64,000 nt of DNA. Origin: an uncultured Victivallis sp. (GTDB taxonomy: Bacteria > Verrucomicrobiota > Lentisphaeria > Victivallales > GWF2-50-93). Location: positions 17,130 to 81,129 of the forward strand of contig CAZION010000007.1 of NCBI GenBank assembly GCA_964540865.1, in the 5' to 3' direction. Made by a program: the position numbers and the translations under genes. This document shows positions 1 through 64,000 of the stretch, in pieces; positions within the stretch are counted from its first letter, which is position 1, and each line of letters opens with the position of its first letter. Below the pieces are notes generated by a model that ran no database searches, had not been told where the DNA came from, and saw only the letters and a program-made list of their open reading frames with translations.

Positions 1-477
1 GTCATGCTGTTTACGCCTGCACCCCTTCTCACACGGAGCAGGACATATGAGTCCCAGTGTTTCTGGCAATACGAGATCCTGCTTCGCGACAGTGTATGCC
101 TTTTCCCATTCGCCGGCCTGAATCAGGCGGAGCATGATCGGTATGTTCATTGCAGCTGGACAAATAGCCCTGCATGGACCTTCGCAATCCCCGACATGAT
201 CACTCAAGAGGAGTTCGAGCGACATACGCCTTGCTTCTCTGACCTCATCGCTCCTGGTGTCCACAACCATGCCATCGGAGACTGGCATTGCGCATCCCGG
301 TACAAGCCGGTCAATGCCTTCCACCTTGACTACGCAAACCATGCAAGATGTGTTGTGTTCAAAATCCTCATTATGACATAGTGTCGGGATCTTTATCCCA
401 AGTTTTGCAGCCGCTTCAATTATTGTTGCGGAAGCGGTGACTTCTACGTCTTGTCCGTCTATGGTTAATTTCGGCAT
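1..477 (-). CDS. 5' part of a 2Fe-2S (Fer2_4) + GltD/DPD-type Fe-S flavoprotein (StnC/NsoC-like), running off the window edge
   Basis: Not in ORF track. Manual translation from ATG at 477: MPKLTIDGQDVEV...IPTLC...SCMVC...PGC...LELLLSDHVGDCEGPCRAICPAAMNIP...LGLICPAPCEKGCRR. Open to base 1; starts 4 bp after the upstream gene's stop. Confidence 0.85.
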   Translation of the reverse strand, partial: MPKLTIDGQDVEVTASATIIEAAAKLGIKIPTLCHNEDFEHNTSCMVCVVKVEGIDRLVPGCAMPVSDGMVVDTRSDEVREARRMSLELLLSDHVGDCEGPCRAICPAAMNIPIMLRLIQAGEWEKAYTVAKQDLVLPETLGLICPAPCEKGCRRKQHD

Positions 478-481
478 GTTC

Positions 482-2914
482 CTATCCCACCTCTATCGCT
501 TCCGCAGGGCATGTCTTCTTGCATGCTCCGCATCGCACGCACTTCTTGTCGTCTATTTCATGTTTCTCATATGGCTTCATCGCTATGGCATCCACAGGGC
601 AGATCTGCGCGCATAAAGTGCATCCTATGCATTCGTCGTTTACAGTATATTTAATAAGGGCTTCACATTTTCCTGCAGGGCATTTGCCATTGATATGGGC
701 TTCGTACTCATCGCGATAATGGCGTATTGTGGACAAGACCGGGCTGGGTGCTGTCCGGCCAAGTCCGCAAAGGCTGCTTTTCCTGATCGTCAGGGCTAGC
801 GATTCAAGCTTTTCAATATCTCCAGTTTCTCCCTCTCCCCGGCAGAGGCGTTCCAGAATATCCAGCATACGCCTGGTACCGATTCTACAGGGTGTGCAGC
901 GGCCGCATGACTGATCCTGGGTGAAGGAAAGAAAATAGCGGGCCATATCCACCATGCAGTCGGTGTCATCAAGGACGATGAGCCCACCGGAGCCCATTAT
1001 GGCGCCTTGCGCGGTCAGAGTTTCAAAGTCAATCGGCGTATCGCAGGAGCTTGCCGGAATGCATCCTCCCGATGGACCGCCAATCTGCACTGCCTTGAAT
1101 TTCCTGCCATCTGCGACTCCACCTCCTATCTGTTCAACTATCTGCCTTATCGTGCTCCCCATGGGCACTTCAATAAGACCTCCCCGGTTCACCTTGCCTG
1201 CCAGCGCAAACACCTTCGTGCCTTTGCTTTTCTCAGTGCCTACGCTCGCAAACGCATCTGCACCATTCTGGAAAATCCAGGGAATGTTGGCAAATGTCTC
1301 GACGTTGTTTATGAGCGTGGGTTTTCCTAGAAATCCTTTGTCGGCCGGGTAGGGCGGCCGCATCCGAGGCATGCCTCGCTTCCCTTCCAAAGAGGCAAGC
1401 AGTGCTGTCTCCTCACCGCACACAAAGGCGCCCGCACCCTGCATGATGCGCAACTGCAGCGAGAAGCCAGTGCCAAACAGATTCTCCCCCAAACATCCCC
1501 GTTCCATGCAATGCCGTATCGCTTCCTGGACTCGAATTACGGCCAGCGGATATTCTTCGCGTATGTAAAGGATTCCCTGTCCTGCTCCGACAGCATACGC
1601 TGCAATAATCATCCCCTCAATGATCCGGTAAGGAAAACTTTCCAGTAGCATCCTGTCCATAAAGGCGCCGGGATCACCTTCGTCACCATTTAAGACAATA
1701 TATTTTTCATCGCCTTCTGCAGTCCTGACGCTTTTCCATTTCAGTCCAGTCGGGAAACCGGCCCCTCCGCGGCCCCGCAGTCCGCTTCTGTTGACAATAT
1801 CAATTATCGTATCAGGGCTCAATTCCTTCAGGCAGCGCTGGCTGGAGGCAAAACCGCCATATTTCAGGTATTCATCCAAACTGGTCGGATCAATATTGCC
1901 GCAGTGTTCCAATGCGACATGTTTTTGAAGTCCTTTGAACGCAGTCAGCGAAGGATTACTTGTATGAAGGGCGCGGTTGGCGACAGGTTCCCATACTTCA
2001 TCGGTAAGCAGGCGATCAATGGAGTAATTGAGCGATCTTTTAATCCGCCCCAGCAATCCATGGGAAGGGAAATGGCGCTGGACAATCTGCGAAGCATCCA
2101 GCGGACGTACTTTTGCGTACATCTGTGAAGCCCCCTCGGGAGTTACCACCTCCACCAAGGGCGTATTGTGGCACATCCCGACGCATCCAACCCTTTTCAC
2201 AAAGGCGTTGACCCCATGGTCTGTCAGAGCCTTTTGAAAGGCATCCCTTACATTGCCGGCTCCACTGGCCACGCAGCATGAACCAAGGCCTATGCGGATC
2301 TCCGTCATTCCGGATTTCACGGACGCCTGCGAGGAACCGGCTGGTTTCCTTCCGCCAAGCTCCGACTCATATTTCAAAAAGTCACGGATCACCTGTCCGA
2401 CATTTTCCGGTGTCATATGCCCATAGGTGGTTTCATCAATGACAATTACCGGCGCCAGCGTGCAGCACCCGAGACATGCGACCTTCTCGACTGTAAAGGC
2501 CCTGTCTGGAGAAGTGTCATCATTTTCAGGGATTTCCAATTCCCTGTAAACCGCTTTGATGAGCTTGTCAGAACCTTTGACATGACATGCGGTCCCTACG
2601 CAAATCCTGATAGTGTGTTTTCCGGCGGGCCTCAGTCGGAACTGCTTGTAAAATGTTGCGACTCCCTCTATGCGGGCGGGAGTGATGTCCGTTGTTTCAG
2701 CCAATCGCTGCAAAGCTTCGGACGGCAGGTAGCGCCATTTGCGCTGGAAGGCTTGGAGGATGGCAATAAGGTTTTCCGGCCGGCCTTCCAACTGCCTGAT
2801 GATCTCATCCGCCGCCGAATGAATTTCAGGATTGCTGGATTGCTGGATTGCTGGATTGATGCGTGCATGCAAATCAGGAGGAGCTGCATCAGGAAATGCT
2901 TTGATATTTTTCAA
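482..2914 (-). CDS. Fused NuoE-like + NuoF-like (HydC-HydB / StnA-StnB / BfuC-BfuB) NAD(P)H-binding FMN/Fe-S protein
   Basis: NuoE motifs (VATFY, CVGTACHV, ACLGCC), second thioredoxin-like 2Fe-2S (GSCC...GCVGMC), NuoF motifs (GLRGRGGAGFPTG, DEGDPGAFMD, GAFVCGEETAL, GGPSGG, SCGRCTPCR), C-terminal 2x CxxCxxCxxxCP. TTG start with GGAGG RBS. Confidence 0.92.
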   Translation of the reverse strand: MKNIKAFPDAAPPDLHARINPAIQQSSNPEIHSAADEIIRQLEGRPENLIAILQAFQRKWRYLPSEALQRLAETTDITPARIEGVATFYKQFRLRPAGKHTIRICVGTACHVKGSDKLIKAVYRELEIPENDDTSPDRAFTVEKVACLGCCTLAPVIVIDETTYGHMTPENVGQVIRDFLKYESELGGRKPAGSSQASVKSGMTEIRIGLGSCCVASGAGNVRDAFQKALTDHGVNAFVKRVGCVGMCHNTPLVEVVTPEGASQMYAKVRPLDASQIVQRHFPSHGLLGRIKRSLNYSIDRLLTDEVWEPVANRALHTSNPSLTAFKGLQKHVALEHCGNIDPTSLDEYLKYGGFASSQRCLKELSPDTIIDIVNRSGLRGRGGAGFPTGLKWKSVRTAEGDEKYIVLNGDEGDPGAFMDRMLLESFPYRIIEGMIIAAYAVGAGQGILYIREEYPLAVIRVQEAIRHCMERGCLGENLFGTGFSLQLRIMQGAGAFVCGEETALLASLEGKRGMPRMRPPYPADKGFLGKPTLINNVETFANIPWIFQNGADAFASVGTEKSKGTKVFALAGKVNRGGLIEVPMGSTIRQIVEQIGGGVADGRKFKAVQIGGPSGGCIPASSCDTPIDFETLTAQGAIMGSGGLIVLDDTDCMVDMARYFLSFTQDQSCGRCTPCRIGTRRMLDILERLCRGEGETGDIEKLESLALTIRKSSLCGLGRTAPSPVLSTIRHYRDEYEAHINGKCPAGKCEALIKYTVNDECIGCTLCAQICPVDAIAMKPYEKHEIDDKKCVRCGACKKTCPAEAIEVG
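2829..2858. repeat. Octamer tandem repeat (GGATTGCT)x3.75 inside the 5' end of the NuoEF-like gene
   Basis: Read directly from sequence. Confidence 0.9.
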
Positions 2915-2944
2915 AATGTTTCCTCCCTTTGGAATCAGTGAACA

Positions 2945-2972
2945 GTCGTCGGTCGTCGGTCGTCGGTCGTCG
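2945..2972. repeat. Heptamer tandem repeat (GTCGTCG)x4
   Basis: Read directly; lies just upstream of the NuoEF-like gene RBS. Confidence 0.9.
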
Positions 2973-3052
2973 GAGCGCTGCGCCTCTGCGTCGCCGCGCG
3001 AAACCTCTCAGTCCTCGGCCTACCCTAGAGGGAGAACAAATTCGAAAAAAAC

Positions 3053-3358
3053 TTATGATAGCCTCAGGTAATTCCTGGTTTCCATTTTCCCGTGAAAGAC
3101 ACCGAGAACATCTATTTCATTGTCCTTTTCACGGTAAAGATATGCAATCCTATAGTGTCCATGCAGAATTATTCTTATATGTTTTTTTGAAGGATGCTGA
3201 TAGTTGTAACCAATTTCAGGTAGATTCTGCAGAATTTGAACCTTTTCGTAAATGCCATTGACTGTATTGACGGCTGCAGTAGGATTTTCAGAAGCGATAT
3301 AATGAAAGATATAATTGAGCCAATACTTGGATTCTTCGGTCCAGTTTATTTTGACCAT
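3053..3358 (-). CDS. Type II toxin, RelE/ParE family
   Basis: 101 aa: I.WT..S...L..I..YI..ENP.AA...I...LQNLPEIG...HYRIAY...IDVLGVFHG; overlaps the upstream small acidic ORF. Confidence 0.88.
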   Translation of the reverse strand: MVKINWTEESKYWLNYIFHYIASENPTAAVNTVNGIYEKVQILQNLPEIGYNYQHPSKKHIRIILHGHYRIAYLYREKDNEIDVLGVFHGKMETRNYLRLS

Positions 3359-3534
3359 GACTCGATTTCTCTTTTCATGTTTTCGTTACTGATGAGTCTT
3401 TTGTGCTTGGAATCCTCAAGTCCCTTGTCAATCATTTCGGCAAAGGCCAGCTCACGAAGAATTTCATCGAACGAACTGTCGTCCGGTTGTTCCTCAATGA
3501 TTTTAATCATATTTTCCTTGATAAGTGCAGGCAT
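3346..3534 (-). CDS. Putative antitoxin of the RelE/ParE pair
   Basis: 62 aa: QPDDSSFDEILREL...IDKGLEDS...RLISNE...IESW; overlaps the toxin start. Confidence 0.8.
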   Translation of the reverse strand: MPALIKENMIKIIEEQPDDSSFDEILRELAFAEMIDKGLEDSKHKRLISNENMKREIESWSK

Positions 3535-3827
3535 AAGAATCCTCTTTCAATTTTGTATTGAATATAAATCACACAGGAAGGAAAATCAAGCCCCTGCACT
3601 GCTGAGCAAATGGAGGATTTTCTATAGCAAATAAGTTTCCGGAATTATCAGGGCTGAAGACAGCTTGATGGCTGCCTGTCTTGTAATTTTACGCCGTCCT
3701 TTTTCGTAGTCGCTATGGATATTTCAATACGGGGCGTTTTCACGACTGCCAGCATAATACACCTCAATTGTTATCATTATAATATCGCAATATATAGCTG
3801 TCAATATATCGCATGGCATTTTAATGA

Positions 3828-3938
3828 GGAATTCAATCTAAGTAACACAGGCTTCAGCCTGTTGTTAAATAAAGCGAGAAAAAGAAGAAATTGCAGGCTA
3901 AAGCCCGCATTACCATGTTCAAAAACTTTGAAATTCCT
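3828..3938. repeat. MITE/REP-like element: AGGAATT.CA...TGAAATTCCT ends enclosing a GTAA-type palindrome pair
   Basis: gtaacacaggcttcagcctgt ... caggctaaagcccgcattac; the TGAAATTCCT end motif recurs near 5305, 12395 and 59532. Confidence 0.5.
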
Positions 3939-3943
3939 AAACG

Positions 3944-4225
3944 TCAGGAATAATTTCTCCAGTTTCTGGAAAAATTACTCACACCGACAGGATGATTCCG
4001 CCAGCCACCATCAGGATGATGGCGATTGCTTTTTGCGCCACAAGAGCATTTCATCTCATAGTGAGGTGCGCCGGGCGAAGGATGTAAACACATACCGTAG
4101 TCGAAAGTAATTTCTTCGTTGGCTTTGATCCCTTTCATGGACACCAACACGATCTGACCTTTAATTCCGGCGTTAGGCGAACAACTATGATTTATGAAAT
4201 TGGCCGGAATGAAAAAACAGGGTTT
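3944..4225 (-). pseudogene. SET-domain lysine methyltransferase remnant
   Basis: Reading upstream of the ORF-track start gives ANFINHSCSPNAG...EEITFDY...CSCG (SET and post-SET motifs). An in-frame stop lies just upstream, so the N-terminal half is missing. Confidence 0.75.
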
Positions 4226-4388
4226 TCATTAATACATTGCTGAAACAGCCATAAAAAACGAGATGCAGTTGGCGACATTGAATCAAGGACATTTTAAAGC
4301 ATCTTAGGCTGGCATCAATCTGAAGTGTTTCATTTTGCGGCGACAAGCCTGACCTCAAGTTTGCAAACTATTTCTCCCCTTTGGGAGA

Positions 4389-4440
4389 TCTGCGTCTTAA
4401 TCTCAGCGCACTCTGCGGTAAAGGCATTGAATCCTAACCG
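4389..4440 (+). repeat. 52-bp dispersed direct repeat, copy 1
   Basis: 50/52 identical to 13141-13192. Confidence 0.9.
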
Positions 4441-4512
4441 TAGGCAACGGAAGGGCTTGCTTACGCAATTGACAAATATGAAGGTCAATCATCATATCGT
4501 CCAGTCGGTCAA

Positions 4513-5040
4513 TCACCCACCTGAATGACTCTGGATTAAATTAATAACAATCGCCACAATCAATAAAAAGACGGCGAATGCCGCCAAGGCCATGCGGCTG
4601 TAGCCGGTATGCCTGTATTCCGTGCCGGTTCCGGGCACAATAGGAACCGCAAGTGTATTTTTCAAACATAAAATAAGCACGGTCAGACCGACAAGCAGTA
4701 AGCATGCCCCGAGCCGCGCTTTTACCTGACTGTTGAAATAATTCCGTCTTATCCGCTGATCAGTCGTCTGTATTTCTTTTTTGATTGCTTTGTCTCCTGG
4801 GTTCAGACGATGCTCAGCCACCAGGGCATCCAGTTTCCGGGAATTGACTGAAGACATCGGATCATTTTGCTTCATATCATGGAAGTTCGCCAGAAGAAGC
4901 AAAATTACAGCCATCGAGAAAAATCCGGCGACTATGGCCAGCCTTCGCGCTGTCAGACGGAAAAGCTTACTTCGTATTTCCGTGTCAGTTTGCACTTTTT
5001 TAGTCATCCTTAGCCTCTTTTTCTTTACCACTAAACACAC
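4513..5040 (-). CDS. Hypothetical membrane protein (about 3 TM helices)
   Basis: Three hydrophobic segments around a polar DP...RR.YF loop; same strand as the cluster; likely start is MTKK at 5007. Confidence 0.7.
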   Translation of the reverse strand: MCLVVKKKRLRMTKKVQTDTEIRSKLFRLTARRLAIVAGFFSMAVILLLLANFHDMKQNDPMSSVNSRKLDALVAEHRLNPGDKAIKKEIQTTDQRIRRNYFNSQVKARLGACLLLVGLTVLILCLKNTLAVPIVPGTGTEYRHTGYSRMALAAFAVFLLIVAIVINLIQSHSGG

Positions 5041-5107
5041 AAAACACGTAAGCGTTAAGCTGGGTGCTCATTTCATTCCCCCTGCCAGTTTATCTGGCAG
5101 GAGAAGA

Positions 5108-5178
5108 AGATTGGGGAGCTAATGGCTACGCCTTTAGCCTACCACTCTTTGCTTCCCGTGGGATAAACCCACGGGGGA
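5108..5178. repeat. REP/REPIN-like palindromic element, partial copy related to 12079-12186
   Basis: agattgggg.gcta.tggc...gcc.tagc...cccgtgggataaacccacggg. Confidence 0.7.
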
Positions 5179-5313
5179 GCTAATCTTTCCTGTGAATCTG
5201 TTTTTGAAACAAAATCAAATTCACAGCAAGGTTTGTATTTTTTAATTCTTTTTTTGTTCTTATTTCATAAAATCAATTGTTAAGTTTTTGCGAAGCAAGA
5301 ACTTTGAAATTCC

Positions 5314-6603
5314 TTAGCGTTTAGTTTCGCCTGCGAGCTTAGCTCGCCTAAGATGTTCCATTGGACAATATGAGTGACATCTGCCGCATGAAAAACAGAG
5401 GCCGCGATCTGGAAGGTAGTCCTCCTGTTTTCTTCTGATGGTAAGGGAAATCATACCGAATCCCAGAACAAATCCCAAGTATGCCCCCATAAGCGTTGAC
5501 CCTATGACAAACTGATGTCTGATTTTTGCGGCTTTCGCAAAAAGGTCCGAATCCAAAGCTCCTGTCTGTCTGAATGCCGTTACCAGATCGCCTTGCCAGG
5601 CGCTTTGATTCTTCTCGGCTGAGTTTAGCATCTCGGCTGCTTCCACCGTTTTGTTCAGACGGCTCAACGGCATGCTTGAGTGGTAGCCGGCACAGGCACC
5701 GATTAAAATTAATAAAGGCAGGATAAGCATTAGTGCGGACAGAATTCTTTTTTCCTTTCTGAATTCGCTTTCCATCCGCCCGGTTTTCGGACGCGTAATG
5801 GCTCCGTACGGACAGGCGTTTTCACAGAGATGGCATCTGATGCATTTATCGGGGGTGATCGTCGTGTGCCAGCTGGAAAACTTCGAACATAGGTTCAACA
5901 GAACACCGTACGGACAAGCATATCTGCAATATGGCCTGCCTACAAAAAAAGCCAACCCCACGATGCAAGCAGTCAGAATCAGCACATCGAAGGAGCCATT
6001 TAAACGGTAAATGGAAACAAACGGATCGAACTGGCAGACGATGAATGCGCTGCCGGTCGCCGCCAGCAGGACAGCCAGGCTCAGGTAAACATGGGGCAGG
6101 AACCTCAGAGCCCTGTCCAGCCATTCCGGAACTTTCAGCGGCTTAATCAGGACCGTCTCCTGCAACGCGCCAAGAGGGCATACGGTGGCACAGAAGACTC
6201 TGCCGAAAAAGAGGGCGGAAACCAATGGCAGGACAAAAAAGAGAACGGCCGTCAAAGGCATGAAATAATCGGTGCTGCAGACAGCCAGCGCCATGTTCTG
6301 CAAACTCCCCACGGAGCAGATGCAGCCCTGCTTGTAGAAACCGAAATAAATCACTGAAAACAACGCCAACAGGGACAGGGCTTTGCGTGACCTTCGCCTC
6401 AAGGCGACAACCGCAAGGATGAGGCAGAGACACAGTACGGCGGTATCAAGATATTCAAATACGGCTAAACGCGCGTGGGCATGCTGGACAACAGGGATCT
6501 GATGCTTCGTCTCGTTGAAGTCGGGACGCGGAAAACGGTCCGCACCCGTCCCGTAAAAGGAAATGCCGAACATGATTATTGCTGTTAAGATCAGGATTCT
6601 CAT
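5314..6603 (-). CDS. Polytopic membrane 4Fe-4S binding protein (NapH/MauN/YccM-like)
   Basis: GRVFCATVCPLG, RPYCRYACPYG, CIRCHLCENACP, CFSCGRCHSYCP; many TM helices. Confidence 0.88.
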   Translation of the reverse strand: MRILILTAIIMFGISFYGTGADRFPRPDFNETKHQIPVVQHAHARLAVFEYLDTAVLCLCLILAVVALRRRSRKALSLLALFSVIYFGFYKQGCICSVGSLQNMALAVCSTDYFMPLTAVLFFVLPLVSALFFGRVFCATVCPLGALQETVLIKPLKVPEWLDRALRFLPHVYLSLAVLLAATGSAFIVCQFDPFVSIYRLNGSFDVLILTACIVGLAFFVGRPYCRYACPYGVLLNLCSKFSSWHTTITPDKCIRCHLCENACPYGAITRPKTGRMESEFRKEKRILSALMLILPLLILIGACAGYHSSMPLSRLNKTVEAAEMLNSAEKNQSAWQGDLVTAFRQTGALDSDLFAKAAKIRHQFVIGSTLMGAYLGFVLGFGMISLTIRRKQEDYLPDRGLCFSCGRCHSYCPMEHLRRAKLAGETKR

Positions 6604-7260
6604 TCAGGTTACCTTCTTTGAGGCTTCTTCAGTTTGCAGCCCTTTGAACAGATATGGCTTGTCGGAAGGCAGTCTTACAAAAGCATTTGCAGGGCAGGCC
6701 TTGGCGATGGAACACTGGTTGCAGTTTACGCAGAGGGAGTGATCCACCTGGAGATACAGGCTGCCGTTTCCAAATGTCTGGCATCCCTTCACGCACTTGG
6801 AGCAACCTATGCAGCGTTCCTTGTCGATGGTGTATTCATAATACGGATGCTCTATGAACTTCCTTATCAGCGCATTGGTGGGGCAGAGCTGTTTTTCAGC
6901 AGTTGTTTCAAATTCCATGGTCCCTGGTTTGAAATAGGCGAAGCAGAAGTCGCAATATCCGCAGACATTGAATGCGTGGAAGCATTTTACGGCGGAAGGT
7001 GAAAGCACACATTCCGTGGCGCAGCGTCCGCATTGTATGCATTTGGCGGGATCGAGCTGCCACACGGAACCCTTATACCTGATCTGGCATTTTCCTGAAA
7101 CCATACAATTGGAACAGTCCCTTCCTGGAGGACACTGTGCATGCAAGTCCCTCGAATCAGAGGGGCGTAGCGCCCGTATACCGCAATACCCCAGGAGGGC
7201 AAGAAGGCCTCCTCGAGCAAGCAGTTTTGCGAAATCACGCCTTGAAAACCCGTCTTTCAT
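6604..7260 (-). CDS. Polyferredoxin with twin-arginine-like N-terminus
   Basis: SRRDF followed by a hydrophobic stretch; CIQCGRCATEC, CGYCDFC, CIGCSKCVKGC, CVNCNQC...CP; abuts the next gene. Confidence 0.85.
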   Translation of the reverse strand: MKDGFSRRDFAKLLARGGLLALLGYCGIRALRPSDSRDLHAQCPPGRDCSNCMVSGKCQIRYKGSVWQLDPAKCIQCGRCATECVLSPSAVKCFHAFNVCGYCDFCFAYFKPGTMEFETTAEKQLCPTNALIRKFIEHPYYEYTIDKERCIGCSKCVKGCQTFGNGSLYLQVDHSLCVNCNQCSIAKACPANAFVRLPSDKPYLFKGLQTEEASKKVT

Positions 7261-7297
7261 TTTTCGAAATTCCTATTCCTTGTATTTTTTGCTTTTA

Positions 7298-7472
7298 GTC
7301 AGGCTCTTTGGACTGACCTTGGAGTGCGGAAACTTGTTACCGCCTTGTTCCGCGAAATTCATTTCGCGGTGTTACCTTACTCCGGGACGGAATAAATTCC
7401 GTCGTTAAAGGCGGCAATAAATTGCCGCACTCCAGGTGCGAATTTCGCAATTCGCAATAGATGAATTTCAGA
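7298..7472. repeat. Multi-hairpin REPIN-like element (TGGAGTGC...GCACTCCA), copy A
   Basis: Same architecture as 59341-59505, with compensatory stem changes. Confidence 0.85.
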
Positions 7473-7489
7473 AATACCTGGAGCTTTGC

Positions 7490-8458
7490 CTATTCCGACA
7501 CTGATTTCTCTTTAAAAATACGGATATTGCCTGTGCCTGGATCTATCGCATAGATTATGCCTTTATTATCCACGGCAATGTCACAAGGGGGCTGTCCCGC
7601 CTTAAATGATTCAGGGCCGGCGACCACACCGATGAAATCTCCGGAAGGAGAATATAATTTGATTCTCGGAATGGACTTCTCACTTGTAACTATCCTCCAA
7701 TCCGGACATAATGCGATATGCACCGGATTACAGCAGCCTGAAAATCCTTCTATGCCTGCGGACGGATTGCTCTTCCATACGGATATCAGCTCGCCCGACT
7801 GTGAATAGAACTTGAGACGGTGTCTGCCGGGATCAATCACTGCTAATAGATCATTTTCGCCGGCCGCTACACCGAGATATGGGGAATATATTACTATTCC
7901 GTCATCGCCTGTTTCCTTGTTGGCGCCACCTATCTTGAATCCCTCCTTTTCCGGACTGGCCAAATCCTTCACATGCACCAGCTTCTTCCCGGCATCCGCG
8001 ATAAAGACATTTTTCCCTGTCAGGGCGATTCCCCTTATTATGCTGCCCCTGTCAAAGTTCCAGGATTTTATTTCAATACCGTCTGAATTAAAAACTGAAA
8101 CCTGTGTTGAGAAACCGACAAAAACATTCTTGTCTTCGGACACCGCGATGCACATTGGTCGGGCTTGCAGATTAATTTGCCGCAGTTCCTTCCCGTCGGT
8201 ATCAAAAACCCGTACCTGAGAGTCGCCACCGGCATATATCCTGTTGTCGGGTCCTATGGCGATACATGTCGGAGTTTTAAATCCTGTTGGAATCGGAGGG
8301 AGTTCATTGTAAAGGATGATGTCCTGACTCGTTTTCCGAAATTCGTCCAAGTTGTAAACTTTATCTGCCGAAGAAACGTCAGGCTTCCCTTTCAACGCAA
8401 AATAAATTCCAGTTCCGGCCAGGCAGAGAAGCAGGACCGCTATTGCATAATTCTTCAT
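7490..8458 (-). CDS. NHL-repeat beta-propeller protein, N-terminally anchored or secreted
   Basis: Signal/anchor helix; repeated P..IA.....IY...VFD..G units; GFSGCCNP motif. Confidence 0.85.
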   Translation of the reverse strand: MKNYAIAVLLLCLAGTGIYFALKGKPDVSSADKVYNLDEFRKTSQDIILYNELPPIPTGFKTPTCIAIGPDNRIYAGGDSQVRVFDTDGKELRQINLQARPMCIAVSEDKNVFVGFSTQVSVFNSDGIEIKSWNFDRGSIIRGIALTGKNVFIADAGKKLVHVKDLASPEKEGFKIGGANKETGDDGIVIYSPYLGVAAGENDLLAVIDPGRHRLKFYSQSGELISVWKSNPSAGIEGFSGCCNPVHIALCPDWRIVTSEKSIPRIKLYSPSGDFIGVVAGPESFKAGQPPCDIAVDNKGIIYAIDPGTGNIRIFKEKSVSE

Positions 8459-8561
8459 ATGGAATTCCCATTTTCTTTTACTGCCGAAGCAACTTCGAAA
8501 TTATCTCATATGTGATGATGAATGCTGTAATATGTTGAGCCCATCGATGCTCCGCCAGTTT

Positions 8562-8775
8562 CTGGCACCCATCCAGGGTGCGTTAATTTTAATCTCAATC
8601 CGGAGGTCTACGCGATGCTTCGACCTCCGGCTACTATCTGACAACCCTTCAGGTTGTAAACAAACACGGGCTCAAAATCAAATACAAATGCCCTCTCGAT
8701 AAATTCCTGAGAAAATAAGTGTTGTAGACAGGGCTTTAGCCCGAGAATCTTCGCGGTCTAAAGAGCCGCTCTACT
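8562..8775. repeat. Cluster of intergenic palindromes (REP-like)
   Basis: gcacccatccagggtgc, ccggaggtc...gacctccgg, caacccttcaggttg, gtagacagggctttagccc...gctctac. Confidence 0.6.
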
Positions 8776-8832
8776 TGATCGGCAAAAGTCTTGTTTTTAT
8801 AAAACTGCGAATTTCGCAGTCACGTCTACCCC

Positions 8833-10356
8833 TCATTTCTTTTTCGCGACATCGAGACACTTCATCCTATTCAGGTCTCTTACAAACAACTTGCCGTCCA
8901 CCAGCGTCATAGGTCCCCACGAATCAGGGCCAGGAAGCACTTTTGCCCTGGCAAGCTGAATATAGCCTTTTGTTGTCGCCTCGGCAATGGTGAGCATCCC
9001 ATCGTCATCCATCAGGAAGATCATCCCGTCTGCGATCATCCATGGGCCAATGCCAAAGCGGTTCGGGGAGCCGCTCGCCCATACTTCATTAAGGTCGGCA
9101 TCCATGCATACAAGTTCCTGGCGTGGTTTTGGAAGCACTGCATAGATATGGCCTTCATAGAGAATAGGGGTATGCTGTTCAACTCCGAATTCTTTAGGTT
9201 TCATTGCTTTAAGTATTTTTACCTGGACTTTGCCGTCTGATTCCACAAGTTGCATAAGCTTTGCTTCGCTTCCATAGCCGGCTGTAAACAGGATGCGGTC
9301 TTCGCCGACCGGCAAAGGAGAGGGCGCGATCGTATGCCATTTGAAATCCTGGGTCTCCCAGATTATGCCGCCATCCGAGGCCGATACTCCGACAGCTCCT
9401 TTCGTGCCCGCATAGACATATGTATGCCTCCCCTTGTACGTCATTGGTACGACACTGGCGTGGCTCATCTTTGAACCATGCGGATTCGGGGTCTTCCAGA
9501 TGATCTCGCCGGAGGCGTAGTCAATTGCCATGAGAAGTACATCAGGTGCCCCCGGGGCCAGAATCAATTTCCCGTTCTCAATCAGAGGGCACTGTCCGGC
9601 ATACCAACCAGGTACGGTGGTGCCAAACTGTTCCGCAAGATCCATGCGCCATAGAAAAGCGCCGGTCTCGGCATTAAGACAAGTCACATGGCATTTCGGT
9701 CCAATTCCTATCAGGTAGGGGCCGTCAAGGGCGACTACTGTACGGCTGATTCCGTGATTGCGCTTGATGTCCATGGGATATGAATATCTCCATATTTCCT
9801 CACCATTGTCAAAGGAAAGGCATCTGATGGCATCGCGCTTGTTTTTCTCATCATAATCAAATATGTAAACCCGGCCATCGCGAACTGCCGCCCCGGCATA
9901 TCCCTCTCCAAGCTCCAGCTCCCAGGTTGCAGGGGGGCCGCCTTCCGGCCAGGTGCGGGAGAGTTCCACTGAATCTTTGCCAATCTCATCGCGCCTCACT
10001 CCGCGGAAACAGGGCCATGAATCTTTGGTCTGGCCAGGCTTGCCGTTCCCTTTTTCAAGAGTGGCGCCTTGGGGCATTGTGCGGATGACAGCCGTATCTT
10101 TCTGAGGCACCCCCTCAGTTGTTTCGGATAATTTGCCCTCATCCTTATCCTTTATCACGGCAGTGCTGGATGTCGAGATAGGCGGCAAGTTTTTGTCCAC
10201 GGGCTTTTTCGGCGCGCCGTCCTCTCCTGGAAGCCTGGGAGGCTGAGGTGGATAACTGATGCCGAACTGCCAGTAGGCGAAGACGCAGATGAATGCCAGC
10301 GCTGCTAGCGCCGGCAGAAAAATCGCCATTAGATTTGATTTGCCTTTTTCCGGCAC
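8833..10356 (-). CDS. PQQ-like (BamB-type) beta-propeller protein with N-terminal TM anchor and Pro-rich linker
   Basis: WPCFRG, LGEGYAG, repeated G...W blades, C-terminal DGKLFVRD. Confidence 0.88.
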   Translation of the reverse strand: MPEKGKSNLMAIFLPALAALAFICVFAYWQFGISYPPQPPRLPGEDGAPKKPVDKNLPPISTSSTAVIKDKDEGKLSETTEGVPQKDTAVIRTMPQGATLEKGNGKPGQTKDSWPCFRGVRRDEIGKDSVELSRTWPEGGPPATWELELGEGYAGAAVRDGRVYIFDYDEKNKRDAIRCLSFDNGEEIWRYSYPMDIKRNHGISRTVVALDGPYLIGIGPKCHVTCLNAETGAFLWRMDLAEQFGTTVPGWYAGQCPLIENGKLILAPGAPDVLLMAIDYASGEIIWKTPNPHGSKMSHASVVPMTYKGRHTYVYAGTKGAVGVSASDGGIIWETQDFKWHTIAPSPLPVGEDRILFTAGYGSEAKLMQLVESDGKVQVKILKAMKPKEFGVEQHTPILYEGHIYAVLPKPRQELVCMDADLNEVWASGSPNRFGIGPWMIADGMIFLMDDDGMLTIAEATTKGYIQLARAKVLPGPDSWGPMTLVDGKLFVRDLNRMKCLDVAKKK

Positions 10357-10392
10357 TGGTTCAACCTCTTTGTAATTCCCTCACACCTTAAT

Positions 10393-10509
10393 GGTAACGG
10401 GTCAGTCTTTATCCAGGGCGAGTTAGTCTCGCCGTAGTAGCACAGGCATCTTGCCTGTGTTTTCCCCCGAGCGTCCCGTCCGTCTTCAAAAAAAGACTGA
10501 GCCTTTACC
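10393..10509. mobile_element. Putative MITE with imperfect 18-bp terminal inverted repeats
   Basis: ggtaacgggtcagtcttt versus reverse complement of the right end ggtaaaggctcagtcttt; internal GTAG-type palindrome cacaggcatcttgcctgtg. Confidence 0.55.
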
Positions 10510-10540
10510 CGAATGGCGCTTAGTTGATGCATTTCTTGAG

Positions 10541-10593
10541 GTAGCGCGGGTCTATCTGACCCGCGTTTCCCGGGTCAGATAGACCCGAGTTAC
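10541..10593. repeat. GTAG-type REP doublet
   Basis: gtagcgcgggtctatctgacccgcg ... cgggtcagatagacccgagttac. Confidence 0.7.
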
Positions 10594-10660
10594 TTCTACG
10601 GAAAACCCCAACTGCTCAACAGTTCTCTGGTCTTTTGCAATCAGCTCGAATATTAAAACT

Positions 10661-12001
10661 TCACAGTTTTGTCGGCGGCTCAGTCGCTAACGGCGGTTTG
10701 GACGGCGATGCCGGAGCAATACAGATCAGCCTTTTCAGTGTCCGCACGAAAATGCAACTGTTGGATACTGCGGGTGAGGCGTCAACCGGTTCGCCGAAAA
10801 CAGTCTTACCCAACACCTCCATTGTCTTGTCGGCCTTGAGAATCGTCACCTCGCCGTCGCGGTTGATGATGTAGAGCTTTCCTCCCGCCACGATCGGCGA
10901 AGCGTAGATTTGCCCGTCCAACTCTCGCTCTGCAGCTTTCTTGCCATCACTCACGTTCAGGCAGATCGCAGAGCCAGAAGCAAGAAATACACCGTCACCA
11001 TAGGCGACCGGCGATGCGACTTCCGAAGTGACCTCGGCGTTTTTCCATACGACATGCGTCTTGGTGACGTCGCCAGTTCCATCCGGACGTATAGCCATGG
11101 TTCCGGAAGTGCCCAGCGTGACAATGAGCAGCCCCTTGCTGAAGGAAGGAGAAGGTACAATGTCTGAACACTTGCCATTCACGATCCAGAGCTCGTGTCC
11201 GTCCTTCAGATCATAAGCGGCCACACCACCGCATGAAACTAAAACTATCTGTGGTCCTTTGGCGGTTTCGATGATGAGCGGCGAGCACCAGGACGCCCCC
11301 ATGGTACGTTTGGTGCGCCAGACTTCCTTTCCGGTCTCAGTGTCGAAAGCTACAATAGCCGCCTTTTCATCGTTCTGATCGAATTGTACAAGAAGAAGGT
11401 TTTTGTAAAGCGCCGGCGAGGATGCGTATGCGTAACTTATTTCAGGCAGGCCCAGATCCGCTTTCCACGCCGCCGTACCATCTATATTGAAAGCCGCAAT
11501 GGCACCGGTCGCGAATACAGTAAATACACGTTTGCCATCAGTTGCTGGGGTTGATGGGGCAAGTGTGGTTGTCTCCTCGTCGAAAAGTTCAGGCTTGCCT
11601 TTCAGAGTAACGGCTCCTTTCCAGAGAAGCTTGCCAGATTTGCTGTCGAAACAGAATATGGCGCCCTGATTTTCGCCAGCGCCGGAGACGAACACCTTAT
11701 CTCCACAGACAATGGGTGAACCTGAGCCGGGGAGGGGCAGGTCAGCCTTCCAGAGGATGCCCTTTCCGCTTTTCGCATCCCATGTGACGGCCGTATTCGC
11801 ATCTGCGGCAACTGCCTGACTGCCGGCTCCGCGGAAAGCAGGCCAGTCGGAAACTGCGTCAGACTTTACTGCATCATCGCCAGCGACGATGAAATTAGCC
11901 TGCGCCAGAACTGTCAAGATCAGACACAGCGATATCCTCTTCATTTTTGCAGCATTACCTCTATCAAATGCAATTTTCATCTTCCGCAATTTGCAGTTCA
12001 T
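10661..12001 (-). CDS. Secreted PQQ-like beta-propeller protein
   Basis: WPAFRG, PGSGSPIV, STPATDG, YASSP, WCSP, YASP repeats; signal peptide (likely start MKRIS at 11944). Confidence 0.88.
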   Translation of the reverse strand: MNCKLRKMKIAFDRGNAAKMKRISLCLILTVLAQANFIVAGDDAVKSDAVSDWPAFRGAGSQAVAADANTAVTWDAKSGKGILWKADLPLPGSGSPIVCGDKVFVSGAGENQGAIFCFDSKSGKLLWKGAVTLKGKPELFDEETTTLAPSTPATDGKRVFTVFATGAIAAFNIDGTAAWKADLGLPEISYAYASSPALYKNLLLVQFDQNDEKAAIVAFDTETGKEVWRTKRTMGASWCSPLIIETAKGPQIVLVSCGGVAAYDLKDGHELWIVNGKCSDIVPSPSFSKGLLIVTLGTSGTMAIRPDGTGDVTKTHVVWKNAEVTSEVASPVAYGDGVFLASGSAICLNVSDGKKAAERELDGQIYASPIVAGGKLYIINRDGEVTILKADKTMEVLGKTVFGEPVDASPAVSNSCIFVRTLKRLICIAPASPSKPPLATEPPTKL

Positions 12002-12078
12002 TGTCTATTCCCTATTGTTTCTTGGATTTTTGGTTTAACATTTTAGAGGCTCCATTCACTAATCGTCTCATAGTTGTT

Positions 12079-12186
12079 TAGACCCCACCGACCTTGCGTC
12101 GGTGGTGAATAGATTGGGGGGCTAGGTGGCGCTCGCCCTAGCATCCCAATCTTATTCACCAACGGGATAAACCCGTTGGGGTTTCT
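12079..12186. repeat. REPIN-like nested palindrome (tagacccc...ggggtttcta)
   Basis: Long inverted arms with internal hairpins; related to 5108-5178. Confidence 0.75.
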
Positions 12187-12447
12187 ATTCTATTTCGAGA
12201 CGATTAATAACATATATCACGTTCTCGCAAGATATTAATTCCCGATGAAAAGATTTGTTTAAATTGGGCGGCTTTGCCGCAACTTTAAATAATCTGAACC
12301 TCGAACATTCAATCCGCCGCGGCGGAAACTTCCAACTTCGAATGAATTCGGTTTTTAATTCGATGTTCAAAATTGAAGTTGAATGTTGTCTCTCTGAAAT
12401 TCCTTAATGTTGAATTAGGCGGACATGGGCCGCAACTATGAACACGA

Positions 12448-12957
12448 CTACTTAGGCATTTCGGCGGTCATGGAACCTTTGCGGTTGCGGTTACCGCCTA
12501 TTTCGTTGTAGGTGCACTGTGCAATGCCGTCGTCACCGTACTTTCCGGAGAACTCGAAGGATCCGTTGGCGCTTCCTCCGCTCGCTTTGCCGTCGCCACT
12601 GATCTGCGTTTTCAGATCGGTCTTGATCGTTCCAACATAGTTCAGGGGCTTGCCATCCCAACTGGATTCATAGACTGCGTCATAGGTGCCATCCCCTTTC
12701 ATTTTGAGTTTCGCCGACCAGCTGCTCTTCTTGTTCCCGAAATTGCAGGTACCCTTGATGGAAGTGACTTCGGCGCCTTTGCCTGCAGTCTTGGCCTGTT
12801 CGGCAAAGACCGTAGAAACAGCCAAACCCGACACCAGGCATGCTCCGCCTAGAAGCAAAGATGAGAGACAATACGCGACGGTTTTCCGGTTCATCAGACT
12901 CTTCAGCATTTTCATTTGACAGCCCTTTCTGTTTAGGGAACCTCTAAGAATTCGCAT
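12448..12957 (-). CDS. Hypothetical secreted beta-rich protein
   Basis: Signal peptide after a likely start at 12915 (MKMLKSL); Gly/Ser/Thr-rich mature part with 2 Cys. Confidence 0.65.
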   Translation of the reverse strand: MRILRGSLNRKGCQMKMLKSLMNRKTVAYCLSSLLLGGACLVSGLAVSTVFAEQAKTAGKGAEVTSIKGTCNFGNKKSSWSAKLKMKGDGTYDAVYESSWDGKPLNYVGTIKTDLKTQISGDGKASGGSANGSFEFSGKYGDDGIAQCTYNEIGGNRNRKGSMTAEMPK

Positions 12958-12973
12958 TTTCAGAGGTTCCCTT
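12934..12973. repeat. Inverted repeat AGGGAACCTCT...AGAGGTTCCCT (IS-end/MITE-like)
   Basis: Read directly; half-site ttttagaggttccct also near 32356. Confidence 0.6.
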
Positions 12974-13140
12974 TAGTGATAAAATAGTATATCAATCCAC
13001 TCTATTCAATGAACAGGGAAATTTTCCGTTCCTTCGCGAAACCCCTCAGTCTCCTCCTGGGACTACCACATAGAGCACAGAGAAAAGAATTTGATTAAGT
13101 GGGCATGAAAAAAACAATCCTCCTTCTGCCCTTTGCGCAC

Positions 13141-13192
13141 TCTGCGTCTTAATCTCAGCGAACTCTGCGGTAAAGGGATTGAATCCTAACCG
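13141..13192 (+). repeat. 52-bp dispersed direct repeat, copy 2
   Basis: 50/52 identical to 4389-4440. Confidence 0.9.
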
Positions 13193-13344
13193 CAAAGACC
13201 GCAAAGGGAAGACGCGAAGTTCGCAGAGTATTTATCAGATGGCGTATTATGAATGCTTATCAAGTCTTGACATAGACGAAAAATGCAATTAACTTCCCGA
13301 AAATATTCTTTATCCACTTTTATACTTACAGAAAAGGAATCAAT

Positions 13345-13665
13345 ATGCAAGTTGTCATCGATGGAAAAGATATCGAAGTGCTCTCAAGTGACAGGAACAT
13401 TGTCGATTTAGCTGACAGGGCCAGGATAAAAATCATAAATCCCTGCAGTGAAAACGGAAAAACCGATGGTTGCTGCAGAAGCTGTGTAGTGGAAATCAAC
13501 GGTGAACAGAAATTTGCATGTACTACTAAACCTAAGTCTGGAATGAATATTGTCATATCCCGGGACGATCTGAAGCTATTACGAAAAATTCGCCTTCAGG
13601 AATTCAAGGAATTTAAGAAAAAGAATAAGGCCGGTTCATGCTGCTCAAGCAAAGGCTGCTGCTGA
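13345..13665 (+). CDS. Small stand-alone 2Fe-2S (Fer2_4-like) protein with Cys-rich tail
   Basis: IDGKDIEV...NPC...GCCRSCVVEI...FACTT; tail GSCCSSKGCC; AAGGA RBS. Confidence 0.8.
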   Translation: MQVVIDGKDIEVLSSDRNIVDLADRARIKIINPCSENGKTDGCCRSCVVEINGEQKFACTTKPKSGMNIVISRDDLKLLRKIRLQEFKEFKKKNKAGSCCSSKGCC

Positions 13666-13702
13666 TATAGAACTGTGAAACAAAGACCAAAGGAGATTAT
13701 TT

Positions 13703-15061
13703 ATGAATTCTAAATTCCGTCTTGCGATATTCGCAATTGTCTGTCTGTTTGCGATGAAAGCTGCCGCCGTTGATGCGCCTGCCAACCTGCCGGCGACCGA
13801 CTGGCCGCAATGGCGCGGACCAACTGCAACAGGCGAGGCCGCCCCGGATGCAAAACCACCGTTGTCATGGTCGGAAGACAATAATATCCGTTGGAAAGTT
13901 GCCATCCCGGGAAGAGGACGTTCGACGCCGATTATCTGGAAAGACCGCATCTTCATTACGACGGCGGTGCAGACTGACAAGCCGGTGGATCCGGAGAAAG
14001 TCAAAGCTGCCATGGATGCCATTCCTGAATTTGCACGCAAAGGCGCACACGTCCCTGAAAAAGTGCTTCAGTTTGTTGTCATGGCCCTTAAGCGCAGCGA
14101 CGGCAGCGTGATGTGGCAGAAAACTGTCTGCGAACAGGCGCCGCTGGCCGGAACCCATGCCGACGGCAGCTGGGCTTCCGGATCACCTATTACCGACGGT
14201 GAGTCGCTATATGCGTATTTCGGATCCTACGGACTCTACGCCATGACTCTGGACGGCGAAAAGAAATGGAGCAAGGAGCTCGGTACATTCAAGACAAAAG
14301 CCAATTTCGGGGAAGGTGTGTCGCCAGTTCTCTGCGGGGATTCGCTGATCATAAACCAGGACTTTGAAGGGCCTTCCTTCATTGTGGCTCTGGATCGGAA
14401 GACGGGCGAGGAGAAATGGCGGGTTAAACGAGATGAAGCCACTTCCTGGTCCACCCCGCTAATTATCCAACATGGAGGCAAACAGCAAATCGTCGTATCC
14501 GCCACCAAGCGCATCCGCAGCTATAATCCGGAAGACGGCGCGCTCCTATGGGAAATCGGAGGCATGACCGGTAATGTGGTCCCATGTCCAATTACGGATG
14601 GCAGCTTGGTGTTTTGCATGAGCGGTTTCCGGGGAAATGCGCTTTTCGCAATCAAGCTTGCTGCCGCAGTCGGCGAGCTGGCTGACAAACCAGAGGCGAT
14701 GGCTTGGAGCAGTAAGACCAATACATCATACGTACCTTCACCAGTGATCAGTGGCGGCCTGCTCTACTACATTAAGACAAATGAAGGGTTTCTGACCTGT
14801 GCTGATGCAACGACAGGCCAGGTGAATTATGCTGCCAAACTCGATGGCTTGCAGACGGTTTTTGCTTCCCCTGTTGCCGCTGGCGGACATTTGTATGTTC
14901 CTGGTAAAAACGGTCTGACCCTGGTATTGAAGCTCGGACCTAAGTTCGAATTGATTGCCAGCAACCAGCTTAATGATGAAATCATATCATCCCCGGCCGT
15001 GGTCGGAAATGAGATCTTCTTGCGAGGCGACAAAAGTCTATATTGTATAATGGGGAGATGA
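13703..15061 (+). CDS. Secreted PQQ-like beta-propeller protein
   Basis: Signal peptide; DWPQWRGP, GRSTPIIW, SPITDG, SWSTP, FASP, IFLRG. Confidence 0.9.
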   Translation: MNSKFRLAIFAIVCLFAMKAAAVDAPANLPATDWPQWRGPTATGEAAPDAKPPLSWSEDNNIRWKVAIPGRGRSTPIIWKDRIFITTAVQTDKPVDPEKVKAAMDAIPEFARKGAHVPEKVLQFVVMALKRSDGSVMWQKTVCEQAPLAGTHADGSWASGSPITDGESLYAYFGSYGLYAMTLDGEKKWSKELGTFKTKANFGEGVSPVLCGDSLIINQDFEGPSFIVALDRKTGEEKWRVKRDEATSWSTPLIIQHGGKQQIVVSATKRIRSYNPEDGALLWEIGGMTGNVVPCPITDGSLVFCMSGFRGNALFAIKLAAAVGELADKPEAMAWSSKTNTSYVPSPVISGGLLYYIKTNEGFLTCADATTGQVNYAAKLDGLQTVFASPVAAGGHLYVPGKNGLTLVLKLGPKFELIASNQLNDEIISSPAVVGNEIFLRGDKSLYCIMGR

Positions 15062-15105
15062 TACGCTGATCTGGAAACGAGGCTTCTAGAACCTACAAAA
15101 TAGAA

Positions 15106-16260
15106 TCATACCGCCTTGCTTACAGCGCTCATATTTCTCCAATATTTCAAGATACCTTCAGAGGTGCCAAATCCGGCCTCTGAAAGATCTTCATTAATAT
15201 TGGCTATGTTCGGTGCAAGGACTGTCATGCTTGCGAACTTGTGCAGGCGTCTGATATAGTCTTCAGCAGACTCATCAGGAAACTTCGGCCATGAGTTGAA
15301 ATTAACCTTCCCTGCTTTAGCAAATTTCTCCATGTTGGCAAAGAAATCAATTTCCTGTTCATGTCCGGGAATATGTCCGAAATTCAGCACCTTGAACTCA
15401 GGCTGTTCCAGTATTGCATTTGTGAGTCCCTCATTATATCCGCAATAATGCGTCCAGGAGCCGCCGAACTCCCTGGCAAGCCTTTTAGAATATGGAATGG
15501 CGAACTCGCGGATCTGCTCCTCTCCAAGCAGCGCCGTCGTATCCTCGCAGATTCTAATTCCAAAGCTGTCGGAATATATGGCGTTGCTATGATGCATGGA
15601 GGTCAGTGGCTCACCTATCGCCTCCTTCATCCAGCGATGCGTCCTGATGCCCAGCTCGAGGCATATGTTCATAAGATGGTGGATAAACTTGGGATCGTCG
15701 TATAGTTCCAGGAAGATGTTGTCACCCATCAGCAGGTGCGCCAAGTCAAATGGTCCCTGCGTGTCCATGGCATAGATCGGCATGGATTCCCCCATGGTCT
15801 CCTTGAAATAACGCATCATCTCAAGCCCGCGTGCAAAGCTTCCTTGCTGCTTGATGTCATCTGGAGTCAGCTTGGAAATCTGCGCCTTGTCAAGGTGTTC
15901 GTGCAGCCATGGCATCTTGTCGGCAAAGGATTCCTGTTCGAGGCCTATGCATGAGAGCAGGATACCTGTTCCGAGGTTCGCTCGGACAGAAGGGACTCTA
16001 TCGCTAAGGCCATTGGCGGAGGCGCAGGCAGCCCTAGTTTCACGGCAGAGCATTTTTGCCTTGTCGGTAAAAATCTGCTTGTAATCATATCCCGGTATCT
16101 CCTCCTGCTTCTTGGTCAGCTTCTCGCAAATGAAAAGCAACGGTACATCAAGCTTCTCCCTGCGCCACGCCTTACACTGGCGATCGCGGCTCCTCTGGAT
16201 GTGATCGTAGTCGAAATTCAGATATTCTTTCAGACCCTTAACGTCAAATTCCCTATCCAT
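15106..16260 (-). CDS. Uroporphyrinogen decarboxylase-like (UroD/MtaA superfamily) TIM-barrel protein
   Basis: DTQGPFDLAHLLMG...LYDDP..IH.LM, ICED, PY, HYCG. Confidence 0.8.
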   Translation of the reverse strand: MDREFDVKGLKEYLNFDYDHIQRSRDRQCKAWRREKLDVPLLFICEKLTKKQEEIPGYDYKQIFTDKAKMLCRETRAACASANGLSDRVPSVRANLGTGILLSCIGLEQESFADKMPWLHEHLDKAQISKLTPDDIKQQGSFARGLEMMRYFKETMGESMPIYAMDTQGPFDLAHLLMGDNIFLELYDDPKFIHHLMNICLELGIRTHRWMKEAIGEPLTSMHHSNAIYSDSFGIRICEDTTALLGEEQIREFAIPYSKRLAREFGGSWTHYCGYNEGLTNAILEQPEFKVLNFGHIPGHEQEIDFFANMEKFAKAGKVNFNSWPKFPDESAEDYIRRLHKFASMTVLAPNIANINEDLSEAGFGTSEGILKYWRNMSAVSKAV

Positions 16261-16316
16261 GGCATAATCCTTTCTTGACTAATTGTATATTATAATTATA
16301 CTATTGACGACAGTAA

Positions 16317-17144
16317 ATGTATTTTATATTTATAAAATTGTATAATATGATCATGACAGATTCCGCCAGTCTCGAATTCATCGGCTTCAACCAAGTTCCG
16401 GAATGCAGTGCCTGGGTCGACAAGTATTACAATTACTATGTCATCCAGTATGCGGAACGGGGAGAGCTCGATCTGTACATTGACAAGAATCCGGTGAAAC
16501 ATTTGAAGGGACCGGTTGTCTGGCTGACTTTTCCGGGACCTTACTTCAAGTTCGGACGCCGTGATGGAGGAACCTGGCACCACCGTTTCGTATCCTTCAG
16601 GGGAAATCTACCCGACTCCTATGCAAAAAAAGGGCTTTTCCCTTCATCTGCCCCAGTAATAGAAATCAGCGAGCCATTTAAATTCACCGAAGCATTCGAC
16701 AGGATGCTGTCACGGCTGGCAGTGTCGACTGAACCGACTTTCAGGACAGTGCACATGCTTGAGGAATTGCTGATCCAGCTTGGAGAACAGCCTGCAAGCC
16801 AGCGCGAAGAAGCCATTCCGGTGATGAGGATCCGCAGGATCGCCGCGAAAATAGAATCTGCCCCATTCAACGAATGGGACTGGATGAAAACGGCGAAGGA
16901 GGCAGGTGTGTCATATCCGCATTTCCGCAGGCTGTTCCATGATATATTCAAAACTCCGCCCATGAGATTCCTGCTCCTCAAAAGGCTTGAAAAGTCCGCA
17001 GCCATGCTGCGGGAAGGCGGAAGAAAGATAGAGGAGATTGCGGAGCTCTGCAAGTTCTATGACCTATATCACTTTTCCAAACTATTTAGGAAATACTACG
17101 GCTCTGCCCCAGGCCAGTACCGCAGAAACCATATGGGAAGATGA
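16317..17144 (+). CDS. AraC family transcriptional regulator
   Basis: C-terminal double HTH (VSYPHFRRLF...IEEIAELCKFYDLYHFSKLFRKYYG.APGQYR); start may be 16347. Confidence 0.92.
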   Translation: MYFIFIKLYNMIMTDSASLEFIGFNQVPECSAWVDKYYNYYVIQYAERGELDLYIDKNPVKHLKGPVVWLTFPGPYFKFGRRDGGTWHHRFVSFRGNLPDSYAKKGLFPSSAPVIEISEPFKFTEAFDRMLSRLAVSTEPTFRTVHMLEELLIQLGEQPASQREEAIPVMRIRRIAAKIESAPFNEWDWMKTAKEAGVSYPHFRRLFHDIFKTPPMRFLLLKRLEKSAAMLREGGRKIEEIAELCKFYDLYHFSKLFRKYYGSAPGQYRRNHMGR

Positions 17145-17168
17145 AGAAATGAATAATGGAAAGAAGTT

Positions 17169-18017
17169 TCAGTCGATAGGGTGGTTCCGTCTATAGTTTT
17201 CGGGTGCCAGTCCGGTGATCTGTTTGAAACGGCGGCTGAAATGGAAGGGAGCTGAGTAGCCGAACTGCATTGCGATGTTCGCAATGCTTTCTGCAGAATA
17301 GGAAAGCGTTTCTGCCGCCTGCATGATCTTCAGTCTGTCAACATAATCCTTCGGGGATGTTCCGGTATGGGCATGGAAGACACGGCGGAACTGGGCCTCG
17401 CTCAGGCTGCAGAATTCAGCCATTTCGGAAACAGTCCACCATTTCTCAGGGGAGTTCCTGATTTTTTCGATGAGGTTCTTCAGGTAAGGATATTTTTCCC
17501 TGCCTTTCGAGTTTCTGTTTTCAAGATAAAGCTCGACAAGCAGATGCTGGAGCTCCACATTAGCCAGAATCTGCGAATTTCGCGAAGGATCCGAAGCTTT
17601 CTCGATTATCGGAATAAGGCGTCTGGCTTTGCCTATTTCTATTATTCCGTCCTTCAGCACGCCAGTTTTAAAAAGACAATCAGCGATTATTCCAGTGAAA
17701 CTAATGGTGTCCTCGACATAGTTCGTGTTGTGTCCGCCATAGCAGTGGATGAAGCGCGGAGTCACTACGACAGCCTTGCCTTCTTCATAGAATTGCGGAC
17801 ATTTTCCTGGAGCCCAGTACCACCCGTGGCCTTTTATAAGATGTGAGATGCAGTAGTACTCGAAATATCTGGGTTTCCCAGGTGGAAGGGCTGGATGCGA
17901 TGTGCCGTCCCGTCCGTACTTGCATATCCAGAGCCCGTATTTCTCATGGACTTCCTGCCGTCCCTCGGACATTTTGTGGACTTTGCAGTCACTATGATTG
18001 ATAATGGTATTATTCAT
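17169..18017 (-). CDS. AraC family transcriptional regulator
   Basis: LSEAQFRRVF...IANIAMQFGYSAPFHFSRRFKQITGLAPENYR. Confidence 0.92.
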   Translation of the reverse strand: MNNTIINHSDCKVHKMSEGRQEVHEKYGLWICKYGRDGTSHPALPPGKPRYFEYYCISHLIKGHGWYWAPGKCPQFYEEGKAVVVTPRFIHCYGGHNTNYVEDTISFTGIIADCLFKTGVLKDGIIEIGKARRLIPIIEKASDPSRNSQILANVELQHLLVELYLENRNSKGREKYPYLKNLIEKIRNSPEKWWTVSEMAEFCSLSEAQFRRVFHAHTGTSPKDYVDRLKIMQAAETLSYSAESIANIAMQFGYSAPFHFSRRFKQITGLAPENYRRNHPID

Positions 18018-18128
18018 GATTGATTTGTCTATGTAAATAAGAACGGTTAGTTATATTATAACTCATGTTTATATTGTTAATAACCTAATTGAATTTGTAT
18101 GTTTTATCAATAGCAGGGAGTTCTGAAA

Positions 18129-21100
18129 ATGCAAAGATATTGTAAGCTTGGGACTTTAATGCGTCATCCTTTTCATCGTATCCGTTTTTTATTGATGGGA
18201 TTGTCTATTTGCGCGATATCAGCCACTGCGTTCGAGAAGACTGTTCAGGAAGATGTCTACCGGGCTTTACCTCTCAAGCCCGTCCTGGTCAAAAGCGACC
18301 TGACGAAGCGGGATGGTTTTCACTGGAAGAAGGGCAGGGATGCCGTTGAGCAGTTCAACTCGTTCTCCCCGGAAGTTAGAGGTCAGAAAATAGAAGGTGG
18401 TGTTTTGTCTTTCACCGTTGCGTCCGACAAGGCTGCGCTCAGCTGGGGTAATTGCCGCGGTCTCCAGAAAAAAGATGAGGTGCAGGAATTATTCGACGGG
18501 ATAAATCTGATCGATATGGAGGTACGGCAGTCCAAGCCGAAAAGCCAGTGGAGTATTGAATTGTGGGGTGGCGGCAACCAGATGGGAAAGGCATACCGCT
18601 CCGAGGTACGTGCCTTCGGCAAATCCGGGAGTTGGGAAACATTGTCCTTTTCCGCCTTCAATCCGGGTGCGGACGGATTTACCCTTGTCCTTGTAAGCGA
18701 GGCGGACAACCAGATTGAAATCAAGAACCTCAGGTTTTCCCGTCCTGAAGCCACAGGATGTTTTGTCCGCGACTTCCAGGTTCCATCTGGTGGCAAAATC
18801 TGGCGGGCGATTGGATCAGTCTCGAGCGGCACGACGCTGTGGGTAAATGGAAAGACAGTCGATACCGGATACGCAGGAGCGCAGAGGAACGGACGCGTCA
18901 TCAGCGTTGATATTGCACCCTTCCTGAGGAACGGGAATAATCGTGTTGCAGTCTCTGGAGTCTTTGCGAAAAACAGCGAGGTATTCTTCTATTTCCAGGG
19001 ACGTGTTGTACTGGAAAACGGGGAAATTATCGAGTTGGACGCGCCGAATGGATGGAAATCATCTCCGTCCATCCCGGAAAATTGGATGTTGCCGGACTAC
19101 GATGTTTCCCAATGGAAAGATGCAGAGGTGTTTTCAACAAAAGCCGACCGTTCCGACCCGCTTTATCCAAGTTCGACGATGGTGTATGCATTTAAACGTG
19201 CGACTCTTTACCCTTTGATCGAATACGACGGGCGGATCGTCTACCGAAATTCCGATGCGACCCGGCTATGGTTCCGATCTGAAAAGCCTGTGAAGCTGGA
19301 AATTCTGATCCCTGCAGGGTTGGCAGATAAAACACCGGAGATTGTATGGGCGTTACGCCGCATTCAGGGAGTCGATGAAATCGATGTGGCATCCGGCACA
19401 GAAAAGACTTTCAACAGACGCGACAAGTCCCTGGTCTTCACGCCTGATCTTGGTTTGCTTCCACAGGCGGTCTACACCCTCGAGGCCACGCTGAAAAGCG
19501 ATGGAAAGCTCCTGGAAAAACGCTACAGGGAACCACTGATGGTCTTCGGTAGGACAGTGCAGCAGGAAGTGGCCGGCACTTCTTTCGAGCAGGGAATGGA
19601 GAGGGAACTGGAGACGGAAATCGACTTTACCGATCCCAAAAGCCCATATCCCTGGGTGGACAAGGCCGGTGAGGACGATGCCAATCCTACCATCGCCAAG
19701 AAGCCACTGCTTAAGACACCACGGATTGTCAGGAACGGCGACATGGTCTACCGCGAGACCCAGGACGACAGTGTCATATCCCTTTTCTCATATCGGTTCG
19801 AGTTCAAGCATCCCGGCGACTGGTACACGCTGGAGCTTGACTATCCCAATGACAAACCTAGGGCCATCGCCGTATCGATCACCAACCCGTATCAGGACGG
19901 CAAGCCAAGCAAGAAAGGCTTTATGACGGAGTCCGGCCCAGGAGTCGTCACCGGTGTGGACGTTCCCGTGTCAAATAAAATGCAGACATTGAAATGGATT
20001 CACCGGGCGGACAGGGGAGAACAGACCATAGACATCGTCAATCTTGACAAAGGCAAGCGGGCCGCAGCCTCCAAAGTCAGGATTTATCATGTCAAAGGGA
20101 ATCTGCCGGCGATGCGAACCGTAACCACAAACCAACGTTTCTTCGGGGCGCACGAGGAACGGCCCCTTCATATCGGATTGAATTTCGGTATCGATTATCC
20201 TGGACAGTACGAACAATATTATAAATCGAAAGATGTAGATTTCCTTGGCTATTATCTCTATAGGCTGGCCTGGTACGCGGACGTGGCCAACCATTATACG
20301 CAGTACCTCCGCTTCTCTGGGCAGAATTTTCATGTCATAGGCAGCTATCAGTATAATGAGGACAACATGTCATACAGCCTTCCCAACCGGGTCATAGGAT
20401 CCAGCCAGGTTCCCTGCGACATCAGGGAGGCGCTGTTGAAGTACTTCGAGGCCAACGATATCAAAGCCATGAGCCTGGTCGAGTTCTGGGCCACACGAGG
20501 TATGAAGGAAAAACGGGATGTCAGCGATGCGCAAGTTGCGGCTGGAATTGATACGACCATGCCGGTGCTTAAGAATGGCAAGCAGATGGCAACCTTCCAG
20601 AACTACATCCATCCCGAAGTTGAAAAGGCCTATTTGAACATAATCGACGATCTCTCGAAGAAATTTGCTGATTCCCCCGCCTGGATGGGTGTCTATCTGA
20701 TGCCGTATCCAAACCAGGTGGGCTTCGGTCCGGCCTTATGTACCCCGACAGGCAGTCCTTTGGACGTGGACTATTCCGATGCCACAGTACAGGCGTTTGT
20801 TCAGGATACCGGAATCAAGGTTCCTGGAGAGGGCCCGGACCGCTTTCAAAAACGCTATGACTTTCTGACATCGGACAAGATGAAGGAAAAATGGCTGGAC
20901 TGGCGCTGTCAGCGGCAGCGTGACATTTTCGTCAAAACCCGTGACGTTTTGAAAAAACACCGAAAAGACCTGAATTGCGTGGTTGGAGATTATATTTCCG
21001 TCAGCGAACGGATTGAGCCATGGAGGATGTCCATCAAATCCTATCGCGACAGCAATCGGCTTTTCGGGTTCGACGGCTCCATGTACAAAGACATAGAAGG

Positions 21101-22679
21101 TCTTTCTTTCGGCCGCTACATGTATTCGCGGGCCATGCCAGCCCATTCCCCCTCGGTCCGCGACCATTGGACTTCCCCTGAGGTCATGGCGTTCTATCCC
21201 GACAGTCCAATACGACTTGTAGCCGACATGACAGGCTGGCATGAATTGAGTGAAATCCTTCCGGAAAATGCGGACTGGCCATTCATCCGTAACATAGCGC
21301 GCTTTCTGCCACGTAAGGATCTGGACAACAGTAAGGAGTGTTTCACGTTGGCGATGATCATGTCCGATCCGAACTTGGTACTTTTTGGATTTGCGGATGT
21401 TGGTGAGATGGTGGGACAGGAACAGCAGACCCGGGAGATCGCCCGGGCGATCACGTCATTGCCCGCCGTGAAACTGCCTTTGGTGCTCAACACCGGGATC
21501 GACAGCAACCTGGCAATACGTGCGGGAACGGCCAACGGGAAATATTATTTCTACGTCGCCAATCCGGTGTTTTGGAATATTGCCGCCGAGGTTACCATCA
21601 TTGGCACGGAAAAAGTCTTTGACGCCGCCTCAGGTGAGGAGGTCAAAACCATCCGTCGCGGAAACTCTCTAGTTGTTCCGATTGCGCTGGGACCTTTCGG
21701 TGTCCGTACTTTTTACACCGGTGACCCTGGCGCCACTGTCAATGCCTGTGAAAATGCGCCGCTCGCTCCGGAAGAGATTGGGAAGCTGAACGATGCCTCC
21801 CAGGATTATTTCCGCCTTCTGTCCAATACTAAAACACTCAGTCTCATGACTACTGATGAAATCGCACGCCTTTGCGGTAAACTCTCCGCGTCCACCAACA
21901 ACAAGGAAAAAGGAGAATACGCCGCCGCCTGGTTGGCGCTTAACGACGGATTCTGTCGGGGATTGATCGATCAGCGCTCCGGTTTCGCCCGCTACGCTGC
22001 GACGTTGGATTCATTGGCTGTGAATAAGAAGAACGCCGCGCGTCCGACATATGACGCCACCCGGAAAAACGCCACGCCCACTATTGACGGCGACTTGGAC
22101 GATCCATTTTGGCGCGATGTCCCCTATGTCAAACTCGACTACATGGTCAGCTCGCAGCTTATCCCTATCGGTCCTGCGGTTACCGAAACCAGGGTGAAAA
22201 TAGCGTATACCGATGAGGCATTGTTTATCGCCTGTGCCAGCGCCGACAACGATATTGCAAACGTCAAGACCGTCGCCGAAACCGGTCCGGAATTGTACCT
22301 TAAGCACGATGACATGGTCGATTTTTTCCTGAAACCTCCTTTTGGAAATGAGGAGATCTTTCAATTTGCGTCCAACGCCAAAGGCATCCAATTCTCCAAA
22401 CTCGTAACCGAAGGATTTAACCCTCACGTTAAAAAGAATGATGAATTTAAAACGACCGCCTGGAGGGTCGCCGCAAAAATAGGCAAAGACCGCTGGACCC
22501 TTGAATTCACCATCCCATTTTCCTGTTTCGAGCTGGGCGCAGCTCCTAAAGAGGGGACTGAATGGCGGATGAATTTCCGGCGCCGCCATCGGGAATTCGC
22601 CACTGTTCCGGAACAAGTGTGGACTCCACTTACGCGGAGCTATTACAATTGGAGCGAATACGGATATCTTAAATTTTAA
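18129..22679 (+). CDS. Large secreted multidomain putative glycoside hydrolase (beta-sandwich domains, TIM-barrel-like core, C-terminal CBM9-like domain)
   Basis: 1516 aa with signal peptide; LWVNG...DIAPFLRNGNNRVAV sugar-binding jelly roll; NYIHPEV...DYSD.TV..F...W..WRC GH-like core; PTIDGDLDD..W...WTLEFTIPF...WRMNF.R. Confidence 0.7.
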   Translation: MQRYCKLGTLMRHPFHRIRFLLMGLSICAISATAFEKTVQEDVYRALPLKPVLVKSDLTKRDGFHWKKGRDAVEQFNSFSPEVRGQKIEGGVLSFTVASDKAALSWGNCRGLQKKDEVQELFDGINLIDMEVRQSKPKSQWSIELWGGGNQMGKAYRSEVRAFGKSGSWETLSFSAFNPGADGFTLVLVSEADNQIEIKNLRFSRPEATGCFVRDFQVPSGGKIWRAIGSVSSGTTLWVNGKTVDTGYAGAQRNGRVISVDIAPFLRNGNNRVAVSGVFAKNSEVFFYFQGRVVLENGEIIELDAPNGWKSSPSIPENWMLPDYDVSQWKDAEVFSTKADRSDPLYPSSTMVYAFKRATLYPLIEYDGRIVYRNSDATRLWFRSEKPVKLEILIPAGLADKTPEIVWALRRIQGVDEIDVASGTEKTFNRRDKSLVFTPDLGLLPQAVYTLEATLKSDGKLLEKRYREPLMVFGRTVQQEVAGTSFEQGMERELETEIDFTDPKSPYPWVDKAGEDDANPTIAKKPLLKTPRIVRNGDMVYRETQDDSVISLFSYRFEFKHPGDWYTLELDYPNDKPRAIAVSITNPYQDGKPSKKGFMTESGPGVVTGVDVPVSNKMQTLKWIHRADRGEQTIDIVNLDKGKRAAASKVRIYHVKGNLPAMRTVTTNQRFFGAHEERPLHIGLNFGIDYPGQYEQYYKSKDVDFLGYYLYRLAWYADVANHYTQYLRFSGQNFHVIGSYQYNEDNMSYSLPNRVIGSSQVPCDIREALLKYFEANDIKAMSLVEFWATRGMKEKRDVSDAQVAAGIDTTMPVLKNGKQMATFQNYIHPEVEKAYLNIIDDLSKKFADSPAWMGVYLMPYPNQVGFGPALCTPTGSPLDVDYSDATVQAFVQDTGIKVPGEGPDRFQKRYDFLTSDKMKEKWLDWRCQRQRDIFVKTRDVLKKHRKDLNCVVGDYISVSERIEPWRMSIKSYRDSNRLFGFDGSMYKDIEGLSFGRYMYSRAMPAHSPSVRDHWTSPEVMAFYPDSPIRLVADMTGWHELSEILPENADWPFIRNIARFLPRKDLDNSKECFTLAMIMSDPNLVLFGFADVGEMVGQEQQTREIARAITSLPAVKLPLVLNTGIDSNLAIRAGTANGKYYFYVANPVFWNIAAEVTIIGTEKVFDAASGEEVKTIRRGNSLVVPIALGPFGVRTFYTGDPGATVNACENAPLAPEEIGKLNDASQDYFRLLSNTKTLSLMTTDEIARLCGKLSASTNNKEKGEYAAAWLALNDGFCRGLIDQRSGFARYAATLDSLAVNKKNAARPTYDATRKNATPTIDGDLDDPFWRDVPYVKLDYMVSSQLIPIGPAVTETRVKIAYTDEALFIACASADNDIANVKTVAETGPELYLKHDDMVDFFLKPPFGNEEIFQFASNAKGIQFSKLVTEGFNPHVKKNDEFKTTAWRVAAKIGKDRWTLEFTIPFSCFELGAAPKEGTEWRMNFRRRHREFATVPEQVWTPLTRSYYNWSEYGYLKF

Positions 22680-22694
22680 CGGATAGGCTGGCAG

Positions 22695-23726
22695 ATGAGG
22701 GTACATATTTTCTCAATTATGATGATTGGCTTGCTCTGTTTAACAGGGTGTTCCGATCCACGCCCAGTGCCTTCAGTGCCGTCAACGCCACCGCAGGTGG
22801 CCAGTTATATCGTTTCCCCTCCGTCTGCACTGGCGATCGAGGAACTGGAGAAGCGCCTGCATCAAATTGAATTCTTCGAGAAACACCCCGAGATTTTCAA
22901 TGTGCCGGAACAGGAACGCCGCGTTATCCTTGAGAAACTTGGAGACGCGAAGTCCGATATCGCGAAAAAAGAATACGCTGCCGCCTGGCGGAAACTCACT
23001 GGAAGCGCATGTCAGACATTTGCGGGACTGAAAGTTGTCAAACATGGCAATGTGCAATATGCGACAAACTCCTTTTCAGAATTCGGCATCTTCAGGAGAG
23101 GACAACTGCTGCTGACCGGTATGAGCATATCAGTCACTGTCCGCCATGCGCCGGACATCATTTTGTATTACACTTCAGACAAACACCCTGACTGGGCACC
23201 GGGGTTTATCGGTGAGACAAAGGAAACAACCCGCTCATTCTTTGAATGGGGGCCGTATCTTCGCGGCAACTCGTTTCCATTCTCGATGCGGACAAGCGTC
23301 GATGCGCAAAGTGTCCTTTGGCGGGTGCGTTGTTCCTCAACCCAAAATTCCGTCCACCGTCCTGGATGGAAAAATTGGTTCTCCCTGACCTTTCACGGTA
23401 ATTCCGAATTTTTATGGGATTGTCCGATCACGATCGTGAACCTACAGGGCGAACGAAAAGAAGTGAACGTTCCGGCCTTGTCGTCTCCAGAACCATGGAG
23501 CAAGCGCTTCGAGAAGACGGCGTCGATTGTCTTTCATCGTCCTGATGGCGATATTTCGTTATCCATCAAGCCGGAAACTGATCAATCTCCGGGTTTTTCC
23601 GGTCTGACGGCAACCGCCGACAAAGCAAAAAAAGAATGGGAATTCAATGTAGGATGGGAAATTCCGGAAAAATCTGAACCAAAAGAGTATCGGGCGGATT
23701 TTGACATGCAAATCCAATTAGAATGA
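22695..23726 (+). CDS. Hypothetical lipoprotein
   Basis: Lipobox LTGC after a hydrophobic signal; operonic spacing; start probably 22695/22719. Confidence 0.7.
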   Translation: MRVHIFSIMMIGLLCLTGCSDPRPVPSVPSTPPQVASYIVSPPSALAIEELEKRLHQIEFFEKHPEIFNVPEQERRVILEKLGDAKSDIAKKEYAAAWRKLTGSACQTFAGLKVVKHGNVQYATNSFSEFGIFRRGQLLLTGMSISVTVRHAPDIILYYTSDKHPDWAPGFIGETKETTRSFFEWGPYLRGNSFPFSMRTSVDAQSVLWRVRCSSTQNSVHRPGWKNWFSLTFHGNSEFLWDCPITIVNLQGERKEVNVPALSSPEPWSKRFEKTASIVFHRPDGDISLSIKPETDQSPGFSGLTATADKAKKEWEFNVGWEIPEKSEPKEYRADFDMQIQLE

Positions 23727-23742
23727 TTTTTAATAAAAGAGG

Positions 23743-24471
23743 ATGACAAAAATGAACAAGTATCCATCAAGACATAAACAAATGACTAGCTTAATGTTTT
23801 TTACACTTATCGAATTGCTCGTTGTAATTGCGATCATCGCAATCCTTGCAGCCATGCTCCTTCCGGCATTGAAGAATGCAAAGGACAGTGCGAAAACCAT
23901 CAGCTGCCTGGGCAATCTCAAGCAACTTGGATTGGGGCTCGCCTCATATGCTAACGACTATGAGGGATATTATCCTTCCTGGAGAAAATTGTCACCTTCG
24001 ATATATTGGCATTATTATGACTACTTTGGGGAATATGTAAACGGTCCGAAAGTCAATAATTCGAATATAACAAGCTCCGTTTTCTGGTGTCCGGGGGAAA
24101 GTCGAAGACAGATAAGCTCCGGCACGCCGGATGATGCCACGGAGATAAGCAGTATTACTCCAAACTACAATTACACCTTCGAGCTCTCCACCGCTCCCAA
24201 CCCTGCCGCAGCAAATAACAATAATTATATGAACATGAAAATGATTAAATATCCTGAAAAGAAAATTATCATTTCGGACTCGAAGAAATTTAGCAGTGTA
24301 GGCTACGACCATGTTGCACTTTGGGGCATACCCTACTATATCAACACAGCTAGCCTGTGGGCCAGGCATCGGCGAAGCCACAATTACCTATCTATGGATG
24401 GCCATGCTGAAAGTGGTGCCTGGATCAATCCCGGAGATGAGTTCTGCTATCGCTACTGGCCATATAATTAG
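23743..24471 (+). CDS. Prepilin-type N-terminal cleavage/methylation domain protein with H-X9-DG motif (PVC-type pseudopilin)
   Basis: [34 protein letters not shown]; FWCP; [14 protein letters not shown]. Confidence 0.93.
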
Positions 24472-24521
24472 ACGAAGTGGTGGATTGCACTAATGGGAAA
24501 CCCTAAAGTAAAGAAAGAAGC

Positions 24522-25424
24522 ATGAACACCTTTGCAGGAATGATGTCTGTATTTTTCTGGTCTGGAACAATTCCGCTTTCACGGAGCCTGACGGAAAAGC
24601 TGGGAGCTTTCAATACCGCCGGACTTGCCTGTCTCATCGGGGGATCATTGCCTGTTCTATACTACATGGCCTTTCATCGTTCCCAGTTCCGGACACTGCT
24701 GAGGCTTTCCCCTAGATACCTTTGGCTCTGCGGGGGTACGTTCATCCTGTACATGGTTTCCCTTTATGTCGCAATAGGCATGGCGGCGAACCGCCAGCAG
24801 ATTGTCGAAGTCGGGCTGATAAATTATCTCTGGCCGACTTTCATTCTCGTGTTTTCAATTCCAATCCTGAAGAACAGGGCGAGTCCGTGGCTTGCTCTCG
24901 GCATATTGATTTCGCTTTCGGGGATTGTCATGGCCGATGCATCGATGAACAAGGAGGATTTCACCCTGCATAACATGCTGAATAATATAGGTAACAATTT
25001 TCTGCCGTATGTCTTTGCGCTTTCAGCAGCCATCACATGGAGCATCTATTCAAATTTAGCGCGCCTTTATGCGGGGTTGTCGAACAAGCTGATGGTTCCA
25101 CTGCTCCTGATCGCAAGCGGAATCATACTGGAAATACTATCCGTCTGCTTCCGTGAGAAGGCCGTCTGGGATTTGACGACATCTATTGAACTTCTGATTC
25201 TCGCCATTTTTCCATGTGTTCTGGCATATATTTTTTGGGATATTGCTATGCGCAAAGGCAATGTCATCCTCGTAACTTCGTTCTCATATCTGACTCCTCT
25301 TTTTTCAGTGATTCTCACCGGGTTCTATCTAGGAGTCACTCTTGTGAACGGAGTGTGGATTGCCTGCGCCCTTGTGATCTCCGGAGCGGTGATCTGCAAT
25401 TATTCGATGAAGAAGAAAATATGA
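24522..25424 (+). CDS. DMT/EamA family transporter (YddG-like)
   Basis: About 10 TM helices; EVGLINYLWP, SYLTPLFS. Confidence 0.88.
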   Translation: MNTFAGMMSVFFWSGTIPLSRSLTEKLGAFNTAGLACLIGGSLPVLYYMAFHRSQFRTLLRLSPRYLWLCGGTFILYMVSLYVAIGMAANRQQIVEVGLINYLWPTFILVFSIPILKNRASPWLALGILISLSGIVMADASMNKEDFTLHNMLNNIGNNFLPYVFALSAAITWSIYSNLARLYAGLSNKLMVPLLLIASGIILEILSVCFREKAVWDLTTSIELLILAIFPCVLAYIFWDIAMRKGNVILVTSFSYLTPLFSVILTGFYLGVTLVNGVWIACALVISGAVICNYSMKKKI

Positions 25425-25525
25425 AATCGGAAATATCCCATAAGGCAAATGAACTGGTTAAGTCTGATCTTTACAAGGATGCTGCGAAGTTTATGGAGAC
25501 ATATTAATATAAAGGACGAAGGGTT

Positions 25526-26608
25526 ATGGAAAAGAAATTGAAGGTTGGTTTTGTTGGTCTCGGAGGAATTGCCAGCGGTCATCTGACAGCTGTGGCAGAG
25601 TCGCCGTTGGCCGAGATTGCCGGGCTCTGTGACGTGAGCGAGGAAACACTGGCGAAGCGGGGCAGGGAATTCAAGGTGGCTGCGCTGTTCTCCGACTACA
25701 TGGAAATGTTGAACAACACCGAGATTGATGCTGTGGTGATCAGTACTCCAAATGCAATTCACAAGGAAGTTGCAATAGCATCGCTGCGGTCTGGCAGACA
25801 TGTCTTCTGCGAAAAGCCTATTACAGCGACGCTTGCCGATGCCATTGCCATCCGGGAGGTTGCGAAAAGCGCAAAAGCGAAATTACAGATCGGCATGTGC
25901 CGTCGTTTTCAGTCTGCCAGCGCAGCAATCCGGAGACTTGTCCAAAGCGGTGAACTCGGAGATATATATCATATAAAGTTCTCCTTGCGTCGCCAGGGTG
26001 GGATTCCCCTGCATGGTGCATGGTTCATGAAGAAAGAGCTTTCCGGAGGCGGCGTCGTGGTTGATTTGGCCGTACATTCCCTGGACCTGGGGCTCTGGTG
26101 CGCCGACATGTGGGATCCTGTATCAGCCTCGTGTATCTGCCATACACGGATTGGCGCGGATCTGACAAGTTATGTTCCCACCGCCAACTGGCCGGCCTAT
26201 GATCCAAAGAGAAATGCCGCCGCCATGGATGTGGAGGAATTCGCCTGTGGATTGGTTCGGTTTGGAAAGGGGCGCTCCCTGCAGTTCGAATTAAGCTGGG
26301 CGCTCCACGGATTGGAGGAAAACATCATCGAGATTTTCGGCAACAAGGGGGGGGTGCGTATGGGCACTGGCGAGCCGATCCGATTGTTCAAGCCGGTCAA
26401 TGGTCTGCCCGCTGTCACGGAACTGAAATTGCCATTGGACAAGGTTTCCAACTATAAACGCCAGATAGATGATTTCCTGGAATCCATCGTCTATGATCGC
26501 CCTGTCCAGGCGCCCATAGATGACGGTGTGACCGTAATGGCGATTATTGACGCGCTTTACCGGTCCGCGGAAAGCAACAGGGATGCAAACATCGAATTTC
26601 GAAGATGA
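25526..26608 (+). CDS. Gfo/Idh/MocA family oxidoreductase
   Basis: GFVGLGGIA, STPN..H, HVFCEKP, GGGVVVDLAVHSLD. Confidence 0.93.
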   Translation: MEKKLKVGFVGLGGIASGHLTAVAESPLAEIAGLCDVSEETLAKRGREFKVAALFSDYMEMLNNTEIDAVVISTPNAIHKEVAIASLRSGRHVFCEKPITATLADAIAIREVAKSAKAKLQIGMCRRFQSASAAIRRLVQSGELGDIYHIKFSLRRQGGIPLHGAWFMKKELSGGGVVVDLAVHSLDLGLWCADMWDPVSASCICHTRIGADLTSYVPTANWPAYDPKRNAAAMDVEEFACGLVRFGKGRSLQFELSWALHGLEENIIEIFGNKGGVRMGTGEPIRLFKPVNGLPAVTELKLPLDKVSNYKRQIDDFLESIVYDRPVQAPIDDGVTVMAIIDALYRSAESNRDANIEFRR

Positions 26609-26620
26609 GGAGAGCTAGTC

Positions 26621-27316
26621 ATGTATAGGAGAATTCTGATTTTCGCCGCCCATGACGATGATGAGATCTCGATGGCGGGAACCATCGCCAAACTAAGCGG
26701 CCATGGCACGGAAGTGACCGTGGTAATGTTTACGGATGGGCGGGAAGGCTATCCCGATGCAAAGGAGAGGGACACCATCGTGGCACGGCGCGAGGAGGAA
26801 GCCGCCGAGTGCGACAAGGTGCTGGGCGTTGCGCACCGAATCCGTCTCAAGCAACCTGACATGATCGGGGATGGCTATGAGTTGTCAGCCCTCCATGAGG
26901 CCATCCGCGCCATCCGGACATATCGCCCCGAAGCTGTTTTCACACATGGCCCGAATGATCTGCATCGTGACCATCGGGCGTTGAGTGCGATGAGTCTGGA
27001 CGCTGCCTTCCATGCGGGTGAGCCTGTCAGCGCCCTTCTCGGATCTCCATGGAAAACACCTTGGATATTCTATTACAAAGGTGTTGATGCAGGGAAACTG
27101 CCGCGCTTTGAAATCGATATTACGGATACTGCGCACAAGCGGTTTGAGGCGCTGGCGACGCAGGTGTCCCAATTCACACTTTTCAAGACGACAAAAGAAG
27201 AGCTTGTGACTAAAGTGGAACAGATGCGGCGTGAAAGGAAACCAGCGGTGGAGACTTTCTATCTCTGTGAACGAATTACCGCAAAGGGTTTTCCTCAGAC
27301 AGAAGAAAGTCTGTAA
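26621..27316 (+). CDS. PIG-L/LmbE family N-acetyl deacetylase
   Basis: AHDDDE, GTIAK, R..E...C..LG, H.P.D.HRDH, SQF. Confidence 0.9.
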   Translation: MYRRILIFAAHDDDEISMAGTIAKLSGHGTEVTVVMFTDGREGYPDAKERDTIVARREEEAAECDKVLGVAHRIRLKQPDMIGDGYELSALHEAIRAIRTYRPEAVFTHGPNDLHRDHRALSAMSLDAAFHAGEPVSALLGSPWKTPWIFYYKGVDAGKLPRFEIDITDTAHKRFEALATQVSQFTLFKTTKEELVTKVEQMRRERKPAVETFYLCERITAKGFPQTEESL

Positions 27317-27365
27317 AATAAAAACGATAAGAACTTTGACTGAAAAATAAAGGAGCATCCAACAA

Positions 27366-28298
27366 ATGAAGAAAGAATTACTGGGAGTGTATCTGGCCAG
27401 TGCGTTACCCTCCGCAAATAAGGATCCGGAAACAGCAATGAGGCTGATCGCAAAGCATGGTTTCAAGGCTGTCCAGTTCTACCACTACAACTCGAAAGGC
27501 GACTTGTCGCTCAAGGATAAAACTGAAAAAGAACGCCTGCGCCTGCTTGTGGACATTCCCGGCGAACTTGGACTGACTGTTACTGGACTCGCCTGCGACA
27601 ACTCCTGGGAGAAGCAGGCCACCGTGCAGGAGCGTTCAGTTGATTTGATGGCGACGGTTGATCTGGCGGTGCGCTGTAAAATTCCGGTGGTAATCATTCA
27701 CGGAGGGGAGCGAATAGTGGCTGATGAGGAGGAGAACACGCGAGCCTGGAAGCGCCTGCTCGAAAACCTCAAGTTTGGGATTCGCTATGCAACAGACAAG
27801 GGAGTGACCCTCACACAGGAGCCGGGCGGAGGAGTATGGATGGTGCATGGCTGGAAGATATTGGCGCGACTGAGGGACGAGATAGGCGAATCGTTTAAAG
27901 TCAACTATGACCCAGCGAACGTGAGGATGTCGGCGCAGGATCCGGTAGAGGGCGTTTATCAGCTTGCGGGAGCGATTGCCCATTGCCATATTAAAGACGC
28001 AGGTTTCGTAAAGCCGAAAACCCACTTGGACGCCTACAACGCCACATTTGACGAACGCCGTGGAGGATTTCAATTCAATGCCTGCCTTGAGGCGATCCTC
28101 AAGGACTGCGACAACAAGAAAAACTCGTTTGTGGAAACAGTGGTCGGGCAGGGCGAAGTGGATTTCAAGGCATTGCTCAAGGCATTGCGCGAAACTGGTT
28201 TCGACGGTGCAATGGCAATTGAACGAGAAGGCGGTGAAAACCGCATGGAAGACATTCTGACTGCCCGCGAATGCCTGTTGAAAAACGGGTTAAATTGA
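27366..28298 (+). CDS. Sugar phosphate isomerase/epimerase (AP endonuclease 2 / IolE-like)
   Basis: VNYDPAN, HCHIKD, VGQGEVDF, GFDGAMAIERE. Confidence 0.9.
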   Translation: MKKELLGVYLASALPSANKDPETAMRLIAKHGFKAVQFYHYNSKGDLSLKDKTEKERLRLLVDIPGELGLTVTGLACDNSWEKQATVQERSVDLMATVDLAVRCKIPVVIIHGGERIVADEEENTRAWKRLLENLKFGIRYATDKGVTLTQEPGGGVWMVHGWKILARLRDEIGESFKVNYDPANVRMSAQDPVEGVYQLAGAIAHCHIKDAGFVKPKTHLDAYNATFDERRGGFQFNACLEAILKDCDNKKNSFVETVVGQGEVDFKALLKALRETGFDGAMAIEREGGENRMEDILTARECLLKNGLN

Positions 28299-28324
28299 TA
28301 ATATCCATATTAAGGTGTTTACAG

Positions 28325-29314
28325 ATGAAGCTTCAAGTTAGAACCATACGTGTCGAACTCAATCACGGCAACAACATCCAAGTTCCATACTGGGAATTGG
28401 ACAGCGGCAAACCGGGGCCGCGGGTTCTGATGACGGCGGCATTCCATGGCAATGAGTTGCAAGGTATTGAGGTTATAAGGCGATTTGCGCCCTTCGCTGC
28501 GGAAAATATTGTCAGAGGAAGCTGTCTCTTCCTGCCTTTGGGCAACCTGCCAGCACTGAGAAAACGGCAACCTCATATCGAATACGTTTTTGGCCGTTAT
28601 TATGGCAACGACAACGTGCACAACCTCAACTGCTGCTGGCCAGGAACATCATCCGGGAGTGACAGCCAGCGACTGGTCTGCGCGCTGAAAAATGAGCTGG
28701 CCGATCGTGCCGATTATGCGATTGATCTTCATTGCTGGCAGGATCGTCAGGCGACTACCATCCTGACACGGGATGGCAACGCCGACAGCGAGGCTTTCGG
28801 CAATGTCTGCGCACTGCCTTTTGCGCGACGTTCGCAAAAGCCGTCCGATGCTCCGAATTACTCTCTGACGGGAATGTTTTACAATTCCGGACGATCGGCT
28901 GTTTGTATCGAATTTTCCGGACAGGATGTATTTGTGGAAAAGGAAATAGTCCGGGGTGTCCGGGCGGTGAGCAATATTTTCCGCCATCTCGGTATGCTGT
29001 CAGGAGAAATAGAAAAGGGTGAACGGGAAACGCTCTGGATCAATGATGCTAAGGAAATCGAGGTCAAGGCACCGGCGGATGGGATATTCCTGAAAAGCGA
29101 TGCAGCTCTCGAAGCCGAAATTAAAGAAGGCGACAAGCTCGGAATGATTTTTCGTTCAGATACGTTGGAAACGGTGGACGTCATGGCTCCAGCCGCGGGG
29201 CGATTGTTCAAGCTTGGGCCGATTGCCGACGCTAAGCCCATCAATCCATCCCAATGGCAGCATCCTTATGTTGACAAAGACCAGGTCTGCGCGATGCTCA
29301 TTGTCCGTAGTTGA
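28325..29314 (+). CDS. Succinylglutamate desuccinylase/aspartoacylase (M14) family protein
   Basis: HGNELQG, NLNCCWPG, IDLH, C-terminal biotinyl-like APADG; start at ATG 28325 preferred over 28271. Confidence 0.88.
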   Translation: MKLQVRTIRVELNHGNNIQVPYWELDSGKPGPRVLMTAAFHGNELQGIEVIRRFAPFAAENIVRGSCLFLPLGNLPALRKRQPHIEYVFGRYYGNDNVHNLNCCWPGTSSGSDSQRLVCALKNELADRADYAIDLHCWQDRQATTILTRDGNADSEAFGNVCALPFARRSQKPSDAPNYSLTGMFYNSGRSAVCIEFSGQDVFVEKEIVRGVRAVSNIFRHLGMLSGEIEKGERETLWINDAKEIEVKAPADGIFLKSDAALEAEIKEGDKLGMIFRSDTLETVDVMAPAAGRLFKLGPIADAKPINPSQWQHPYVDKDQVCAMLIVRS

Positions 29315-29373
29315 GAGTAGATATTCACAGAGCATGACTTGATTGATTCGCTTTTTTGAATACATAATTCCTA

Positions 29374-30894
29374 TCAGCTAATTTCGCATTTGTAAGACCA
29401 GTTCTTTCTATAGACTCTCTTGGCGTTGAATCGCAGTATGTCCGCTAGGTTTTCATCTGATAGTCCGGAACCTAGTACGATGGCCAATCCGCACTTAGGT
29501 TCAATCCAGTCGACATCAGTTCCGAAAATCATTTTTCCGCTTCCAATCGCTGCGGCGAAAGCGTCAATCATACCGTTATGGATATAATCGCCGGACAGGT
29601 CGACATAAACATTTTGGAAGTCGGAGCAGACCTTGACGGTCGCATCAAACGCTGACGGACGCCCTCCGGCATGTCCCAGGACAAATGGTGTCCCGCTTAA
29701 ATTCTTCAGGTGCTTCCGGAACCGGTCGGGGTGGCTTTTGTACTGCTCCGGGTTGTAATCCGACACTTCCCAGCTGTGCGTCATGATGGGCTTTCCGGCC
29801 TTTGCCGCGATATCATAGATAACGGCATATGAATCATCATCCGCCGGAATCTTGTGTGATACCGGATGAATCTTGATTCCGACGCAGGCAGGATCTCTCA
29901 ATGATTCGTGAAGCTGTCTCACATGCGCTTCACCGCCCGCCGGATTGAACATTTCGAGATAGAAGAAACGATCAGGGTACTGCCGTCTAAGTTCAGCGGT
30001 ATATTCTTTCGAAGATTTCGCCGGCTCAAAGATCGCCTCGCCGGGGATTAGATATAATTGATCTAATGCCACCGCGTCCATGGCATTTATCCAGTCTGCT
30101 GGAGAAAATTTCTTGTCAGGAGTGGGCATGGAGTAGATATCATTGTCGCCGGGTTGAATGTTATGCGAGTGGGCATCTATGATAAATGGTTTTGGCGGAA
30201 CGAACTCGACTGCCGGAGCCTTGACCGTGGGAATGTTCAGCAGGCGGCGTAGATTATTGCCGGCGATATCGCATTTTATATTCCAGGAAAAATCACCCAT
30301 GATGATCGGTCCCATGGCTGCATCGGCTGAATAAAGCGGCATATGGCTGCCGTAAAGCAGCTTGTGAGACAGTCCCATCTCAATGAGTTCCTCATGCCCG
30401 CGCCAGTTCAGGAAGTTGTATGAGCAGAGATAGATGTTTGGGGAGTTTTTTAAAAGCTTTTTCAGGATCAAGATATGATAAAGGATTTTTTTCGGGCCTG
30501 ACTCAATGATGATTTTGAGTTTTGGGCGGCTCTCCGCCAGTTCCCCTATTTTATCGAATCCGAGATTGGTATGAAGAATGATCAGCGGCATCTCCAGTGC
30601 TTCCATCATATCTAATAAACTTCCACAATTATCCAAAGGGAATTTGTCAGGTGCCAGACGGAGCATGCGTATATTATTTTCTTTCTTAAGTTTCTCCAGA
30701 TTTCCTGTCAATATCGGATTGGCGACATCGGTCTTGACATAATCTGTCCCGAGTTTTGCCGCGTATTCAGGGAAAGCCGGCCTCTCATCGTTCCACACCG
30801 ACATGTCAAGCCAGGGCAGGGTGTTTTTCACCTGATTATAGTTTTTTCTGAGATGTTTAACCCTGTCGATGACCTCAGCCCTATTCATTTTCAA
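29374..30894 (-). CDS. Amidohydrolase family protein with two TIM-barrel-like halves
   Basis: C-half IDAHSH, GIKIHP, THS, LGHAG, FGTD, NA; N-half partial repeat LYGSHMP...IAGNNL. Confidence 0.8.
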   Translation of the reverse strand: MKMNRAEVIDRVKHLRKNYNQVKNTLPWLDMSVWNDERPAFPEYAAKLGTDYVKTDVANPILTGNLEKLKKENNIRMLRLAPDKFPLDNCGSLLDMMEALEMPLIILHTNLGFDKIGELAESRPKLKIIIESGPKKILYHILILKKLLKNSPNIYLCSYNFLNWRGHEELIEMGLSHKLLYGSHMPLYSADAAMGPIIMGDFSWNIKCDIAGNNLRRLLNIPTVKAPAVEFVPPKPFIIDAHSHNIQPGDNDIYSMPTPDKKFSPADWINAMDAVALDQLYLIPGEAIFEPAKSSKEYTAELRRQYPDRFFYLEMFNPAGGEAHVRQLHESLRDPACVGIKIHPVSHKIPADDDSYAVIYDIAAKAGKPIMTHSWEVSDYNPEQYKSHPDRFRKHLKNLSGTPFVLGHAGGRPSAFDATVKVCSDFQNVYVDLSGDYIHNGMIDAFAAAIGSGKMIFGTDVDWIEPKCGLAIVLGSGLSDENLADILRFNAKRVYRKNWSYKCEIS

Positions 30895-32354
30895 ACCTCG
30901 TATGTTTTTGTAGTGAAGGATTTATGGATGACAGTCCCAATTTCATGTTCGGTCTTTAGTATTTTTAGAGTTTTCGCCTGGGATAGGATATTGCCGATCG
31001 CCGTCGCCTCTGCTGGGCCGGCAATAACGGGAACGTCCAGGGCTTTGGCAATCAGCCGGCAAAGGCAGCCGCTCTGGCTTCCTCCGCTTAATACATGTAT
31101 TTGATCGAACTTCATACCTGTGGCAGACTTTAACTTGTCAACGGATTTATGGAATCCATCGGCAAGGCTCCGCATTATTGCTTTAGCTATTTCTCCTGGG
31201 CTTTTTGGGATTTGCTGTTGAGACTCTTGACAGGCCAGCTTGATTTCCTCTGCCATGCTTCTTGGTGCGAAAAAACGAGGAACATTTAAATCCAACGATA
31301 CGTCAATTTTTGCTTCGCAGGCAGCTTTGTCCAACGCATCATACGAGATGTTATGTCCCTTATCGTTCCATTCCCTGACGCATTCCTGGATCGGCCACAT
31401 GCCGATGCCACCTTTAAACACTCCCCATTGACCCCATGGAAGCCCCAGAACTGCAGTGGATGTGTCATCCAGGAACTTCCGCTCAAGTTTTTCGCCCACG
31501 CGGCATCCGAGCATTGCCCAGGTGCCGAGACTCATGAACAATGTGCCTTTGCTCATGGGATGGACAGCAATGGTGGCGGCCGTGGTATCGTGTCCGGCTC
31601 CGTTAATCACAGGAACTCCAGCTAATTTAGGATGAGGTGCCGTTTCCTTTCTGACTCGTCCGATCACTGTGGGGACATCATTGACTGGTGGGAATATAGA
31701 CACAGGTACGTGCAATGATTTCAGTAAATCCGCATTCCAGGTATTTGCATGGATGCTTCTAGCCTGAGAAGCCGTAGCGAAAGTGAAGTCAGTTATCTTC
31801 TCCCCGCACAGACGATAGTGAATCAAGTCAGCGATGAAGAGCAATGTTGATGGGCGGGAGAAAACATCAGGTTCCCGGATGGCCATTGACCGCAGCTGGC
31901 ACAATGTGGTGACCTGCGAGATTGCCGAACCATTTTTACGGAAAAGGTTGGTCGGAGAAATAATTTCTGAAAAGCTATCAGGCATGCCTTCCGTCCGACT
32001 GTCGCGATAGCAAACTGGCGGATAGAGCAATTCGCCACGTTCGTCGATCAAGCCGAAATCCTGACTCCAGCTGTCGCAGCTGATGGATGCTATCTCGCCT
32101 TCGCCGATCAGCTCAGCGGCTTTAAAGAGGCCTCTGTCAACTTCAGCGGAAATGAGTTTCCAGTCCCAGCGTTTATGCCCGGACACCTCAATAATGGAAT
32201 GATGGAAGCGATGTGCTGTTTTCAGTTCAAGCTTTCCCAGCAGTAGTGTTCCTACGATGACCCGCCCATTGCTGGCGCCGAGGTCGATGGCGATAAAGTT
32301 TCTCAATGTTTCAGGCATTTTCATATCCTTGATGGCTTGCGCGCCATATGCCAA
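30891..32354 (-). CDS. rhaB: FGGY carbohydrate kinase, rhamnulokinase/fuculokinase-like
   Basis: AIDLGASNGR, DSWSQDF, YRDSRT, GHDT, SLGTW, GGS, AGPAEATAIGN; substrate not established; start likely 32324-32318. Confidence 0.85.
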   Translation of the reverse strand: MAYGAQAIKDMKMPETLRNFIAIDLGASNGRVIVGTLLLGKLELKTAHRFHHSIIEVSGHKRWDWKLISAEVDRGLFKAAELIGEGEIASISCDSWSQDFGLIDERGELLYPPVCYRDSRTEGMPDSFSEIISPTNLFRKNGSAISQVTTLCQLRSMAIREPDVFSRPSTLLFIADLIHYRLCGEKITDFTFATASQARSIHANTWNADLLKSLHVPVSIFPPVNDVPTVIGRVRKETAPHPKLAGVPVINGAGHDTTAATIAVHPMSKGTLFMSLGTWAMLGCRVGEKLERKFLDDTSTAVLGLPWGQWGVFKGGIGMWPIQECVREWNDKGHNISYDALDKAACEAKIDVSLDLNVPRFFAPRSMAEEIKLACQESQQQIPKSPGEIAKAIMRSLADGFHKSVDKLKSATGMKFDQIHVLSGGSQSGCLCRLIAKALDVPVIAGPAEATAIGNILSQAKTLKILKTEHEIGTVIHKSFTTKTYEV

Positions 32355-32425
32355 TTTTTAGAGGTTCCCTTAGGTGTTCACTTAATTTTCCATATGGTTA
32401 AATAATCTAATGGAAATATTTTAAT

Positions 32426-32502
32426 TGTCAATATAATCAAAATAGGCAATAAAAGTGCTTGACATAATCATAAAATATAATATAATGCGATTAAAGCAAT
32501 CA
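32426..32502. promoter_or_regulatory. Divergent sigma70 promoters with triple AATCA boxes
   Basis: TTGACA(32459-64)-16 bp-TATAAT(32481-86); reverse-strand TTGACA at 32431-26; AATCA at 32435, 32466, 32498. Confidence 0.75.
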
Positions 32503-34511
32503 TGAAAACAGGATTTGTTATGATGAATCCGAAACAGGAAGAGCTGGCGAAAGCGACTGCAGCTGCGGCGACGGGTACAGGCAATGCATCTTCTTCTGAA
32601 CACACACATACCTACCATTGCGGAAGCTTGACTTATACAAAGGCCGGACTGTTCGCGCTTGTCGCCTGGATGCTATGGGGTGACTTCTGCTACACATTGA
32701 TGGAGGCGGTTGTTCCAAGCATACTGCCGCTGAAATTGAAGGATCTGGGATGTTCTAACTGGATGATGGGGCTGATCATGTCAACCATTCCCGGAATTCT
32801 TGGCATGACCATATGCCCGTATGTCAGCTTTAAGAGTGATCGCTACCGCAGCAGATGGGGACGCAGGATACCGTTCATCTTATGGTCCATGCCTTTTCTC
32901 TGCCTGAGTCTGGTGCTGCTTGGATGGAGCGAGGATATAAGCGCCTTTCTCAGAGCTAATATAGGTTTCTTGAGCGGATATTCACCGGCGGCTGTAACTA
33001 TCGGACTTATTGCGATATTCATGGTGGGCTTCCAGTTCTTCAATGACTTCGTCGCTTCAGTCTTCAATTATCTTTTCAACGACGTAGTCCCAACGCAGTT
33101 CCTATCGCGTTTCATGGGCCTGTTCAGGATTGCCGGAACCCTTGCTGGCGCCGCATACAGCTTTTTCATCTTCAAGTATGCGGAAACTTACATGCGTGAA
33201 ATATTCACTGGCGCGGCCATCCTCTATCTAGTCGGCTTCGGGCTGATGTGCCTTAAAGTCAAGGAAAGGGAATATCCTCCTCTGGAAGACGACGAGAAAA
33301 AGAGCAGCAGGGGGCTGCTAGGCCTGATGACTTTCTTCAGGGAATCATTTTCCCATAGGTTCTACTGGCTGATTTTCATAGGCAATGCTTTCGGGGCCAT
33401 TGCCGGCGCCATGAACACTTTCAACATATTTTTTCAAAGGGATATGGGCTTGACTCTTGATCAGATTGGCAAGATGGCTGCGATTCTGGGGATAGCGATG
33501 CTGGCTGCAACATACTTCGCGGCGATTTTCATCGACCGCTGGCATCCTGTCAGGATAACTGTTTATGCATCGATCTTCGGACTGATTTCGGTTTCGATGA
33601 ACTGGGTCTGGATATTTGTGAACCTGCCAGGGGATTTCTATTTCTGGCTTTGCCTTGCCACTTCCATGACTTCCACCTTCTACACGGCATTGGCGGTTGT
33701 TGCCGGAACACCAAGGCAGATGAGGTTGTTCCCACAGTCACGCTATGGACAGTTCTGTTCGGCGCAGGCAATGTTGAGATGGCTCTGTACCATAATGGGG
33801 GGAGTCAGCGCAGGACTGTTCGTGGACATGATCAGGGGTTTCTGCAAGGATCCTGATTTCGCCTATCGGTTCAATTTCATCTGGACTCTGTTCTTCTCGT
33901 GTCTCAGCGTGGTAATCGGTATCATTGTGTATTCCTATTGGCTGCGGATGGGCGGAGACAAGTGTTATCACCCGCCTGCTCCGTGGAGTCCCGACAAGGT
34001 TGAGGATATGCCTGTTGTCTCGACGATTGGTCCGTTGAGCAGATGGTTGAATATCGCATTGAGGCTCTTCGATGCGATAATGCTTTTGTCGATAATAGGC
34101 ATACCTTTCATGATGTGGTGGATGCATTGCAGGCATGCGATGTTCGCATTCAAGTGGTTTGGGATTCTGCTGCTGCCAATGTCATTTGCAGTATGGATAT
34201 ATTGGTACTGGCTCAAGCGCAATATCCTGAAGGATGTGCAGCTGGCGCTAAACCATGAACATCCGCGCAACGGCATTCCACATCACGGGATGCTGATAAT
34301 TGTATCGTCAAAATACTTGTTGGCCTTAATCATCTGGGGCTTTCAGATAATAGTCACTGTAAATCTGCAGATGGAGGCCAGCGCGATCGTCTTCGGCCTG
34401 GCAAATGTGCTTACCAACTTCATGCTTGTCGGCATAATACACCTCATGGCTCGCATTGAACGCGGTTTCTCTACGAGCATAGATGAGAAAATCCTATGGG
34501 GAACCGATTGA
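32502..34511 (+). CDS. MFS transporter with C-terminal membrane extension
   Basis: KSDRYRSRWGRRIPF (motif A, GPH-like), DVVP...RF, IDRWHP; about 12 TM plus about 4 extra TM. Confidence 0.88.
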   Translation: MKTGFVMMNPKQEELAKATAAAATGTGNASSSEHTHTYHCGSLTYTKAGLFALVAWMLWGDFCYTLMEAVVPSILPLKLKDLGCSNWMMGLIMSTIPGILGMTICPYVSFKSDRYRSRWGRRIPFILWSMPFLCLSLVLLGWSEDISAFLRANIGFLSGYSPAAVTIGLIAIFMVGFQFFNDFVASVFNYLFNDVVPTQFLSRFMGLFRIAGTLAGAAYSFFIFKYAETYMREIFTGAAILYLVGFGLMCLKVKEREYPPLEDDEKKSSRGLLGLMTFFRESFSHRFYWLIFIGNAFGAIAGAMNTFNIFFQRDMGLTLDQIGKMAAILGIAMLAATYFAAIFIDRWHPVRITVYASIFGLISVSMNWVWIFVNLPGDFYFWLCLATSMTSTFYTALAVVAGTPRQMRLFPQSRYGQFCSAQAMLRWLCTIMGGVSAGLFVDMIRGFCKDPDFAYRFNFIWTLFFSCLSVVIGIIVYSYWLRMGGDKCYHPPAPWSPDKVEDMPVVSTIGPLSRWLNIALRLFDAIMLLSIIGIPFMMWWMHCRHAMFAFKWFGILLLPMSFAVWIYWYWLKRNILKDVQLALNHEHPRNGIPHHGMLIIVSSKYLLALIIWGFQIIVTVNLQMEASAIVFGLANVLTNFMLVGIIHLMARIERGFSTSIDEKILWGTD

Positions 34512-34585
34512 AGAAGATTGGACCAATTACTCCAAGATGAATTTCAGATGTTCGTAAGTATTGATACGGTTTGTTTTGTTAAAAT

Positions 34586-34654
34586 AATCAAATAATGCTT
34601 TCAAAATGCTTGACACAATCACGAAATTAGGGAATATTATGAGCATTATAATCA
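34586..34654 (+). promoter_or_regulatory. deoR promoter with triple AATCA boxes
   Basis: AATCA at 34586, 34617, 34650; TTGACA at 34610-15 just before the middle box. Confidence 0.7.
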
Positions 34655-34658
34655 TACG

Positions 34659-35435
34659 ATGGAGGATGCGAATATGAATTCAAGGCAAGAAGAACTGTTG
34701 AAACTATTAAACGCACGAGGCGAGGTGAAAGTCGACGAATTGTCCGAATTATTGAAAGCTTCGCCAGCGACAATTCGGCGGGATTTGAGCGAGTTGGAGG
34801 GGGTGGGGCTGTTGGCGCGCAGTTTTGGCGGGGCCACTTGTTCGAAATCAGCCTCTTTGGTCGAGCGGACATTCCATGCAAAGCGCGAAATAGCCAGGGA
34901 GGAAAAGGAGCGAGTTGCCATCGCGGCCGCTGAACTGGTCAAGCCGGGAATGGTCGTGGCGTTGGACAGCGGCACCACTGTTTGGCGCCTGGCGGCGGCG
35001 TTGAAGAACAAGGCGCCCTTGACCGTCCTGACTTGTGCCATGGCCGTTGTCGAGGAACTCGGATCGGTGGATGGTGTTGGCATAAGTATGCCAGGAGGAC
35101 GGTTCCGCCGGGATAATCTTGACTTTATCGGGGCTGATGCCATTCAGGCATTTGAGAAGCTTCATGCCGACATCGCGTTTCTGGGAGGTGACAGTTTTAT
35201 CCTTGACCGTGGTGTTTACGCCAATGACGTGGCTAGTGCCGAAATTGGCCGGGCGATTGCTAAATGCGCTACGAAAGTCGTGGTGGTGATGGATCACGGC
35301 AAGTTTGAAAACCGCGGATGTTATCAGATGTTGCTTTGCTCGCAGATTGATTATGTCGTCACCGACGATGGCCTGGATGATGATATTCATAAGAGGCTGA
35401 AGAAAGAGAAATTCAAACTAATAATTGCAAATTAA
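34659..35435 (+). CDS. DeoR/GlpR family transcriptional regulator
   Basis: ASPATIRRDL..L...G...RSFGGA; EK..IA..AA; LDSGTT; DHGKF. Confidence 0.95.
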   Translation: MEDANMNSRQEELLKLLNARGEVKVDELSELLKASPATIRRDLSELEGVGLLARSFGGATCSKSASLVERTFHAKREIAREEKERVAIAAAELVKPGMVVALDSGTTVWRLAAALKNKAPLTVLTCAMAVVEELGSVDGVGISMPGGRFRRDNLDFIGADAIQAFEKLHADIAFLGGDSFILDRGVYANDVASAEIGRAIAKCATKVVVVMDHGKFENRGCYQMLLCSQIDYVVTDDGLDDDIHKRLKKEKFKLIIAN

Positions 35436-35446
35436 GGAGGACTGAC

Positions 35447-36781
35447 ATGGATCCGGTATTGAAAGCTATCTACGATATGGATGAGAAGACGATGGCGAAA
35501 TGCGCCGAGAATGTCATGCTTGGCGGCGGCACCCGGGGCGGCCCAGTCCTTTCCCGGGGAAAAGGTGTCCGCATATGGGACACCACCGGCAAGGATTATA
35601 TTGACTGTACCTCTCAAAGCTGGGCGCTTTACCTTGGGCACTCCAATGATGAGATCAATCAGGTGATTCGCGAACACATCGAGAATATGACCCATATCCA
35701 CCAAGGTTTCGACACTAAGCCTAGATATTACTTGTCCAATAAGCTCGCGAGCCTGGCTCCAGGAGACCTAAATCGAGTCTCGTTCACGGTCGGCGGCGGT
35801 CCGGCCATTGAGGCGGCCATGAAAATCGCCATCAAAAATGTCTGCCCATCCCGGGATTTCGTCTGTTTATATGACAGCTATCACGGGACAACGCTCGGGA
35901 GCATGGGAGCGTCCTGGATTTCCACCAAGGCCTCCGGCAAATATATGGGGGGCAGTAATTTTCTGCCGTTGACCCGTTCTTTCATACGTGTTCCCAATCC
36001 CTACACCTACCGCAATCCGTTTGGTGTGGACGCAGAGACGTACATTGACATGTGCCTTACCATGGCCAGGGAGACTTTCCAGCGTGGCATCGCCGCCAAA
36101 CCGGCGGGCGTGATTGTCGAGACTATTCAGGCCAGCGCCGGGCAGATCATCCTGCCGAAGCGCTATCTCCAGGGTTTACGCAAGCTTTGCGACGACTTCG
36201 GAACACTGTTGATTTTTGATGAGATTCAGACATTTGGACGTATTGGCGAAATGTTCGCCGCCAACTATTTCGGTGTGACTCCGGACATCATCGTCCTCGG
36301 AAAGGGGCTTGGCGCAGGATTGCCGTTGGCGGGAATCATCATCTCCGACAAACTTGAAGGGTTCTCTCCGGAAACCGAGGAATTGCACACGTTCGCCAAC
36401 CCGACGCTCTCAATGGTCACGGCTGCCAAGCAGATAGCCATGCTGGAAGGCGGTTTGCTGGAGAACTGCAGGGAAATGGGTTCCTACATGGGTGATAAAA
36501 TCAAGAAAATGATGCTGGCATATCCAGAGATAGGAGAAGTAAGACAGGCAGGATTGCATATCGGCGTTGAGTTTGTAAAAGACCCGGTTTCCAAAACTCC
36601 GATTGACAAGGAAACTGTGGCGATCCGCGATGCCGGGTTCAAACGTGGCATTATCTTCGGCCTTGGAGGCGTCCGTAAAAACGTGCTCAAGGTTAAACCG
36701 CCACTGATCGTAAATAAGACCGAATGCAATGAAATTCTTGAAAAGTTTGAATTATCCATAAAAGACGTCTTGAGGAAATAA
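35447..36781 (+). CDS. Class III PLP-dependent aminotransferase
   Basis: YIDC, SYHGTT, LIFDEIQTFGRIG, PDIIVLGKGLGAG, HTFANP, KPPL. Confidence 0.95.
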   Translation: MDPVLKAIYDMDEKTMAKCAENVMLGGGTRGGPVLSRGKGVRIWDTTGKDYIDCTSQSWALYLGHSNDEINQVIREHIENMTHIHQGFDTKPRYYLSNKLASLAPGDLNRVSFTVGGGPAIEAAMKIAIKNVCPSRDFVCLYDSYHGTTLGSMGASWISTKASGKYMGGSNFLPLTRSFIRVPNPYTYRNPFGVDAETYIDMCLTMARETFQRGIAAKPAGVIVETIQASAGQIILPKRYLQGLRKLCDDFGTLLIFDEIQTFGRIGEMFAANYFGVTPDIIVLGKGLGAGLPLAGIIISDKLEGFSPETEELHTFANPTLSMVTAAKQIAMLEGGLLENCREMGSYMGDKIKKMMLAYPEIGEVRQAGLHIGVEFVKDPVSKTPIDKETVAIRDAGFKRGIIFGLGGVRKNVLKVKPPLIVNKTECNEILEKFELSIKDVLRK

Positions 36782-36782
36782 A

Positions 36783-37559
36783 ATGCTGACAATAGATCTG
36801 AAGGGTAAGTCTTGTCTTGTCATTGGTGGCGCCCGCGGTATAGGTGCATCCGTTGTCAGGACTATGGCTGCGGCCGGATGCAATGTGGCTTGGACATATT
36901 TGGATATTCCCGCCGACATCGAAGCGTCAAAGGAACAGCAAGGCGTAGTCTCCGGTACGGGCGTAAAAAGCATGTCCCGGGCAGTCAACTGCGCAGACGA
37001 GAAAACTACAATGGCGTTTGTAAATGATCTTGCGGAACAGTGGGGCGGTTTAAACTACCTGGTGTTTTGCGCAGGGTTCACCAGTCCCGTTCCATTCATG
37101 GACTTGAATGCCGATGAATGGCGGCGGGTGGTGGATATAAATCTGACTGGTGCGTTCATCGCAACGCGTGCGGTGATTGGAAGAATGTTGAAAAGCGGCG
37201 CTGGCGGCTCCATTGTCCTTATCGGCTCGGCTGCGATTATCGCAGGCGGCGGCGGACGTGCGGATTATGTCTCTGCCAAGGCGGGGTTGGAAGGATTGAA
37301 CCGAGCCATAACCAAGGAATTCGCCCCTAAGGGTATTCGATGCAATCTAGTGCATCCCTCGCTGATCGAAACCGACCTGCTGAAGGGGCGCTATCCAGAT
37401 CCGGCAAGGCGTGCCGAGGCTGCCGGTGGTGTGCCTCTTGGACGCTTGGGACAGCCGGAAGATATCGCCAACGCCGTTGCGTTTTTGCTCTCTGACATGG
37501 CATCATATATTACCGGGCAGTCTTTGTTTGTAGATGGTGGACGGACTTTCTGTAAATAA
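36783..37559 (+). CDS. SDR family NAD(P)-dependent oxidoreductase
   Basis: GGARGIG, INLTG, YVSAK, PLGRLGQPEDIA, ITGQ..VDGG. Confidence 0.95.
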   Translation: MLTIDLKGKSCLVIGGARGIGASVVRTMAAAGCNVAWTYLDIPADIEASKEQQGVVSGTGVKSMSRAVNCADEKTTMAFVNDLAEQWGGLNYLVFCAGFTSPVPFMDLNADEWRRVVDINLTGAFIATRAVIGRMLKSGAGGSIVLIGSAAIIAGGGGRADYVSAKAGLEGLNRAITKEFAPKGIRCNLVHPSLIETDLLKGRYPDPARRAEAAGGVPLGRLGQPEDIANAVAFLLSDMASYITGQSLFVDGGRTFCK

Positions 37560-37582
37560 ATTTTATAAAGGATGGGAAATTT

Positions 37583-38953
37583 ATGAAATCATTGAAAATC
37601 GCTTATTGCGACATCGCCGATCCCCGATTGGGGCCGGATATGCATCAGAAGATAGTCGCGAAGGGTAAGGAGTTGTCTGACGCGCTGAAAAGCGCCGGCA
37701 CTGAAATCATCTCCGCCGGCAAGGTCATTGATAATGAATTCAAAGGCGCGGAATTCGCTGAACAGGCCAGGAACGCAGGCTGCTGCGGGATCATCATCCG
37801 GCTGGCGTGGTTTCATCGCGCGAATGTTCCCGTAGGAATCGCACAGGCTAGCGGACTGCCATGCCTGCTTTGCGCCCTTCCGAACCCGAACGATACCGGA
37901 TTCGAAGGACTGGCTTTGGCCCATGGCGCCATGGATGAGGTTGGAATTCCGCACCAGATCCGCTTCGGCGGTATTGAACCTGAGAATATCAATAAAATAG
38001 GAGACTGGATCAAGGCGTGTTACGCCGGACGATGCTTCTGGGGTGCGACTTACGGCGAGATCGGCGGGCGCTGTCTGGAAATGATTCCAGGCAGTTCCGA
38101 CTACAATCAACTACGGAAAATATTCGGGTTTCACGTTGAGCCAATGGAACAATGGACGTTGATTCATGAAGCTGAAAAGGTGACGGAAGACCAATGCCTG
38201 GCAGTGGTGTCGGACTGGAGAAAGCGCTTCAAGTCCATTACTGCAAACGATGAGACGATGAGACGCTCCGCCAAACTATATGTTGCCGGTAAAAAAATAT
38301 TTGCCGACAAGAAATGGGATTTTGCCGGAATTCAATGCCAGTTGGAAATGATCGACAATTATCTAGCGCCATGTCTGCCGGTTGCCATGTGGAACGAGGA
38401 AGGTTTTACCGTTTCCTGCGAGACAGACATGAACAACGCCCTCGGAATGTTCATGATCCATAAAATGACCGGCAATCCCGGCATGTTCTGCGACATCTAC
38501 CATTTCGACCGGGAAAAACATCAGATTCATGCGTTGAATTGCGGCACTGCCGCCCCATACGCCGCCGGAGGCGCGAAGAATGTCAATGTTGTCGAACAGA
38601 CCCCTGCACAGGGGACCTGGGATGAGGAAAAAGAATGTTCGCTGTGCAAAGGCGGTGCCTGCAACCAGTTCATCATGCCGCCCGGTCCCGTGACAATTAT
38701 CCGTTTTGGGCGCATTGATGGCGAATACGTATTGCATGTGGTCGAGGGAGAGGCGGTTAAGCATAAGTTTGATCCAAGCGAGCTGATGGGCATAGCTGCG
38801 GTCTGGCCGTTCGCGTATATTCAATTGCCGGAATCGCTTGACGCCGATAAGTTCATAGTTTCCATGAGATCGCATCACGCTGTTATCGCCAGGGGCGATA
38901 TAGCCGGAGCCGCCCGGGAATTCGCCAAGCTGAAGAATATCAGGCTGCTGTAA
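37583..38953 (+). CDS. L-fucose/L-arabinose isomerase family protein
   Basis: QCQLE, PCL, SCETD, NCG, PGPVT..R, HH. Confidence 0.85.
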   Translation: MKSLKIAYCDIADPRLGPDMHQKIVAKGKELSDALKSAGTEIISAGKVIDNEFKGAEFAEQARNAGCCGIIIRLAWFHRANVPVGIAQASGLPCLLCALPNPNDTGFEGLALAHGAMDEVGIPHQIRFGGIEPENINKIGDWIKACYAGRCFWGATYGEIGGRCLEMIPGSSDYNQLRKIFGFHVEPMEQWTLIHEAEKVTEDQCLAVVSDWRKRFKSITANDETMRRSAKLYVAGKKIFADKKWDFAGIQCQLEMIDNYLAPCLPVAMWNEEGFTVSCETDMNNALGMFMIHKMTGNPGMFCDIYHFDREKHQIHALNCGTAAPYAAGGAKNVNVVEQTPAQGTWDEEKECSLCKGGACNQFIMPPGPVTIIRFGRIDGEYVLHVVEGEAVKHKFDPSELMGIAAVWPFAYIQLPESLDADKFIVSMRSHHAVIARGDIAGAAREFAKLKNIRLL

Positions 38954-39006
38954 CAATATAAATATGTAATGTTCTAAAGAACCTTCATCAAATCAGGAGA
39001 ATTTCT

Positions 39007-40005
39007 ATGACTTCAGTTGAAAGGGTAAATAAGACGTTGGATTTTCAAAAGCCCGACAGAATTCCGGTCATGCTGTGGTGGATGTTGGCTACAGAAATGA
39101 AATATGGAGAGAGTTTTAAACGATTGATTGATAAATATCACCAGGATATCGCGTTTGTAGGAAGACAGAATCCGGAAGTGGATGACAGGCTTTTCCAGGA
39201 GGGTACGTTTACAGACATATGGGGATGCCGCTGGGAAAATGCGAATCCGGGTTTTTCCGGACAGGTTTTCGGACATCCTCTTGAAGACTTGTCCGCGCTG
39301 AAAAGCTATCGGCCACCTATCGATCAGGCAACTGTTGGTTTTGAGAATATCAAAAGGGACATCGAAGTGGTACACAGAAATGATCAATTTGCCCTAGGGG
39401 CTCCCGGCATGGGCATATTCCACCGAATGGATTTTCTCAGGGGAACAATGAACCTGTATATGGATGTCATGGACATAACTGAAGATGTCAAGTGTGTCCG
39501 CGATATGGTGTTCGAATATAAGATGAGGGAGTTGGACGGCTATCTGAAAACGGAAATTGACGGTATCCAGCTGAATGACGACTGGGGAACTCAAATAAGC
39601 CTGCTGATTCCACCTCCCGTATGGAGGGATTTCATGAAACCATGCTACCGCGAATATTTTTCGCGCATTAAAAAGGCCGGTAAGCGCGTGTTCTTTCACA
39701 GCGACGGCTATATAAAGGAAATATATCCTGATCTGATTGAGATCGGGGTGGAGGCATTGAACAGCCAGGTATGGTGCATGGGCGTTGAGGAACTGGGCAG
39801 GGAGTTCGCTGGGAAAATCACTTTCTATGGCGAAGTTGATCGCCAGAATGTTTTGAGCAGCGGTTCCCCCGAAGCCGCCAGACGTGCCGTGGACACTATG
39901 AAACGATGCCTCAGGACTGAAAAAGGCGGCCTGATCGGACAAGCCGAAGTCGGACCTGACGTGCCGCTCGAAACTATCGAAACATTGTTGTCAGCATGGG
40001 AGTGA
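39007..40005 (+). CDS. UroD/methylcobalamin:CoM methyltransferase family protein
   Basis: MTSVERV..T..F.KPDRIP, D.WG..W, LRG, DDWGTQ, FHSDG, G.VDRQ. Confidence 0.9.
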   Translation: MTSVERVNKTLDFQKPDRIPVMLWWMLATEMKYGESFKRLIDKYHQDIAFVGRQNPEVDDRLFQEGTFTDIWGCRWENANPGFSGQVFGHPLEDLSALKSYRPPIDQATVGFENIKRDIEVVHRNDQFALGAPGMGIFHRMDFLRGTMNLYMDVMDITEDVKCVRDMVFEYKMRELDGYLKTEIDGIQLNDDWGTQISLLIPPPVWRDFMKPCYREYFSRIKKAGKRVFFHSDGYIKEIYPDLIEIGVEALNSQVWCMGVEELGREFAGKITFYGEVDRQNVLSSGSPEAARRAVDTMKRCLRTEKGGLIGQAEVGPDVPLETIETLLSAWE

Positions 40006-40290
40006 CAACTGCGTCTGCGGGATTATTTAAGGGAAAAACAAACAAGAGGAGAACTTATGAAGAAAGTGATGTTTTGCGTTATGGCATTTTTTAATTTGAA
40101 GGTCTTCATGTTGAAATAATCCCCTGCAATAACGAGACCATGGTGGCGGGAATCAAGATGTATCCAGTGGGTAAGGGCGATAAATTGATGCCTGTCGCTG
40201 GTTTTTCCTATGGAATCAAGCTGAAAACAGCTCAATAAAGTGCGAATTTTGAACTGTGCCGTAAGAGCCAAATATTTCTATTAATTTTAA

Positions 40291-42597
40291 ATGACAGGGA
40301 GTCCAATGAAAGTCAGAAATGTTCCAGAGTCGTTGACAGCTCCGCACTGGATCAAGAGCTGCACACGCAGATTCATGGTGGGGTTTCATCTTCCGGATTA
40401 CGATCAAATCCAGGTGTACCCCAGCGGCATCTCCCCGATTCTGTCCAAGTTCGATGCCAGCGATTTCGTGAAGACGTTGAAGAGGTCGCATGTCCAGATG
40501 TTCTGGTTCTACAATAAATGCCATATGGGCAACTCGTATCATCCCAGCGTTGTGCCGCAGTCGCATGTCCACTCCGCCATGAAAGGGCGCGATTTCTTCG
40601 GCGAAATCACTGACGCTTGCCTTGACGAGGGCATTGTGCCTGGCTGCGTCTATGAGTTTTCTGACTACCGAATCATGAGGGACAAGCCTGATTGGTGTCA
40701 CCGGATTCCGGGCCCCCAGATCAAAGGCGATATGACTGATGCCGTGCAGGGCTCTCGAGTAGGTGGCCCCTGCCTTAATGGTCCCTATGGAGATTATGTT
40801 ATCGCCCAGACCGTGGAGACGATTAAAAACTACCCGGTGCAGGGATATTATGTGGACTTCCTGGGATTCATGGGCGATGACAAATGGATCTGCCAGCACG
40901 GTTGCAACGACAGCCTGAATTCCGAGCTTGGATTTGAATTCCGCGGCATTGAGCACTTGAGTCATGAACAGTATGTGAAGTATCTCAAATGGAAGTTCGA
41001 ACAGTATGACAGATACTGCAATCGCCTACTCAAGGCCATGCGTGAGGCACGTCCTGACATCGTATTCCTCCACAACGCCCATCTGGTGTCCGACAAGCCG
41101 AACCTGCAGACATACGAACTGGCCGGACGCAATTGCGACTATATGACCGGAGACCTGTTCTCCATGCGTGGAGGCACCCTCCAGATGAGCACTATCCTCC
41201 GGAGCTATGCCGGTGCCAGCCGCTTCCTTCCAGCCGAGTCGCTGCTGGACTCGGCCATCAGCATGGGGCACGACTTCTTCACGCCTAAGGCGCTCGACAG
41301 CTACCGGGCAGAACTTTGGACGGCACGGTCTGTCAATGTGACGAATTGCACTTCAATCAGCATGAACATAGATGGTACTTTCGACCGGTCTATCACTGAA
41401 CTTGTCAAAAAGGTATATGAGGACCAGATCCCTTATGAGCCATGGCTGAAGGACATGCGTTTCGAGGCCAGTGTTGGCCTGGTGCGGAGCCAGAACACGA
41501 TTTTCTACAGGCCGGATGAGTTCAAGGAGAACCTGCCACAGTCGTTCTACCGGGTAGATTATGGTGCGCCATTGCATTCGATGGACTTCAAGGGCTGGGC
41601 TCAAACCCTGATAGCTTCACATCACCTTTGGGATGTGGTGCAGGATTATCAGTTGACCGACGAATATCTGCGACGGTTCAAAGTCGTGATTCTTCCGAAC
41701 GCAGCATGCCTGAGTATTGAACAGTGCAACGCATTGGAACGTTTCACACGCAGCGGAGGGACGCTCATCGCGACCGGCGAAACGTCGTTGTATGATGAGA
41801 ACGGCCTAGTCCGCAAAGACTTCGCCCTCTCCTCCACGCTGGGAGTGCATTATACCGGACCACGCGAGCCGGAGCCGGCGCGATTGTTGTTCGAAGACCG
41901 CCGAATCGCTCCAAAGGAGGGATTCGTGGCTCCGTTTGTCTTCTTTCATGCCGGATACTGGCCTGTCAAAGCCGCTAAGGACACCAAACCCCTGGGTATG
42001 TGTGCCAAGCGGATCGGCGATACGGGCTTGATCTTTCCGTATCTACCAACTGGGAAGCCCATCCTGACTCAGCGCAAAAACGGGAAGGGAACTGCGTTCT
42101 ATTGCGCTGGTATGCCTGGACTGGAATACCGGGTCTGCGGATTTACTTCACAGAAACGGATGATGACGCGGATCTTGGACCTGGCTGTTGGCAGATCCTC
42201 TCCAGTGCTTGTGCAGGCACCGGCGACGGTAGAGGTGTTCGCTCACCGCCAGGATGGCAAAGAAAATCTTGTCGTAAACCTGGTGAACTGGGTGTCAGGT
42301 GTCTCTCGTAGCGATGGCAGCTTTGGCATCAACAGGGGTAAGCTCATCATTGAATCCATGCGTTTCGACGAGACAGAACACATGCCGCCTGCCAGCGGCG
42401 TGACAGTACGCTTCCGTCCGAACGAAGGACGTAAACCCATACGAGTCTGCCTGGCTCCGTCGCGCAAGCAACTGCCAATGCGCAAGATTGGCAAAGACAT
42501 CGAAGTTTCGCTTCCGCCATTCGATGTGCATGCGATGCTCGTTGCAGAGTATCGTAGCAATGGGAGAGTTGGGCGGGGAAAACAAATTTCAAGATAG
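40291..42597 (+). CDS. Putative glycoside hydrolase (GHL6/GH29-like barrel plus beta-galactosidase trimerization-like domain)
   Basis: FD...FV..L..SHV, KCH.G.SY.PS, H..M.GRDF.GE...AC...GI, VILPNAACLS, GGTLIATGETSLYDE.G; no signal peptide. Confidence 0.8.
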   Translation: MTGSPMKVRNVPESLTAPHWIKSCTRRFMVGFHLPDYDQIQVYPSGISPILSKFDASDFVKTLKRSHVQMFWFYNKCHMGNSYHPSVVPQSHVHSAMKGRDFFGEITDACLDEGIVPGCVYEFSDYRIMRDKPDWCHRIPGPQIKGDMTDAVQGSRVGGPCLNGPYGDYVIAQTVETIKNYPVQGYYVDFLGFMGDDKWICQHGCNDSLNSELGFEFRGIEHLSHEQYVKYLKWKFEQYDRYCNRLLKAMREARPDIVFLHNAHLVSDKPNLQTYELAGRNCDYMTGDLFSMRGGTLQMSTILRSYAGASRFLPAESLLDSAISMGHDFFTPKALDSYRAELWTARSVNVTNCTSISMNIDGTFDRSITELVKKVYEDQIPYEPWLKDMRFEASVGLVRSQNTIFYRPDEFKENLPQSFYRVDYGAPLHSMDFKGWAQTLIASHHLWDVVQDYQLTDEYLRRFKVVILPNAACLSIEQCNALERFTRSGGTLIATGETSLYDENGLVRKDFALSSTLGVHYTGPREPEPARLLFEDRRIAPKEGFVAPFVFFHAGYWPVKAAKDTKPLGMCAKRIGDTGLIFPYLPTGKPILTQRKNGKGTAFYCAGMPGLEYRVCGFTSQKRMMTRILDLAVGRSSPVLVQAPATVEVFAHRQDGKENLVVNLVNWVSGVSRSDGSFGINRGKLIIESMRFDETEHMPPASGVTVRFRPNEGRKPIRVCLAPSRKQLPMRKIGKDIEVSLPPFDVHAMLVAEYRSNGRVGRGKQISR

Positions 42598-42608
42598 GAG
42601 GGTGGAAA

Positions 42609-43505
42609 ATGATATACGGCTATTTACGCAGTACGGTCTTGGCGCTAATGCTGACATTAATTACAGCAACAATATATGCCGAGGGAAAAAAGGATAAGCC
42701 CAAAGATGTTGATGCCGCATTATTGTTTGTCCCATTGAATGATGCAGTATCTATCGATGCCGGAACACTGGAGACGAGGTTCAACCTAAACTATACCTTT
42801 GATGACTCCCTGCGGCCAGGGGAATCTGCTTGTACACCATTTGTTTTCTTGAAAGTCTGCGGCAAGGACGGGTCAAGAGACGGGAAAGATGACAAAGTTC
42901 CCAAGATTTCCATCGTTGCCTATTTTGCGAGAGGCAGCCATTCCTTCCTGTTTTTCAACAGCTATTATTACATGAAGGTAAATAATCCCCCCGATACCAT
43001 ATACCGGGCCTTGAACACTAGGGGCAACAAGGAGAATGGACCATGGATCTCCCAGGACAACGAGTGGCATTCCCTTGCCGTTACATGGAAAGTTGAAAAT
43101 GGAGGATTGCATGTCAGTTCATTTTTTGACGGCAAGTTTTGCCAGGACACAACGCTGCCGATAAAAGAAAGCAATATTCCCCCGTTTGCAAAAGATGATC
43201 TGATTGGAATCGGCGGACTTGACCTGTCGCCTGCGACCATTCTGTCCTATCGTCTTTCGAACAGGGTTCGAACTCTTGAGGAAATAGCTTCAAAAGACCC
43301 ATTGAAGCCTGATAAGGAAACCACGTTTTTCCTTGATGCGGAGATCGCAATGAAATTCAGCAGTTTTGAAAAAAATGATTTCATAAGAATGAATAAGAGC
43401 GGTGAGATAAATATGAAGAAAAAAGGTGCTTTCTTCGGGAAATTCAAAATTGTCGACACTCCTGAAGGGAAAGCCATCCAATTCTACAATAAGTGTTCGA
43501 GGTGA
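42609..43505 (+). CDS. Hypothetical secreted protein, concanavalin/LamG-like
   Basis: Signal peptide; GTLE, EWHSLAVTW, FFDG, RLSNRVR. Confidence 0.65.
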   Translation: MIYGYLRSTVLALMLTLITATIYAEGKKDKPKDVDAALLFVPLNDAVSIDAGTLETRFNLNYTFDDSLRPGESACTPFVFLKVCGKDGSRDGKDDKVPKISIVAYFARGSHSFLFFNSYYYMKVNNPPDTIYRALNTRGNKENGPWISQDNEWHSLAVTWKVENGGLHVSSFFDGKFCQDTTLPIKESNIPPFAKDDLIGIGGLDLSPATILSYRLSNRVRTLEEIASKDPLKPDKETTFFLDAEIAMKFSSFEKNDFIRMNKSGEINMKKKGAFFGKFKIVDTPEGKAIQFYNKCSR

Positions 43506-43680
43506 ATTAACAGCAATTATAGTGTGATAGAATTGTTTCGTTCAATCCCTCTGGAGCCATCTTTTTAGAAAAAAACGTACTAAAAGAACATGCTATACAG
43601 GGCAAGGGGTGTTTTATTTATTTTATCAAATCCGTTCTCCGGAAGCTTTTTTTACAAAAAGTTCTGTGTTTAATTTAATG

Positions 43681-44541
43681 TCAGCTGGGTGGTGGTGGAA
43701 AGTCAAGGCCTGTCTCCTCAAATGCTACGTAACTTCCACCTTTGGCGATGGTTCTGGCCGCCATGTCGGCGATAGCTACCGCATTTCGAGCCTGTTCCGG
43801 GGTGGTGCGTTGGAGTGGATCGACACCCGGCAGCTCTACGCCGAGCACGCTGGCAATCAGTTTGACATCTGCGCCGCCGTGGCCGAAGCCCTTGTGAAGT
43901 GTTTTGATATCTATGAATTCCACGCTGCCATTCTTATGAAACAGTCTTATTTCCGGTCTGCCTTCATTCGGAAAATAACCCATTTCCGCACCTCCCGACG
44001 AAGACTTTTGTTTTGCTTTCGCATCGAACACTACGCTATATTCAGCAGCTTCTATCTGCTGGACTTTGCCTATGGCTCCGCCTCGGACGAGCTTGGCAAG
44101 CGCAAGCATGTGCTCATTGTACCGCATATTGTGTCCCGCTATAACCTGGCGGCCATACTTCTGACTGGCTTCGATGATCCGGTTGCACTCCCATACGCTG
44201 GAGGCCAGTGGCTTGTCTATTACGACATTAAGACCGTGACTTAGGGCGGCGGTCGCAACGTCGGCATGCGTGAAGTCGGATGTGGTGATAACGGCCCAGT
44301 CGGCCGGATGTGCTGACGCCGCATCGCTAATTGACGTGAATACCGGAATGTTTGTGCCTAGCACCTCGTTGGCCACACGTGCACGTTCAATATTTGAGTC
44401 GACAAATGCCACGATCTCCGCTCGTTCTTTGAATTCCGGAAAGCCTCGGCTGGGAAATCCCAGCAAGGCGCGGGTGAAAGCATCCCGCCCCCGGTTGCCA
44501 AGTCCGACGATTATGAAACGTTGCTTCTTCTGTGCGCTCAT
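43681..44541 (-). CDS. Gfo/Idh/MocA oxidoreductase, apparently with an internal in-frame deletion (possible pseudogene)
   Basis: Intact Rossmann part (VGLGNRG, D.TH, DKP, HNMRY) and C-terminal GHGGAD, but only 286 aa with the middle catalytic region absent. Confidence 0.7.
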   Translation of the reverse strand: MSAQKKQRFIIVGLGNRGRDAFTRALLGFPSRGFPEFKERAEIVAFVDSNIERARVANEVLGTNIPVFTSISDAASAHPADWAVITTSDFTHADVATAALSHGLNVVIDKPLASSVWECNRIIEASQKYGRQVIAGHNMRYNEHMLALAKLVRGGAIGKVQQIEAAEYSVVFDAKAKQKSSSGGAEMGYFPNEGRPEIRLFHKNGSVEFIDIKTLHKGFGHGGADVKLIASVLGVELPGVDPLQRTTPEQARNAVAIADMAARTIAKGGSYVAFEETGLDFPPPPS

Positions 44542-44611
44542 AAATAGATCTTCTTGATGTTTGTGGTTTTTCAGACAAGTTCATTAGAGGGTACCTTTAT
44601 AGCAATTTTAA

Positions 44612-45491
44612 TCAAAGGTTTAGTATCCTGACAGCATTTTTCCGGGCGACTTTGTTAAAGACAGCTTCGGAAATCCCCCCAGTGCTTTTCAGTTCAAGCA
44701 GGAAATCCACAAGCGGGGCAGGTGTGTCCGGCGCGCATATGTCCGTTCCAAACATGAGCCTGTCCTGAAATTCATCCAGGAATTTAATTGCATATTCCCT
44801 GTCACGTTTCAGAGCGTTATAGCCGCTGCCGGCGGAGAGATCTCCATATAAGTTTGGATACTTGCGCATCAATTTTGGGATCCGACCTTCCCGTGCTACA
44901 GGATATGCTGGATAGTCAAAACGGTCCGCAGCCGGATTTTCAATAACACTCATCTCGGCCCAGAATGCCTGGGAATGTCCAAGGAATTTCAAGTTTGGGA
45001 AACGTTTCAGCGATTCCTCCAATCGCGGCAGCCCGTTGTCGTCCACCAAGCCATAATTGTTGCCTGTAACCGGAGAAATATGGAAAGTCAGAGGCAATCC
45101 TGCCTGTTCCGCGCTTTTAAAGAGATTTTGAACCAGCGGATCAAGGAATGACATGTTCGCGCAGACCTCTCCAATTCCCCTTGCATCCTTTATCACGGTA
45201 AAAGCTCAAGATGTCTACAAGGGGGGCCCAGCATGAATTAGTCAATGCCCTGGGATCAATATTGCAGAAGGGAATGAATCGACCCGGAAAATCAGCCGCA
45301 ATTCCCAGTATTTCCTCGTTTGACTGAGTACAGTAGCTGCATTCCACATTGACTACAGGCAGCAATACCGCGCGTTCGACATCGATTTTGTCATAACGTC
45401 CAATCAATTCCTGAGGGGTGGAAAAAGCGTCTTTTGTTCCTCGCGGGAACCCATGGGCTTTAAATGCATGTGCATGAATATCAATAAACAT
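44612..45491 (-). pseudogene. Amidohydrolase_2 family protein split by a +1 frameshift
   Basis: ORF 45141-45491 (IDIHAH...FCNIDPR...GCKG) continues in ORF 44612-45196 (IGE...FH...LGHS...DLSAGSG...FGTD); one extra base in AAGGGGAATT near 45178. Confidence 0.85.
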
Positions 45492-46403
45492 TTAATTGAC
45501 CTTCCATTGGCTTCCGGCCATGTTGTTCTGGAACTCTTTCTCGATCTCGGCCGCTATGGCCCTGGCAGCGGAGACATCGCCTTTAATGGTTTTCTCGATC
45601 ACTTGACGTCCCTGCTTAAAACAGAATTCCTCGCGTCCAGGAATAATCGGAGCGAAGATCAGGTTGACTCCAGCAGGTGTTTCCTTCATCGCCGCGTATG
45701 AGGCGCGGCTGTCCTCGATGCTGTCGCCGAACATGAACACGTTTTCATATCCGGAATTGGCCAGCGCGGTTAGAGCCTCGGTCTTGCCTGCGGTTTCCTG
45801 CCCGAAATAGCGATTGATGAAGTCAACTCCCTCCTTCTCCAGTGAGGGGCGGAACGAGCTTTCAGTAGCTGTGGACACCAGATAGAAATCCAGTCTGCCG
45901 GAGAAGACATCAAAAATATTTTCCTTGATGCCTGGAGTAAGACCGATTTCGGTCAGTTGGGTCAGGCGCAGGTCAACCTCCTCGCTCCAGGCGAGTATGC
46001 GCCGGACATCTTCCTTCTCGGCGTATTTCTTAAGACTATTGGCGTTGATTTTTACATTTTTGGCTTCAATGGCGCTGATGGAAGCATCAAGACTCGGCAT
46101 CCGGCACTCGTAGCCCTTTTCACTGAGGAAATTGGCCAGTGCATTTACACAGAGAAAGCGTGCCTTGCCGGCGTATTTCTCTGAATGGAAATTAATGTAG
46201 CCGTAAGCCTTTCGATATTCCTCCATCGGAACGCGCTGGAACTTGCTGGCGTGGAGGTAGAGCAATGTGAACATAATCTGATGTTTGTGCTCGGTGAACA
46301 GCTTGCAGACGCCGTCGAAGTCAAGGGCGATGGCGGACGAATTCCTGATTTGCTCTTTCGTTTCCGCGATAAGTTGGATTATTAAATCACTATGTGTGGC
46401 CAT
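45492..46403 (-). CDS. HAD superfamily hydrolase
   Basis: DFDG motif I, VST motif II, K motif III, FGDS.ED motif IV. Confidence 0.82.
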   Translation of the reverse strand: MATHSDLIIQLIAETKEQIRNSSAIALDFDGVCKLFTEHKHQIMFTLLYLHASKFQRVPMEEYRKAYGYINFHSEKYAGKARFLCVNALANFLSEKGYECRMPSLDASISAIEAKNVKINANSLKKYAEKEDVRRILAWSEEVDLRLTQLTEIGLTPGIKENIFDVFSGRLDFYLVSTATESSFRPSLEKEGVDFINRYFGQETAGKTEALTALANSGYENVFMFGDSIEDSRASYAAMKETPAGVNLIFAPIIPGREEFCFKQGRQVIEKTIKGDVSAARAIAAEIEKEFQNNMAGSQWKVN

Positions 46404-46406
46404 GTG

Positions 46407-48110
46407 TTATTTTCCCTGGTAAAGATATTCGCTGATGGCGATTGAAGAGTCCCGCATAAAACCGTAGGAGACGATCACAGTGCCAATATCGTCAGGGATA
46501 AGCAACTCCTCGTAGGGGTTGCTGGAAACCATGACGATGGGCTTGCCGTATTTCTTCAGACTGCGCACGAAGCTTTTGCCGGAGCATTTTTCACCGCGGG
46601 TGAAATTGGCTGTGACGACAATCTTGTCGATCTGGTCGATGATTGTCGCAATTCTCTTATGGCAGTCATCCGTGGTGCTATCTGTATAATCCACGTAGGC
46701 GACGTTCGGGGATCGCTTGAGCATGAATTCCCAGAGCATGCCGGGATGGTTCCAACTGTCGTTCTGCATCCTTTGGTTGAAAATCACGGTATCTACAACT
46801 AGGATATTCTCATCTTTCCTCAAAGGTAGAAGCTTGTCGTTGTCGCGGTGTACTCTGATGGTATTTCGTGCGGCCTTCAATCCGATATTGTGATACTCTG
46901 GATTCATCAGTTCTCCTTCAATGGCGCCGATATCAACCACTCCGCCGTTGACGAACAGGCCGTAATCGTACTTCAGCGACCAGATTCGGCGCAGTGACTG
47001 ATGGATCCGTTCCTCTCTGAGCCGTCCGGACTTGACCGCTTTGACTACGGATTCCAGCAACTCATAGCGTAGTACGTTCTCATCTTTGAGCAGTAGCAGG
47101 TCGACACCAGCCTCCAACGCCAACACGCAGGCCTCTCCAACACTGTACTTTGCCATCAGGCCGCCCATGGTCATGGAGTCGGTAGTGATGACGCCGTCGA
47201 AGCCGAACTCGTCACGGAGAATTCCCTGTATCATCCGCTTGGATACCGTGGCGATTTCCTCTGAAGGATCAAGCGTCGGGTATACTGAATGTGCAGGCAT
47301 TACAGCAGGAATCATTTTCTCTTTCGCCAGGACGCGGTAGGGCTCCAAGTGATAGCGGTACATGTCCTCACACTTGAGATTAATGGAGGAAAGCCCGAAA
47401 TGGGCGTCCTCTCCAGAGGGGCCGCGGCCGGGAAAATGTTTCAGGCAGCCTATCATGTTTGCGCGTTTCATTGCCTCCAGCATGGCGCGGGCGCAGTTGA
47501 TGCAGACATCTGTTTTTTCGCTGAAGGCGCGGGTATAGCATTCCGGATTGTTGGGGTTGGTATTAACGTCCACCACCGGACTCTGGTTTATGTCGAAGCC
47601 GATTGCCTTGAGCTGTCGGTTGACCACGAAGAATGTTTCGCGGATCAGATCCAGGTCGCCATGATGCCCAAACGCCATCGGAGCGGGTGTGGAGATCATG
47701 CCTTTTGGCAGATAGTTGCTGCCAGCGCCGCTTTCATAGTCAATTACCACATGCATGGGCAGCCCCAGTCCGCGGTGGGTGAACGCCATTGTCCGCAGAT
47801 CGTTGAGAGTAGCTGCGTACTCCTGGGGTGTTATGTACCAGGGATTGATGGACATGTCGAACTGCTTTTCTCGAAGAGATGGCGGACGGTTTACATTCTG
47901 GAATCCCGGCGAGCCATCCGGCAGATAACGCTTAAACTTGCGTGCAAGGATAGGAGAAGTGCGTAGTCCGCCCAGGCCGTACTTGCAGATGAATTCCTTC
48001 AGTTCCGGCTCCACGAACGTCCCGGTATACCCTAACACCATCAGCTGTGCTATTTTCTCCTCTAGCGTTAAGGCTCCTAATAGTTTATCAATAACTTGTT
48101 CCTTCGTCAC
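46407..48110 (-). CDS. GH3 beta-N-acetylhexosaminidase-like (NagZ-type) glycosidase or phosphorylase
   Basis: LTLEEKIAQL, PVVDVN.NP.NP, KHFPGRG-x4-DAH, MPAH, ITTDSM, GVDLLL; no signal peptide. Confidence 0.9.
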   Translation of the reverse strand: MTKEQVIDKLLGALTLEEKIAQLMVLGYTGTFVEPELKEFICKYGLGGLRTSPILARKFKRYLPDGSPGFQNVNRPPSLREKQFDMSINPWYITPQEYAATLNDLRTMAFTHRGLGLPMHVVIDYESGAGSNYLPKGMISTPAPMAFGHHGDLDLIRETFFVVNRQLKAIGFDINQSPVVDVNTNPNNPECYTRAFSEKTDVCINCARAMLEAMKRANMIGCLKHFPGRGPSGEDAHFGLSSINLKCEDMYRYHLEPYRVLAKEKMIPAVMPAHSVYPTLDPSEEIATVSKRMIQGILRDEFGFDGVITTDSMTMGGLMAKYSVGEACVLALEAGVDLLLLKDENVLRYELLESVVKAVKSGRLREERIHQSLRRIWSLKYDYGLFVNGGVVDIGAIEGELMNPEYHNIGLKAARNTIRVHRDNDKLLPLRKDENILVVDTVIFNQRMQNDSWNHPGMLWEFMLKRSPNVAYVDYTDSTTDDCHKRIATIIDQIDKIVVTANFTRGEKCSGKSFVRSLKKYGKPIVMVSSNPYEELLIPDDIGTVIVSYGFMRDSSIAISEYLYQGK

Positions 48111-48202
48111 GGCGGTGTTCCTTTATGTTTATTTATGAAGTATGTCTTTTAATAAACAAGCTACTTTGCATATAATTTTCTTATTCACAAACCTCTTCCG
48201 TG

Positions 48203-48312
48203 TGATTGCGATAGTCATTATATTAACCTGTATGATGATTATTGCAATCATAAAAATAATAAAACATGATTAACTTGATAATTGTATTGTCTTCGTTATA
48301 TTGTAACAATCA
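48203..48312. promoter_or_regulatory. Divergent promoter region with triple AATCA boxes facing the GH3 operon and two boxes facing aclB
   Basis: TGATT at 48203, 48236, 48267 (33/31 spacing); AATCA at 48246 and 48308 (62 apart); TTGCAA and TTGATA -35-like hexamers. Confidence 0.65.
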
Positions 48313-48383
48313 TCTGGAATAGTTCAATGAAAAATGATTAAAAGAAAACTCGATCGAATATTTTCTTCAATATCGGAGGTGCA

Positions 48384-49625
48384 TTGATGAGCGCAAAAAT
48401 AGGCGAACTGATTTTTCTGCAGCAACTTTCAAGAAGATTCAAGATCCCGTCTCCGGATTATGTTGTTGAACCGGTAAACCAGTCGGAGGTGAAGAGCAAG
48501 TTGCAGGAATGGGGGAGTGGAATAGTGAAACCCGACGTGCTTGCCGGGAAACGCGGCAAGGCGGGAACCGTCCATAAGGTCAGCGATTATCGCGAAGCCA
48601 TGCAGCTTCTGAAGAAAGTCGCGGCTACGGAGGTGGGCGGTTTGCAGCCCCGGACGGCATACATGGTACAAGCTGTCCCCGCGGACATGGAGCTTTTCAC
48701 AGCAATAACCTACAACTCCAGATTCCTCTCCCCATCTTTCACGGTTTCCCTCAAGGGCGGAGTTGAAGTTGAATCCATATCTGACTCCGAAAAAGTCACA
48801 ATTCCAGTCGACATCTTCCGCGGCCTGAACGCATATCAGGCATCGGAGGCATTGACCAAGCTCGGGCTGAAGGGCAAATTGAACTCCTCCATAGCGCGAT
48901 GCTTCGTGAACCAATGGGACATGTTCATTTCGACAGGCATGCAGTCGTGTGAAATAAATCCGTGGCGCGTTGCGAGGAATGAACAGATATTCGCCTGCGA
49001 CTTCAAGGCGACCTTCGATGAAAACAACTTCAAGTTCCGCGACATAGGGTTCCAGCTGCCGGAATACCCAAGCACCGAGGAGGCGCTTGATGAAGAAATG
49101 AGAGTATGGTCAGCCTCGAGCCATCAGGGGCAGGCGCATGTCTCAAGTCTTGGCGGGAAAAAAATACTTCCGATCCTGTTCGGCGGCGGAGCCAGCACCA
49201 TCATTATCGAAACCCTTGCGCAGTGCGGCGGAGATCCGATGTTCCTTTCTGATTTCGGCGGCAACCCTCCATATGACAGGATGAAGAAGACTGCTGAAAT
49301 ATGTTTCCGACACAAACTTGGCGATGCCTCTCTGCTGCTGATTCTCGGAGGCAAGGCCAACAATACACAGATAGATGTAACTTTTGCGGCAATCGCAGAT
49401 GCACTCGAGGAGTGGGTTTCCCAGCATGGTCATATTAGCATACCAGTAGTGATCGGACGCGGAGGACCAGGCCTTGTGCAAGGACTGGCGGTCATGAAGA
49501 AGACCCTTGAAAACCTGAATATGCCATATGTCTTTTTCGGACCAGACACACCGATAACCCTGGTTGCGGAATACGCGGCGAAACTGGCAAACTACAGTGA
49601 AGAGAAAGTTAAGGAGGGCAAATAA
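48384..49625 (+). CDS. aclB: ATP-citrate lyase beta subunit-like (ATP-grasp + citrate-binding domain)
   Basis: VKPD...GKRGKAG, EINP, GGGAS, FGGNP, GGKANNT (ACL GGIANFT loop), GRGGP; start probably ATG 48387. Confidence 0.8.
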   Translation: MMSAKIGELIFLQQLSRRFKIPSPDYVVEPVNQSEVKSKLQEWGSGIVKPDVLAGKRGKAGTVHKVSDYREAMQLLKKVAATEVGGLQPRTAYMVQAVPADMELFTAITYNSRFLSPSFTVSLKGGVEVESISDSEKVTIPVDIFRGLNAYQASEALTKLGLKGKLNSSIARCFVNQWDMFISTGMQSCEINPWRVARNEQIFACDFKATFDENNFKFRDIGFQLPEYPSTEEALDEEMRVWSASSHQGQAHVSSLGGKKILPILFGGGASTIIIETLAQCGGDPMFLSDFGGNPPYDRMKKTAEICFRHKLGDASLLLILGGKANNTQIDVTFAAIADALEEWVSQHGHISIPVVIGRGGPGLVQGLAVMKKTLENLNMPYVFFGPDTPITLVAEYAAKLANYSEEKVKEGK

Positions 49626-51701
49626 ATGAGAGCCAAATCTTTAAGCGACCTCTTGAAAAAAGGCGACCGTATAGCAGTATCGAACATCACCGGGCGGGAA
49701 GCGTCCAAGGTATCCATAGTCTCACAGCGCTACTGCCGCAACATAGTGGCTGGATGGGCGTTAGGCAAGGAAGGACAGACGCTGGAAGTGCCTGGGATGG
49801 GCACCATTCCGGTATTCGGACAGTTTGTGGAGCTCATTTCGGCTTTTCCTGCGGCGAAGAGACCTAACAAGATCATTGTCTATTCACCGCCTGATGCGGT
49901 ATATGGGGACGTAAAGGAAGTTGTGGAGCATGGCGCAGACTGCGTTGAGACGATCTTCGTCATAACAGAACACGTTTCAATCGAGGTGACAGCCAAATTG
50001 AAGTCACTCGCGGACAGTGCGGAGATAGATATCCTCGGATGCAACACGCTCGGCATCATAAATTCCATCGACCATGTCCGTATCGGAGCCGTGGGCGGTG
50101 ATTCACCCGATGAGACTTTTCAGAAGGGCAGTGTCTGCATAATGTCGAATTCCGGCAACATGGTTAACACGATTGCGACATATCTGAAGTCTGCCGGGAT
50201 GGGGATTTCCTACGGTATCTCCACGGGAAAGGATCCGCTCATCCTCACGCCTCTCAAGGAACTGCTGCCTCTTGCGATGAAAGATGCGCGCACCCAGATG
50301 ATCATCCTGTATGTCGAACCCGGCGGCGCCTATGAAGAGGAGGCCATGGCATATCTCAAGTCCCTTAAAAAGGTGAAGCCGGTGCTTGTATATGTCTCAG
50401 GGCGTTTCGCCGAAGGACGCGATATCAGCCTGGGACATGCGGGAGCGGTAGTTGAAGGCAAGGGAACGTCCGCTTCTGCAAAGATGGAGATGTTCGACGA
50501 TTATTTCGGTGTTCCCGTATTCGACCCTGATCAGACCAAGAAATTCACGGCGATGCTTTCTGAAAAAAGGAAAGGGGTCCGGGTAAATGCGCTCCATGAT
50601 TTTGTTCCTGCGACCATGGCGGTAACTGAAGCCTGCGGCATAAAAACAGATTTCTCACCCACCCACAAGATAGAACTCAAACCTTGGTTCATCAACTTTG
50701 GCGCCTTTGAACGGAGGCTCCCGCGTTCTTTGATCCTACATCCCGGAACTATTTTGGAACCTTACGGCACGCTGGTTGAGAGATATGTGAAGTCTGGTTT
50801 CGGAAGAATCCCAACCCGACAGGCAATGCGCAACGCATCTCATGCCTCCTCGAACGACGGGGTGACACCGCGCATATATGGTTATTCGGTTATGAACCTC
50901 ATGCGCAAAGGCTCGTTTGCGGAATCAGTACTTCTCTACTGGCTCGGAAATCCGCTCAAGCATGAGTTTGAACAAAAACTATTTGAAATGGGGCTTATCG
51001 CATCGCTCACAAACGGCCCGGGTACGATTTCCGGACAGGCGCCAAAGCTTTCCGCATCGGCCGGAAACACTCCGAATACTGCCATGATTGCAACGCTAGC
51101 ATCAATTGGAAATGTCCACGGCGGTAACGGGCAGGAAGCCGCAAAAATGCTGATCGATGTATTTGGGAAGAGCGGACTTGTCGATCCCTACAGCAAGTCA
51201 AAGGCGCCTGATCTTGATGCTATTGTCACCGAGTTCGTAAAAAAATTCAAGGAAAAGAAGGCGGTGGCGAAAGAAGCAGGTGTTGACTATGAAAAGGTTC
51301 CATGTCTCGGACATCCTGTGTTCAACAACGACGCAGTCAACTACGATCCGCGGGAAAGGGTTATCTTCGAATACATGGATGAGCATGAGATCTACAATGT
51401 GTTCCTGGATTTCTATCACCGGCTGACCCGTGGAATGACGGACGGGGGAGTGACCAACAAGGTGCATGCCGTCAATGTCGATGCCGCACTTGCCTGCATT
51501 CTCATGGGCATCGCATGGCCACTTCTAGTCGATAAGAAAATTACGGTTGAAAGGGCTGTCCAGCTGCCTTTCCTCGCATTTGCGCTCGGTCGTGTGGCTG
51601 GTGGAGCAGGCGAATATCTCGACCACCGTGAAAATGGAACAGACATGGACATGCGCATCCCCGTGAGCGAATGCATGTATCTCGGACGGATCAAGGACTA
51701 G
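49626..51701 (+). CDS. aclA: ATP-citrate lyase alpha subunit-like (CoA-binding + phospho-His ligase + citrate-synthase-like/citryl-CoA lyase domain)
   Basis: GCNTLG, SNSGNM, STGKD, E.GG..E, GHAGA, NGPGTISG, GNVHGG, LGHPV, DPR, NVDAA. Confidence 0.82.
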   Translation: MRAKSLSDLLKKGDRIAVSNITGREASKVSIVSQRYCRNIVAGWALGKEGQTLEVPGMGTIPVFGQFVELISAFPAAKRPNKIIVYSPPDAVYGDVKEVVEHGADCVETIFVITEHVSIEVTAKLKSLADSAEIDILGCNTLGIINSIDHVRIGAVGGDSPDETFQKGSVCIMSNSGNMVNTIATYLKSAGMGISYGISTGKDPLILTPLKELLPLAMKDARTQMIILYVEPGGAYEEEAMAYLKSLKKVKPVLVYVSGRFAEGRDISLGHAGAVVEGKGTSASAKMEMFDDYFGVPVFDPDQTKKFTAMLSEKRKGVRVNALHDFVPATMAVTEACGIKTDFSPTHKIELKPWFINFGAFERRLPRSLILHPGTILEPYGTLVERYVKSGFGRIPTRQAMRNASHASSNDGVTPRIYGYSVMNLMRKGSFAESVLLYWLGNPLKHEFEQKLFEMGLIASLTNGPGTISGQAPKLSASAGNTPNTAMIATLASIGNVHGGNGQEAAKMLIDVFGKSGLVDPYSKSKAPDLDAIVTEFVKKFKEKKAVAKEAGVDYEKVPCLGHPVFNNDAVNYDPRERVIFEYMDEHEIYNVFLDFYHRLTRGMTDGGVTNKVHAVNVDAALACILMGIAWPLLVDKKITVERAVQLPFLAFALGRVAGGAGEYLDHRENGTDMDMRIPVSECMYLGRIKD

Positions 51702-51719
51702 AAAATTAAAATAAAGGGT

Positions 51720-52946
51720 GTGGAAATGGTCAAGAGGATAAGCACGAAGAATGTAATTGTGGAAATGGACGGCGATGAAATGACGCGTGTCATGTGGAAA
51801 ATGATTAAGGAGAAGCTAATTGCCACGAACGTGGACGTAAAAACCGAGTACTACGATCTTGGACTGAAGAAGCGTGATGAGACCGATGACAAAATCACTC
51901 TAGATGCCGCTGAAGCCATAAAGATGCATGGGGTTGGCGTGAAGTGCGCGACCATCACTCCCGACAAGAACCGCGTCAGGGAATACAATCTCAAACAGGA
52001 ATGGAAGTCGCCAAACGGCACCATAAGGGCGCAGCTTGACGGGACGGTTTTCCGCAAGCCCATACTGGTGAAAAACATAAAGCCCGGAGTCCGTACATGG
52101 ACTAAACCCATCATCGTCGGCAGGCATGCCTACGGCGACGTGTATAAGAACACCGAGTTTAAGGTGCCGGGGCCGGGCAAGGCCGAACTTGTCTATACTG
52201 ACAGTTCAGGCAAGGAGCTGTTCCGCGGGACCATCCATGATTTCAAGAAGGGTGGCGGAGTCATACAGGGCACGCACAACACCGACAGTTCAATCAGGAG
52301 CTTTGCCAAGGCCTGCATGGAATATTCCCTCGATCAGAAAGTTGACCTCTGGTTCGGGGCAAAAGACACGATTTCAAAGACGTACGACGGGACTTTCCGC
52401 GATATTTTTACGGACGTCTTTGATAAGGAGTACAAGGATAATTTCGCAAAGGCAGGCATACAGTTCAATTTCACGCTCATAGATGACACTGTGGCCCGGA
52501 TAATGAAATCCGAGGGCGGCATGCTCTGGGCCTGCAAGAATTATGACGGCGATGTGATGTCCGACATGGTGGCGTCGGCCTTCGGCTCCCTTGCAATGAT
52601 GACCTCCGTCCTGGTATCTCCGAACGGCTGGATCGAGTATGAGGCGGCCCATGGCACTGTCCAGAGGCACTACTACAAGCATCTCAAGGGAGAGGAGACT
52701 TCATCGAACTGCATGGCCACTCTCTTTGCCTGGACAGGCGCAATCAGCAAACGCGGCGAGCTGGATGGAACACAGGACATAGTTGCTTTTGCCGGCTGTC
52801 TGGAAAAGGCGGCGCTTGACACAGTGGAAAACGGAATTATGACCGGAGATCTGGCGAAACTTGCCGATCCCCAGGCAAAGAAAATATGTAACACTGAAGT
52901 TTTCATTGATGAAATAGCAAAGAAATTAAATAGCCTCTGGAAATGA
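51720..52946 (+). CDS. icd: NADP-dependent isocitrate dehydrogenase (eukaryote-like/type II)
   Basis: [53 protein letters not shown]. Confidence 0.97.
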
Positions 52947-52987
52947 CATTGGGATAAATCTGGAAAGTGGAGGCAATATAACAATAA

Positions 52988-55585
52988 ATGAAAATTATTA
53001 ATCCTAAAACCTTATTTATTCTTTTATTCTCTCTGCATGCTGTTTTATTTGCCGAGGACAATTCTAGGCAGGAAGCCTCAATTGAACTTAAAGCATGGGG
53101 TGTTCCCGACAAGACTGTCACCGACCCGGCAGGTCAAGCAAATATAAGGATAGTCAAGGAGTTCCAGAGACTCCATCCAAGTATCCAGCTTGTTCCTGCC
53201 ACCGGTCTGACGATGCCGAACCGCAGCATGGACACTGTACCGCTAATGCAAATAGCCGGCGACATATCCCCGGCTGTGATTTATGTGAACTTCCGCCAGT
53301 CCAGCACCTACATTAATCAGAAATTCCTTTCCGCACTGGACAAATATCTTGAGAAAGCCTCCGGTACAGATGTGCAGGACGGCCACCTTATGGAAACGGC
53401 ACAGTATCTGACCGCCTTGCGCAAGGGGAAGCAATATGCCACTGATTTCGAAGAACGTATCCCGGCGCAATGCTGGGAAGTGATCCGCAGGGAATGCCCC
53501 TACGGTGTATCCTGTCCATATGTAAAGGTATGGAAGGCGACGCCTGCAGCCAGGCATTGCCATGTCTGGTCACTGCCGCAGAACCAGGTGGTGACGGCTT
53601 TGTTCTATCGCAAGGATCTATTTGCAGAGGCTGGCCTGCCAAACCGCGTGCCGGAAAGCATGGATGAATTTTTGGACTGGGCCCGCAAGATCCACAATCC
53701 CAAGAAGAATGTATACGGGGTTTTCCTGCAAGGAACGGGTGGGCGAGCGACACTGAGCTTCTTCTATTCCTGTGGAGCCCGTGTAGTTGAGCGTGACAGC
53801 AAAGGGAAGTGGCGTTGTGTTTTCAATTCGCCGGAAGCTGTGGAGGCATATTACTATGTTGCAAGAATGTTTCTGGAACCGTTTGAAAACAAGTTTGGCA
53901 AGTTCGCTGGGGTAGTCAATCTCGGCGAACTTAATGCTTCCATCCGTTATGCCATGTATTTTGCCTACCTGGATCATAAATCATTCCAAAGGTCATCGCA
54001 GCAGATAGATCCGAACATAGTCAATTTTGGTCCTGTCCCAAAAGGGCCGACGGGGCTGCGAGGCAGCGAATTTAACGCCCAGATGACTGGCATTTACGCC
54101 GGTTTCGACAAGGATGTCTGGATGCGCGACGCCGCCTGGGAATGGATGAAGTTCTACGGTGGTAATGAAGCCAATATTATTCAGGCGAAGATTTTTGTGG
54201 AGAATGGCCTTGGCCGTTTTGTGCAGGCCAGTCTGCTTGAGAAGGCAGGCTACTCCGAATTCGTCAACAATATCCCCGCTGGATGGACGGAGGCTTCACA
54301 GGAGGCGCTCAAAGACGGTGTTCCAGAGCCTTATGGAAGCAACTGCCAAATGGTCTACGCCTACATGGATCAATCTGTGGACCAGATCCGCACCGATGAT
54401 GAAGTGAAGCGCTGCATTGAAGCAAAAGATGGGACGGGAGCCAGGAGGAGAATACAGGAAATCCTGAATGTACGTGTTGAAATGGCAAATCAGAAGATGC
54501 TGAATATTCTGCCGGAAAACGTGCGCAAGTTTCGGTCGCGCGCCGCCGCTGCCGTGGCCATCTTCATATTTGTTGCTTTCGTACTGGCGCTGATCAAGGT
54601 ATTCAGAACTTTTGCCCGGAGCATGGTGCGCAGTGATGCGGACCGTGCGCGCGGGGACTGGCAGTTCGGCCGAAATAAATTGGCCTACGTAATTCTGATC
54701 CCTGCCATTCTCAGCATTGCAGTCTGGAGCTACTGGCCTCTTATGCGCGGTACGGCCATGGCCTTCCAGGACTACAATGTCCGAGGATTCAGCACATGGG
54801 TGGGATTTGAAAACTTCGCGACCGTTCTCTTTAGCGATGAATTCTGGTATGCCCTGTTCATTTCTCTGAAATATACGCTGCTCTTCATGACTTTCGGTTT
54901 TATCGCGCCGATTTTCCTAGCCCTATTGCTGGCTGAAGTTCCCAAGGGCAAGATCTTCTACCGGACCATCTATTATCTGCCGGCGATGCTTTCCGGCGTA
55001 ATTGTTATTTTCCTCTGGAAGGGCTTCTACGGGCAGCATGGCATGATCAATCAAATATTGAACTATGGAGCGATTGCCATCAATAACATCTGCGGCACGA
55101 AAATAACGGAATTCACGACTGTATGGCTAACTTCCCCGAGTTTCGCACTGGTTTTCTGCCTTCTGCCCTCCATCTGGGCGGGAATGGGGCCCGGTTGCCT
55201 AATCTATCTTGCGGCTCTGAAGGGGATTCCGGATGACCTGTACGAGTCTGCGGACATTGACGGAGCCGGTGCGGCTCAGAAGGTCTGGTACATAGCGGTT
55301 CCATCCATCAAAGCGCTGATCTCTATCAATTTCGTGGGTGCCGCGATCGGGTGCATGCAAAGCGGAAGCTCTTTCATACTTGCAATGACAGGCGGCGGAC
55401 CGTATACGCCATATGGAGAAACTGAAGTCATAGGCCTGCATATTTTCTGGGAGGCGTTCGGATACCTGCGCTTTGGTGTCGCCACGGCAATGGCTTGGGT
55501 CCTCGGGGCCATCCTCATCGGCTTCACCGTCCAGCAGCTTCAGAAACTCAGCAAAATGGAATTCAAGGCGGCGGGGGGGAAGTGA
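52988..55585 (+). CDS. Carbohydrate ABC transporter: solute-binding domain fused to a MalF-type permease
   Basis: Signal peptide; SBP_bac_1 motifs (LFYRKDLF.EAG...P...DE); then TM domain with GFENF, YRTIYYLP and EAA loop IPDDLYESADIDGAG. Confidence 0.88.
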   Translation: MKIINPKTLFILLFSLHAVLFAEDNSRQEASIELKAWGVPDKTVTDPAGQANIRIVKEFQRLHPSIQLVPATGLTMPNRSMDTVPLMQIAGDISPAVIYVNFRQSSTYINQKFLSALDKYLEKASGTDVQDGHLMETAQYLTALRKGKQYATDFEERIPAQCWEVIRRECPYGVSCPYVKVWKATPAARHCHVWSLPQNQVVTALFYRKDLFAEAGLPNRVPESMDEFLDWARKIHNPKKNVYGVFLQGTGGRATLSFFYSCGARVVERDSKGKWRCVFNSPEAVEAYYYVARMFLEPFENKFGKFAGVVNLGELNASIRYAMYFAYLDHKSFQRSSQQIDPNIVNFGPVPKGPTGLRGSEFNAQMTGIYAGFDKDVWMRDAAWEWMKFYGGNEANIIQAKIFVENGLGRFVQASLLEKAGYSEFVNNIPAGWTEASQEALKDGVPEPYGSNCQMVYAYMDQSVDQIRTDDEVKRCIEAKDGTGARRRIQEILNVRVEMANQKMLNILPENVRKFRSRAAAAVAIFIFVAFVLALIKVFRTFARSMVRSDADRARGDWQFGRNKLAYVILIPAILSIAVWSYWPLMRGTAMAFQDYNVRGFSTWVGFENFATVLFSDEFWYALFISLKYTLLFMTFGFIAPIFLALLLAEVPKGKIFYRTIYYLPAMLSGVIVIFLWKGFYGQHGMINQILNYGAIAINNICGTKITEFTTVWLTSPSFALVFCLLPSIWAGMGPGCLIYLAALKGIPDDLYESADIDGAGAAQKVWYIAVPSIKALISINFVGAAIGCMQSGSSFILAMTGGGPYTPYGETEVIGLHIFWEAFGYLRFGVATAMAWVLGAILIGFTVQQLQKLSKMEFKAAGGK

Positions 55586-55589
55586 GGGG

Positions 55590-55760
55590 GAAGTTCGAAA
55601 ATGCGAAAGTTCTAAAGTGCGAGAGTTGGTGGAAGTGACCGAGTGACCGAGTGACAGTGGGCAGAGGGCAGTGGAGTGAATCGGAGAGCCGGAGAATCGG
55701 AGAGGGGGGAACGACCAGTGACCAGTTGAGAAAAGTAGAATTTAGAAAGTAGAAAACTCG
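55590..55760. repeat. Purine-rich mosaic of short 7-8-nt tandem repeats between the two permease genes
   Basis: gtgaccga x2.6, atcggaga/ccggaga, gaccagt x2, aagtagaa x2. Confidence 0.7.
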
Positions 55761-55849
55761 GGGAGTCCTAAAATTCCAGGGTTAGGATAAGAAAATTTTT
55801 CCGGAACGGAAAAATTAACAAGGAAATACGTTAAAGCGGAAGGGGAGAG

Positions 55850-57859
55850 ATGCCGATAATCAGTGAAATAGGGAAGCGCAGTGCGAAGGTCAGACTTCTG
55901 TACGTTGCTATATATCTTGTCCTATCGATTGGGGCCCTGACAATGATTTATCCCCTGCTGCTGATGCTTTCAGGCTCCGTGAAAAGCGAGGCGGACTCAT
56001 GGTCCATCAAACCCTATCCGGAGTTCTGGTTCGATGACCTGATTCTTTTCCAGAAGTACGTCGAATCGAAGTATGATGTCCTTCCTCAGGACGCGCAACA
56101 GGCCTGGTGCAAGCCGGTCATGAGCTGGCATACAATTGAAAAACCGCAACAGGTTCCACCTGAAATGATTCGTGATTTCCGCAGCTGGCGTGCAACAATC
56201 CCATCGGAACAAAGGGTCGTCGGAAATGTTTCAGGGGGAGGGGTTCTCCCTAAAAACCTCCGTTCATACCGCAACTACATGTCCCGTAAATACAGCAACG
56301 ACTTGGACGCCTACAACCTCGCATCCAACCAGCTTTGCGGTTCCTGGAACAATGTCAATCTGCCGGCAGAGATAATAGGACGCTACAGGAACCGCAGCCT
56401 GCCCGAGGAATTTTTGCAGGAGACCATCAAGTGGCGTGCAACAATTCCTCCGGAAGACCTGAACATGGAAAGTGTCCGTGGACATTATGCGCTTGGTTAT
56501 CTCTACTGTGTGTATACGAGCCAAATCGAATCCTACAACCAGGCGCACGGCACGAACTACAATAGCTACTCGGAAATTCCGTTTCCCAGCCGCGTCCCGG
56601 CCGAAGCCGGACTTGTACGGCAGGACTGGACGAATTTTGTCCGTAACGAAGCCAGGTTGTCCAACATACGGCTTGATGCCTCACTGGAACCCGCATTTCG
56701 CAGTTTCATCAGGAGCCGCTACGATTCGATTGGGATATTCAACAATGAGCATAGCACAAGCCTGGCAGGCATGGATGCAATTCCATTCCCATCCGAAATA
56801 AACGATGCGCCCTATATGCGTCAGGACTTTGAAGGTTTTATAAAGTCGCCCGCAATCTGCCCCATTGAACTCATCAGCATTTACGGCACCGATGAAATGT
56901 TTCAGGAATTCCTGGTGAAGAGACATGGCAGGATTCCGGAAGGATATCCCGGTCTTGGCGCTGTAGCCGCCGCCACGGAATGGGCTGACTGTTTCGATAA
57001 CAGAAAAGCTGTGCGCTGGGAATTCACCATGAGAAACTATTTTCAGGTGTTGGACTACCTGGCCGTGCATGGGAATGGACTCATGAACACCTTTATCTAC
57101 TGTTCTCTGGCAGTCATCTGCGCGCTTGTCATCAATCCGCTTGCAGCCTACGCCCTGAGCCGTTTCAGGCTGCCATGCACCTACAAGGTACTTCTCTTCT
57201 GCATGGCGACAATGGCGTTTCCGGCTGAAGTCACGATGATCCCATCATTCCTTCTTCTGAAGAGATTTCCGATGTGGCCGATAATCATTGGTCTTGTCGT
57301 GACAATCACTCTTTTCCTGATTCTGGAAAATTGGATGGTGAAATGGAAAGAGAGCTGGCGTGCCCTTCTTTCTTTGGCGGCCGGTCTTTTTTCGGGCGCA
57401 ATAATCTTTCCCGCAATCGCCCCAGATTTTTGCACTGTAAGCCTGCTCAACAGTTTTGCCGCGCTTGTCCTTCCCGGGATGGCAAACGGATTTTCCATTT
57501 TTCTTCTTAAAGGTTTCTTTGACAGTATGCCCAAGGAACTCTACGAAGCGGCCGACATCGATGGTGCCGGGGAAGGGACGAAATTCTGGATGCTGACGAT
57601 GAATCTCTCAAAGCCGATCCTTGCCGTAATCGCACTGGGAGCTTTCACAAATGCCTACTCGGCGTTCATGATGGCCCTGATCATAATCCCAGACCAGGAG
57701 ATGTGGACCATCATGGTCTGGATATTCCAGCTCCAGACCCAGGTTTCCCAGCCAGTCGTCTACGCGTCGCTTGTAATCGCCGCCGTTCCGACATTCGTCA
57801 TATTCGTGCTTTGCCAGAACGTTATCATGCGCGGCATTGTAGTGCCGACGGAAAAATAG
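55850..57859 (+). CDS. MalG-type carbohydrate ABC permease with a large extracytoplasmic insertion
   Basis: MIYP...M.SGS.K; ~350-aa soluble loop; NY, NT, AAYALSRF, EAA loop MPKELYEAADIDGA. Confidence 0.88.
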   Translation: MPIISEIGKRSAKVRLLYVAIYLVLSIGALTMIYPLLLMLSGSVKSEADSWSIKPYPEFWFDDLILFQKYVESKYDVLPQDAQQAWCKPVMSWHTIEKPQQVPPEMIRDFRSWRATIPSEQRVVGNVSGGGVLPKNLRSYRNYMSRKYSNDLDAYNLASNQLCGSWNNVNLPAEIIGRYRNRSLPEEFLQETIKWRATIPPEDLNMESVRGHYALGYLYCVYTSQIESYNQAHGTNYNSYSEIPFPSRVPAEAGLVRQDWTNFVRNEARLSNIRLDASLEPAFRSFIRSRYDSIGIFNNEHSTSLAGMDAIPFPSEINDAPYMRQDFEGFIKSPAICPIELISIYGTDEMFQEFLVKRHGRIPEGYPGLGAVAAATEWADCFDNRKAVRWEFTMRNYFQVLDYLAVHGNGLMNTFIYCSLAVICALVINPLAAYALSRFRLPCTYKVLLFCMATMAFPAEVTMIPSFLLLKRFPMWPIIIGLVVTITLFLILENWMVKWKESWRALLSLAAGLFSGAIIFPAIAPDFCTVSLLNSFAALVLPGMANGFSIFLLKGFFDSMPKELYEAADIDGAGEGTKFWMLTMNLSKPILAVIALGAFTNAYSAFMMALIIIPDQEMWTIMVWIFQLQTQVSQPVVYASLVIAAVPTFVIFVLCQNVIMRGIVVPTEK

Positions 57860-58226
57860 CGTATATTTCTCCAGAACACCTGCTGAAAATATTTGATCGA
57901 TACGTTGAGTTGACACTGGACTCTCAGTTTTATCTGGTACGAATACCTTATGCTCTACCATAGTGCTTATTCAATCCAGAGGACTAAGACCGGCAGGCGC
58001 TCCTATGGTGACAACCGCACCGATGTGATCTTCCCCCGGTTTATAGATTCCAAGTGTCCGAGTTATGAAGGAGAAAGACACAACTAGGGTTGTGAACAAC
58101 ATGTTCGGTATTTGGTATTTTTCAAAACTTTGTGCCTCTGTGCCTTTGCGCCTCTGTAACTATTCTATAAAAGTTGCGGCCCTTGGTCGCCTAATTAATC
58201 TCCAGTGGCCTGGCGCTAACGCCAAT

Positions 58227-59240
58227 TTAGCAACTCCAGGAGCTGGACAGGCTTACTGTTTTTGCAATCTCACACAGGTTTGAGTTTTTGACGCGCAGGG
58301 GGATTGCGCACTCAGGGGAGACAAGGCTGATGCCGGCATCCAATATTTCAGTTACCTGTTTCCTTACATCTGTTGCAGCGCCGTTCAGCAGGACATCCGG
58401 ATTATTCACGCAGCCGGTGAGTTTCATTTTTTTCACAATGCTCGTGGCTGTTTTTAAATCATTCTTGGAATCGAAGTGGAATATCCTGAAGCCGGCCTCT
58501 TCAAAGAAAGCCATCCTGTCGAGGGTTCTGCCGCAGCAATGCAATATCAGGGTTCTTTCTCCGAAGTGCCTGTTCAGTTCGCGGTGTATCGGCAGAAGCA
58601 GGTCCTTATAGGCTAGGGGGCTCACCAGATCCGCAGTGGCGTGGTCTGCTATGGTTACCACATCGGCTCCAGCCTCGAACTGCGCTTCGGCAAAAACAGT
58701 TGACACCTGTTTGAATGCATTGAGAAAACCGAGCGTTCTTTCCCGTTCGGTGATGGTGTCCATGAGGAAGTTTTCCATCCCGTAAAGATGATATGATAGA
58801 GTCCACGGGCCCATGACCTTCCCGATGATCAGGGTGTCAGGATGCTTTTTTTTCAGCAACTTGATTGAGTCAAGTACGGTTTTGATCGGTAGCCGGTCCA
58901 GGAAATCCACCGGCATCTTGAAATCATCAGGTTCGGAAAAGGCGTGACTTCTCTGCGTGGGCAGCGTATCGGAAGTTCCCCAGTCTATTTCGCAGCCGAA
59001 CGCGGCCGCTTCCTGCACCACGCTGAAGTACGGCATCACACTGTCAAATCCTAAGTTTTCAAATCCATATGCCGCCAGGGCTGCCATCTTGTTGGCGTCG
59101 AGATGGGTTTCGTTGAATACAAAACCCAAAGCCGAACAGCTTTCAGCGGTGGCTACGGATGTCGGGTTGATGACGGCATGCCCGCAGAAACCGTTCCCAT
59201 TGATCAGGTTGAGCGCCCGTTCCCTTGAATTCAGTCTCAT
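58227..59240 (-). CDS. MtaA/CmuA-like (UroD superfamily) methyltransferase
   Basis: EAAAFGCEI.WG, KVMGPWTL, Q.EAGAD, LHCCG, GCVNN, SPECAIP (H-x-C...C Zn ligands). Confidence 0.9.
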   Translation of the reverse strand: MRLNSRERALNLINGNGFCGHAVINPTSVATAESCSALGFVFNETHLDANKMAALAAYGFENLGFDSVMPYFSVVQEAAAFGCEIDWGTSDTLPTQRSHAFSEPDDFKMPVDFLDRLPIKTVLDSIKLLKKKHPDTLIIGKVMGPWTLSYHLYGMENFLMDTITERERTLGFLNAFKQVSTVFAEAQFEAGADVVTIADHATADLVSPLAYKDLLLPIHRELNRHFGERTLILHCCGRTLDRMAFFEEAGFRIFHFDSKNDLKTATSIVKKMKLTGCVNNPDVLLNGAATDVRKQVTEILDAGISLVSPECAIPLRVKNSNLCEIAKTVSLSSSWSC

Positions 59241-59340
59241 TGGCAGATCTCCTTATTAATTATGCGGCCACCCAGTCATCCGACGGGGCAAGAGGGCCGC
59301 AACTTTGAATGCCTAAATAAATTCCAAGCTCCAAATTTAC

Positions 59341-59505
59341 GTCAGGCGCTTCGGCCTGACCTTGGAGTGCTGTAACTTGTTACAGCCTTGTTCAGAGGAG
59401 CTTGCTCCTCGTCTAACTGACAAGCAAGCTTGTCAGAAGAAAGGCGGTACCAAGGTACCGCACTCCAAGTGCGAATTTCGCAATTCGCAGAAGATGAATT
59501 TCAGA
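59341..59505. repeat. Multi-hairpin REPIN-like element, copy B
   Basis: Same architecture as 7298-7472. Confidence 0.85.
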
Positions 59506-59774
59506 GTTTAGAAAATAACTGTTCAAAACATTGAAATTCCTATACGTGCACTTAGCCGGCTTAGCCGGAACTTCAAATACAATAAAACCTATGTGTCTCT
59601 CTGCCTCCGTGGTTGAAATACAATTTCCCATACAATTCAATTATTTCCAGAGAAACTCTTGATTAATAAAAATTGAAACATTATAATAATAATATGAATA
59701 TTTTATTTTGCAAACCTGGTGTGAGGTCGCGGTTCTTTTGTTCTTTTCTGTATCTGTAAAAAAATGGAGTAAGC

Positions 59775-62081
59775 ATGCGAGCTTTTATTATTATATCATT
59801 TTTCCTGTCTCTGAACGCGCTGGCGGTCTCTGCTGCTGACCTTGTCAAAGACGGAAAGCCGGCGGCGGAATTCGTTCTGCCTGCGGAGCCCTCCGATGCG
59901 GAAGCCTATGCGGCAATGGATGTCCGTTCATTGATTGAAAAGATGAGCGGAGCGAGGCTGAAGATCCTCGACGCGCCAAGCAAGGATAAAAATACAAAGA
60001 TACATGTCGGGACTGAACTTGCGGGTCAATTCAAGGAAGACCTTTCCAAGCTCAAGGACAATGACGGATACGCGATACGCCAGAATGGCGACGACATATA
60101 TATATTCGGAAGCCGTCCGCGCGGCACGATGTACGGACTTTACGCGTTCCTCGAAAACAACACCGATATTATTTTCACACGCCCGAATGCAAGGTTCGGA
60201 ACCGTTTACAGCCAGTATAAGGATATGCCGGTCAAGGCGGCTGATACAATAGATATCCCGAAATTCATCTACCGTTCATTCGGGCCGGGATATCCTGGAC
60301 ATCAGGCCACAGGCGAATGGCAACTGAGGAACAGAGGCGGACAGTTAGGTCGGCCGTTCCCTGATTTCATGCTTGACCAGTTCGTGACATACGGTACAAA
60401 TTTCCCGGTTCCGATGACGAAGTATTTTCCTGAACATCCTGAATATTTCGGATATAATCCAGATACGCGGCAGAGAAAAGGTGTCATGCACGGAGAAGGA
60501 ACGCTGTGCCTGATGGGGAAGCCTGAAATTCCAGAACTCTGGGCAAAGGGGCTTCTCGAGCTTGTTGAGGCGCAGGAGAAACGGACAGGGAAAAAGGTTG
60601 AATTTGTGCATATAGGCCCGGGAGACAACTGGTATTGCTGCCGCTGTGAGGAATGTCTCAAGCCGCTGAAACTTGAGGACGGCTCCACTCTTGAATGCAA
60701 GGATCCGGATTCACAGAAAGATCCGCTTTTCCGTTCGACCCAGATATTCTCTTTCCTTAATAAAGCAATGGAGACATGGGGCAAGCTACGTCCGGACACC
60801 AAGGTCAATGTGCTGGCATACATACATTTTGCCGAACCGCCGAAGGTGAAACTTCATCCGCTGCTCGGGATTTACTTCGCTCCGTATCCGACAAACACGA
60901 TGCACTTCCCGCTCCTTGATCCGAGGCAGCATTCGCCGTGGCGCGAACGTTTTGAAAAATGGCTTACAATGTCGGACAACCTGGGTTTCTACGAATACTA
61001 TTATTCTAAACCGAACATCCTGGGCTTTTACGCGGCGGAGAACCTGCGTGCAGTATTGAAGAATAAGGATTCAAAACACGCAGCCATATATTCGGAATTT
61101 GACAACGACCGTGGCTCAAGGGGGATTGGTGAAAACGCATTCGGATGGGATGTCGGCCTTCTCAACACGTGGGTTATCGCTAGGTTATTCTGGGATCCGA
61201 CCCAGGATGTGGACAAACTTTATGAATACTGCATCCAGCGTACATACAAGGAGGCAGCGCCTCAGATGACACAGTACTACAAGCTTTTGAGAAAGAGCTG
61301 GATTGAAGATGAGAACGACAAGACTGTTGATGCCGCCCATGCCGCGATCGGCCCGCTCTACGATAACATGATCGTCAAAAAGGGTTACGAGGAACAGATG
61401 ATGAACATTCTGGCTGAAGCTGAAAAAGCCGCCCAAAATCCAAATTCAAAGCATCTCGTCAAACGCATGAGGGAGCGTTATGCCTCCTTCTCAAAGGGGA
61501 TGAACAGGCTTTTTGTAGCCAACGCCCCGGAAGCCTTGACGGATGGAGGTTCGTTCTCTTCACTCCAGTGGGAGAAGTCTGAAACTCTGGATGATTTCAA
61601 AGTCACAACCCGAATCGGAAAGGTCGCGGAGCCGTCGGGATACACATCGATAAAAGCAATGACCGACGGTAGGGAGCTACTGGTCCGCTTCACTGCCGAG
61701 GGAAACACTTCGAAACAGAAGGTGCTCGTGCCAGTAGGGAACACTGAACTCTGGCCGCTCGGGGATCATGTTGAATTATGGCTGGCGCAGGGGAATGACA
61801 GGTACGTATTCGCTTTCAACTCGGCAGGGGCCCTGTATGATGCGAAAAACCTTGACCGCAACTGGAGTTCAAACGGGAAGCTTGAAGTCAGAAAAGACGG
61901 GACTAAGTGGGATGCGATCCTTCGGATCCCCCTTGAAACATTCAAGCTGGCCCCGAAGCAGAAAACGAATCTCCAGTGGTTTGCAACAAGGGAACTCACC
62001 AGGGAAGACGGAAGCCCAGAGGAAATATCCTACGCTGGAAAAGTGCTTTACAACAGTTTCCTGCAAACGGTGATGGAATAA
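59775..62081 (+). CDS. DUF4838-like secreted protein (GH67/GH20-like N-domain, barrel, C-terminal CBM9-like domain)
   Basis: DGY.I...G..PRGT.YG.Y.FLE, HPEYF, GD..YC.CE.C, LAY..F..PP, YEYY, ARL.WDP..D, WDAILRIP. Confidence 0.82.
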   Translation: MRAFIIISFFLSLNALAVSAADLVKDGKPAAEFVLPAEPSDAEAYAAMDVRSLIEKMSGARLKILDAPSKDKNTKIHVGTELAGQFKEDLSKLKDNDGYAIRQNGDDIYIFGSRPRGTMYGLYAFLENNTDIIFTRPNARFGTVYSQYKDMPVKAADTIDIPKFIYRSFGPGYPGHQATGEWQLRNRGGQLGRPFPDFMLDQFVTYGTNFPVPMTKYFPEHPEYFGYNPDTRQRKGVMHGEGTLCLMGKPEIPELWAKGLLELVEAQEKRTGKKVEFVHIGPGDNWYCCRCEECLKPLKLEDGSTLECKDPDSQKDPLFRSTQIFSFLNKAMETWGKLRPDTKVNVLAYIHFAEPPKVKLHPLLGIYFAPYPTNTMHFPLLDPRQHSPWRERFEKWLTMSDNLGFYEYYYSKPNILGFYAAENLRAVLKNKDSKHAAIYSEFDNDRGSRGIGENAFGWDVGLLNTWVIARLFWDPTQDVDKLYEYCIQRTYKEAAPQMTQYYKLLRKSWIEDENDKTVDAAHAAIGPLYDNMIVKKGYEEQMMNILAEAEKAAQNPNSKHLVKRMRERYASFSKGMNRLFVANAPEALTDGGSFSSLQWEKSETLDDFKVTTRIGKVAEPSGYTSIKAMTDGRELLVRFTAEGNTSKQKVLVPVGNTELWPLGDHVELWLAQGNDRYVFAFNSAGALYDAKNLDRNWSSNGKLEVRKDGTKWDAILRIPLETFKLAPKQKTNLQWFATRELTREDGSPEEISYAGKVLYNSFLQTVME

Positions 62082-62092
62082 AGGAGTTGAAA

Positions 62093-63034
62093 ATGAAAAA
62101 TATTCTTGCATGCGCAACACTTATAATGGCTGCTGCTGTTTTTGCGGCGGAGCCTTTTGACACCGGATTCAAGTCCGGCAATATTGCAGACTGCCTCGAA
62201 GCAAAAGGCCTGGACCAGGCGAAGGTGCTTTTCAAAGACGTCGATGTAAAGAAAGTGCTTTCAATCTCAAACGGTGCAACGGCTTCATTCATTGAAATAC
62301 CTGTTGAGCCAAGGACAAAATACACATTGGAGTGCGAGGCTTCTTTCAGTGGATCGGAGGCGATAGAAGAAAACCCGCGGCTTGAACTGTTCACCAGGCC
62401 GGGTGCGCGTCCGCCCAACCAGCCGGTCAAGGAAATAATGTTCTTTGACGCCGAAGGCAAACAGGCGGGTGTGCTGGCCAGCGGGCTTGTTTTCAGGAAC
62501 AGGACATATACGGACGTGTTTTACACCCCTGCAAAAGCCGTATCCATGAAGCTGAGGCTCAAATCACCTAAAGATGTGGAACTTCTCGTTCAGCAGCCCA
62601 GGTTATTCAAGACCTCGGACGAGGGTGCGATAAATGTCAATCCGGAGTTCAAGCTCGGGTTATGCAACTACTCTGGCTGGGGAAGCCCAGCCGCCGGGGG
62701 GCAGATAGTCGAGGAAAACGGCAAAACCGTCTTCGATACAAAATACGGAACGTTTAGCCAGCCATTCCCGCTCAAGGAGGGCGGCACATATGCGCTTTCC
62801 GCAAAATTCAATGGCAACGGATACAATACATGTGTCATCCTCCATGTCCTCAACGAGGAGGGGAAAAACATAAAGGAGATAAGTATCCGCGGAAATCAGA
62901 CGAGCTATTTCGTGATGCCGAAAGATGCCGTCTCAGGTCGTTTCCTCGTTTACAGCAGCATGCTTGAAGAAGTCAGGCTGAACAGGGTTGGAGACGACAG
63001 CAAAATAGATGAACTCTTAAAAGCGAAAAAATAA
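62093..63034 (+). CDS. Hypothetical secreted protein with carbohydrate-binding-like beta-sandwiches
   Basis: Start reassigned to ATG 62093 (AAGGAG RBS, signal peptide MKNILAC...VFA); VEP.TKYTL, F.TP, NP.F..G. Confidence 0.7.
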   Translation: MKNILACATLIMAAAVFAAEPFDTGFKSGNIADCLEAKGLDQAKVLFKDVDVKKVLSISNGATASFIEIPVEPRTKYTLECEASFSGSEAIEENPRLELFTRPGARPPNQPVKEIMFFDAEGKQAGVLASGLVFRNRTYTDVFYTPAKAVSMKLRLKSPKDVELLVQQPRLFKTSDEGAINVNPEFKLGLCNYSGWGSPAAGGQIVEENGKTVFDTKYGTFSQPFPLKEGGTYALSAKFNGNGYNTCVILHVLNEEGKNIKEISIRGNQTSYFVMPKDAVSGRFLVYSSMLEEVRLNRVGDDSKIDELLKAKK

Positions 63035-63050
63035 AGGGAACATATTATAT

Positions 63051-63749
63051 ATGAATAACATTAAAATAATTATTGCATCGGCGCTGATTCTTTCTGTTGC
63101 GTTCGCTGCGACAGCCCAGGTTCCAGCCGCTGCGCAGACGGCCCCTGCACAAACCGTGGCACAGGCGCCCCAGTTCATAAAAGTTGCCTCGGCGGCAAAA
63201 GACTTCCCGGATTTCGATTCGAAAATATGGGAGTCGGCAGGAACAGTTTCAAACTTCAAAGTTCCGCCTCCGCGTGAGGGTGGGAAGGCGACAGACCCGG
63301 TTCAGCCTACGGAAGTGAAGCTTATTCATGACGGGACAAACTTCTATTTCAAATTTGCCGCGACCGATTCCGAAGCTGCAAAGATGAAAGTGCAGGAATA
63401 TGTGGATGATTACTATGACGAGTTCCCTTATGCCGACCATATGGAAATATGGATGAATGTCTTTGGCGCAAAAGTATTCGCTTTCGATGTCAACGGAAAC
63501 AAGTCGACATGGCAAAGCTATGAAAAGAAATATTGCCACGGGTTCAAAGTGAAAACGAGGCGTACTGACAAAGGCTGGGAGGCGGTGGTCGCTATTCCTC
63601 TTGCAGATTCCTTTTACAACAGGAACATGCAGAAGAGCATCGGCCTGTCATTCGTCCGAAACACGGATCACGGGAAAGACGGGGTGGAGCGTTCCACATC
63701 GACCGGGAAGATTCCGTCTGCACTTGCAAACATTCCTATTGCTGAATGA
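63051..63749 (+). CDS. Secreted CBM9-like domain protein
   Basis: Signal peptide; W..A...F, PTEVKL.HD...Y..F, D..E.W, GWEAVVAIPL. Confidence 0.75.
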   Translation: MNNIKIIIASALILSVAFAATAQVPAAAQTAPAQTVAQAPQFIKVASAAKDFPDFDSKIWESAGTVSNFKVPPPREGGKATDPVQPTEVKLIHDGTNFYFKFAATDSEAAKMKVQEYVDDYYDEFPYADHMEIWMNVFGAKVFAFDVNGNKSTWQSYEKKYCHGFKVKTRRTDKGWEAVVAIPLADSFYNRNMQKSIGLSFVRNTDHGKDGVERSTSTGKIPSALANIPIAE

Positions 63750-63763
63750 GAAAGGTGAATGAA

Positions 63764-64000
63764 ATGAGAAAAACTGTTTTTGCGATTTCCTTTATAACGG
63801 CTGCGACTGCTGTTTTCGCCTTAGCCCCGTTCAATGACGGATTCGAGGGGGGACGAACCCAGTCCTGCATCGAAAACACGGGGGCGCTCTATGAAGACGC
63901 GGCCATGTTGAAGGTTGAAGGCATGAAGGGGAAAAACTGCCTCGCCCTGAGATACGACAATGAAACTGCCGCCGATTTCCATCCGGTGCCGGTTGCCCGA
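63764..64000 (+). CDS. 5' part of a secreted protein, likely paralog of 62093-63034
   Basis: Not in ORF track. MRKTVFAISLITAATAVFALAPFNDGFEGG...C... resembles MKNILA...VFAAEPFDTGFKSG...C; open to the window end. Confidence 0.7.
   Translation, partial: MRKTVFAISFITAATAVFALAPFNDGFEGGRTQSCIENTGALYEDAAMLKVEGMKGKNCLALRYDNETAADFHPVPVAR

Follow-up and report, generated by a model that had tools for sequence, protein, structure and literature searches.

Genes for a putative Bfu-type flavoprotein, a NapH-like membrane protein, a Tat-exported ferredoxin and three periplasmic propellers form a conserved neighborhood across bacterial phyla. Here, we describe one such locus, from a 64,000-nucleotide stretch of DNA (the window). 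We give a probability of roughly 0.5 to our main reading, in which electrons from NADH and ferredoxin reach the periplasmic propellers by a heme-free Fe-S route, with an invariant Cys-Cys pair as the redox site.

A first-pass annotation had listed eight co-directional genes here, and all are present as intact minus-strand open reading frames in the positions given for them. They are listed below, together with a toxin gene that lies among them.

10661..12001, minus strand: prop1, a 446-aa exported BamB/PQQ_2 propeller of eight-blade type with an N-terminal signal sequence (Pfam PQQ_2, E 3.9e-30)
8833..10356, minus strand: prop2, a 507-aa membrane-anchored eight-blade propeller whose N terminus forms a helix and whose linker is disordered (PQQ_2, E 7.6e-18)
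7490..8458, minus strand: NHL protein, a 322-aa six-blade propeller with an N-terminal membrane anchor and GCCNP at 241-245 (Pfam NHL)
6604..7260, minus strand: ferredoxin, a 218-aa Tat-exported polyferredoxin with SRRDF and Fer4 motifs
5314..6603, minus strand: NapH-like protein, a 429-aa polytopic membrane Fe-S protein (Fer4_5, E 6.4e-16)
4513..5040, minus strand: small membrane protein of 175 aa with some three hydrophobic segments
3053-3358: ParE toxin gene, inside an AT-rich spacer at 2915-4512
482..2914, minus strand: NuoE+NuoF (HydC-HydB, BfuC-BfuB) fusion, here NuoEF, 810 aa, ending in a 2x[4Fe-4S] domain
1..477, minus strand: first 159 aa of a BfuA-like Fer2/Fe-S/FAD (GltD-like) subunit (Fer2_4 and Fer4_20)

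The GltD-like gene continues left of the window (full length 522 aa, open reading frame L002:16038-17606) and begins 4 nt past the NuoEF stop, and the ferredoxin stop abuts the start of the NapH-like gene. Both junctions are as tight elsewhere: the ferredoxin/NapH-like gap in other loci has a median of 0 nt (50 nt or less in 40/49), and the NuoEF/GltD-like gap a median of 2 nt.

A pattern search confirmed at least 581 relatives of the NHL gene in species genomes. Neighborhoods were counted in the best 80 of these (at least 581) loci, 45 of which had at least 9 kb of downstream flank. Among these 45 flanked loci, prop1 and the NapH-like gene were present in all 45, the ferredoxin in 44, prop2 in 40, NuoEF in 39, and the GltD-like gene in 35, usually in the order prop2-NHL-ferredoxin-NapH-(small TM)-prop1-NuoEF-GltD-like; prop1, which usually sits between the NapH-like and NuoEF genes, is upstream here, as in loci L004 and L013. 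The locus occurs in Planctomycetota, Bacteroidota, Verrucomicrobiota, Kiritimatiellia, Spirochaetota, Armatimonadota, and others. By sampling, the NHL gene was found in 10 of 151 genomes of the window's phylum and in 43 of 301 genomes of Planctomycetota (the phylum of G151, the genome that holds Pirellulales locus L014). A short GltD-like form that lacks one domain of its characterized relatives matched end to end in 7 of the 10 NHL-positive genomes of the window's phylum sample, was found by another search in an eighth, and matched partially in a ninth; among the NHL-negative genomes of the 151, only G140 carried it. The neighborhood comparison proposed with the first-pass annotation thus shows genes that co-occur in conserved order, and the module it drew, linking propellers, Tat ferredoxin, NapH-like protein, and flavoprotein, survives on gene order in many phyla and on co-occurrence across genomes, though not with every part as it was worded.

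The flavoprotein half was compared with solved enzymes. The NuoEF fusion has Pfam domains 2Fe-2S_thioredx, Complex1_51K, SLBB, NADH_4Fe-4S, and Fer4. Its NuoE/HydC part matches PF01257 (E 1.4e-50 at 36-178; C105, C110, C147, and C151 invariant), and residues 204-809 of the fusion give end-to-end alignments with NfnB 9n5u_B (residues 5-594 of 602, E 1.5e-212) and likewise with 9bov_B, StnB 8oh5_B, and HydB 7q4v_B. Across 40 NuoEF orthologues, conservation extends to GRGGAGFPTG, to GDEGDPGAFMDR, and to every cluster Cys. The fusion is therefore predicted, from sequence, to hold an NADH/FMN site, [2Fe-2S] and [4Fe-4S] clusters, and a C-terminal domain of ferredoxin-binding type, and it appears to be a BfuB by its FMN/NADH site, B1 cluster, and two-cluster (B3/B4) C-terminal domain.

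The GltD-like subunit has its best PDB matches in the A chains 9bov_A, 8oh5_C, and 9n5u_A. It shares with StnA/NfnA an N-terminal [2Fe-2S] domain (A1 type; Fer2_4 E 5.6e-17; C34, C45, C48, and C62 invariant in 31 sequences), Fer4_20 clusters, an FAD fold, and later Cys clusters. Residues 3-289 correspond to 9bov_A 5-290 and residues 276-514 to 9bov_A 425-671, and the NADP(H)-binding domain of about 134 aa in 9bov_A/8oh5_C has no counterpart. No second GxGxxG-type motif was found among the conserved positions; the subunit also lacks the C-terminal Fdh/NuoG-like domain, ends at about chain residue 671, and is 522 aa long versus 1172-1178 for those chains. Because the NADP(H) domain is gone, the enzyme, a Bfu-type core by sequence, cannot be a transhydrogenase. 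An earlier label, "Bfu/Stn-like," stands in its first half, since BfuA, BfuB, and BfuC hallmarks are all present (bifurcating or confurcating activity being putative), and falls in its second, the Stn-like NADP(H) site being absent. The locus is thus like NfnABC/StnABC/BfuABC (9n5u, 9bov, 8oh5; HydABC, 7q4v) in a B part alike from end to end, preceded by a NuoE/HydC-type [2Fe-2S] domain, and unlike NfnABC/StnABC in its fused B and C, in an A subunit shorn of the NADP(H) and Fdh-like domains, and in its genetic linkage to membrane and periplasmic proteins. In NfnABC, as presented in PMC11829005, FAD feeds an A7-A6-A3-A2-A1 chain to the [B1-FMN-C1] site. In the available part of the Bfu family survey (PMC9304861), the membrane forms are of Mbh and Nuo type only, and 17 BfuB clades are left unassigned.

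In the membrane half, the twin-arginine signal noted earlier on the polyferredoxin (SRRDF) holds up, an RRxF-type motif occurring in 54/54 homologues, which is not chance. The protein has 16 invariant Cys in four [4Fe-4S]-type motifs and is fused here at its N terminus to a 4-Cys mini-protein (C43, C49, C52, and C58). In other genomes the mini-protein is a separate Tat-signal gene, and 30/48 loci have a separate open reading frame of this kind, with RR and four or more Cys, flanked by the NHL and ferredoxin genes. The ferredoxin matched neither the NapG nor the MauM family models at E<=1e-3, and a complex prediction of ferredoxin (36-218) with NHL propeller (30-322) scored 0.14 against a mark of 0.32, which speaks neither for nor against an interaction.

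The NapH-like protein scored 48.4 bits with TIGR02163 (NapH/MauN; cut-off 213.05) and 39.5 bits with NF007013 (cut-off 234). Two CX3CP motifs (C138/C142-P and C226/C230-P), two sets of ferredoxin-type cluster Cys (C254/257/260/264 and C403/406/409/413), and three extra Cys (C94, C96, and C190) are invariant in 61 sequences. Topology was read from hydrophobic segments and flanking charges; it would place both ferredoxin-type clusters in the cytoplasm and C94, C96, and C190 at the periplasmic face. No solved structure homologous by sequence to this protein was found. The small membrane protein had no match in Pfam or NCBIfam, and weak tblastn matches to it (at least 40 bits) lie directly downstream of the NapH-like gene in 31/45 loci.

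This half resembles NapGH (and its paralogues NosGH and MauMN) in having the gene of a Tat-exported ferredoxin with four [4Fe-4S] clusters directly upstream of that of a polytopic protein, which like NapH has two CX3CP motifs and two ferredoxin-type clusters predicted in the cytoplasm. Unlike NapH, the membrane protein here carries two additional helices and the three additional invariant Cys, and its second cluster is split; unlike in NapGH, model scores are far under cut-offs, and the partner genes encode propellers and a Bfu-type flavoprotein. Pfam and NCBIfam searches found no NapA/NapC, NosZ, or MauAB in the window genes or in the flanking DNA (17 kb on the left, about 12 kb on the right). 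The sections of Meheust et al. (2021; PMC8238504) on flavinylated NapH-like systems, NosR, and PceC describe a NapH-type module that joins electron pools to extracytoplasmic enzymes, some partners being the eight-blade propeller ExaA, and define flavinylated NapH-like systems by an extracytoplasmic FMN-binding domain and ApbE. Neither FMN_bind nor ApbE was matched in 20 proteins scanned around our locus, which differs from those systems in having a Tat polyferredoxin in place of the FMN-binding domain. The Rnf complex links NADH and ferredoxin through membrane Fe-S/flavin subunits, with cofactors that reach the periplasmic side. It would be a functional analogue of the present system, which has no RnfA/D/E/G homologue and whose route, unlike that of Rnf, would end on periplasmic proteins and not return to the cytoplasm.

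Prop1 and prop2 are two propellers, as first annotated, and the description "PQQ-like" does not fit them: with TIGR03075 (PQQ enzyme; cut-off 480), prop1 scored 35.5 bits and prop2 26 bits, and with TIGR03300 (BamB; cut-off 285) they scored 83 and 25.8 bits. They are of BamB/PQQ_2 type, far under every PQQ-dehydrogenase cut-off, and the likeness to BamB is one of fold only. Prop2 is the best-conserved periplasmic part. Its AF2 model (pLDDT 87.4; residues 36-85 disordered) has BamB as nearest fold (TMt about 0.7), a PQQ alcohol dehydrogenase turning up only at rank 45; tetrathionate hydrolase 6l8a (TMt 0.53) is a weak fold match and a lead only. C179, C256, C500, and H299, plus G202, S204, and R205 of a KRNHGxSRT motif, are invariant in 46 sequences, and K198 is conserved at 0.9 or above in 63 sequences. 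One homologue, P0122, is a natural fusion of prop2 and NHL in a single protein.

The vicinal Cys pair reported earlier in the NHL propeller is confirmed: GCCNP (within F-x-G-C-C-N-P) is invariant in 81/81 aligned homologues whose mean column identity is 37%, a degree of conservation that is not chance. Selenocysteine in place of the first Cys was sought in a narrow scope (loci L003-L084, a metagenome pattern scan, and 301 Planctomycetota genomes). CC was read in 82/82 occurrences of the motif at those loci, none of the 3 matches of the pattern scan was homologous, and one of 45 NHL matches (in 43 of the 301 genomes) had an in-frame TGA, away from the Cys pair. With the AF2 model of the NHL protein (pLDDT 93, pTM 0.86), a PDB fold search returned generic NHL folds only, and an ESM Atlas search returned only "NHL repeat" and "hypothetical" clusters; no cofactor site was identified in the NHL or prop2 model. 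Homologues P0016 and P0070 bear twin-arginine signals, which fits a periplasmic location; most homologues have Sec-type anchors, which makes it less likely that the Cys-Cys pair holds an Fe-S cofactor but does not by itself show what the pair does. Cys242-Cys243 is the probable redox site. Prenylation of the pair by a neighboring prenyltransferase-beta-like protein was considered and set aside, since a signal peptide is missing from that protein and most NHL homologues are exported unfolded via Sec-type anchors.

On our main reading, NADH would be oxidized at the FMN of the Bfu-type flavoprotein (the HydC-HydB fusion with its StnA/NfnA-like subunit), which probably exchanges electrons with ferredoxin at the C-terminal two-cluster domain; combining NADH with reduced ferredoxin would make the potential low. 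The GltD-like subunit seems to have kept its Fe-S chain and FAD and lost the pyridine-nucleotide domain, so the third partner is probably a protein, namely, the cytoplasmic [4Fe-4S] clusters of the NapH-like protein. We infer this docking from gene order alone. Electrons would then cross the membrane without heme, aided by the Cys motifs at both faces, pass to the Tat-exported four-cluster ferredoxin with its fused 4-Cys mini-protein, and end on the membrane-anchored propellers, where the NHL Cys-Cys pair, acting with prop2, is likeliest to be redox active. We favor flow from cytoplasm to periplasm. As the acceptor, our best guesses are a sulfur-type bond (a disulfide, a persulfide, or another) and a group on a cyclized terpenoid glycolipid apparently made and exported by neighboring genes. 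"Trans-envelope," the earlier term for the system, claims too much, since the evidence spans the cytoplasmic membrane only and no outer-membrane part was identified.

A bolder version of the main reading is tentative, and we lean against it: a heme-free, quinone-independent wire in which a confurcating Bfu enzyme delivers electrons at about -400 mV and the propeller pair (NHL Cys-Cys and prop2) performs a novel reduction, whose target could be the exported cyclic terpenoid glycolipid or an environmental sulfur/disulfide compound. With an environmental target, fermenting bacteria of sediments and lakes, from many phyla, would have a new electron sink or a new kind of respiration. If the main reading holds, this would be the first Bfu-type flavoenzyme with a membrane conduit, not a soluble substrate, as third partner; it would show that cells can send low-potential reducing power out to the periplasm, would point to chemistry carried out by propellers that have a vicinal Cys pair and no cofactor, and would offer a handle on heme-free transmembrane electron movement by NapH/NosH/NosR-type proteins. 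No description of the cluster was found in the open full-text literature (subscription journals and supplements, e.g., the tables of PMC9304861 and PMC8238504, were outside the search). Cultured Bacteroidota, namely, Maribellus, Marinifilum, and Labilibaculum, carry the system, which makes bench testing possible.

It is other genomes that show the membrane and flavoprotein halves to be probably linked, and the best-surviving rival denies this link. We regard as unlikely that these are two co-regulated, unwired units, one passing electrons from quinol through the NapH-like protein and Tat ferredoxin to the propellers and the other a purely cytoplasmic Bfu flavoprotein that, e.g., feeds low-potential electrons to the neighboring Fe-S protein, DUF116 domain, and radical SAM enzyme. 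NapH-family proteins are regarded as quinol dehydrogenases in the relevant sections of PMC8238504. NuoEF is absent within 10 kb in 6 of the 45 flanked loci, and in 2 of 5 searched genomes with such loci the GltD-like gene was not found at E<=1e-40; the membrane and propeller core may therefore work alone in some genomes, e.g., from quinol, as NapGH does. Here and in locus L013, moreover, the flavoprotein genes adjoin those for Fer4_273, radical SAM, and DUF116-polyprenyl synthase proteins. Most genomes, however, place NuoEF and the GltD-like gene directly after the membrane and propeller genes, with terpenoid genes mostly on the opposite side of the core or on another contig. An A subunit with no soluble-substrate domain would need a protein partner, and the two invariant, presumably cytoplasmic clusters of the NapH-like protein are not obviously needed by a pure quinol oxidase.

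Electrons might instead flow inward, with the propellers oxidizing a low-potential periplasmic donor and the Bfu core splitting the electrons to NAD+ and ferredoxin; we think this distinctly unlikely. H2, formate, or NADPH serve characterized Bfu enzymes as donors for such splitting, a chain made up of [4Fe-4S] clusters alone is reversible, and NapH-like modules have been proposed for oxidases as well as reductases in the sections cited above (PMC8238504). As first annotated, no catalytic Mo, NiFe, H-cluster (FeFe), or heme subunit is present, and this now holds also for the 17 kb on the left and about 12 kb on the right (Pfam/NCBIfam), an outcome that favors the module as first drawn; no metal-cofactor maturation gene was found in the cluster, which counts against inward flow. 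We know of no low-potential donor oxidized by a cofactor-less propeller, and a thiol/disulfide site would suit reduction better than it would suit oxidizing a donor near -400 mV.

The first-pass annotation took in only about half of the conserved system; genes to the left of the window are the rest of a conserved supercluster. These 17 kb encode an Fe-S protein (Fer4_273), a radical SAM enzyme that weakly resembles HpnH (E 1.5e-9), a DUF116-polyprenyl synthase, a class II terpene cyclase, a glycosyltransferase, and a MacB-type ABC exporter. The cyclase keeps a DxDD-type motif (DADDTA) and scored 99 bits with the squalene-hopene cyclase model (cut-off 431). Hopanoid clusters comprise shc, the hpnH radical SAM gene, the hpnI glycosyltransferase gene, and the hpnN exporter gene. 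The left module shares their logic of a polyprenyl/squalene-type precursor, DxDD cyclase, radical SAM enzyme, glycosyltransferase, and dedicated exporter, and differs in three ways: squalene synthase genes were not found, export falls to a MacB/FtsX-type ABC transporter, and the synthase is fused to a Cys-rich DUF116 domain, a fusion noted earlier for Psta_0175 (PMC5898192). The conserved link to a terpene cyclase and an ABC exporter suggests a novel envelope lipid too.

These neighbors raise the prospect, which we find very doubtful, that the system serves envelope-lipid assembly: BamB-like scaffold propellers would handle a cyclic terpenoid glycolipid made by the neighboring genes and exported by the MacB-type transporter, and the Fe-S chain would only keep periplasmic Cys reduced or aid one tailoring step. 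Terpenoid and ABC genes adjoin the core in 32 of the best 80 loci (of at least 581; 10-kb flanks) and in G089 form with it one 27-kb co-directional cluster; full-length DUF116-polyprenyl synthase occurs in 9 of 10 NHL-positive versus 4 of 141 NHL-negative genomes of the phylum sample; and this view would also draw on BamB as nearest fold to prop2 and on the kept cyclase motif. Against it, the synthase was not found in 3 of 5 core-carrying genomes of other phyla, and three genomes have the synthase and no NHL gene, so neither module strictly needs the other. Eight subunits with some 20 clusters would, moreover, be a heavy investment for a housekeeping thiol reductant.

That unrelated genes merely met here by chance, as the broad gaps between genes, with their dispersed repeats and inserted toxin-antitoxin pair, might suggest, is almost certainly wrong, being contradicted by the same gene order in dozens of loci of many phyla, by natural fusions, and by co-occurrence across genomes. 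The toxin-antitoxin insertion and dispersed repeats do loosen the operon in this genome, where wide spacers also separate genes. Overlooked in the first-pass annotation, the 1.6-kb AT-rich spacer at 2915-4512 (38.5% G+C in 3001-4000) splits the membrane and flavoprotein halves and carries, besides the toxin gene, an overlapping 62-aa antitoxin-like open reading frame and a gene fragment, the toxin-antitoxin pair being accompanied by a consensus promoter-like site. With the halves this far apart and these elements between them, a single transcript is doubtful in this genome. A search for RNA runs containing 482-8458 listed none. An Rfam search of 1-13500 gave no match. As a separate observation, contigs of four DNA runs yielded short pieces only; in two of these runs (X1 and X2), one contig each joins 3016 to 3622, bypassing the toxin-antitoxin pair (likeness set at 90; intervening letters not read), a join on which we place no weight.

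Eight intact open reading frames (ORFs), all on the minus strand, were read within positions 1-12001, as the first-pass annotation had described. They are listed in order of transcription, prop1 first.

10661-12001, minus strand, prop1 (446 aa; PQQ_2)
8833-10356, minus strand, prop2 (507 aa; PQQ_2)
7490-8458, minus strand, NHL propeller (322 aa; GCCNP at residues 241-245)
6604-7260, minus strand, ferredoxin (218 aa; SRRDF twin-arginine motif)
5314-6603, minus strand, NapH-like Fe-S membrane protein (429 aa; Fer4_5)
4513-5040, minus strand, small membrane protein (175 aa; no family)
482-2914, minus strand, NuoE-NuoF fusion, here NuoEF (810 aa; C-terminal two-cluster domain)
1-477, minus strand, Fer2_4/Fer4_20 (GltD-like) protein, start only (first 159 aa)

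The GltD-like gene is complete at 522 aa on the contig left of the window. The ferredoxin and NapH-like genes abut, stop to start. Metagenome genomes of Victivallales and Lentisphaeria supplied the nearest NHL-protein relatives.

At least 581 confirmed NHL-family relatives were identified among species genomes by profile search, and the best 80 of these loci, with flanks of up to 10 kb per side, were searched with the window proteins (tblastn; protein-specific bit thresholds between 40 and 500). The main counts come from 45 loci whose sequence extends 9 kb or more past the NHL gene on its downstream side: prop1 and the NapH-like gene were each found in all 45, the ferredoxin in 44, prop2 in 40, NuoEF in 39, its GltD-like partner gene in 35, and the small membrane protein in 31. 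Where at least 3.5 kb was available downstream (57 loci), the ferredoxin was found in 55/57 and the NapH-like gene in 56/57; at one locus (L028), the NHL gene stood alone, without partners. The commonest order, prop2-NHL-ferredoxin-NapH-(small TM)-prop1-NuoEF-GltD-like, occurred in Planctomycetota, Bacteroidota, Verrucomicrobiota, Kiritimatiellia, Spirochaetota, Armatimonadota, Chlorobiota, and others. Cultured, nonpathogenic carriers include Maribellus sp., Marinifilum fragile JCM 15579, and Labilibaculum sp. In other genomes, the gap between the ferredoxin and NapH-like genes had a median of 0 nt (≤50 nt in 40/49), and that between NuoEF and the GltD-like gene had a median of 2 nt.

Among 151 sampled genomes of the window's phylum, 10 carried the NHL gene; the short GltD-like form was present end to end in 7 of the 10, in an eighth by separate search, and as a partial match in a ninth, with one occurrence in an NHL-negative genome (G140). 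Because the sampled genomes share ancestry and lack independence, these counts are descriptive only. The co-occurrence agrees with gene order in indicating a linked system.

The NHL protein was modeled as a six-blade propeller after an N-terminal helix (pLDDT, 93), resembling generic NHL domains only in fold search. The motif F-x-G-C-C-N-P was invariant in 81/81 NHL homologues; in the loci and genomes sampled, selenocysteine in place of the first Cys of the pair could not be confirmed. In the first alignment, two NHL homologues had Tat-type signals. The prop2 model was an eight-blade propeller after a helix and a disordered linker, with BamB as the nearest fold, followed more weakly by tetrathionate hydrolase; several Cys, His, and Arg positions of prop2 are invariant. 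One protein, P0122 (772 aa), is a natural prop2 (43% identity)/NHL-domain (35% identity) fusion; it retained GCCNP, lacked the NHL membrane anchor, and had His in place of the otherwise invariant prop2 Cys256.

An RRxF-type twin-arginine motif was present in 54/54 ferredoxin homologues. Sixteen invariant cysteines suffice for four clusters. The window ferredoxin had four extra N-terminal cysteines (C43, C49, C52, and C58), common to only ~4% of homologues; in 30/48 loci, a separate small ORF, itself carrying an RR signal plus a C-x5/6-C-x2-C-x5/6-C motif, lay between the NHL and ferredoxin genes. Since this mini-protein is separate elsewhere and the extra cysteines are present here, the window ferredoxin is a mini-protein/ferredoxin fusion. 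The NapH-like protein had two invariant CX3CP motifs, two ferredoxin-type clusters, and three more invariant cysteines, namely the GCxC pair C94/C96 and, just before DPF, C190; sequence search gave no solved homologue. From hydrophobic segments and flanking charges, the CX3CP motifs and clusters are predicted to be cytoplasmic, with C94, C96, and C190 at the periplasmic face.

The alignment of NuoEF residues 204-809 with NfnB (9n5u_B; E value, 1.5e-212) ran end to end, as did those with 9bov_B, StnB (8oh5_B), and HydB (7q4v_B); a NuoE/HydC-type [2Fe-2S] domain lies N-terminal to this part. The FMN and NADH motifs and every cluster cysteine, including those of the C-terminal two-cluster domain, were kept in 40 orthologues. 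NuoEF is accordingly assigned by homology as the BC core of the bifurcating (Bfu) flavoenzyme family. For the 522-aa GltD-like subunit, the best solved relatives were the A chains 9bov_A, 8oh5_C, and 9n5u_A (query 3-289 to chain 5-290; query 276-514 to chain 425-671). Compared with the StnA/NfnA chains, it lacks ~134 residues corresponding to the pyridine-nucleotide domain of the NfnL/GltD-like fold and also the entire Fdh-like C-terminal domain. The features left in this subunit, which do not vary among 31 orthologues, comprise a [2Fe-2S] site, Fer4_20 clusters, the GxGxxG motif for FAD, and, further along, two Cys clusters. The accessible text on NfnABC places the electron path at FAD-A7-A6-A3-A2-A1 to the [B1-FMN-C1] site, with the NADPH binding site adjoining the FAD (PMC11829005); here, in contrast, the mid-potential branch is kept and the nucleotide site is gone, and the partner of this branch is probably a protein. 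A label of Stn-like transhydrogenase is therefore wrong, because the A subunit has no pyridine-nucleotide, or NADP(H), domain, whereas the label of a Bfu-type core was right, given the end-to-end alignment with NfnB, StnB, and HydB.

Domain content, conservation, and gene order lead us to favor (probability, about 0.5) an outward electron wire from NADH/ferredoxin to the periplasmic propellers. NADH would be oxidized at the FMN and reduced ferredoxin would deliver at the C-terminal clusters of NuoEF, both inputs merging in the Bfu core. Electrons would exit through the Fe-S and FAD branch of the GltD-like A subunit to the cytoplasmic clusters of the NapH-like protein, traverse it to the Tat ferredoxin, and end at the propellers, where the NHL vicinal Cys pair would be the redox site. 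Less probable, at perhaps one chance in five, is a membrane module fed by quinol, with the flavoprotein cytoplasmic and independent. Six loci had no NuoEF nearby; out of five of their genomes searched, three had a short GltD-like gene on another contig and two had no GltD-like match at E ≤ 1e-40. Inward flow through the same wire is unlikely.

The first-pass annotation had seen no catalytic Mo, NiFe, H-cluster, or heme subunit in the window, and likewise none with Mo, NiFe, FeFe, or heme was found among the genes to the left on the contig (locus L002), which are as follows (L002 coordinates).

14895-15716, Fe-S protein (273 aa; two-cluster), downstream of the GltD-like gene
13708-14898, radical SAM enzyme
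12101-13765, DUF116-polyprenyl synthase fusion
10793-11941, AAA_14/DUF4143 ATPase, inside the terpenoid module
9679-10647, prenyltransferase-beta-like protein
7562-9511, class II terpene-cyclase-like protein (DADDTA kept)
5738-6967, third propeller, prop3
4400-5710, GT4 glycosyltransferase
3654-4352, ABC ATPase
269-3583, MacB/FtsX-type permease (1,104 aa) of an ABC exporter

Judged from sequence, L002 269-15716 is the remainder of a conserved supercluster; the AAA_14/DUF4143 gene is probably an insertion, outside the set conserved in other genomes. At least one left-side gene adjoined the core in 32 of the best 80 loci (flanks up to 10 kb), including other phyla: the ABC ATPase in 17 (part of these matches may be unrelated transporters), the cyclase in 12, the DUF116 synthase, GT4, and MacB in 11 each, the prenyltransferase-like gene in 10, the Fe-S protein in 8, and the radical SAM gene in 5. 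In the 2.2-Mb genome G089, all of these genes and the core formed one 27-kb co-directional cluster. The full-length DUF116 synthase, a fusion noted without assigned function in the accessible text of PMC5898192, was present in 9/10 NHL-positive versus 4/141 NHL-negative genomes of the phylum sample. It was not found in 3/5 searched core-bearing genomes of other phyla, and three genomes had it without the NHL gene; the link between core and terpenoid module is not absolute. A lipid-assembly machine with the propellers as scaffolds is, like inward flow, an improbable reading.

The genes in the 12 kb to the right are listed next; the prop1 paralogue among them is divergent, and the last protein is large and GH2-like.

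12448-12957, exported 169-aa protein between prop1 and its paralogue (no family; no match in related loci)
13703-15061, plus strand, PQQ_2 propeller, prop1 paralogue (27% identity; orthologues in 5 related loci)
15106-18017, URO-D-like gene between two AraC-type regulators
18129-22679, 1,516-aa protein (weak GH2 sugar-binding-domain match only)

The nearest described counterparts of this locus are the Bfu family (NfnABC and StnABC above all) together with the pairs NapGH, NosGH, and MauMN. On the features tested, the proteins fall outside Stn/Nfn and the curated NapH family; the ferredoxin has the architecture of NapG, with a twin-arginine motif and cysteines for four clusters, and matched no NapG/MauM model at E ≤ 1e-3. 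By sequence, the flavoprotein belongs to the Bfu core. In its accessible text, the Bfu survey describes Mbh- and Nuo-type membrane forms only and leaves 17 BfuB clades without assignment (PMC9304861); the NapH-like systems of PMC8238504 have flavinylated FMN-binding domains as their defining feature, and the window locus has no such domain. Full-text literature search (supplements and most subscription journals outside its reach) gave no description of the cluster. The gene system at this locus is genuine and widespread, and the literature searched yielded no account of it. Conserved gene order and co-occurrence uphold the core idea of propellers, Tat ferredoxin, NapH-like protein, and Bfu-type flavoprotein as one module, and a chance neighborhood is exceedingly improbable. 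The proposed trans-envelope reach did not hold: the evidence extends across the cytoplasmic membrane only, with no outer-membrane part identified.

In this copy, as in two other loci (L004 and L013), prop1 lies upstream and not in the interval from the NapH-like gene to NuoEF. Here, most core genes are separated by spacers of 230-370 nt. The spacer at 7261-7489 contains a ~150-nt dispersed element (38 genome matches at 70-89% identity) with a strong RNA fold (-78 kcal/mol; z, -7.6) and no Rfam family match. Spacers near 2830-3230, 3640-4440, 4850-5650, 8485-8890, 10100-10900, and 11720-12100 were very deep, at 10 to 100 times the metagenome contig depth of the genes. A 1.6-kb AT-rich stretch (2915-4512; G+C content, 38.5% in 3001-4000) splits the cluster, separating the small membrane protein gene from NuoEF, with a perfect TTGACA-17-TATAAT (12/12) sigma-70-like site at 3804-3776, minus strand, and the following genes.

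3053-3358, minus strand, ParE-family toxin gene
3346-3534, antitoxin-like ORF (62 aa), overlapping the toxin gene
3944-4150, gene fragment (68 aa; no Pfam match), apparently the tail of a SET-domain protein

A single transcript of the whole cluster is doubtful in this genome. The prop1/prop2 spacer also carries an inverted repeat at 10538-10596 (26-nt arms, 88% complementary, 7 nt apart), a candidate terminator, attenuator, or piece of a repeat element.

Follow-up and report, generated by a model that had tools for sequence, protein, structure and literature searches.

Genes of the aclAB type are commonly assumed to mark autotrophy by the reductive TCA (rTCA) cycle. The 64-kb window (the whole stretch of DNA analysed here) carries such a gene pair, followed by an isocitrate dehydrogenase gene and situated amid sugar genes. 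This raises the question of whether its ATP-citrate lyase (ACL)-like product serves CO2 fixation, replaces citrate synthase, as the preliminary description proposed, or plays some other role.

Organization of the cassette and domain architecture of its products

The cassette consists of three ORFs on the + strand, confirming the aclB-like/aclA-like/icd arrangement first described. The aclB/ccsA-like gene (positions 48384..49625) encodes a 413-aa beta subunit and probably starts at the ATG at 48387, which has a GGAGG ribosome-binding site 6 nt on its 5' side. The aclA-like gene (49626-51701; 691 aa) begins at the base right after the aclB stop codon, and icd (51720..52946; 408 aa) lies 18 bp past aclA. 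No terminator-like site was seen in this 18-bp gap, and the aclA-icd junction is spanned by contigs from two public runs with 0 differences. Upstream, an AT-rich intergenic region (48111..48383) separates aclB from a divergent GH3 gene on the - strand and contains sigma-70-like sites on the + strand at 48149-48176 and 48275-48302; with eight such sites where 5.8 would be expected across the scanned region, they constitute weak promoter evidence. As previously claimed, further rTCA genes are not present nearby: no TCA genes beyond aclB-aclA-icd were found in the 64-kb window. The icd product is an NADP-isocitrate dehydrogenase of the "eukaryote-like" homodimeric type (NF006156, 637.6 bits, cut-off 335; TIGR00127, 529 bits, cut-off 397). 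Comparison with two diverged copies yielded dN/dS values of 0.03-0.08, and the cassette genes are thus under strong purifying selection.

All three modules of the enzyme match citryl-CoA synthetase (CCS), citryl-CoA lyase (CCL) and ACL best. The beta subunit comprises an ATP-grasp and a citrate-binding domain (Pfam ATP-grasp_2, 69.9 bits; Citrate_bind, 59 bits, above its cut-off), and every score against succinyl-CoA synthetase (SCS) beta models fell under its cut-off. Among its solved relatives, the H. thermophilus CCS large subunit ranks first (6hxq_B, 6.4e-37), followed by M. concilii ACL (1.5e-28), C. limicola AclB (5.2e-20) and SCS-beta (2.3e-19). The motifs LGGKANNT (containing the GGKANNT loop) and GRGGP align with "ggtannt" of CCS and with "ggaianft" and "rrggp" of ACL, so that the citrate-binding loop and the Arg of this subunit agree with both families.

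The N-terminal CoA-binding/phospho-histidine domain of the alpha subunit (49626..50525; residues ~1-300) matches Succ_CoA_lig (54.3 bits) and Ligase_CoA (33.3 bits) in Pfam, and among solved structures it is closest to the CCS small subunit (6hxq_A, 2e-33), to which the predicted model aligns with a TM score of 0.79 (Foldseek). It contains the phospho-His loop SLGHAGA, whose GHAGA core carries His271, invariant in 13 clade members. A linker (50526..50822; residues ~300-400) with no Pfam or NCBIfam family match and low model confidence (pLDDT <50 at residues 350-421) leads to a citryl-CoA-lyase-like domain of citrate-synthase homology (50823..51701). The latter scores below threshold with the citryl-CoA lyase model NF004869 (residues 408-634; 57.9 bits, cut-off 212) and with Pfam Citrate_synth_N (43.3 bits, cut-off 83); its best solved relatives are H. 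thermophilus CCL (6hxp, 5.4e-8) and the C-terminal domain of C. limicola AclA (2e-5). Against C. limicola AclA (6hxj), the alignment of the full-length model spans 680 columns (E 8.6e-23).

Conserved elements are the phospho-His loop, the AN-x-T citrate loop, RGGP and, in the lyase domain, the His/His/Asp set. The lyase-like motifs TNGPG, GNVHGG (His498), GHP (His563) and NVD (Asp619) are invariant within the clade and common to its 905-aa sister family. TNGPG occupies the position of DHG in CCL and Chlorobium AclA, and GNVHGG that of GPRFGG in Chlorobium AclA, with GH and NVD retained. Every motif quoted in the preliminary description (GGKANNT, RGGP, GHAGA, NGPG, GNVHGG, GH and NVD) is present and aligns as claimed. 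The His of GNVHGG, which had been termed citrate-synthase-type, is indeed there; since Hydrogenobacter CCL carries the equivalent residue ("gsahgg"), it is a CCL-type feature and not specific to citrate synthases.

Phylogenetic placement

The enzyme falls in a monophyletic clade of ~691-aa proteins, apart from canonical ACL and citrate synthases, whose hosts are scattered metagenome-assembled genomes (MAGs) of Lentisphaerae, Kiritimatiellia, Verrucomicrobiota, Planctomycetota and Fibrobacterota. A ~905-aa family that occurs in Desulfobacter, Desulfosarcina, Geobacter and Spirochaetia is its sister group. The canonical ACL representative lies outside the ~691-aa clade in both domain trees, and the C-domain tree places the lyase domain on the CCL/ACL side, apart from citrate synthases (SH-aLRT 100). 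Trees, motifs and the ranking of solved structures agree that, judged by sequence, the enzyme is a distinct ACL-type clade, a non-canonical ACL, as had been proposed. A literature search found no biochemical data for members of the clade.

The suggestion that the enzyme might be an evolutionary intermediate between ACL and citrate synthase is not supported, given that citrate synthases split off at SH-aLRT 100 and the His in question is shared with CCL.

Host metabolism, gene neighbourhoods and proposed role

The host genome is a MAG that is 89% complete, with 3.6% contamination and 342 contigs; genes not found in it may therefore merely be missing. It encodes a canonical gltA (NF004126, 606.6 bits, cut-off 505), a stand-alone aconitase on contig C32 and a second, prokaryote-type NADP-icd beside ftsA on contig C127. 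Citrate synthase was found in 13 of the 17 carrier genomes, that is, in 12 of the 16 other carriers, including all four that are at least 90% complete; it adjoins aclBA in none of 80 metagenome loci. Replacement of citrate synthase by the enzyme is thus not supported, as a housekeeping gltA-acn-icd set coexists with the cassette. The preliminary description had named a normal citrate synthase together with nesting inside canonical ACL as evidence against its reading; the former was found, and the enzyme lies outside canonical ACL.

A search of the same genome for the remainder of the rTCA cycle revealed no cycle. SCS was not found (Ligase_CoA matches only the ACL-like genes), nor were fumarate reductase (the top frdA-like match is NadB; a second weak FAD_binding_2 match on contig C78 scores 61.8 bits), a clear 2-oxoglutarate:ferredoxin oxidoreductase (OGOR) or PYC_OADA. 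The only 2-oxoacid oxidoreductases are a PFOR and a VorB-like 2-oxoacid:ferredoxin oxidoreductase of unassigned specificity; glutamate dehydrogenase is present. Because SCS and fumarate reductase were not found, rTCA autotrophy of the host is unlikely. The genome shows a non-autotrophic, polymer-degrading anaerobe without an evident route for 2-oxoglutarate oxidation.

The second cassette copy in the same assembly includes aconitase, and the order aclA-acn-icd occurs on contig C198 and in loci L067 and L069. The window copy shares the order aclA-icd with L024, which is 88% identical and the nearest relative that has a name, and with L084/L085. Altogether, acn and/or icd lie inside the retrieved flanks of 11 of the 80 metagenome loci, which represent at least four lineages less than 65% identical to one another and include both isocitrate dehydrogenase (IDH) types and several gene orders. 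The survey of nearest flanking genes (107 of 118 scanned) revealed putA immediately upstream and co-oriented in L119 and L141, and divergent in L143, a glutaminase after icd in L084, class I/II aminotransferases abutting the pair in L096 and L133, DAO/2Fe-2S/Pyr_redox_2 dehydrogenases adjoining it in L095 and L111, a TctC tricarboxylate-binding protein in L132, and GntR regulators upstream in at least six loci. The anabolic enzyme glutamate 5-kinase adjoins the pair in L115, and the gene after icd encodes PEPCK in L067 and an FAH-family protein in L069. Amino-acid-related genes are the nearest neighbours in just 12 of the 80 loci, and none flanks the window copy.

We propose, with about an even chance of being right, that the cassette is an accessory module for reductive citrate cleavage, in which 2-oxoglutarate or imported citrate is turned into acetyl-CoA and oxaloacetate. 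We infer that citrate is the substrate, and the neighbouring genes lean towards cleavage, suggesting a catabolic role. The beta subunit would bind ATP and citrate, and His271 of the alpha subunit would be phosphorylated and hand its phosphate on to form citryl-phosphate and then citryl-CoA, in an overall reaction that would be reversible. Together with the presumably co-transcribed NADP-icd, and aconitase in the second copy, the enzyme would form an accessory citrate/isocitrate/2-oxoglutarate module: 2-oxoglutarate from glutamate-family amino acids would be converted to isocitrate and citrate with consumption of NADPH, or citrate would be imported, and citrate would be cleaved to acetyl-CoA and oxaloacetate. 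The enzyme would then neither substitute for ordinary citrate synthase nor mark CO2 fixation.

The gene order aclB-aclA-acn-icd fits an oxidative route equally well, and PEPCK is compatible with both directions.

The opposite direction, an ATP-yielding citrate synthase working alongside gltA (acetyl-CoA + oxaloacetate + ADP + Pi to citrate + ATP + CoA), is possible though rather doubtful. With aconitase and IDH it would supply 2-oxoglutarate and NADPH, for example when acetyl-CoA is plentiful, and save one ATP. The ACL reaction is reversible and is cited as running this way in D. postgatei (Moller et al. 1987), the ~905-aa sister family with the same lyase motifs occurs in Desulfobacter and Desulfosarcina, the host is of the energy-limited fermenter type, and the oxidative gene order, the glutamate 5-kinase of L115 and the PEPCK of L067, which would give oxaloacetate with ATP gain, are all in line with it. 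However, the Desulfobacter activity may not stem from the 905-aa family, and putA, glutaminase, TctC and GntR are catabolic neighbours without a part in 2-oxoglutarate biosynthesis. Moreover, the coexisting gltA-acn-icd set, with citrate synthase in most carriers, means that the enzyme takes over from no other, and a minor biosynthetic flux would be spared a single ATP. Autotrophy aside, a different substrate also deserves attention: because the lyase domain has TNG in place of the CCL/ACL DH(G) histidine, a substrate/CoA-site residue, and GHP in place of GHR/GHK, the enzyme might use a different hydroxy-acid or an analogue of citrate, for example 2-methylcitrate, homocitrate, citramalate or malate, in each case by way of the corresponding acyl-CoA, the icd/acn linkage then being secondary. 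The curated family models all score under their cut-offs, and 69 of the 80 loci lack acn or icd inside the retrieved flanks; we nevertheless regard this as unlikely, as the citrate loop and Arg of the beta subunit match CCS/ACL, Citrate_bind exceeds its cut-off, the acn/icd linkage recurs in at least four deep lineages and a tricarboxylate-binding protein is a neighbour in L132.

The remaining alternatives concern the host. Contig C7 and/or C198 could be misbinned from a co-occurring population, the cassette then being foreign and the gltA coexistence uninformative on this particular host. The enzyme occurs in none of seven same-family genomes, so misbinning or a recent acquisition could account for the contig; the operon is absent at the DNA level in five relatives, the assembly holds two cassette copies (dS 0.4-1.1), and the contamination and fragmentation given above point the same way. 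Misbinning is nonetheless quite unlikely, since C7, C198 and C2 fall within the cloud of the bin in tetranucleotide composition (|z| <=0.8 on three axes), transporter genes just downstream are 76-79% DNA-identical to same-genus genomes, and citrate synthase coexists with the enzyme in 12 of the 16 other carriers. That the enzyme marks rTCA autotrophy is highly improbable: Planctomycetes relatives were taken as rTCA citrate-cleaving enzymes by Thiel et al. 2017 (PMC5459899) and the host has a PFOR, but SCS, fumarate reductase, a clear OGOR and PYC_OADA were not found there, SCS-beta exceeds its cut-off in none of the 17 carrier genomes, and genes for glycoside hydrolases, sulfatases and sugar kinases abound in the window and homologous loci.

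Comparison with known systems

H. thermophilus CcsAB and Ccl (6hxq, 6hxp) are the top solved relatives of all three modules, sharing the ANNT citrate loop, the HGG histidine of the lyase domain and the fold of the alpha N-domain (TM 0.79). Here, in contrast, one 691-aa polypeptide unites the small synthetase subunit with the lyase, sequence identity is only ~30%, TNG and GHP replace DH and GHR in the lyase, and the organism is mesophilic and heterotrophic and lacks an rTCA cycle. Canonical ACL (C. limicola AclBA, 6hxj; human ACLY) has the same two-gene beta/alpha layout with alpha fused to a citrate-synthase-homology domain, shares the phospho-His loop, citrate loop and RGGP, and provides the best alignments for the full-length model (AclA/ACLY chains, E 1e-23 to 1e-19). 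However, it scores below CCS (alpha, 66.9 versus 119 bits; beta, 75.3 versus 130.9 bits) and has DHGP, RFGG and GHR where the enzyme here has TNGPG, VHGG and GHP.

Thiel et al. 2017 (PMC5459899) described ccsB and ccl fused into aclA in mesophilic Planctomycetes (OTU-14; Planctomycetes bacterium DG20), the genes being annotated as SCS subunits and citrate synthase, with nearest kin in Spirochaetes, Phycisphaerae and Planctomycetes. Architecture, misannotation and hosts of these "CCS/CCL-to-ACL intermediates", as described there, match the present clade and suggest that they are the same; they were read as rTCA enzymes of a possible autotroph, whereas the hosts here lack the rest of the cycle. 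By its description, the type II ACL of Magnetococcus marinus (Mmc1_3638/3639) and tubeworm endosymbionts (Hugler & Sievert 2011; PMC3522073, PMC6783814) is likewise a non-canonical two-ORF ACL, proposed from genomes with measured citrate cleavage; its hosts are reported as rTCA autotrophs, unlike the host here. The precedent invoked in the preliminary description, the Desulfobacter postgatei ACL that makes citrate with substrate-level ATP gain, is real (Moller et al. 1987, as cited in PMC12137691 and bioRxiv 10.1101/2025.03.31.646503); as cited, that enzyme is part of a complete TCA cycle and bears its catabolic flux, whereas here there is no cycle and citrate synthase is present.

The ~905-aa family, with members in Geobacter, Desulfobacter, Desulfosarcina ("SucD2"), Malonomonas, Spirochaetia, KSB1 and Melioribacteraceae, is 36-42% identical to the clade and has the motifs TNGPG, HGGNG, HPVF and NV/ID in common with it. 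It is sister to the clade in the N-domain tree (SH-aLRT 98) and groups with it in the C-domain tree (SH-aLRT 100). In contrast to the clade, it has ~200 more residues separating the ligase domain from the lyase domain, NHP in place of GHP, and other hosts, which include complete-oxidising sulfate reducers.

Domain architecture of the cassette

The cassette comprises three plus-strand genes: an aclB-like gene (48384–49625, 413 aa) encoding the beta subunit, an aclA-like gene (49626–51701, 691 aa) that begins one base past the aclB stop and encodes the alpha subunit, and icd (51720–52946, 408 aa), located 18 bp past aclA and encoding an NADP-isocitrate dehydrogenase of the 'eukaryote-like' type (637.6 bits versus a cut-off of 335). 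The true aclB start is likely the ATG at 48387, upstream of which lies an AT-rich 273-bp region containing GGAGG and promoter-like sites; these sites are weak evidence, as a sigma-70 scan returned 8 versus 5.8 expected. A terminator scan revealed no terminator-like site on the plus strand inside the three genes. The next gene, 41 bp past icd and with no terminator-like site in between, encodes an 865-aa fusion of an extracellular solute-binding domain (SBP_bac_1) and an ABC permease (52988–55585, plus strand), whose family is multi-copy in same-genus genomes, with four matches in one of them (G295).

The beta subunit combines an ATP-grasp_2 domain with the citrate-binding domain of ATP-citrate lyase (ACL; Citrate_bind), both above their Pfam cut-offs. 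The alpha subunit carries an N-terminal CoA-binding/phospho-His domain (Pfam Succ_CoA_lig and Ligase_CoA), and its residues 408–634 match citryl-CoA lyase (CCL) models below their cut-offs (best NF004869, 57.9 bits versus 212). This layout of a beta subunit and a fused alpha subunit is that of ACL (AclBA/ACLY, EC 2.3.3.8). The phospho-His loop SLGHAGAV (residues 268–275), invariant in 13 clade members, contains the GHAGA of ACL and aligns with the 'ghaga' of citryl-CoA synthetase (CCS) and succinyl-CoA synthetase (SCS). In the beta subunit, GGKANNT and GRGGP align with 'ggaianft' and 'rrggp' of the C. limicola and M. concilii ACLs. The citrate loop, followed by RGGP, reads ANNT as in CCS, whereas ACL has ANFT and SCS, which lacks such a loop, has 'ggiv--rcd' at this place.

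The lyase domain departs from ACL, with TNGPG, GNVHGG and GHP where ACL has DHGP, G-x-RFGG and GHR, and it scores only 43.3 bits with Pfam Citrate_synth_N, whose cut-off of 83 is not passed. In TNGPG, another residue takes the place of the histidine that CCL and ACL have in DH(G). The domain keeps the positions matching two catalytic His and one Asp (GNVHGG, GHP and NVD), a catalytic role that we assume from citrate-synthase chemistry. Residue roles in the ACL C-terminal domain were also drawn from passages of PMC10115795. In alignments to CCS, CCL and ACL structures and to the clade, all motifs quoted in the preliminary description were present and aligned as it had stated. Its reading of the HGG histidine as a citrate-synthase-type trait did not hold, since CCL has the same residue, which makes it a CCL-type character and no citrate-synthase novelty.

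Among solved structures, the CCS/CCL system of Hydrogenobacter thermophilus ranked first for all three modules: the CCS large subunit for the beta subunit (6hxq_B, 6.4e-37), the CCS small subunit for the alpha N-domain (6hxq_A, 2e-33) and CCL for the lyase domain (6hxp, 5.4e-8), ahead of the Chlorobium, Methanosaeta and human ACLs and of SCS. Unlike that system, in which the small synthetase subunit and the lyase are separate proteins, the window encodes both in a single 691-aa ORF, which passes none of the curated citryl-CoA lyase models. An AlphaFold model of the alpha subunit (mean pLDDT 71, with a well-modelled N-domain but poor active-site loops) found its best alignments, over approximately 680 columns, with chains of AclA (including 6hxj) and ACLY (E 1e-23 to 1e-19), and its N-domain matched the CCS small subunit with a TM of 0.79. 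Taken together, sequence and model identify the enzyme as an ACL by architecture, assembled from CCS- and CCL-like parts.

Two other assignments were rejected. Citrate synthase (PF00285) gave no match at E<=0.01 in the alpha subunit, nor at the locus in a genome scan, and relatives showed only partial PF00285 matches of 36–50 bits. The SucCD equivalog models failed for both subunits (beta, 102 bits versus 370; alpha, 137.2 versus 336).

Phylogeny, distribution and gene neighbourhoods

One protein search returned 728 relatives, the best 120 of which are all 676–696 aa long and 63–100% identical. Those among them that carry names trace to MAGs of Fibrobacterota/Chitinispirillaceae, Verrucomicrobiota, Kiritimatiellia, Pirellulales and Thermoguttaceae, and are recorded as 'citrate/2-methylcitrate synthase', 'hypothetical' or 'succinyl-CoA synthetase alpha(/citrate synthase)'. 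This 691-aa clade occurs in no fewer than 547 metagenome loci. Clustering at 50% reduced the family to one full-length representative, the next relatives being about 905 aa long and 36–42% identical. The latter family (P0125, P0272, P0347, P0356 and others) has some 200 extra residues separating the ligase and lyase domains. Its hosts are Geobacter, Desulfobacter, Desulfosarcina, Malonomonas, Spirochaetia, Leptospirales, KSB1 and Melioribacteraceae, and its records mostly read 'CoA-binding protein' ('SucD2' in Desulfosarcina). The signature TNGPG/HGGNG/HPVF/NV(I)D is common to both families.

Trees were inferred by quick searches with SH-aLRT support only. Rooting the N-domain tree on SCS-alpha gave a monophyletic 691-aa clade (99) with the 905-aa group as its sister (98). 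The lyase-domain tree united the 691-aa and 905-aa groups and their split forms (100), apart from two SCS-CCL fusions, the canonical ACL representative and four true citrate synthases, and separated the last of these from the clade (99–100); spurious ORFs from loci L052 and L055 (branch lengths 8–10) and the fragmentary rows rep560, rep583 and rep710 were omitted from it. The canonical ACL representative P0235 (563 bits to M. concilii and human ACLY) lay outside the clade in both trees, although deep placements are unsure because of the long branches of the canonical ACL and SCS-CCL representatives. The proposal of a clade distinct from canonical ACL is borne out by this position and by the differing lyase motifs; where the clade stands with respect to named CCS/CCL and to type II ACL was judged from PDB scores and unnamed 50%-identity representatives.

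Occurrence of the clade is rare and patchy. Of 401 genomes sampled from the window's phylum, 5 had a full-length match (0 of 7 in its own family), and 9 of 401 sampled Planctomycetota genomes carry a match, one of the nine being of the 905-aa type; this corresponds to a prevalence of about 1–2% of sampled genomes in the two phyla. The closest named relative (88%), a 'Lentisphaerae bacterium' MAG locus (L024), keeps the order aclB-aclA-icd. Directly downstream of its icd lies an IS66-family transposase gene (L024:10340–12079, minus strand), which fits recent mobility of the cassette. The most divergent clade member, 47% identical (L061:8941–11040, minus strand; genome G226), adjoins an EPSP synthase gene. 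It has lost the HGGNG histidine (the stretch reads NDYSSSS) and shows TNGANG where the others have TNGPG, while GHP and NID are kept; the protein may be lyase-dead or re-purposed.

In all 66 metagenome loci with enough upstream sequence, aclB was directly upstream of aclA; for the high-GC loci L026, L059 and L060, adjacency was taken from tblastn and genome-search coordinates. Aconitase and/or icd occurred in the fetched flanks of 11 of 80 loci (two pairs among the 11 are identical duplicates). These loci represent at least four lineages less than 65% identical to one another, with either IDH type and in several arrangements, and such recurrent linkage argues that citrate is a substrate or product. 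Citrate synthase was beside aclBA in none of the 80 loci. Among the nearest flanking ORFs (107 of 118 scanned), putA lies directly upstream on the same strand in L119 and L141, which belong to one lineage, and is divergent in L143, from another lineage. L084, a close relative of the window copy, has a glutaminase gene after icd and a PGA_cap gene upstream. Further neighbours include a class I/II aminotransferase (L096, L133), a DAO/2Fe-2S/Pyr_redox_2 dehydrogenase (L095, L111), an alanine-dehydrogenase/PNT-type gene (L130/L131), an AsnC regulator (L093), a TctC tricarboxylate-binding protein (L132), glutamate 5-kinase (L115) and, after icd, PEPCK (L067) and an FAH-family protein (L069). A GntR regulator is upstream in at least six loci and a PfkB kinase downstream in nine; elsewhere, the neighbours are mostly polysaccharide-degradation genes.

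Host genome, second cassette and coexistence with citrate synthase

In the host MAG (completeness 89%, contamination 3.6%, 342 contigs), contig C2 carries a canonical type-I citrate synthase (NF004126, 606.6 bits versus 505), C32 a stand-alone aconitase (881.6 bits versus 612) and C127 a prokaryote-type NADP-IDH beside ftsA (TIGR00183, 672.6 bits versus 567). The preliminary description had proposed that the enzyme might be an ATP-yielding citrate synthase replacing the ordinary one, and the presence of this canonical citrate synthase speaks against replacement. The claim also fails across carriers of the 691-aa enzyme, 13 of 17 of which encode citrate synthase, including all four rated at least 90% complete; none was found in G401 (6.6 Mb) or in G404, G405 and G664 (2.0–2.3 Mb; completeness not given). 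SCS-beta exceeded its cut-off in none of the 17 carriers, so that a complete TCA cycle is absent in either direction. No clear OGOR or fumarate reductase was detected in the host: the POR_N matches are one PFOR and one VorB-like enzyme of unclear specificity, and the best match of the frdA-like search is L-aspartate oxidase (725.6 bits versus 629). Ligase_CoA had no match in the host genome beyond the ACL-like genes, PYC_OADA was not detected, and glutamate dehydrogenase is present.

A second, diverged cassette with an inserted aconitase gene lies on the minus strand of contigs C283 (L146:651–1967) and C198 (L020:6522–11232), in the order [969-aa unknown]-aclB'-aclA'-aconitase-icd'-GH3'. Relative to the window, aclB' is 92% identical in amino acids, aclA' 94% (84% in nucleotides) and icd' 90.8% in nucleotides; the inserted aconitase has 649 aa and scores 916.6 bits. 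The GH3 gene is downstream on the same strand in this copy and upstream and divergent in the window. Between copies, dS is 1.1 (aclA) and 0.43 (icd), which indicates old paralogues or a copy from a co-binned relative, and dN/dS is 0.03–0.08. Contigs from public runs, which are fragmented where the variants diverge and none of which covers the whole operon, support both cassette forms: in two runs, contigs cross the aclA-icd junction that lacks aconitase and show no differences, and one run contains a variant icd preceded by sequence absent from the window. C7 (the window's contig), C198 and C2 all fall within the tetranucleotide cloud of the bin. The transporter genes directly downstream of icd are 76–79% identical in DNA to same-genus genomes, in which the operon itself has no DNA match. 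Overall, the analysis shows an enzyme with ACL architecture that descends from CCS/CCL, evolves under purifying selection and is an accessory to the full housekeeping gltA-acn-icd set of hosts lacking SCS.

The window is otherwise rich in sugar-catabolic genes and transporters, with one GH3 and one HydB/NuoF-like protein, a content that fits a fermentative polymer degrader. At 482–2914 and 5314–7260 (both minus strand), an 810-aa fusion of a thioredoxin-like 2Fe-2S domain, a NuoF/HydB FMN domain and ferredoxin domains, with two polyferredoxin-like ORFs close by, resembles a portion of an electron-bifurcating hydrogenase or NADH:ferredoxin module. A cluster of three paralogous PQQ_2/BamB-like beta-propeller proteins (507, 446 and 452 aa) occupies 8833–15061, and three URO-D-family paralogues are scattered at 15106–16260, 39007–40005 and 58227–59240. 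ORFs of 1516, 343 and 242 aa (18129–24471, plus strand), without a Pfam match at 1e-5, are flanked by two divergent AraC-family regulators. Short dispersed intergenic repeats at 55590–55830, 58050–58200 and 59250–59590 look like a REP/MITE-type element family; they are 78–95% identical to dozens of contigs from same-genus genomes and reach 10–50x the flanking depth in public runs, with many loose ends at 55787–55828.

Direction of flux and relation to known systems

The enzyme is inferred to handle citrate, and the module most likely runs from 2-oxoglutarate through isocitrate and citrate to acetyl-CoA and oxaloacetate. Cleavage is favoured because a biosynthetic route to 2-oxoglutarate exists already, because no 2-oxoglutarate-oxidising route was seen, and because catabolic genes ending in glutamate or citrate recur beside the cassette. 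The opposite direction, ATP-conserving citrate synthesis, is plausible: the ACL of D. postgatei runs this way, as cited in the consulted parts of PMC12137691 and bioRxiv 10.1101/2025.03.31.646503, and the occurrence of the sister 905-aa family in Desulfobacter adds some colour. The reversible ACL long known from Desulfobacter may itself be encoded by a member of that family. An enzyme with a changed substrate is also possible, given the TNG substitution in the lyase domain.

Building on the cleavage direction, we tentatively propose, as an idea with a minority chance of being correct, that the 691-aa clade and its 905-aa sister supply the key enzyme for a 'reductive 2-oxoglutarate shunt' in bacteria. 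In it, glutamine, glutamate, proline and hydroxyproline-type substrates would be converted to 2-oxoglutarate, which NADP-IDH would reductively carboxylate and aconitase isomerise, and the resulting citrate would be split by the clade enzyme to acetyl-CoA and oxaloacetate. Such a route would allow redox-balanced fermentation of glutamate-family amino acids in anaerobes without 2-oxoglutarate dehydrogenase/OGOR or SCS. It would then parallel, in prokaryotes, the reductive glutamine metabolism of mammals, which proceeds through glutaminase, IDH1, ACO1 and ACLY.

The choice between cleavage and synthesis bears on the use of glutamate-family carbon by fermenters and on the evolution of CCS/CCL, ACL and citrate synthase. 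Genes of the aclAB type serve as markers of autotrophic CO2 fixation via the reductive TCA cycle, and the clade is a large conserved family of ACL architecture in heterotrophic polymer-degrading anaerobes without the rest of that cycle. With public records naming its members 'citrate/2-methylcitrate synthase', 'CoA-binding protein' and the like, marker surveys may miss the family or miscount it as autotrophy. Among top-ranked literature matches, no paper was found on the biochemistry of the clade or its role in heterotrophs, nor one joining ACL with Kiritimatiellia, Lentisphaerae, Fibrobacterota or Phycisphaerae. The ACL and CCS/CCL kind of enzyme is already known, and Planctomycetes members were noted in 2017: in the sections consulted, Thiel et al. 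(PMC5459899) took Planctomycetes genes, which we liken to the 691-aa clade by their described architecture only, as CCS/CCL to 'type II ACL' intermediates and as rTCA genes. New relative to these systems are how widely the clade extends among anaerobes of the PVC group and Fibrobacterota that are not autotrophic, the lyase-domain signature that defines it in common with the 905-aa family, its coexistence with citrate synthase, and its gene neighbourhoods.
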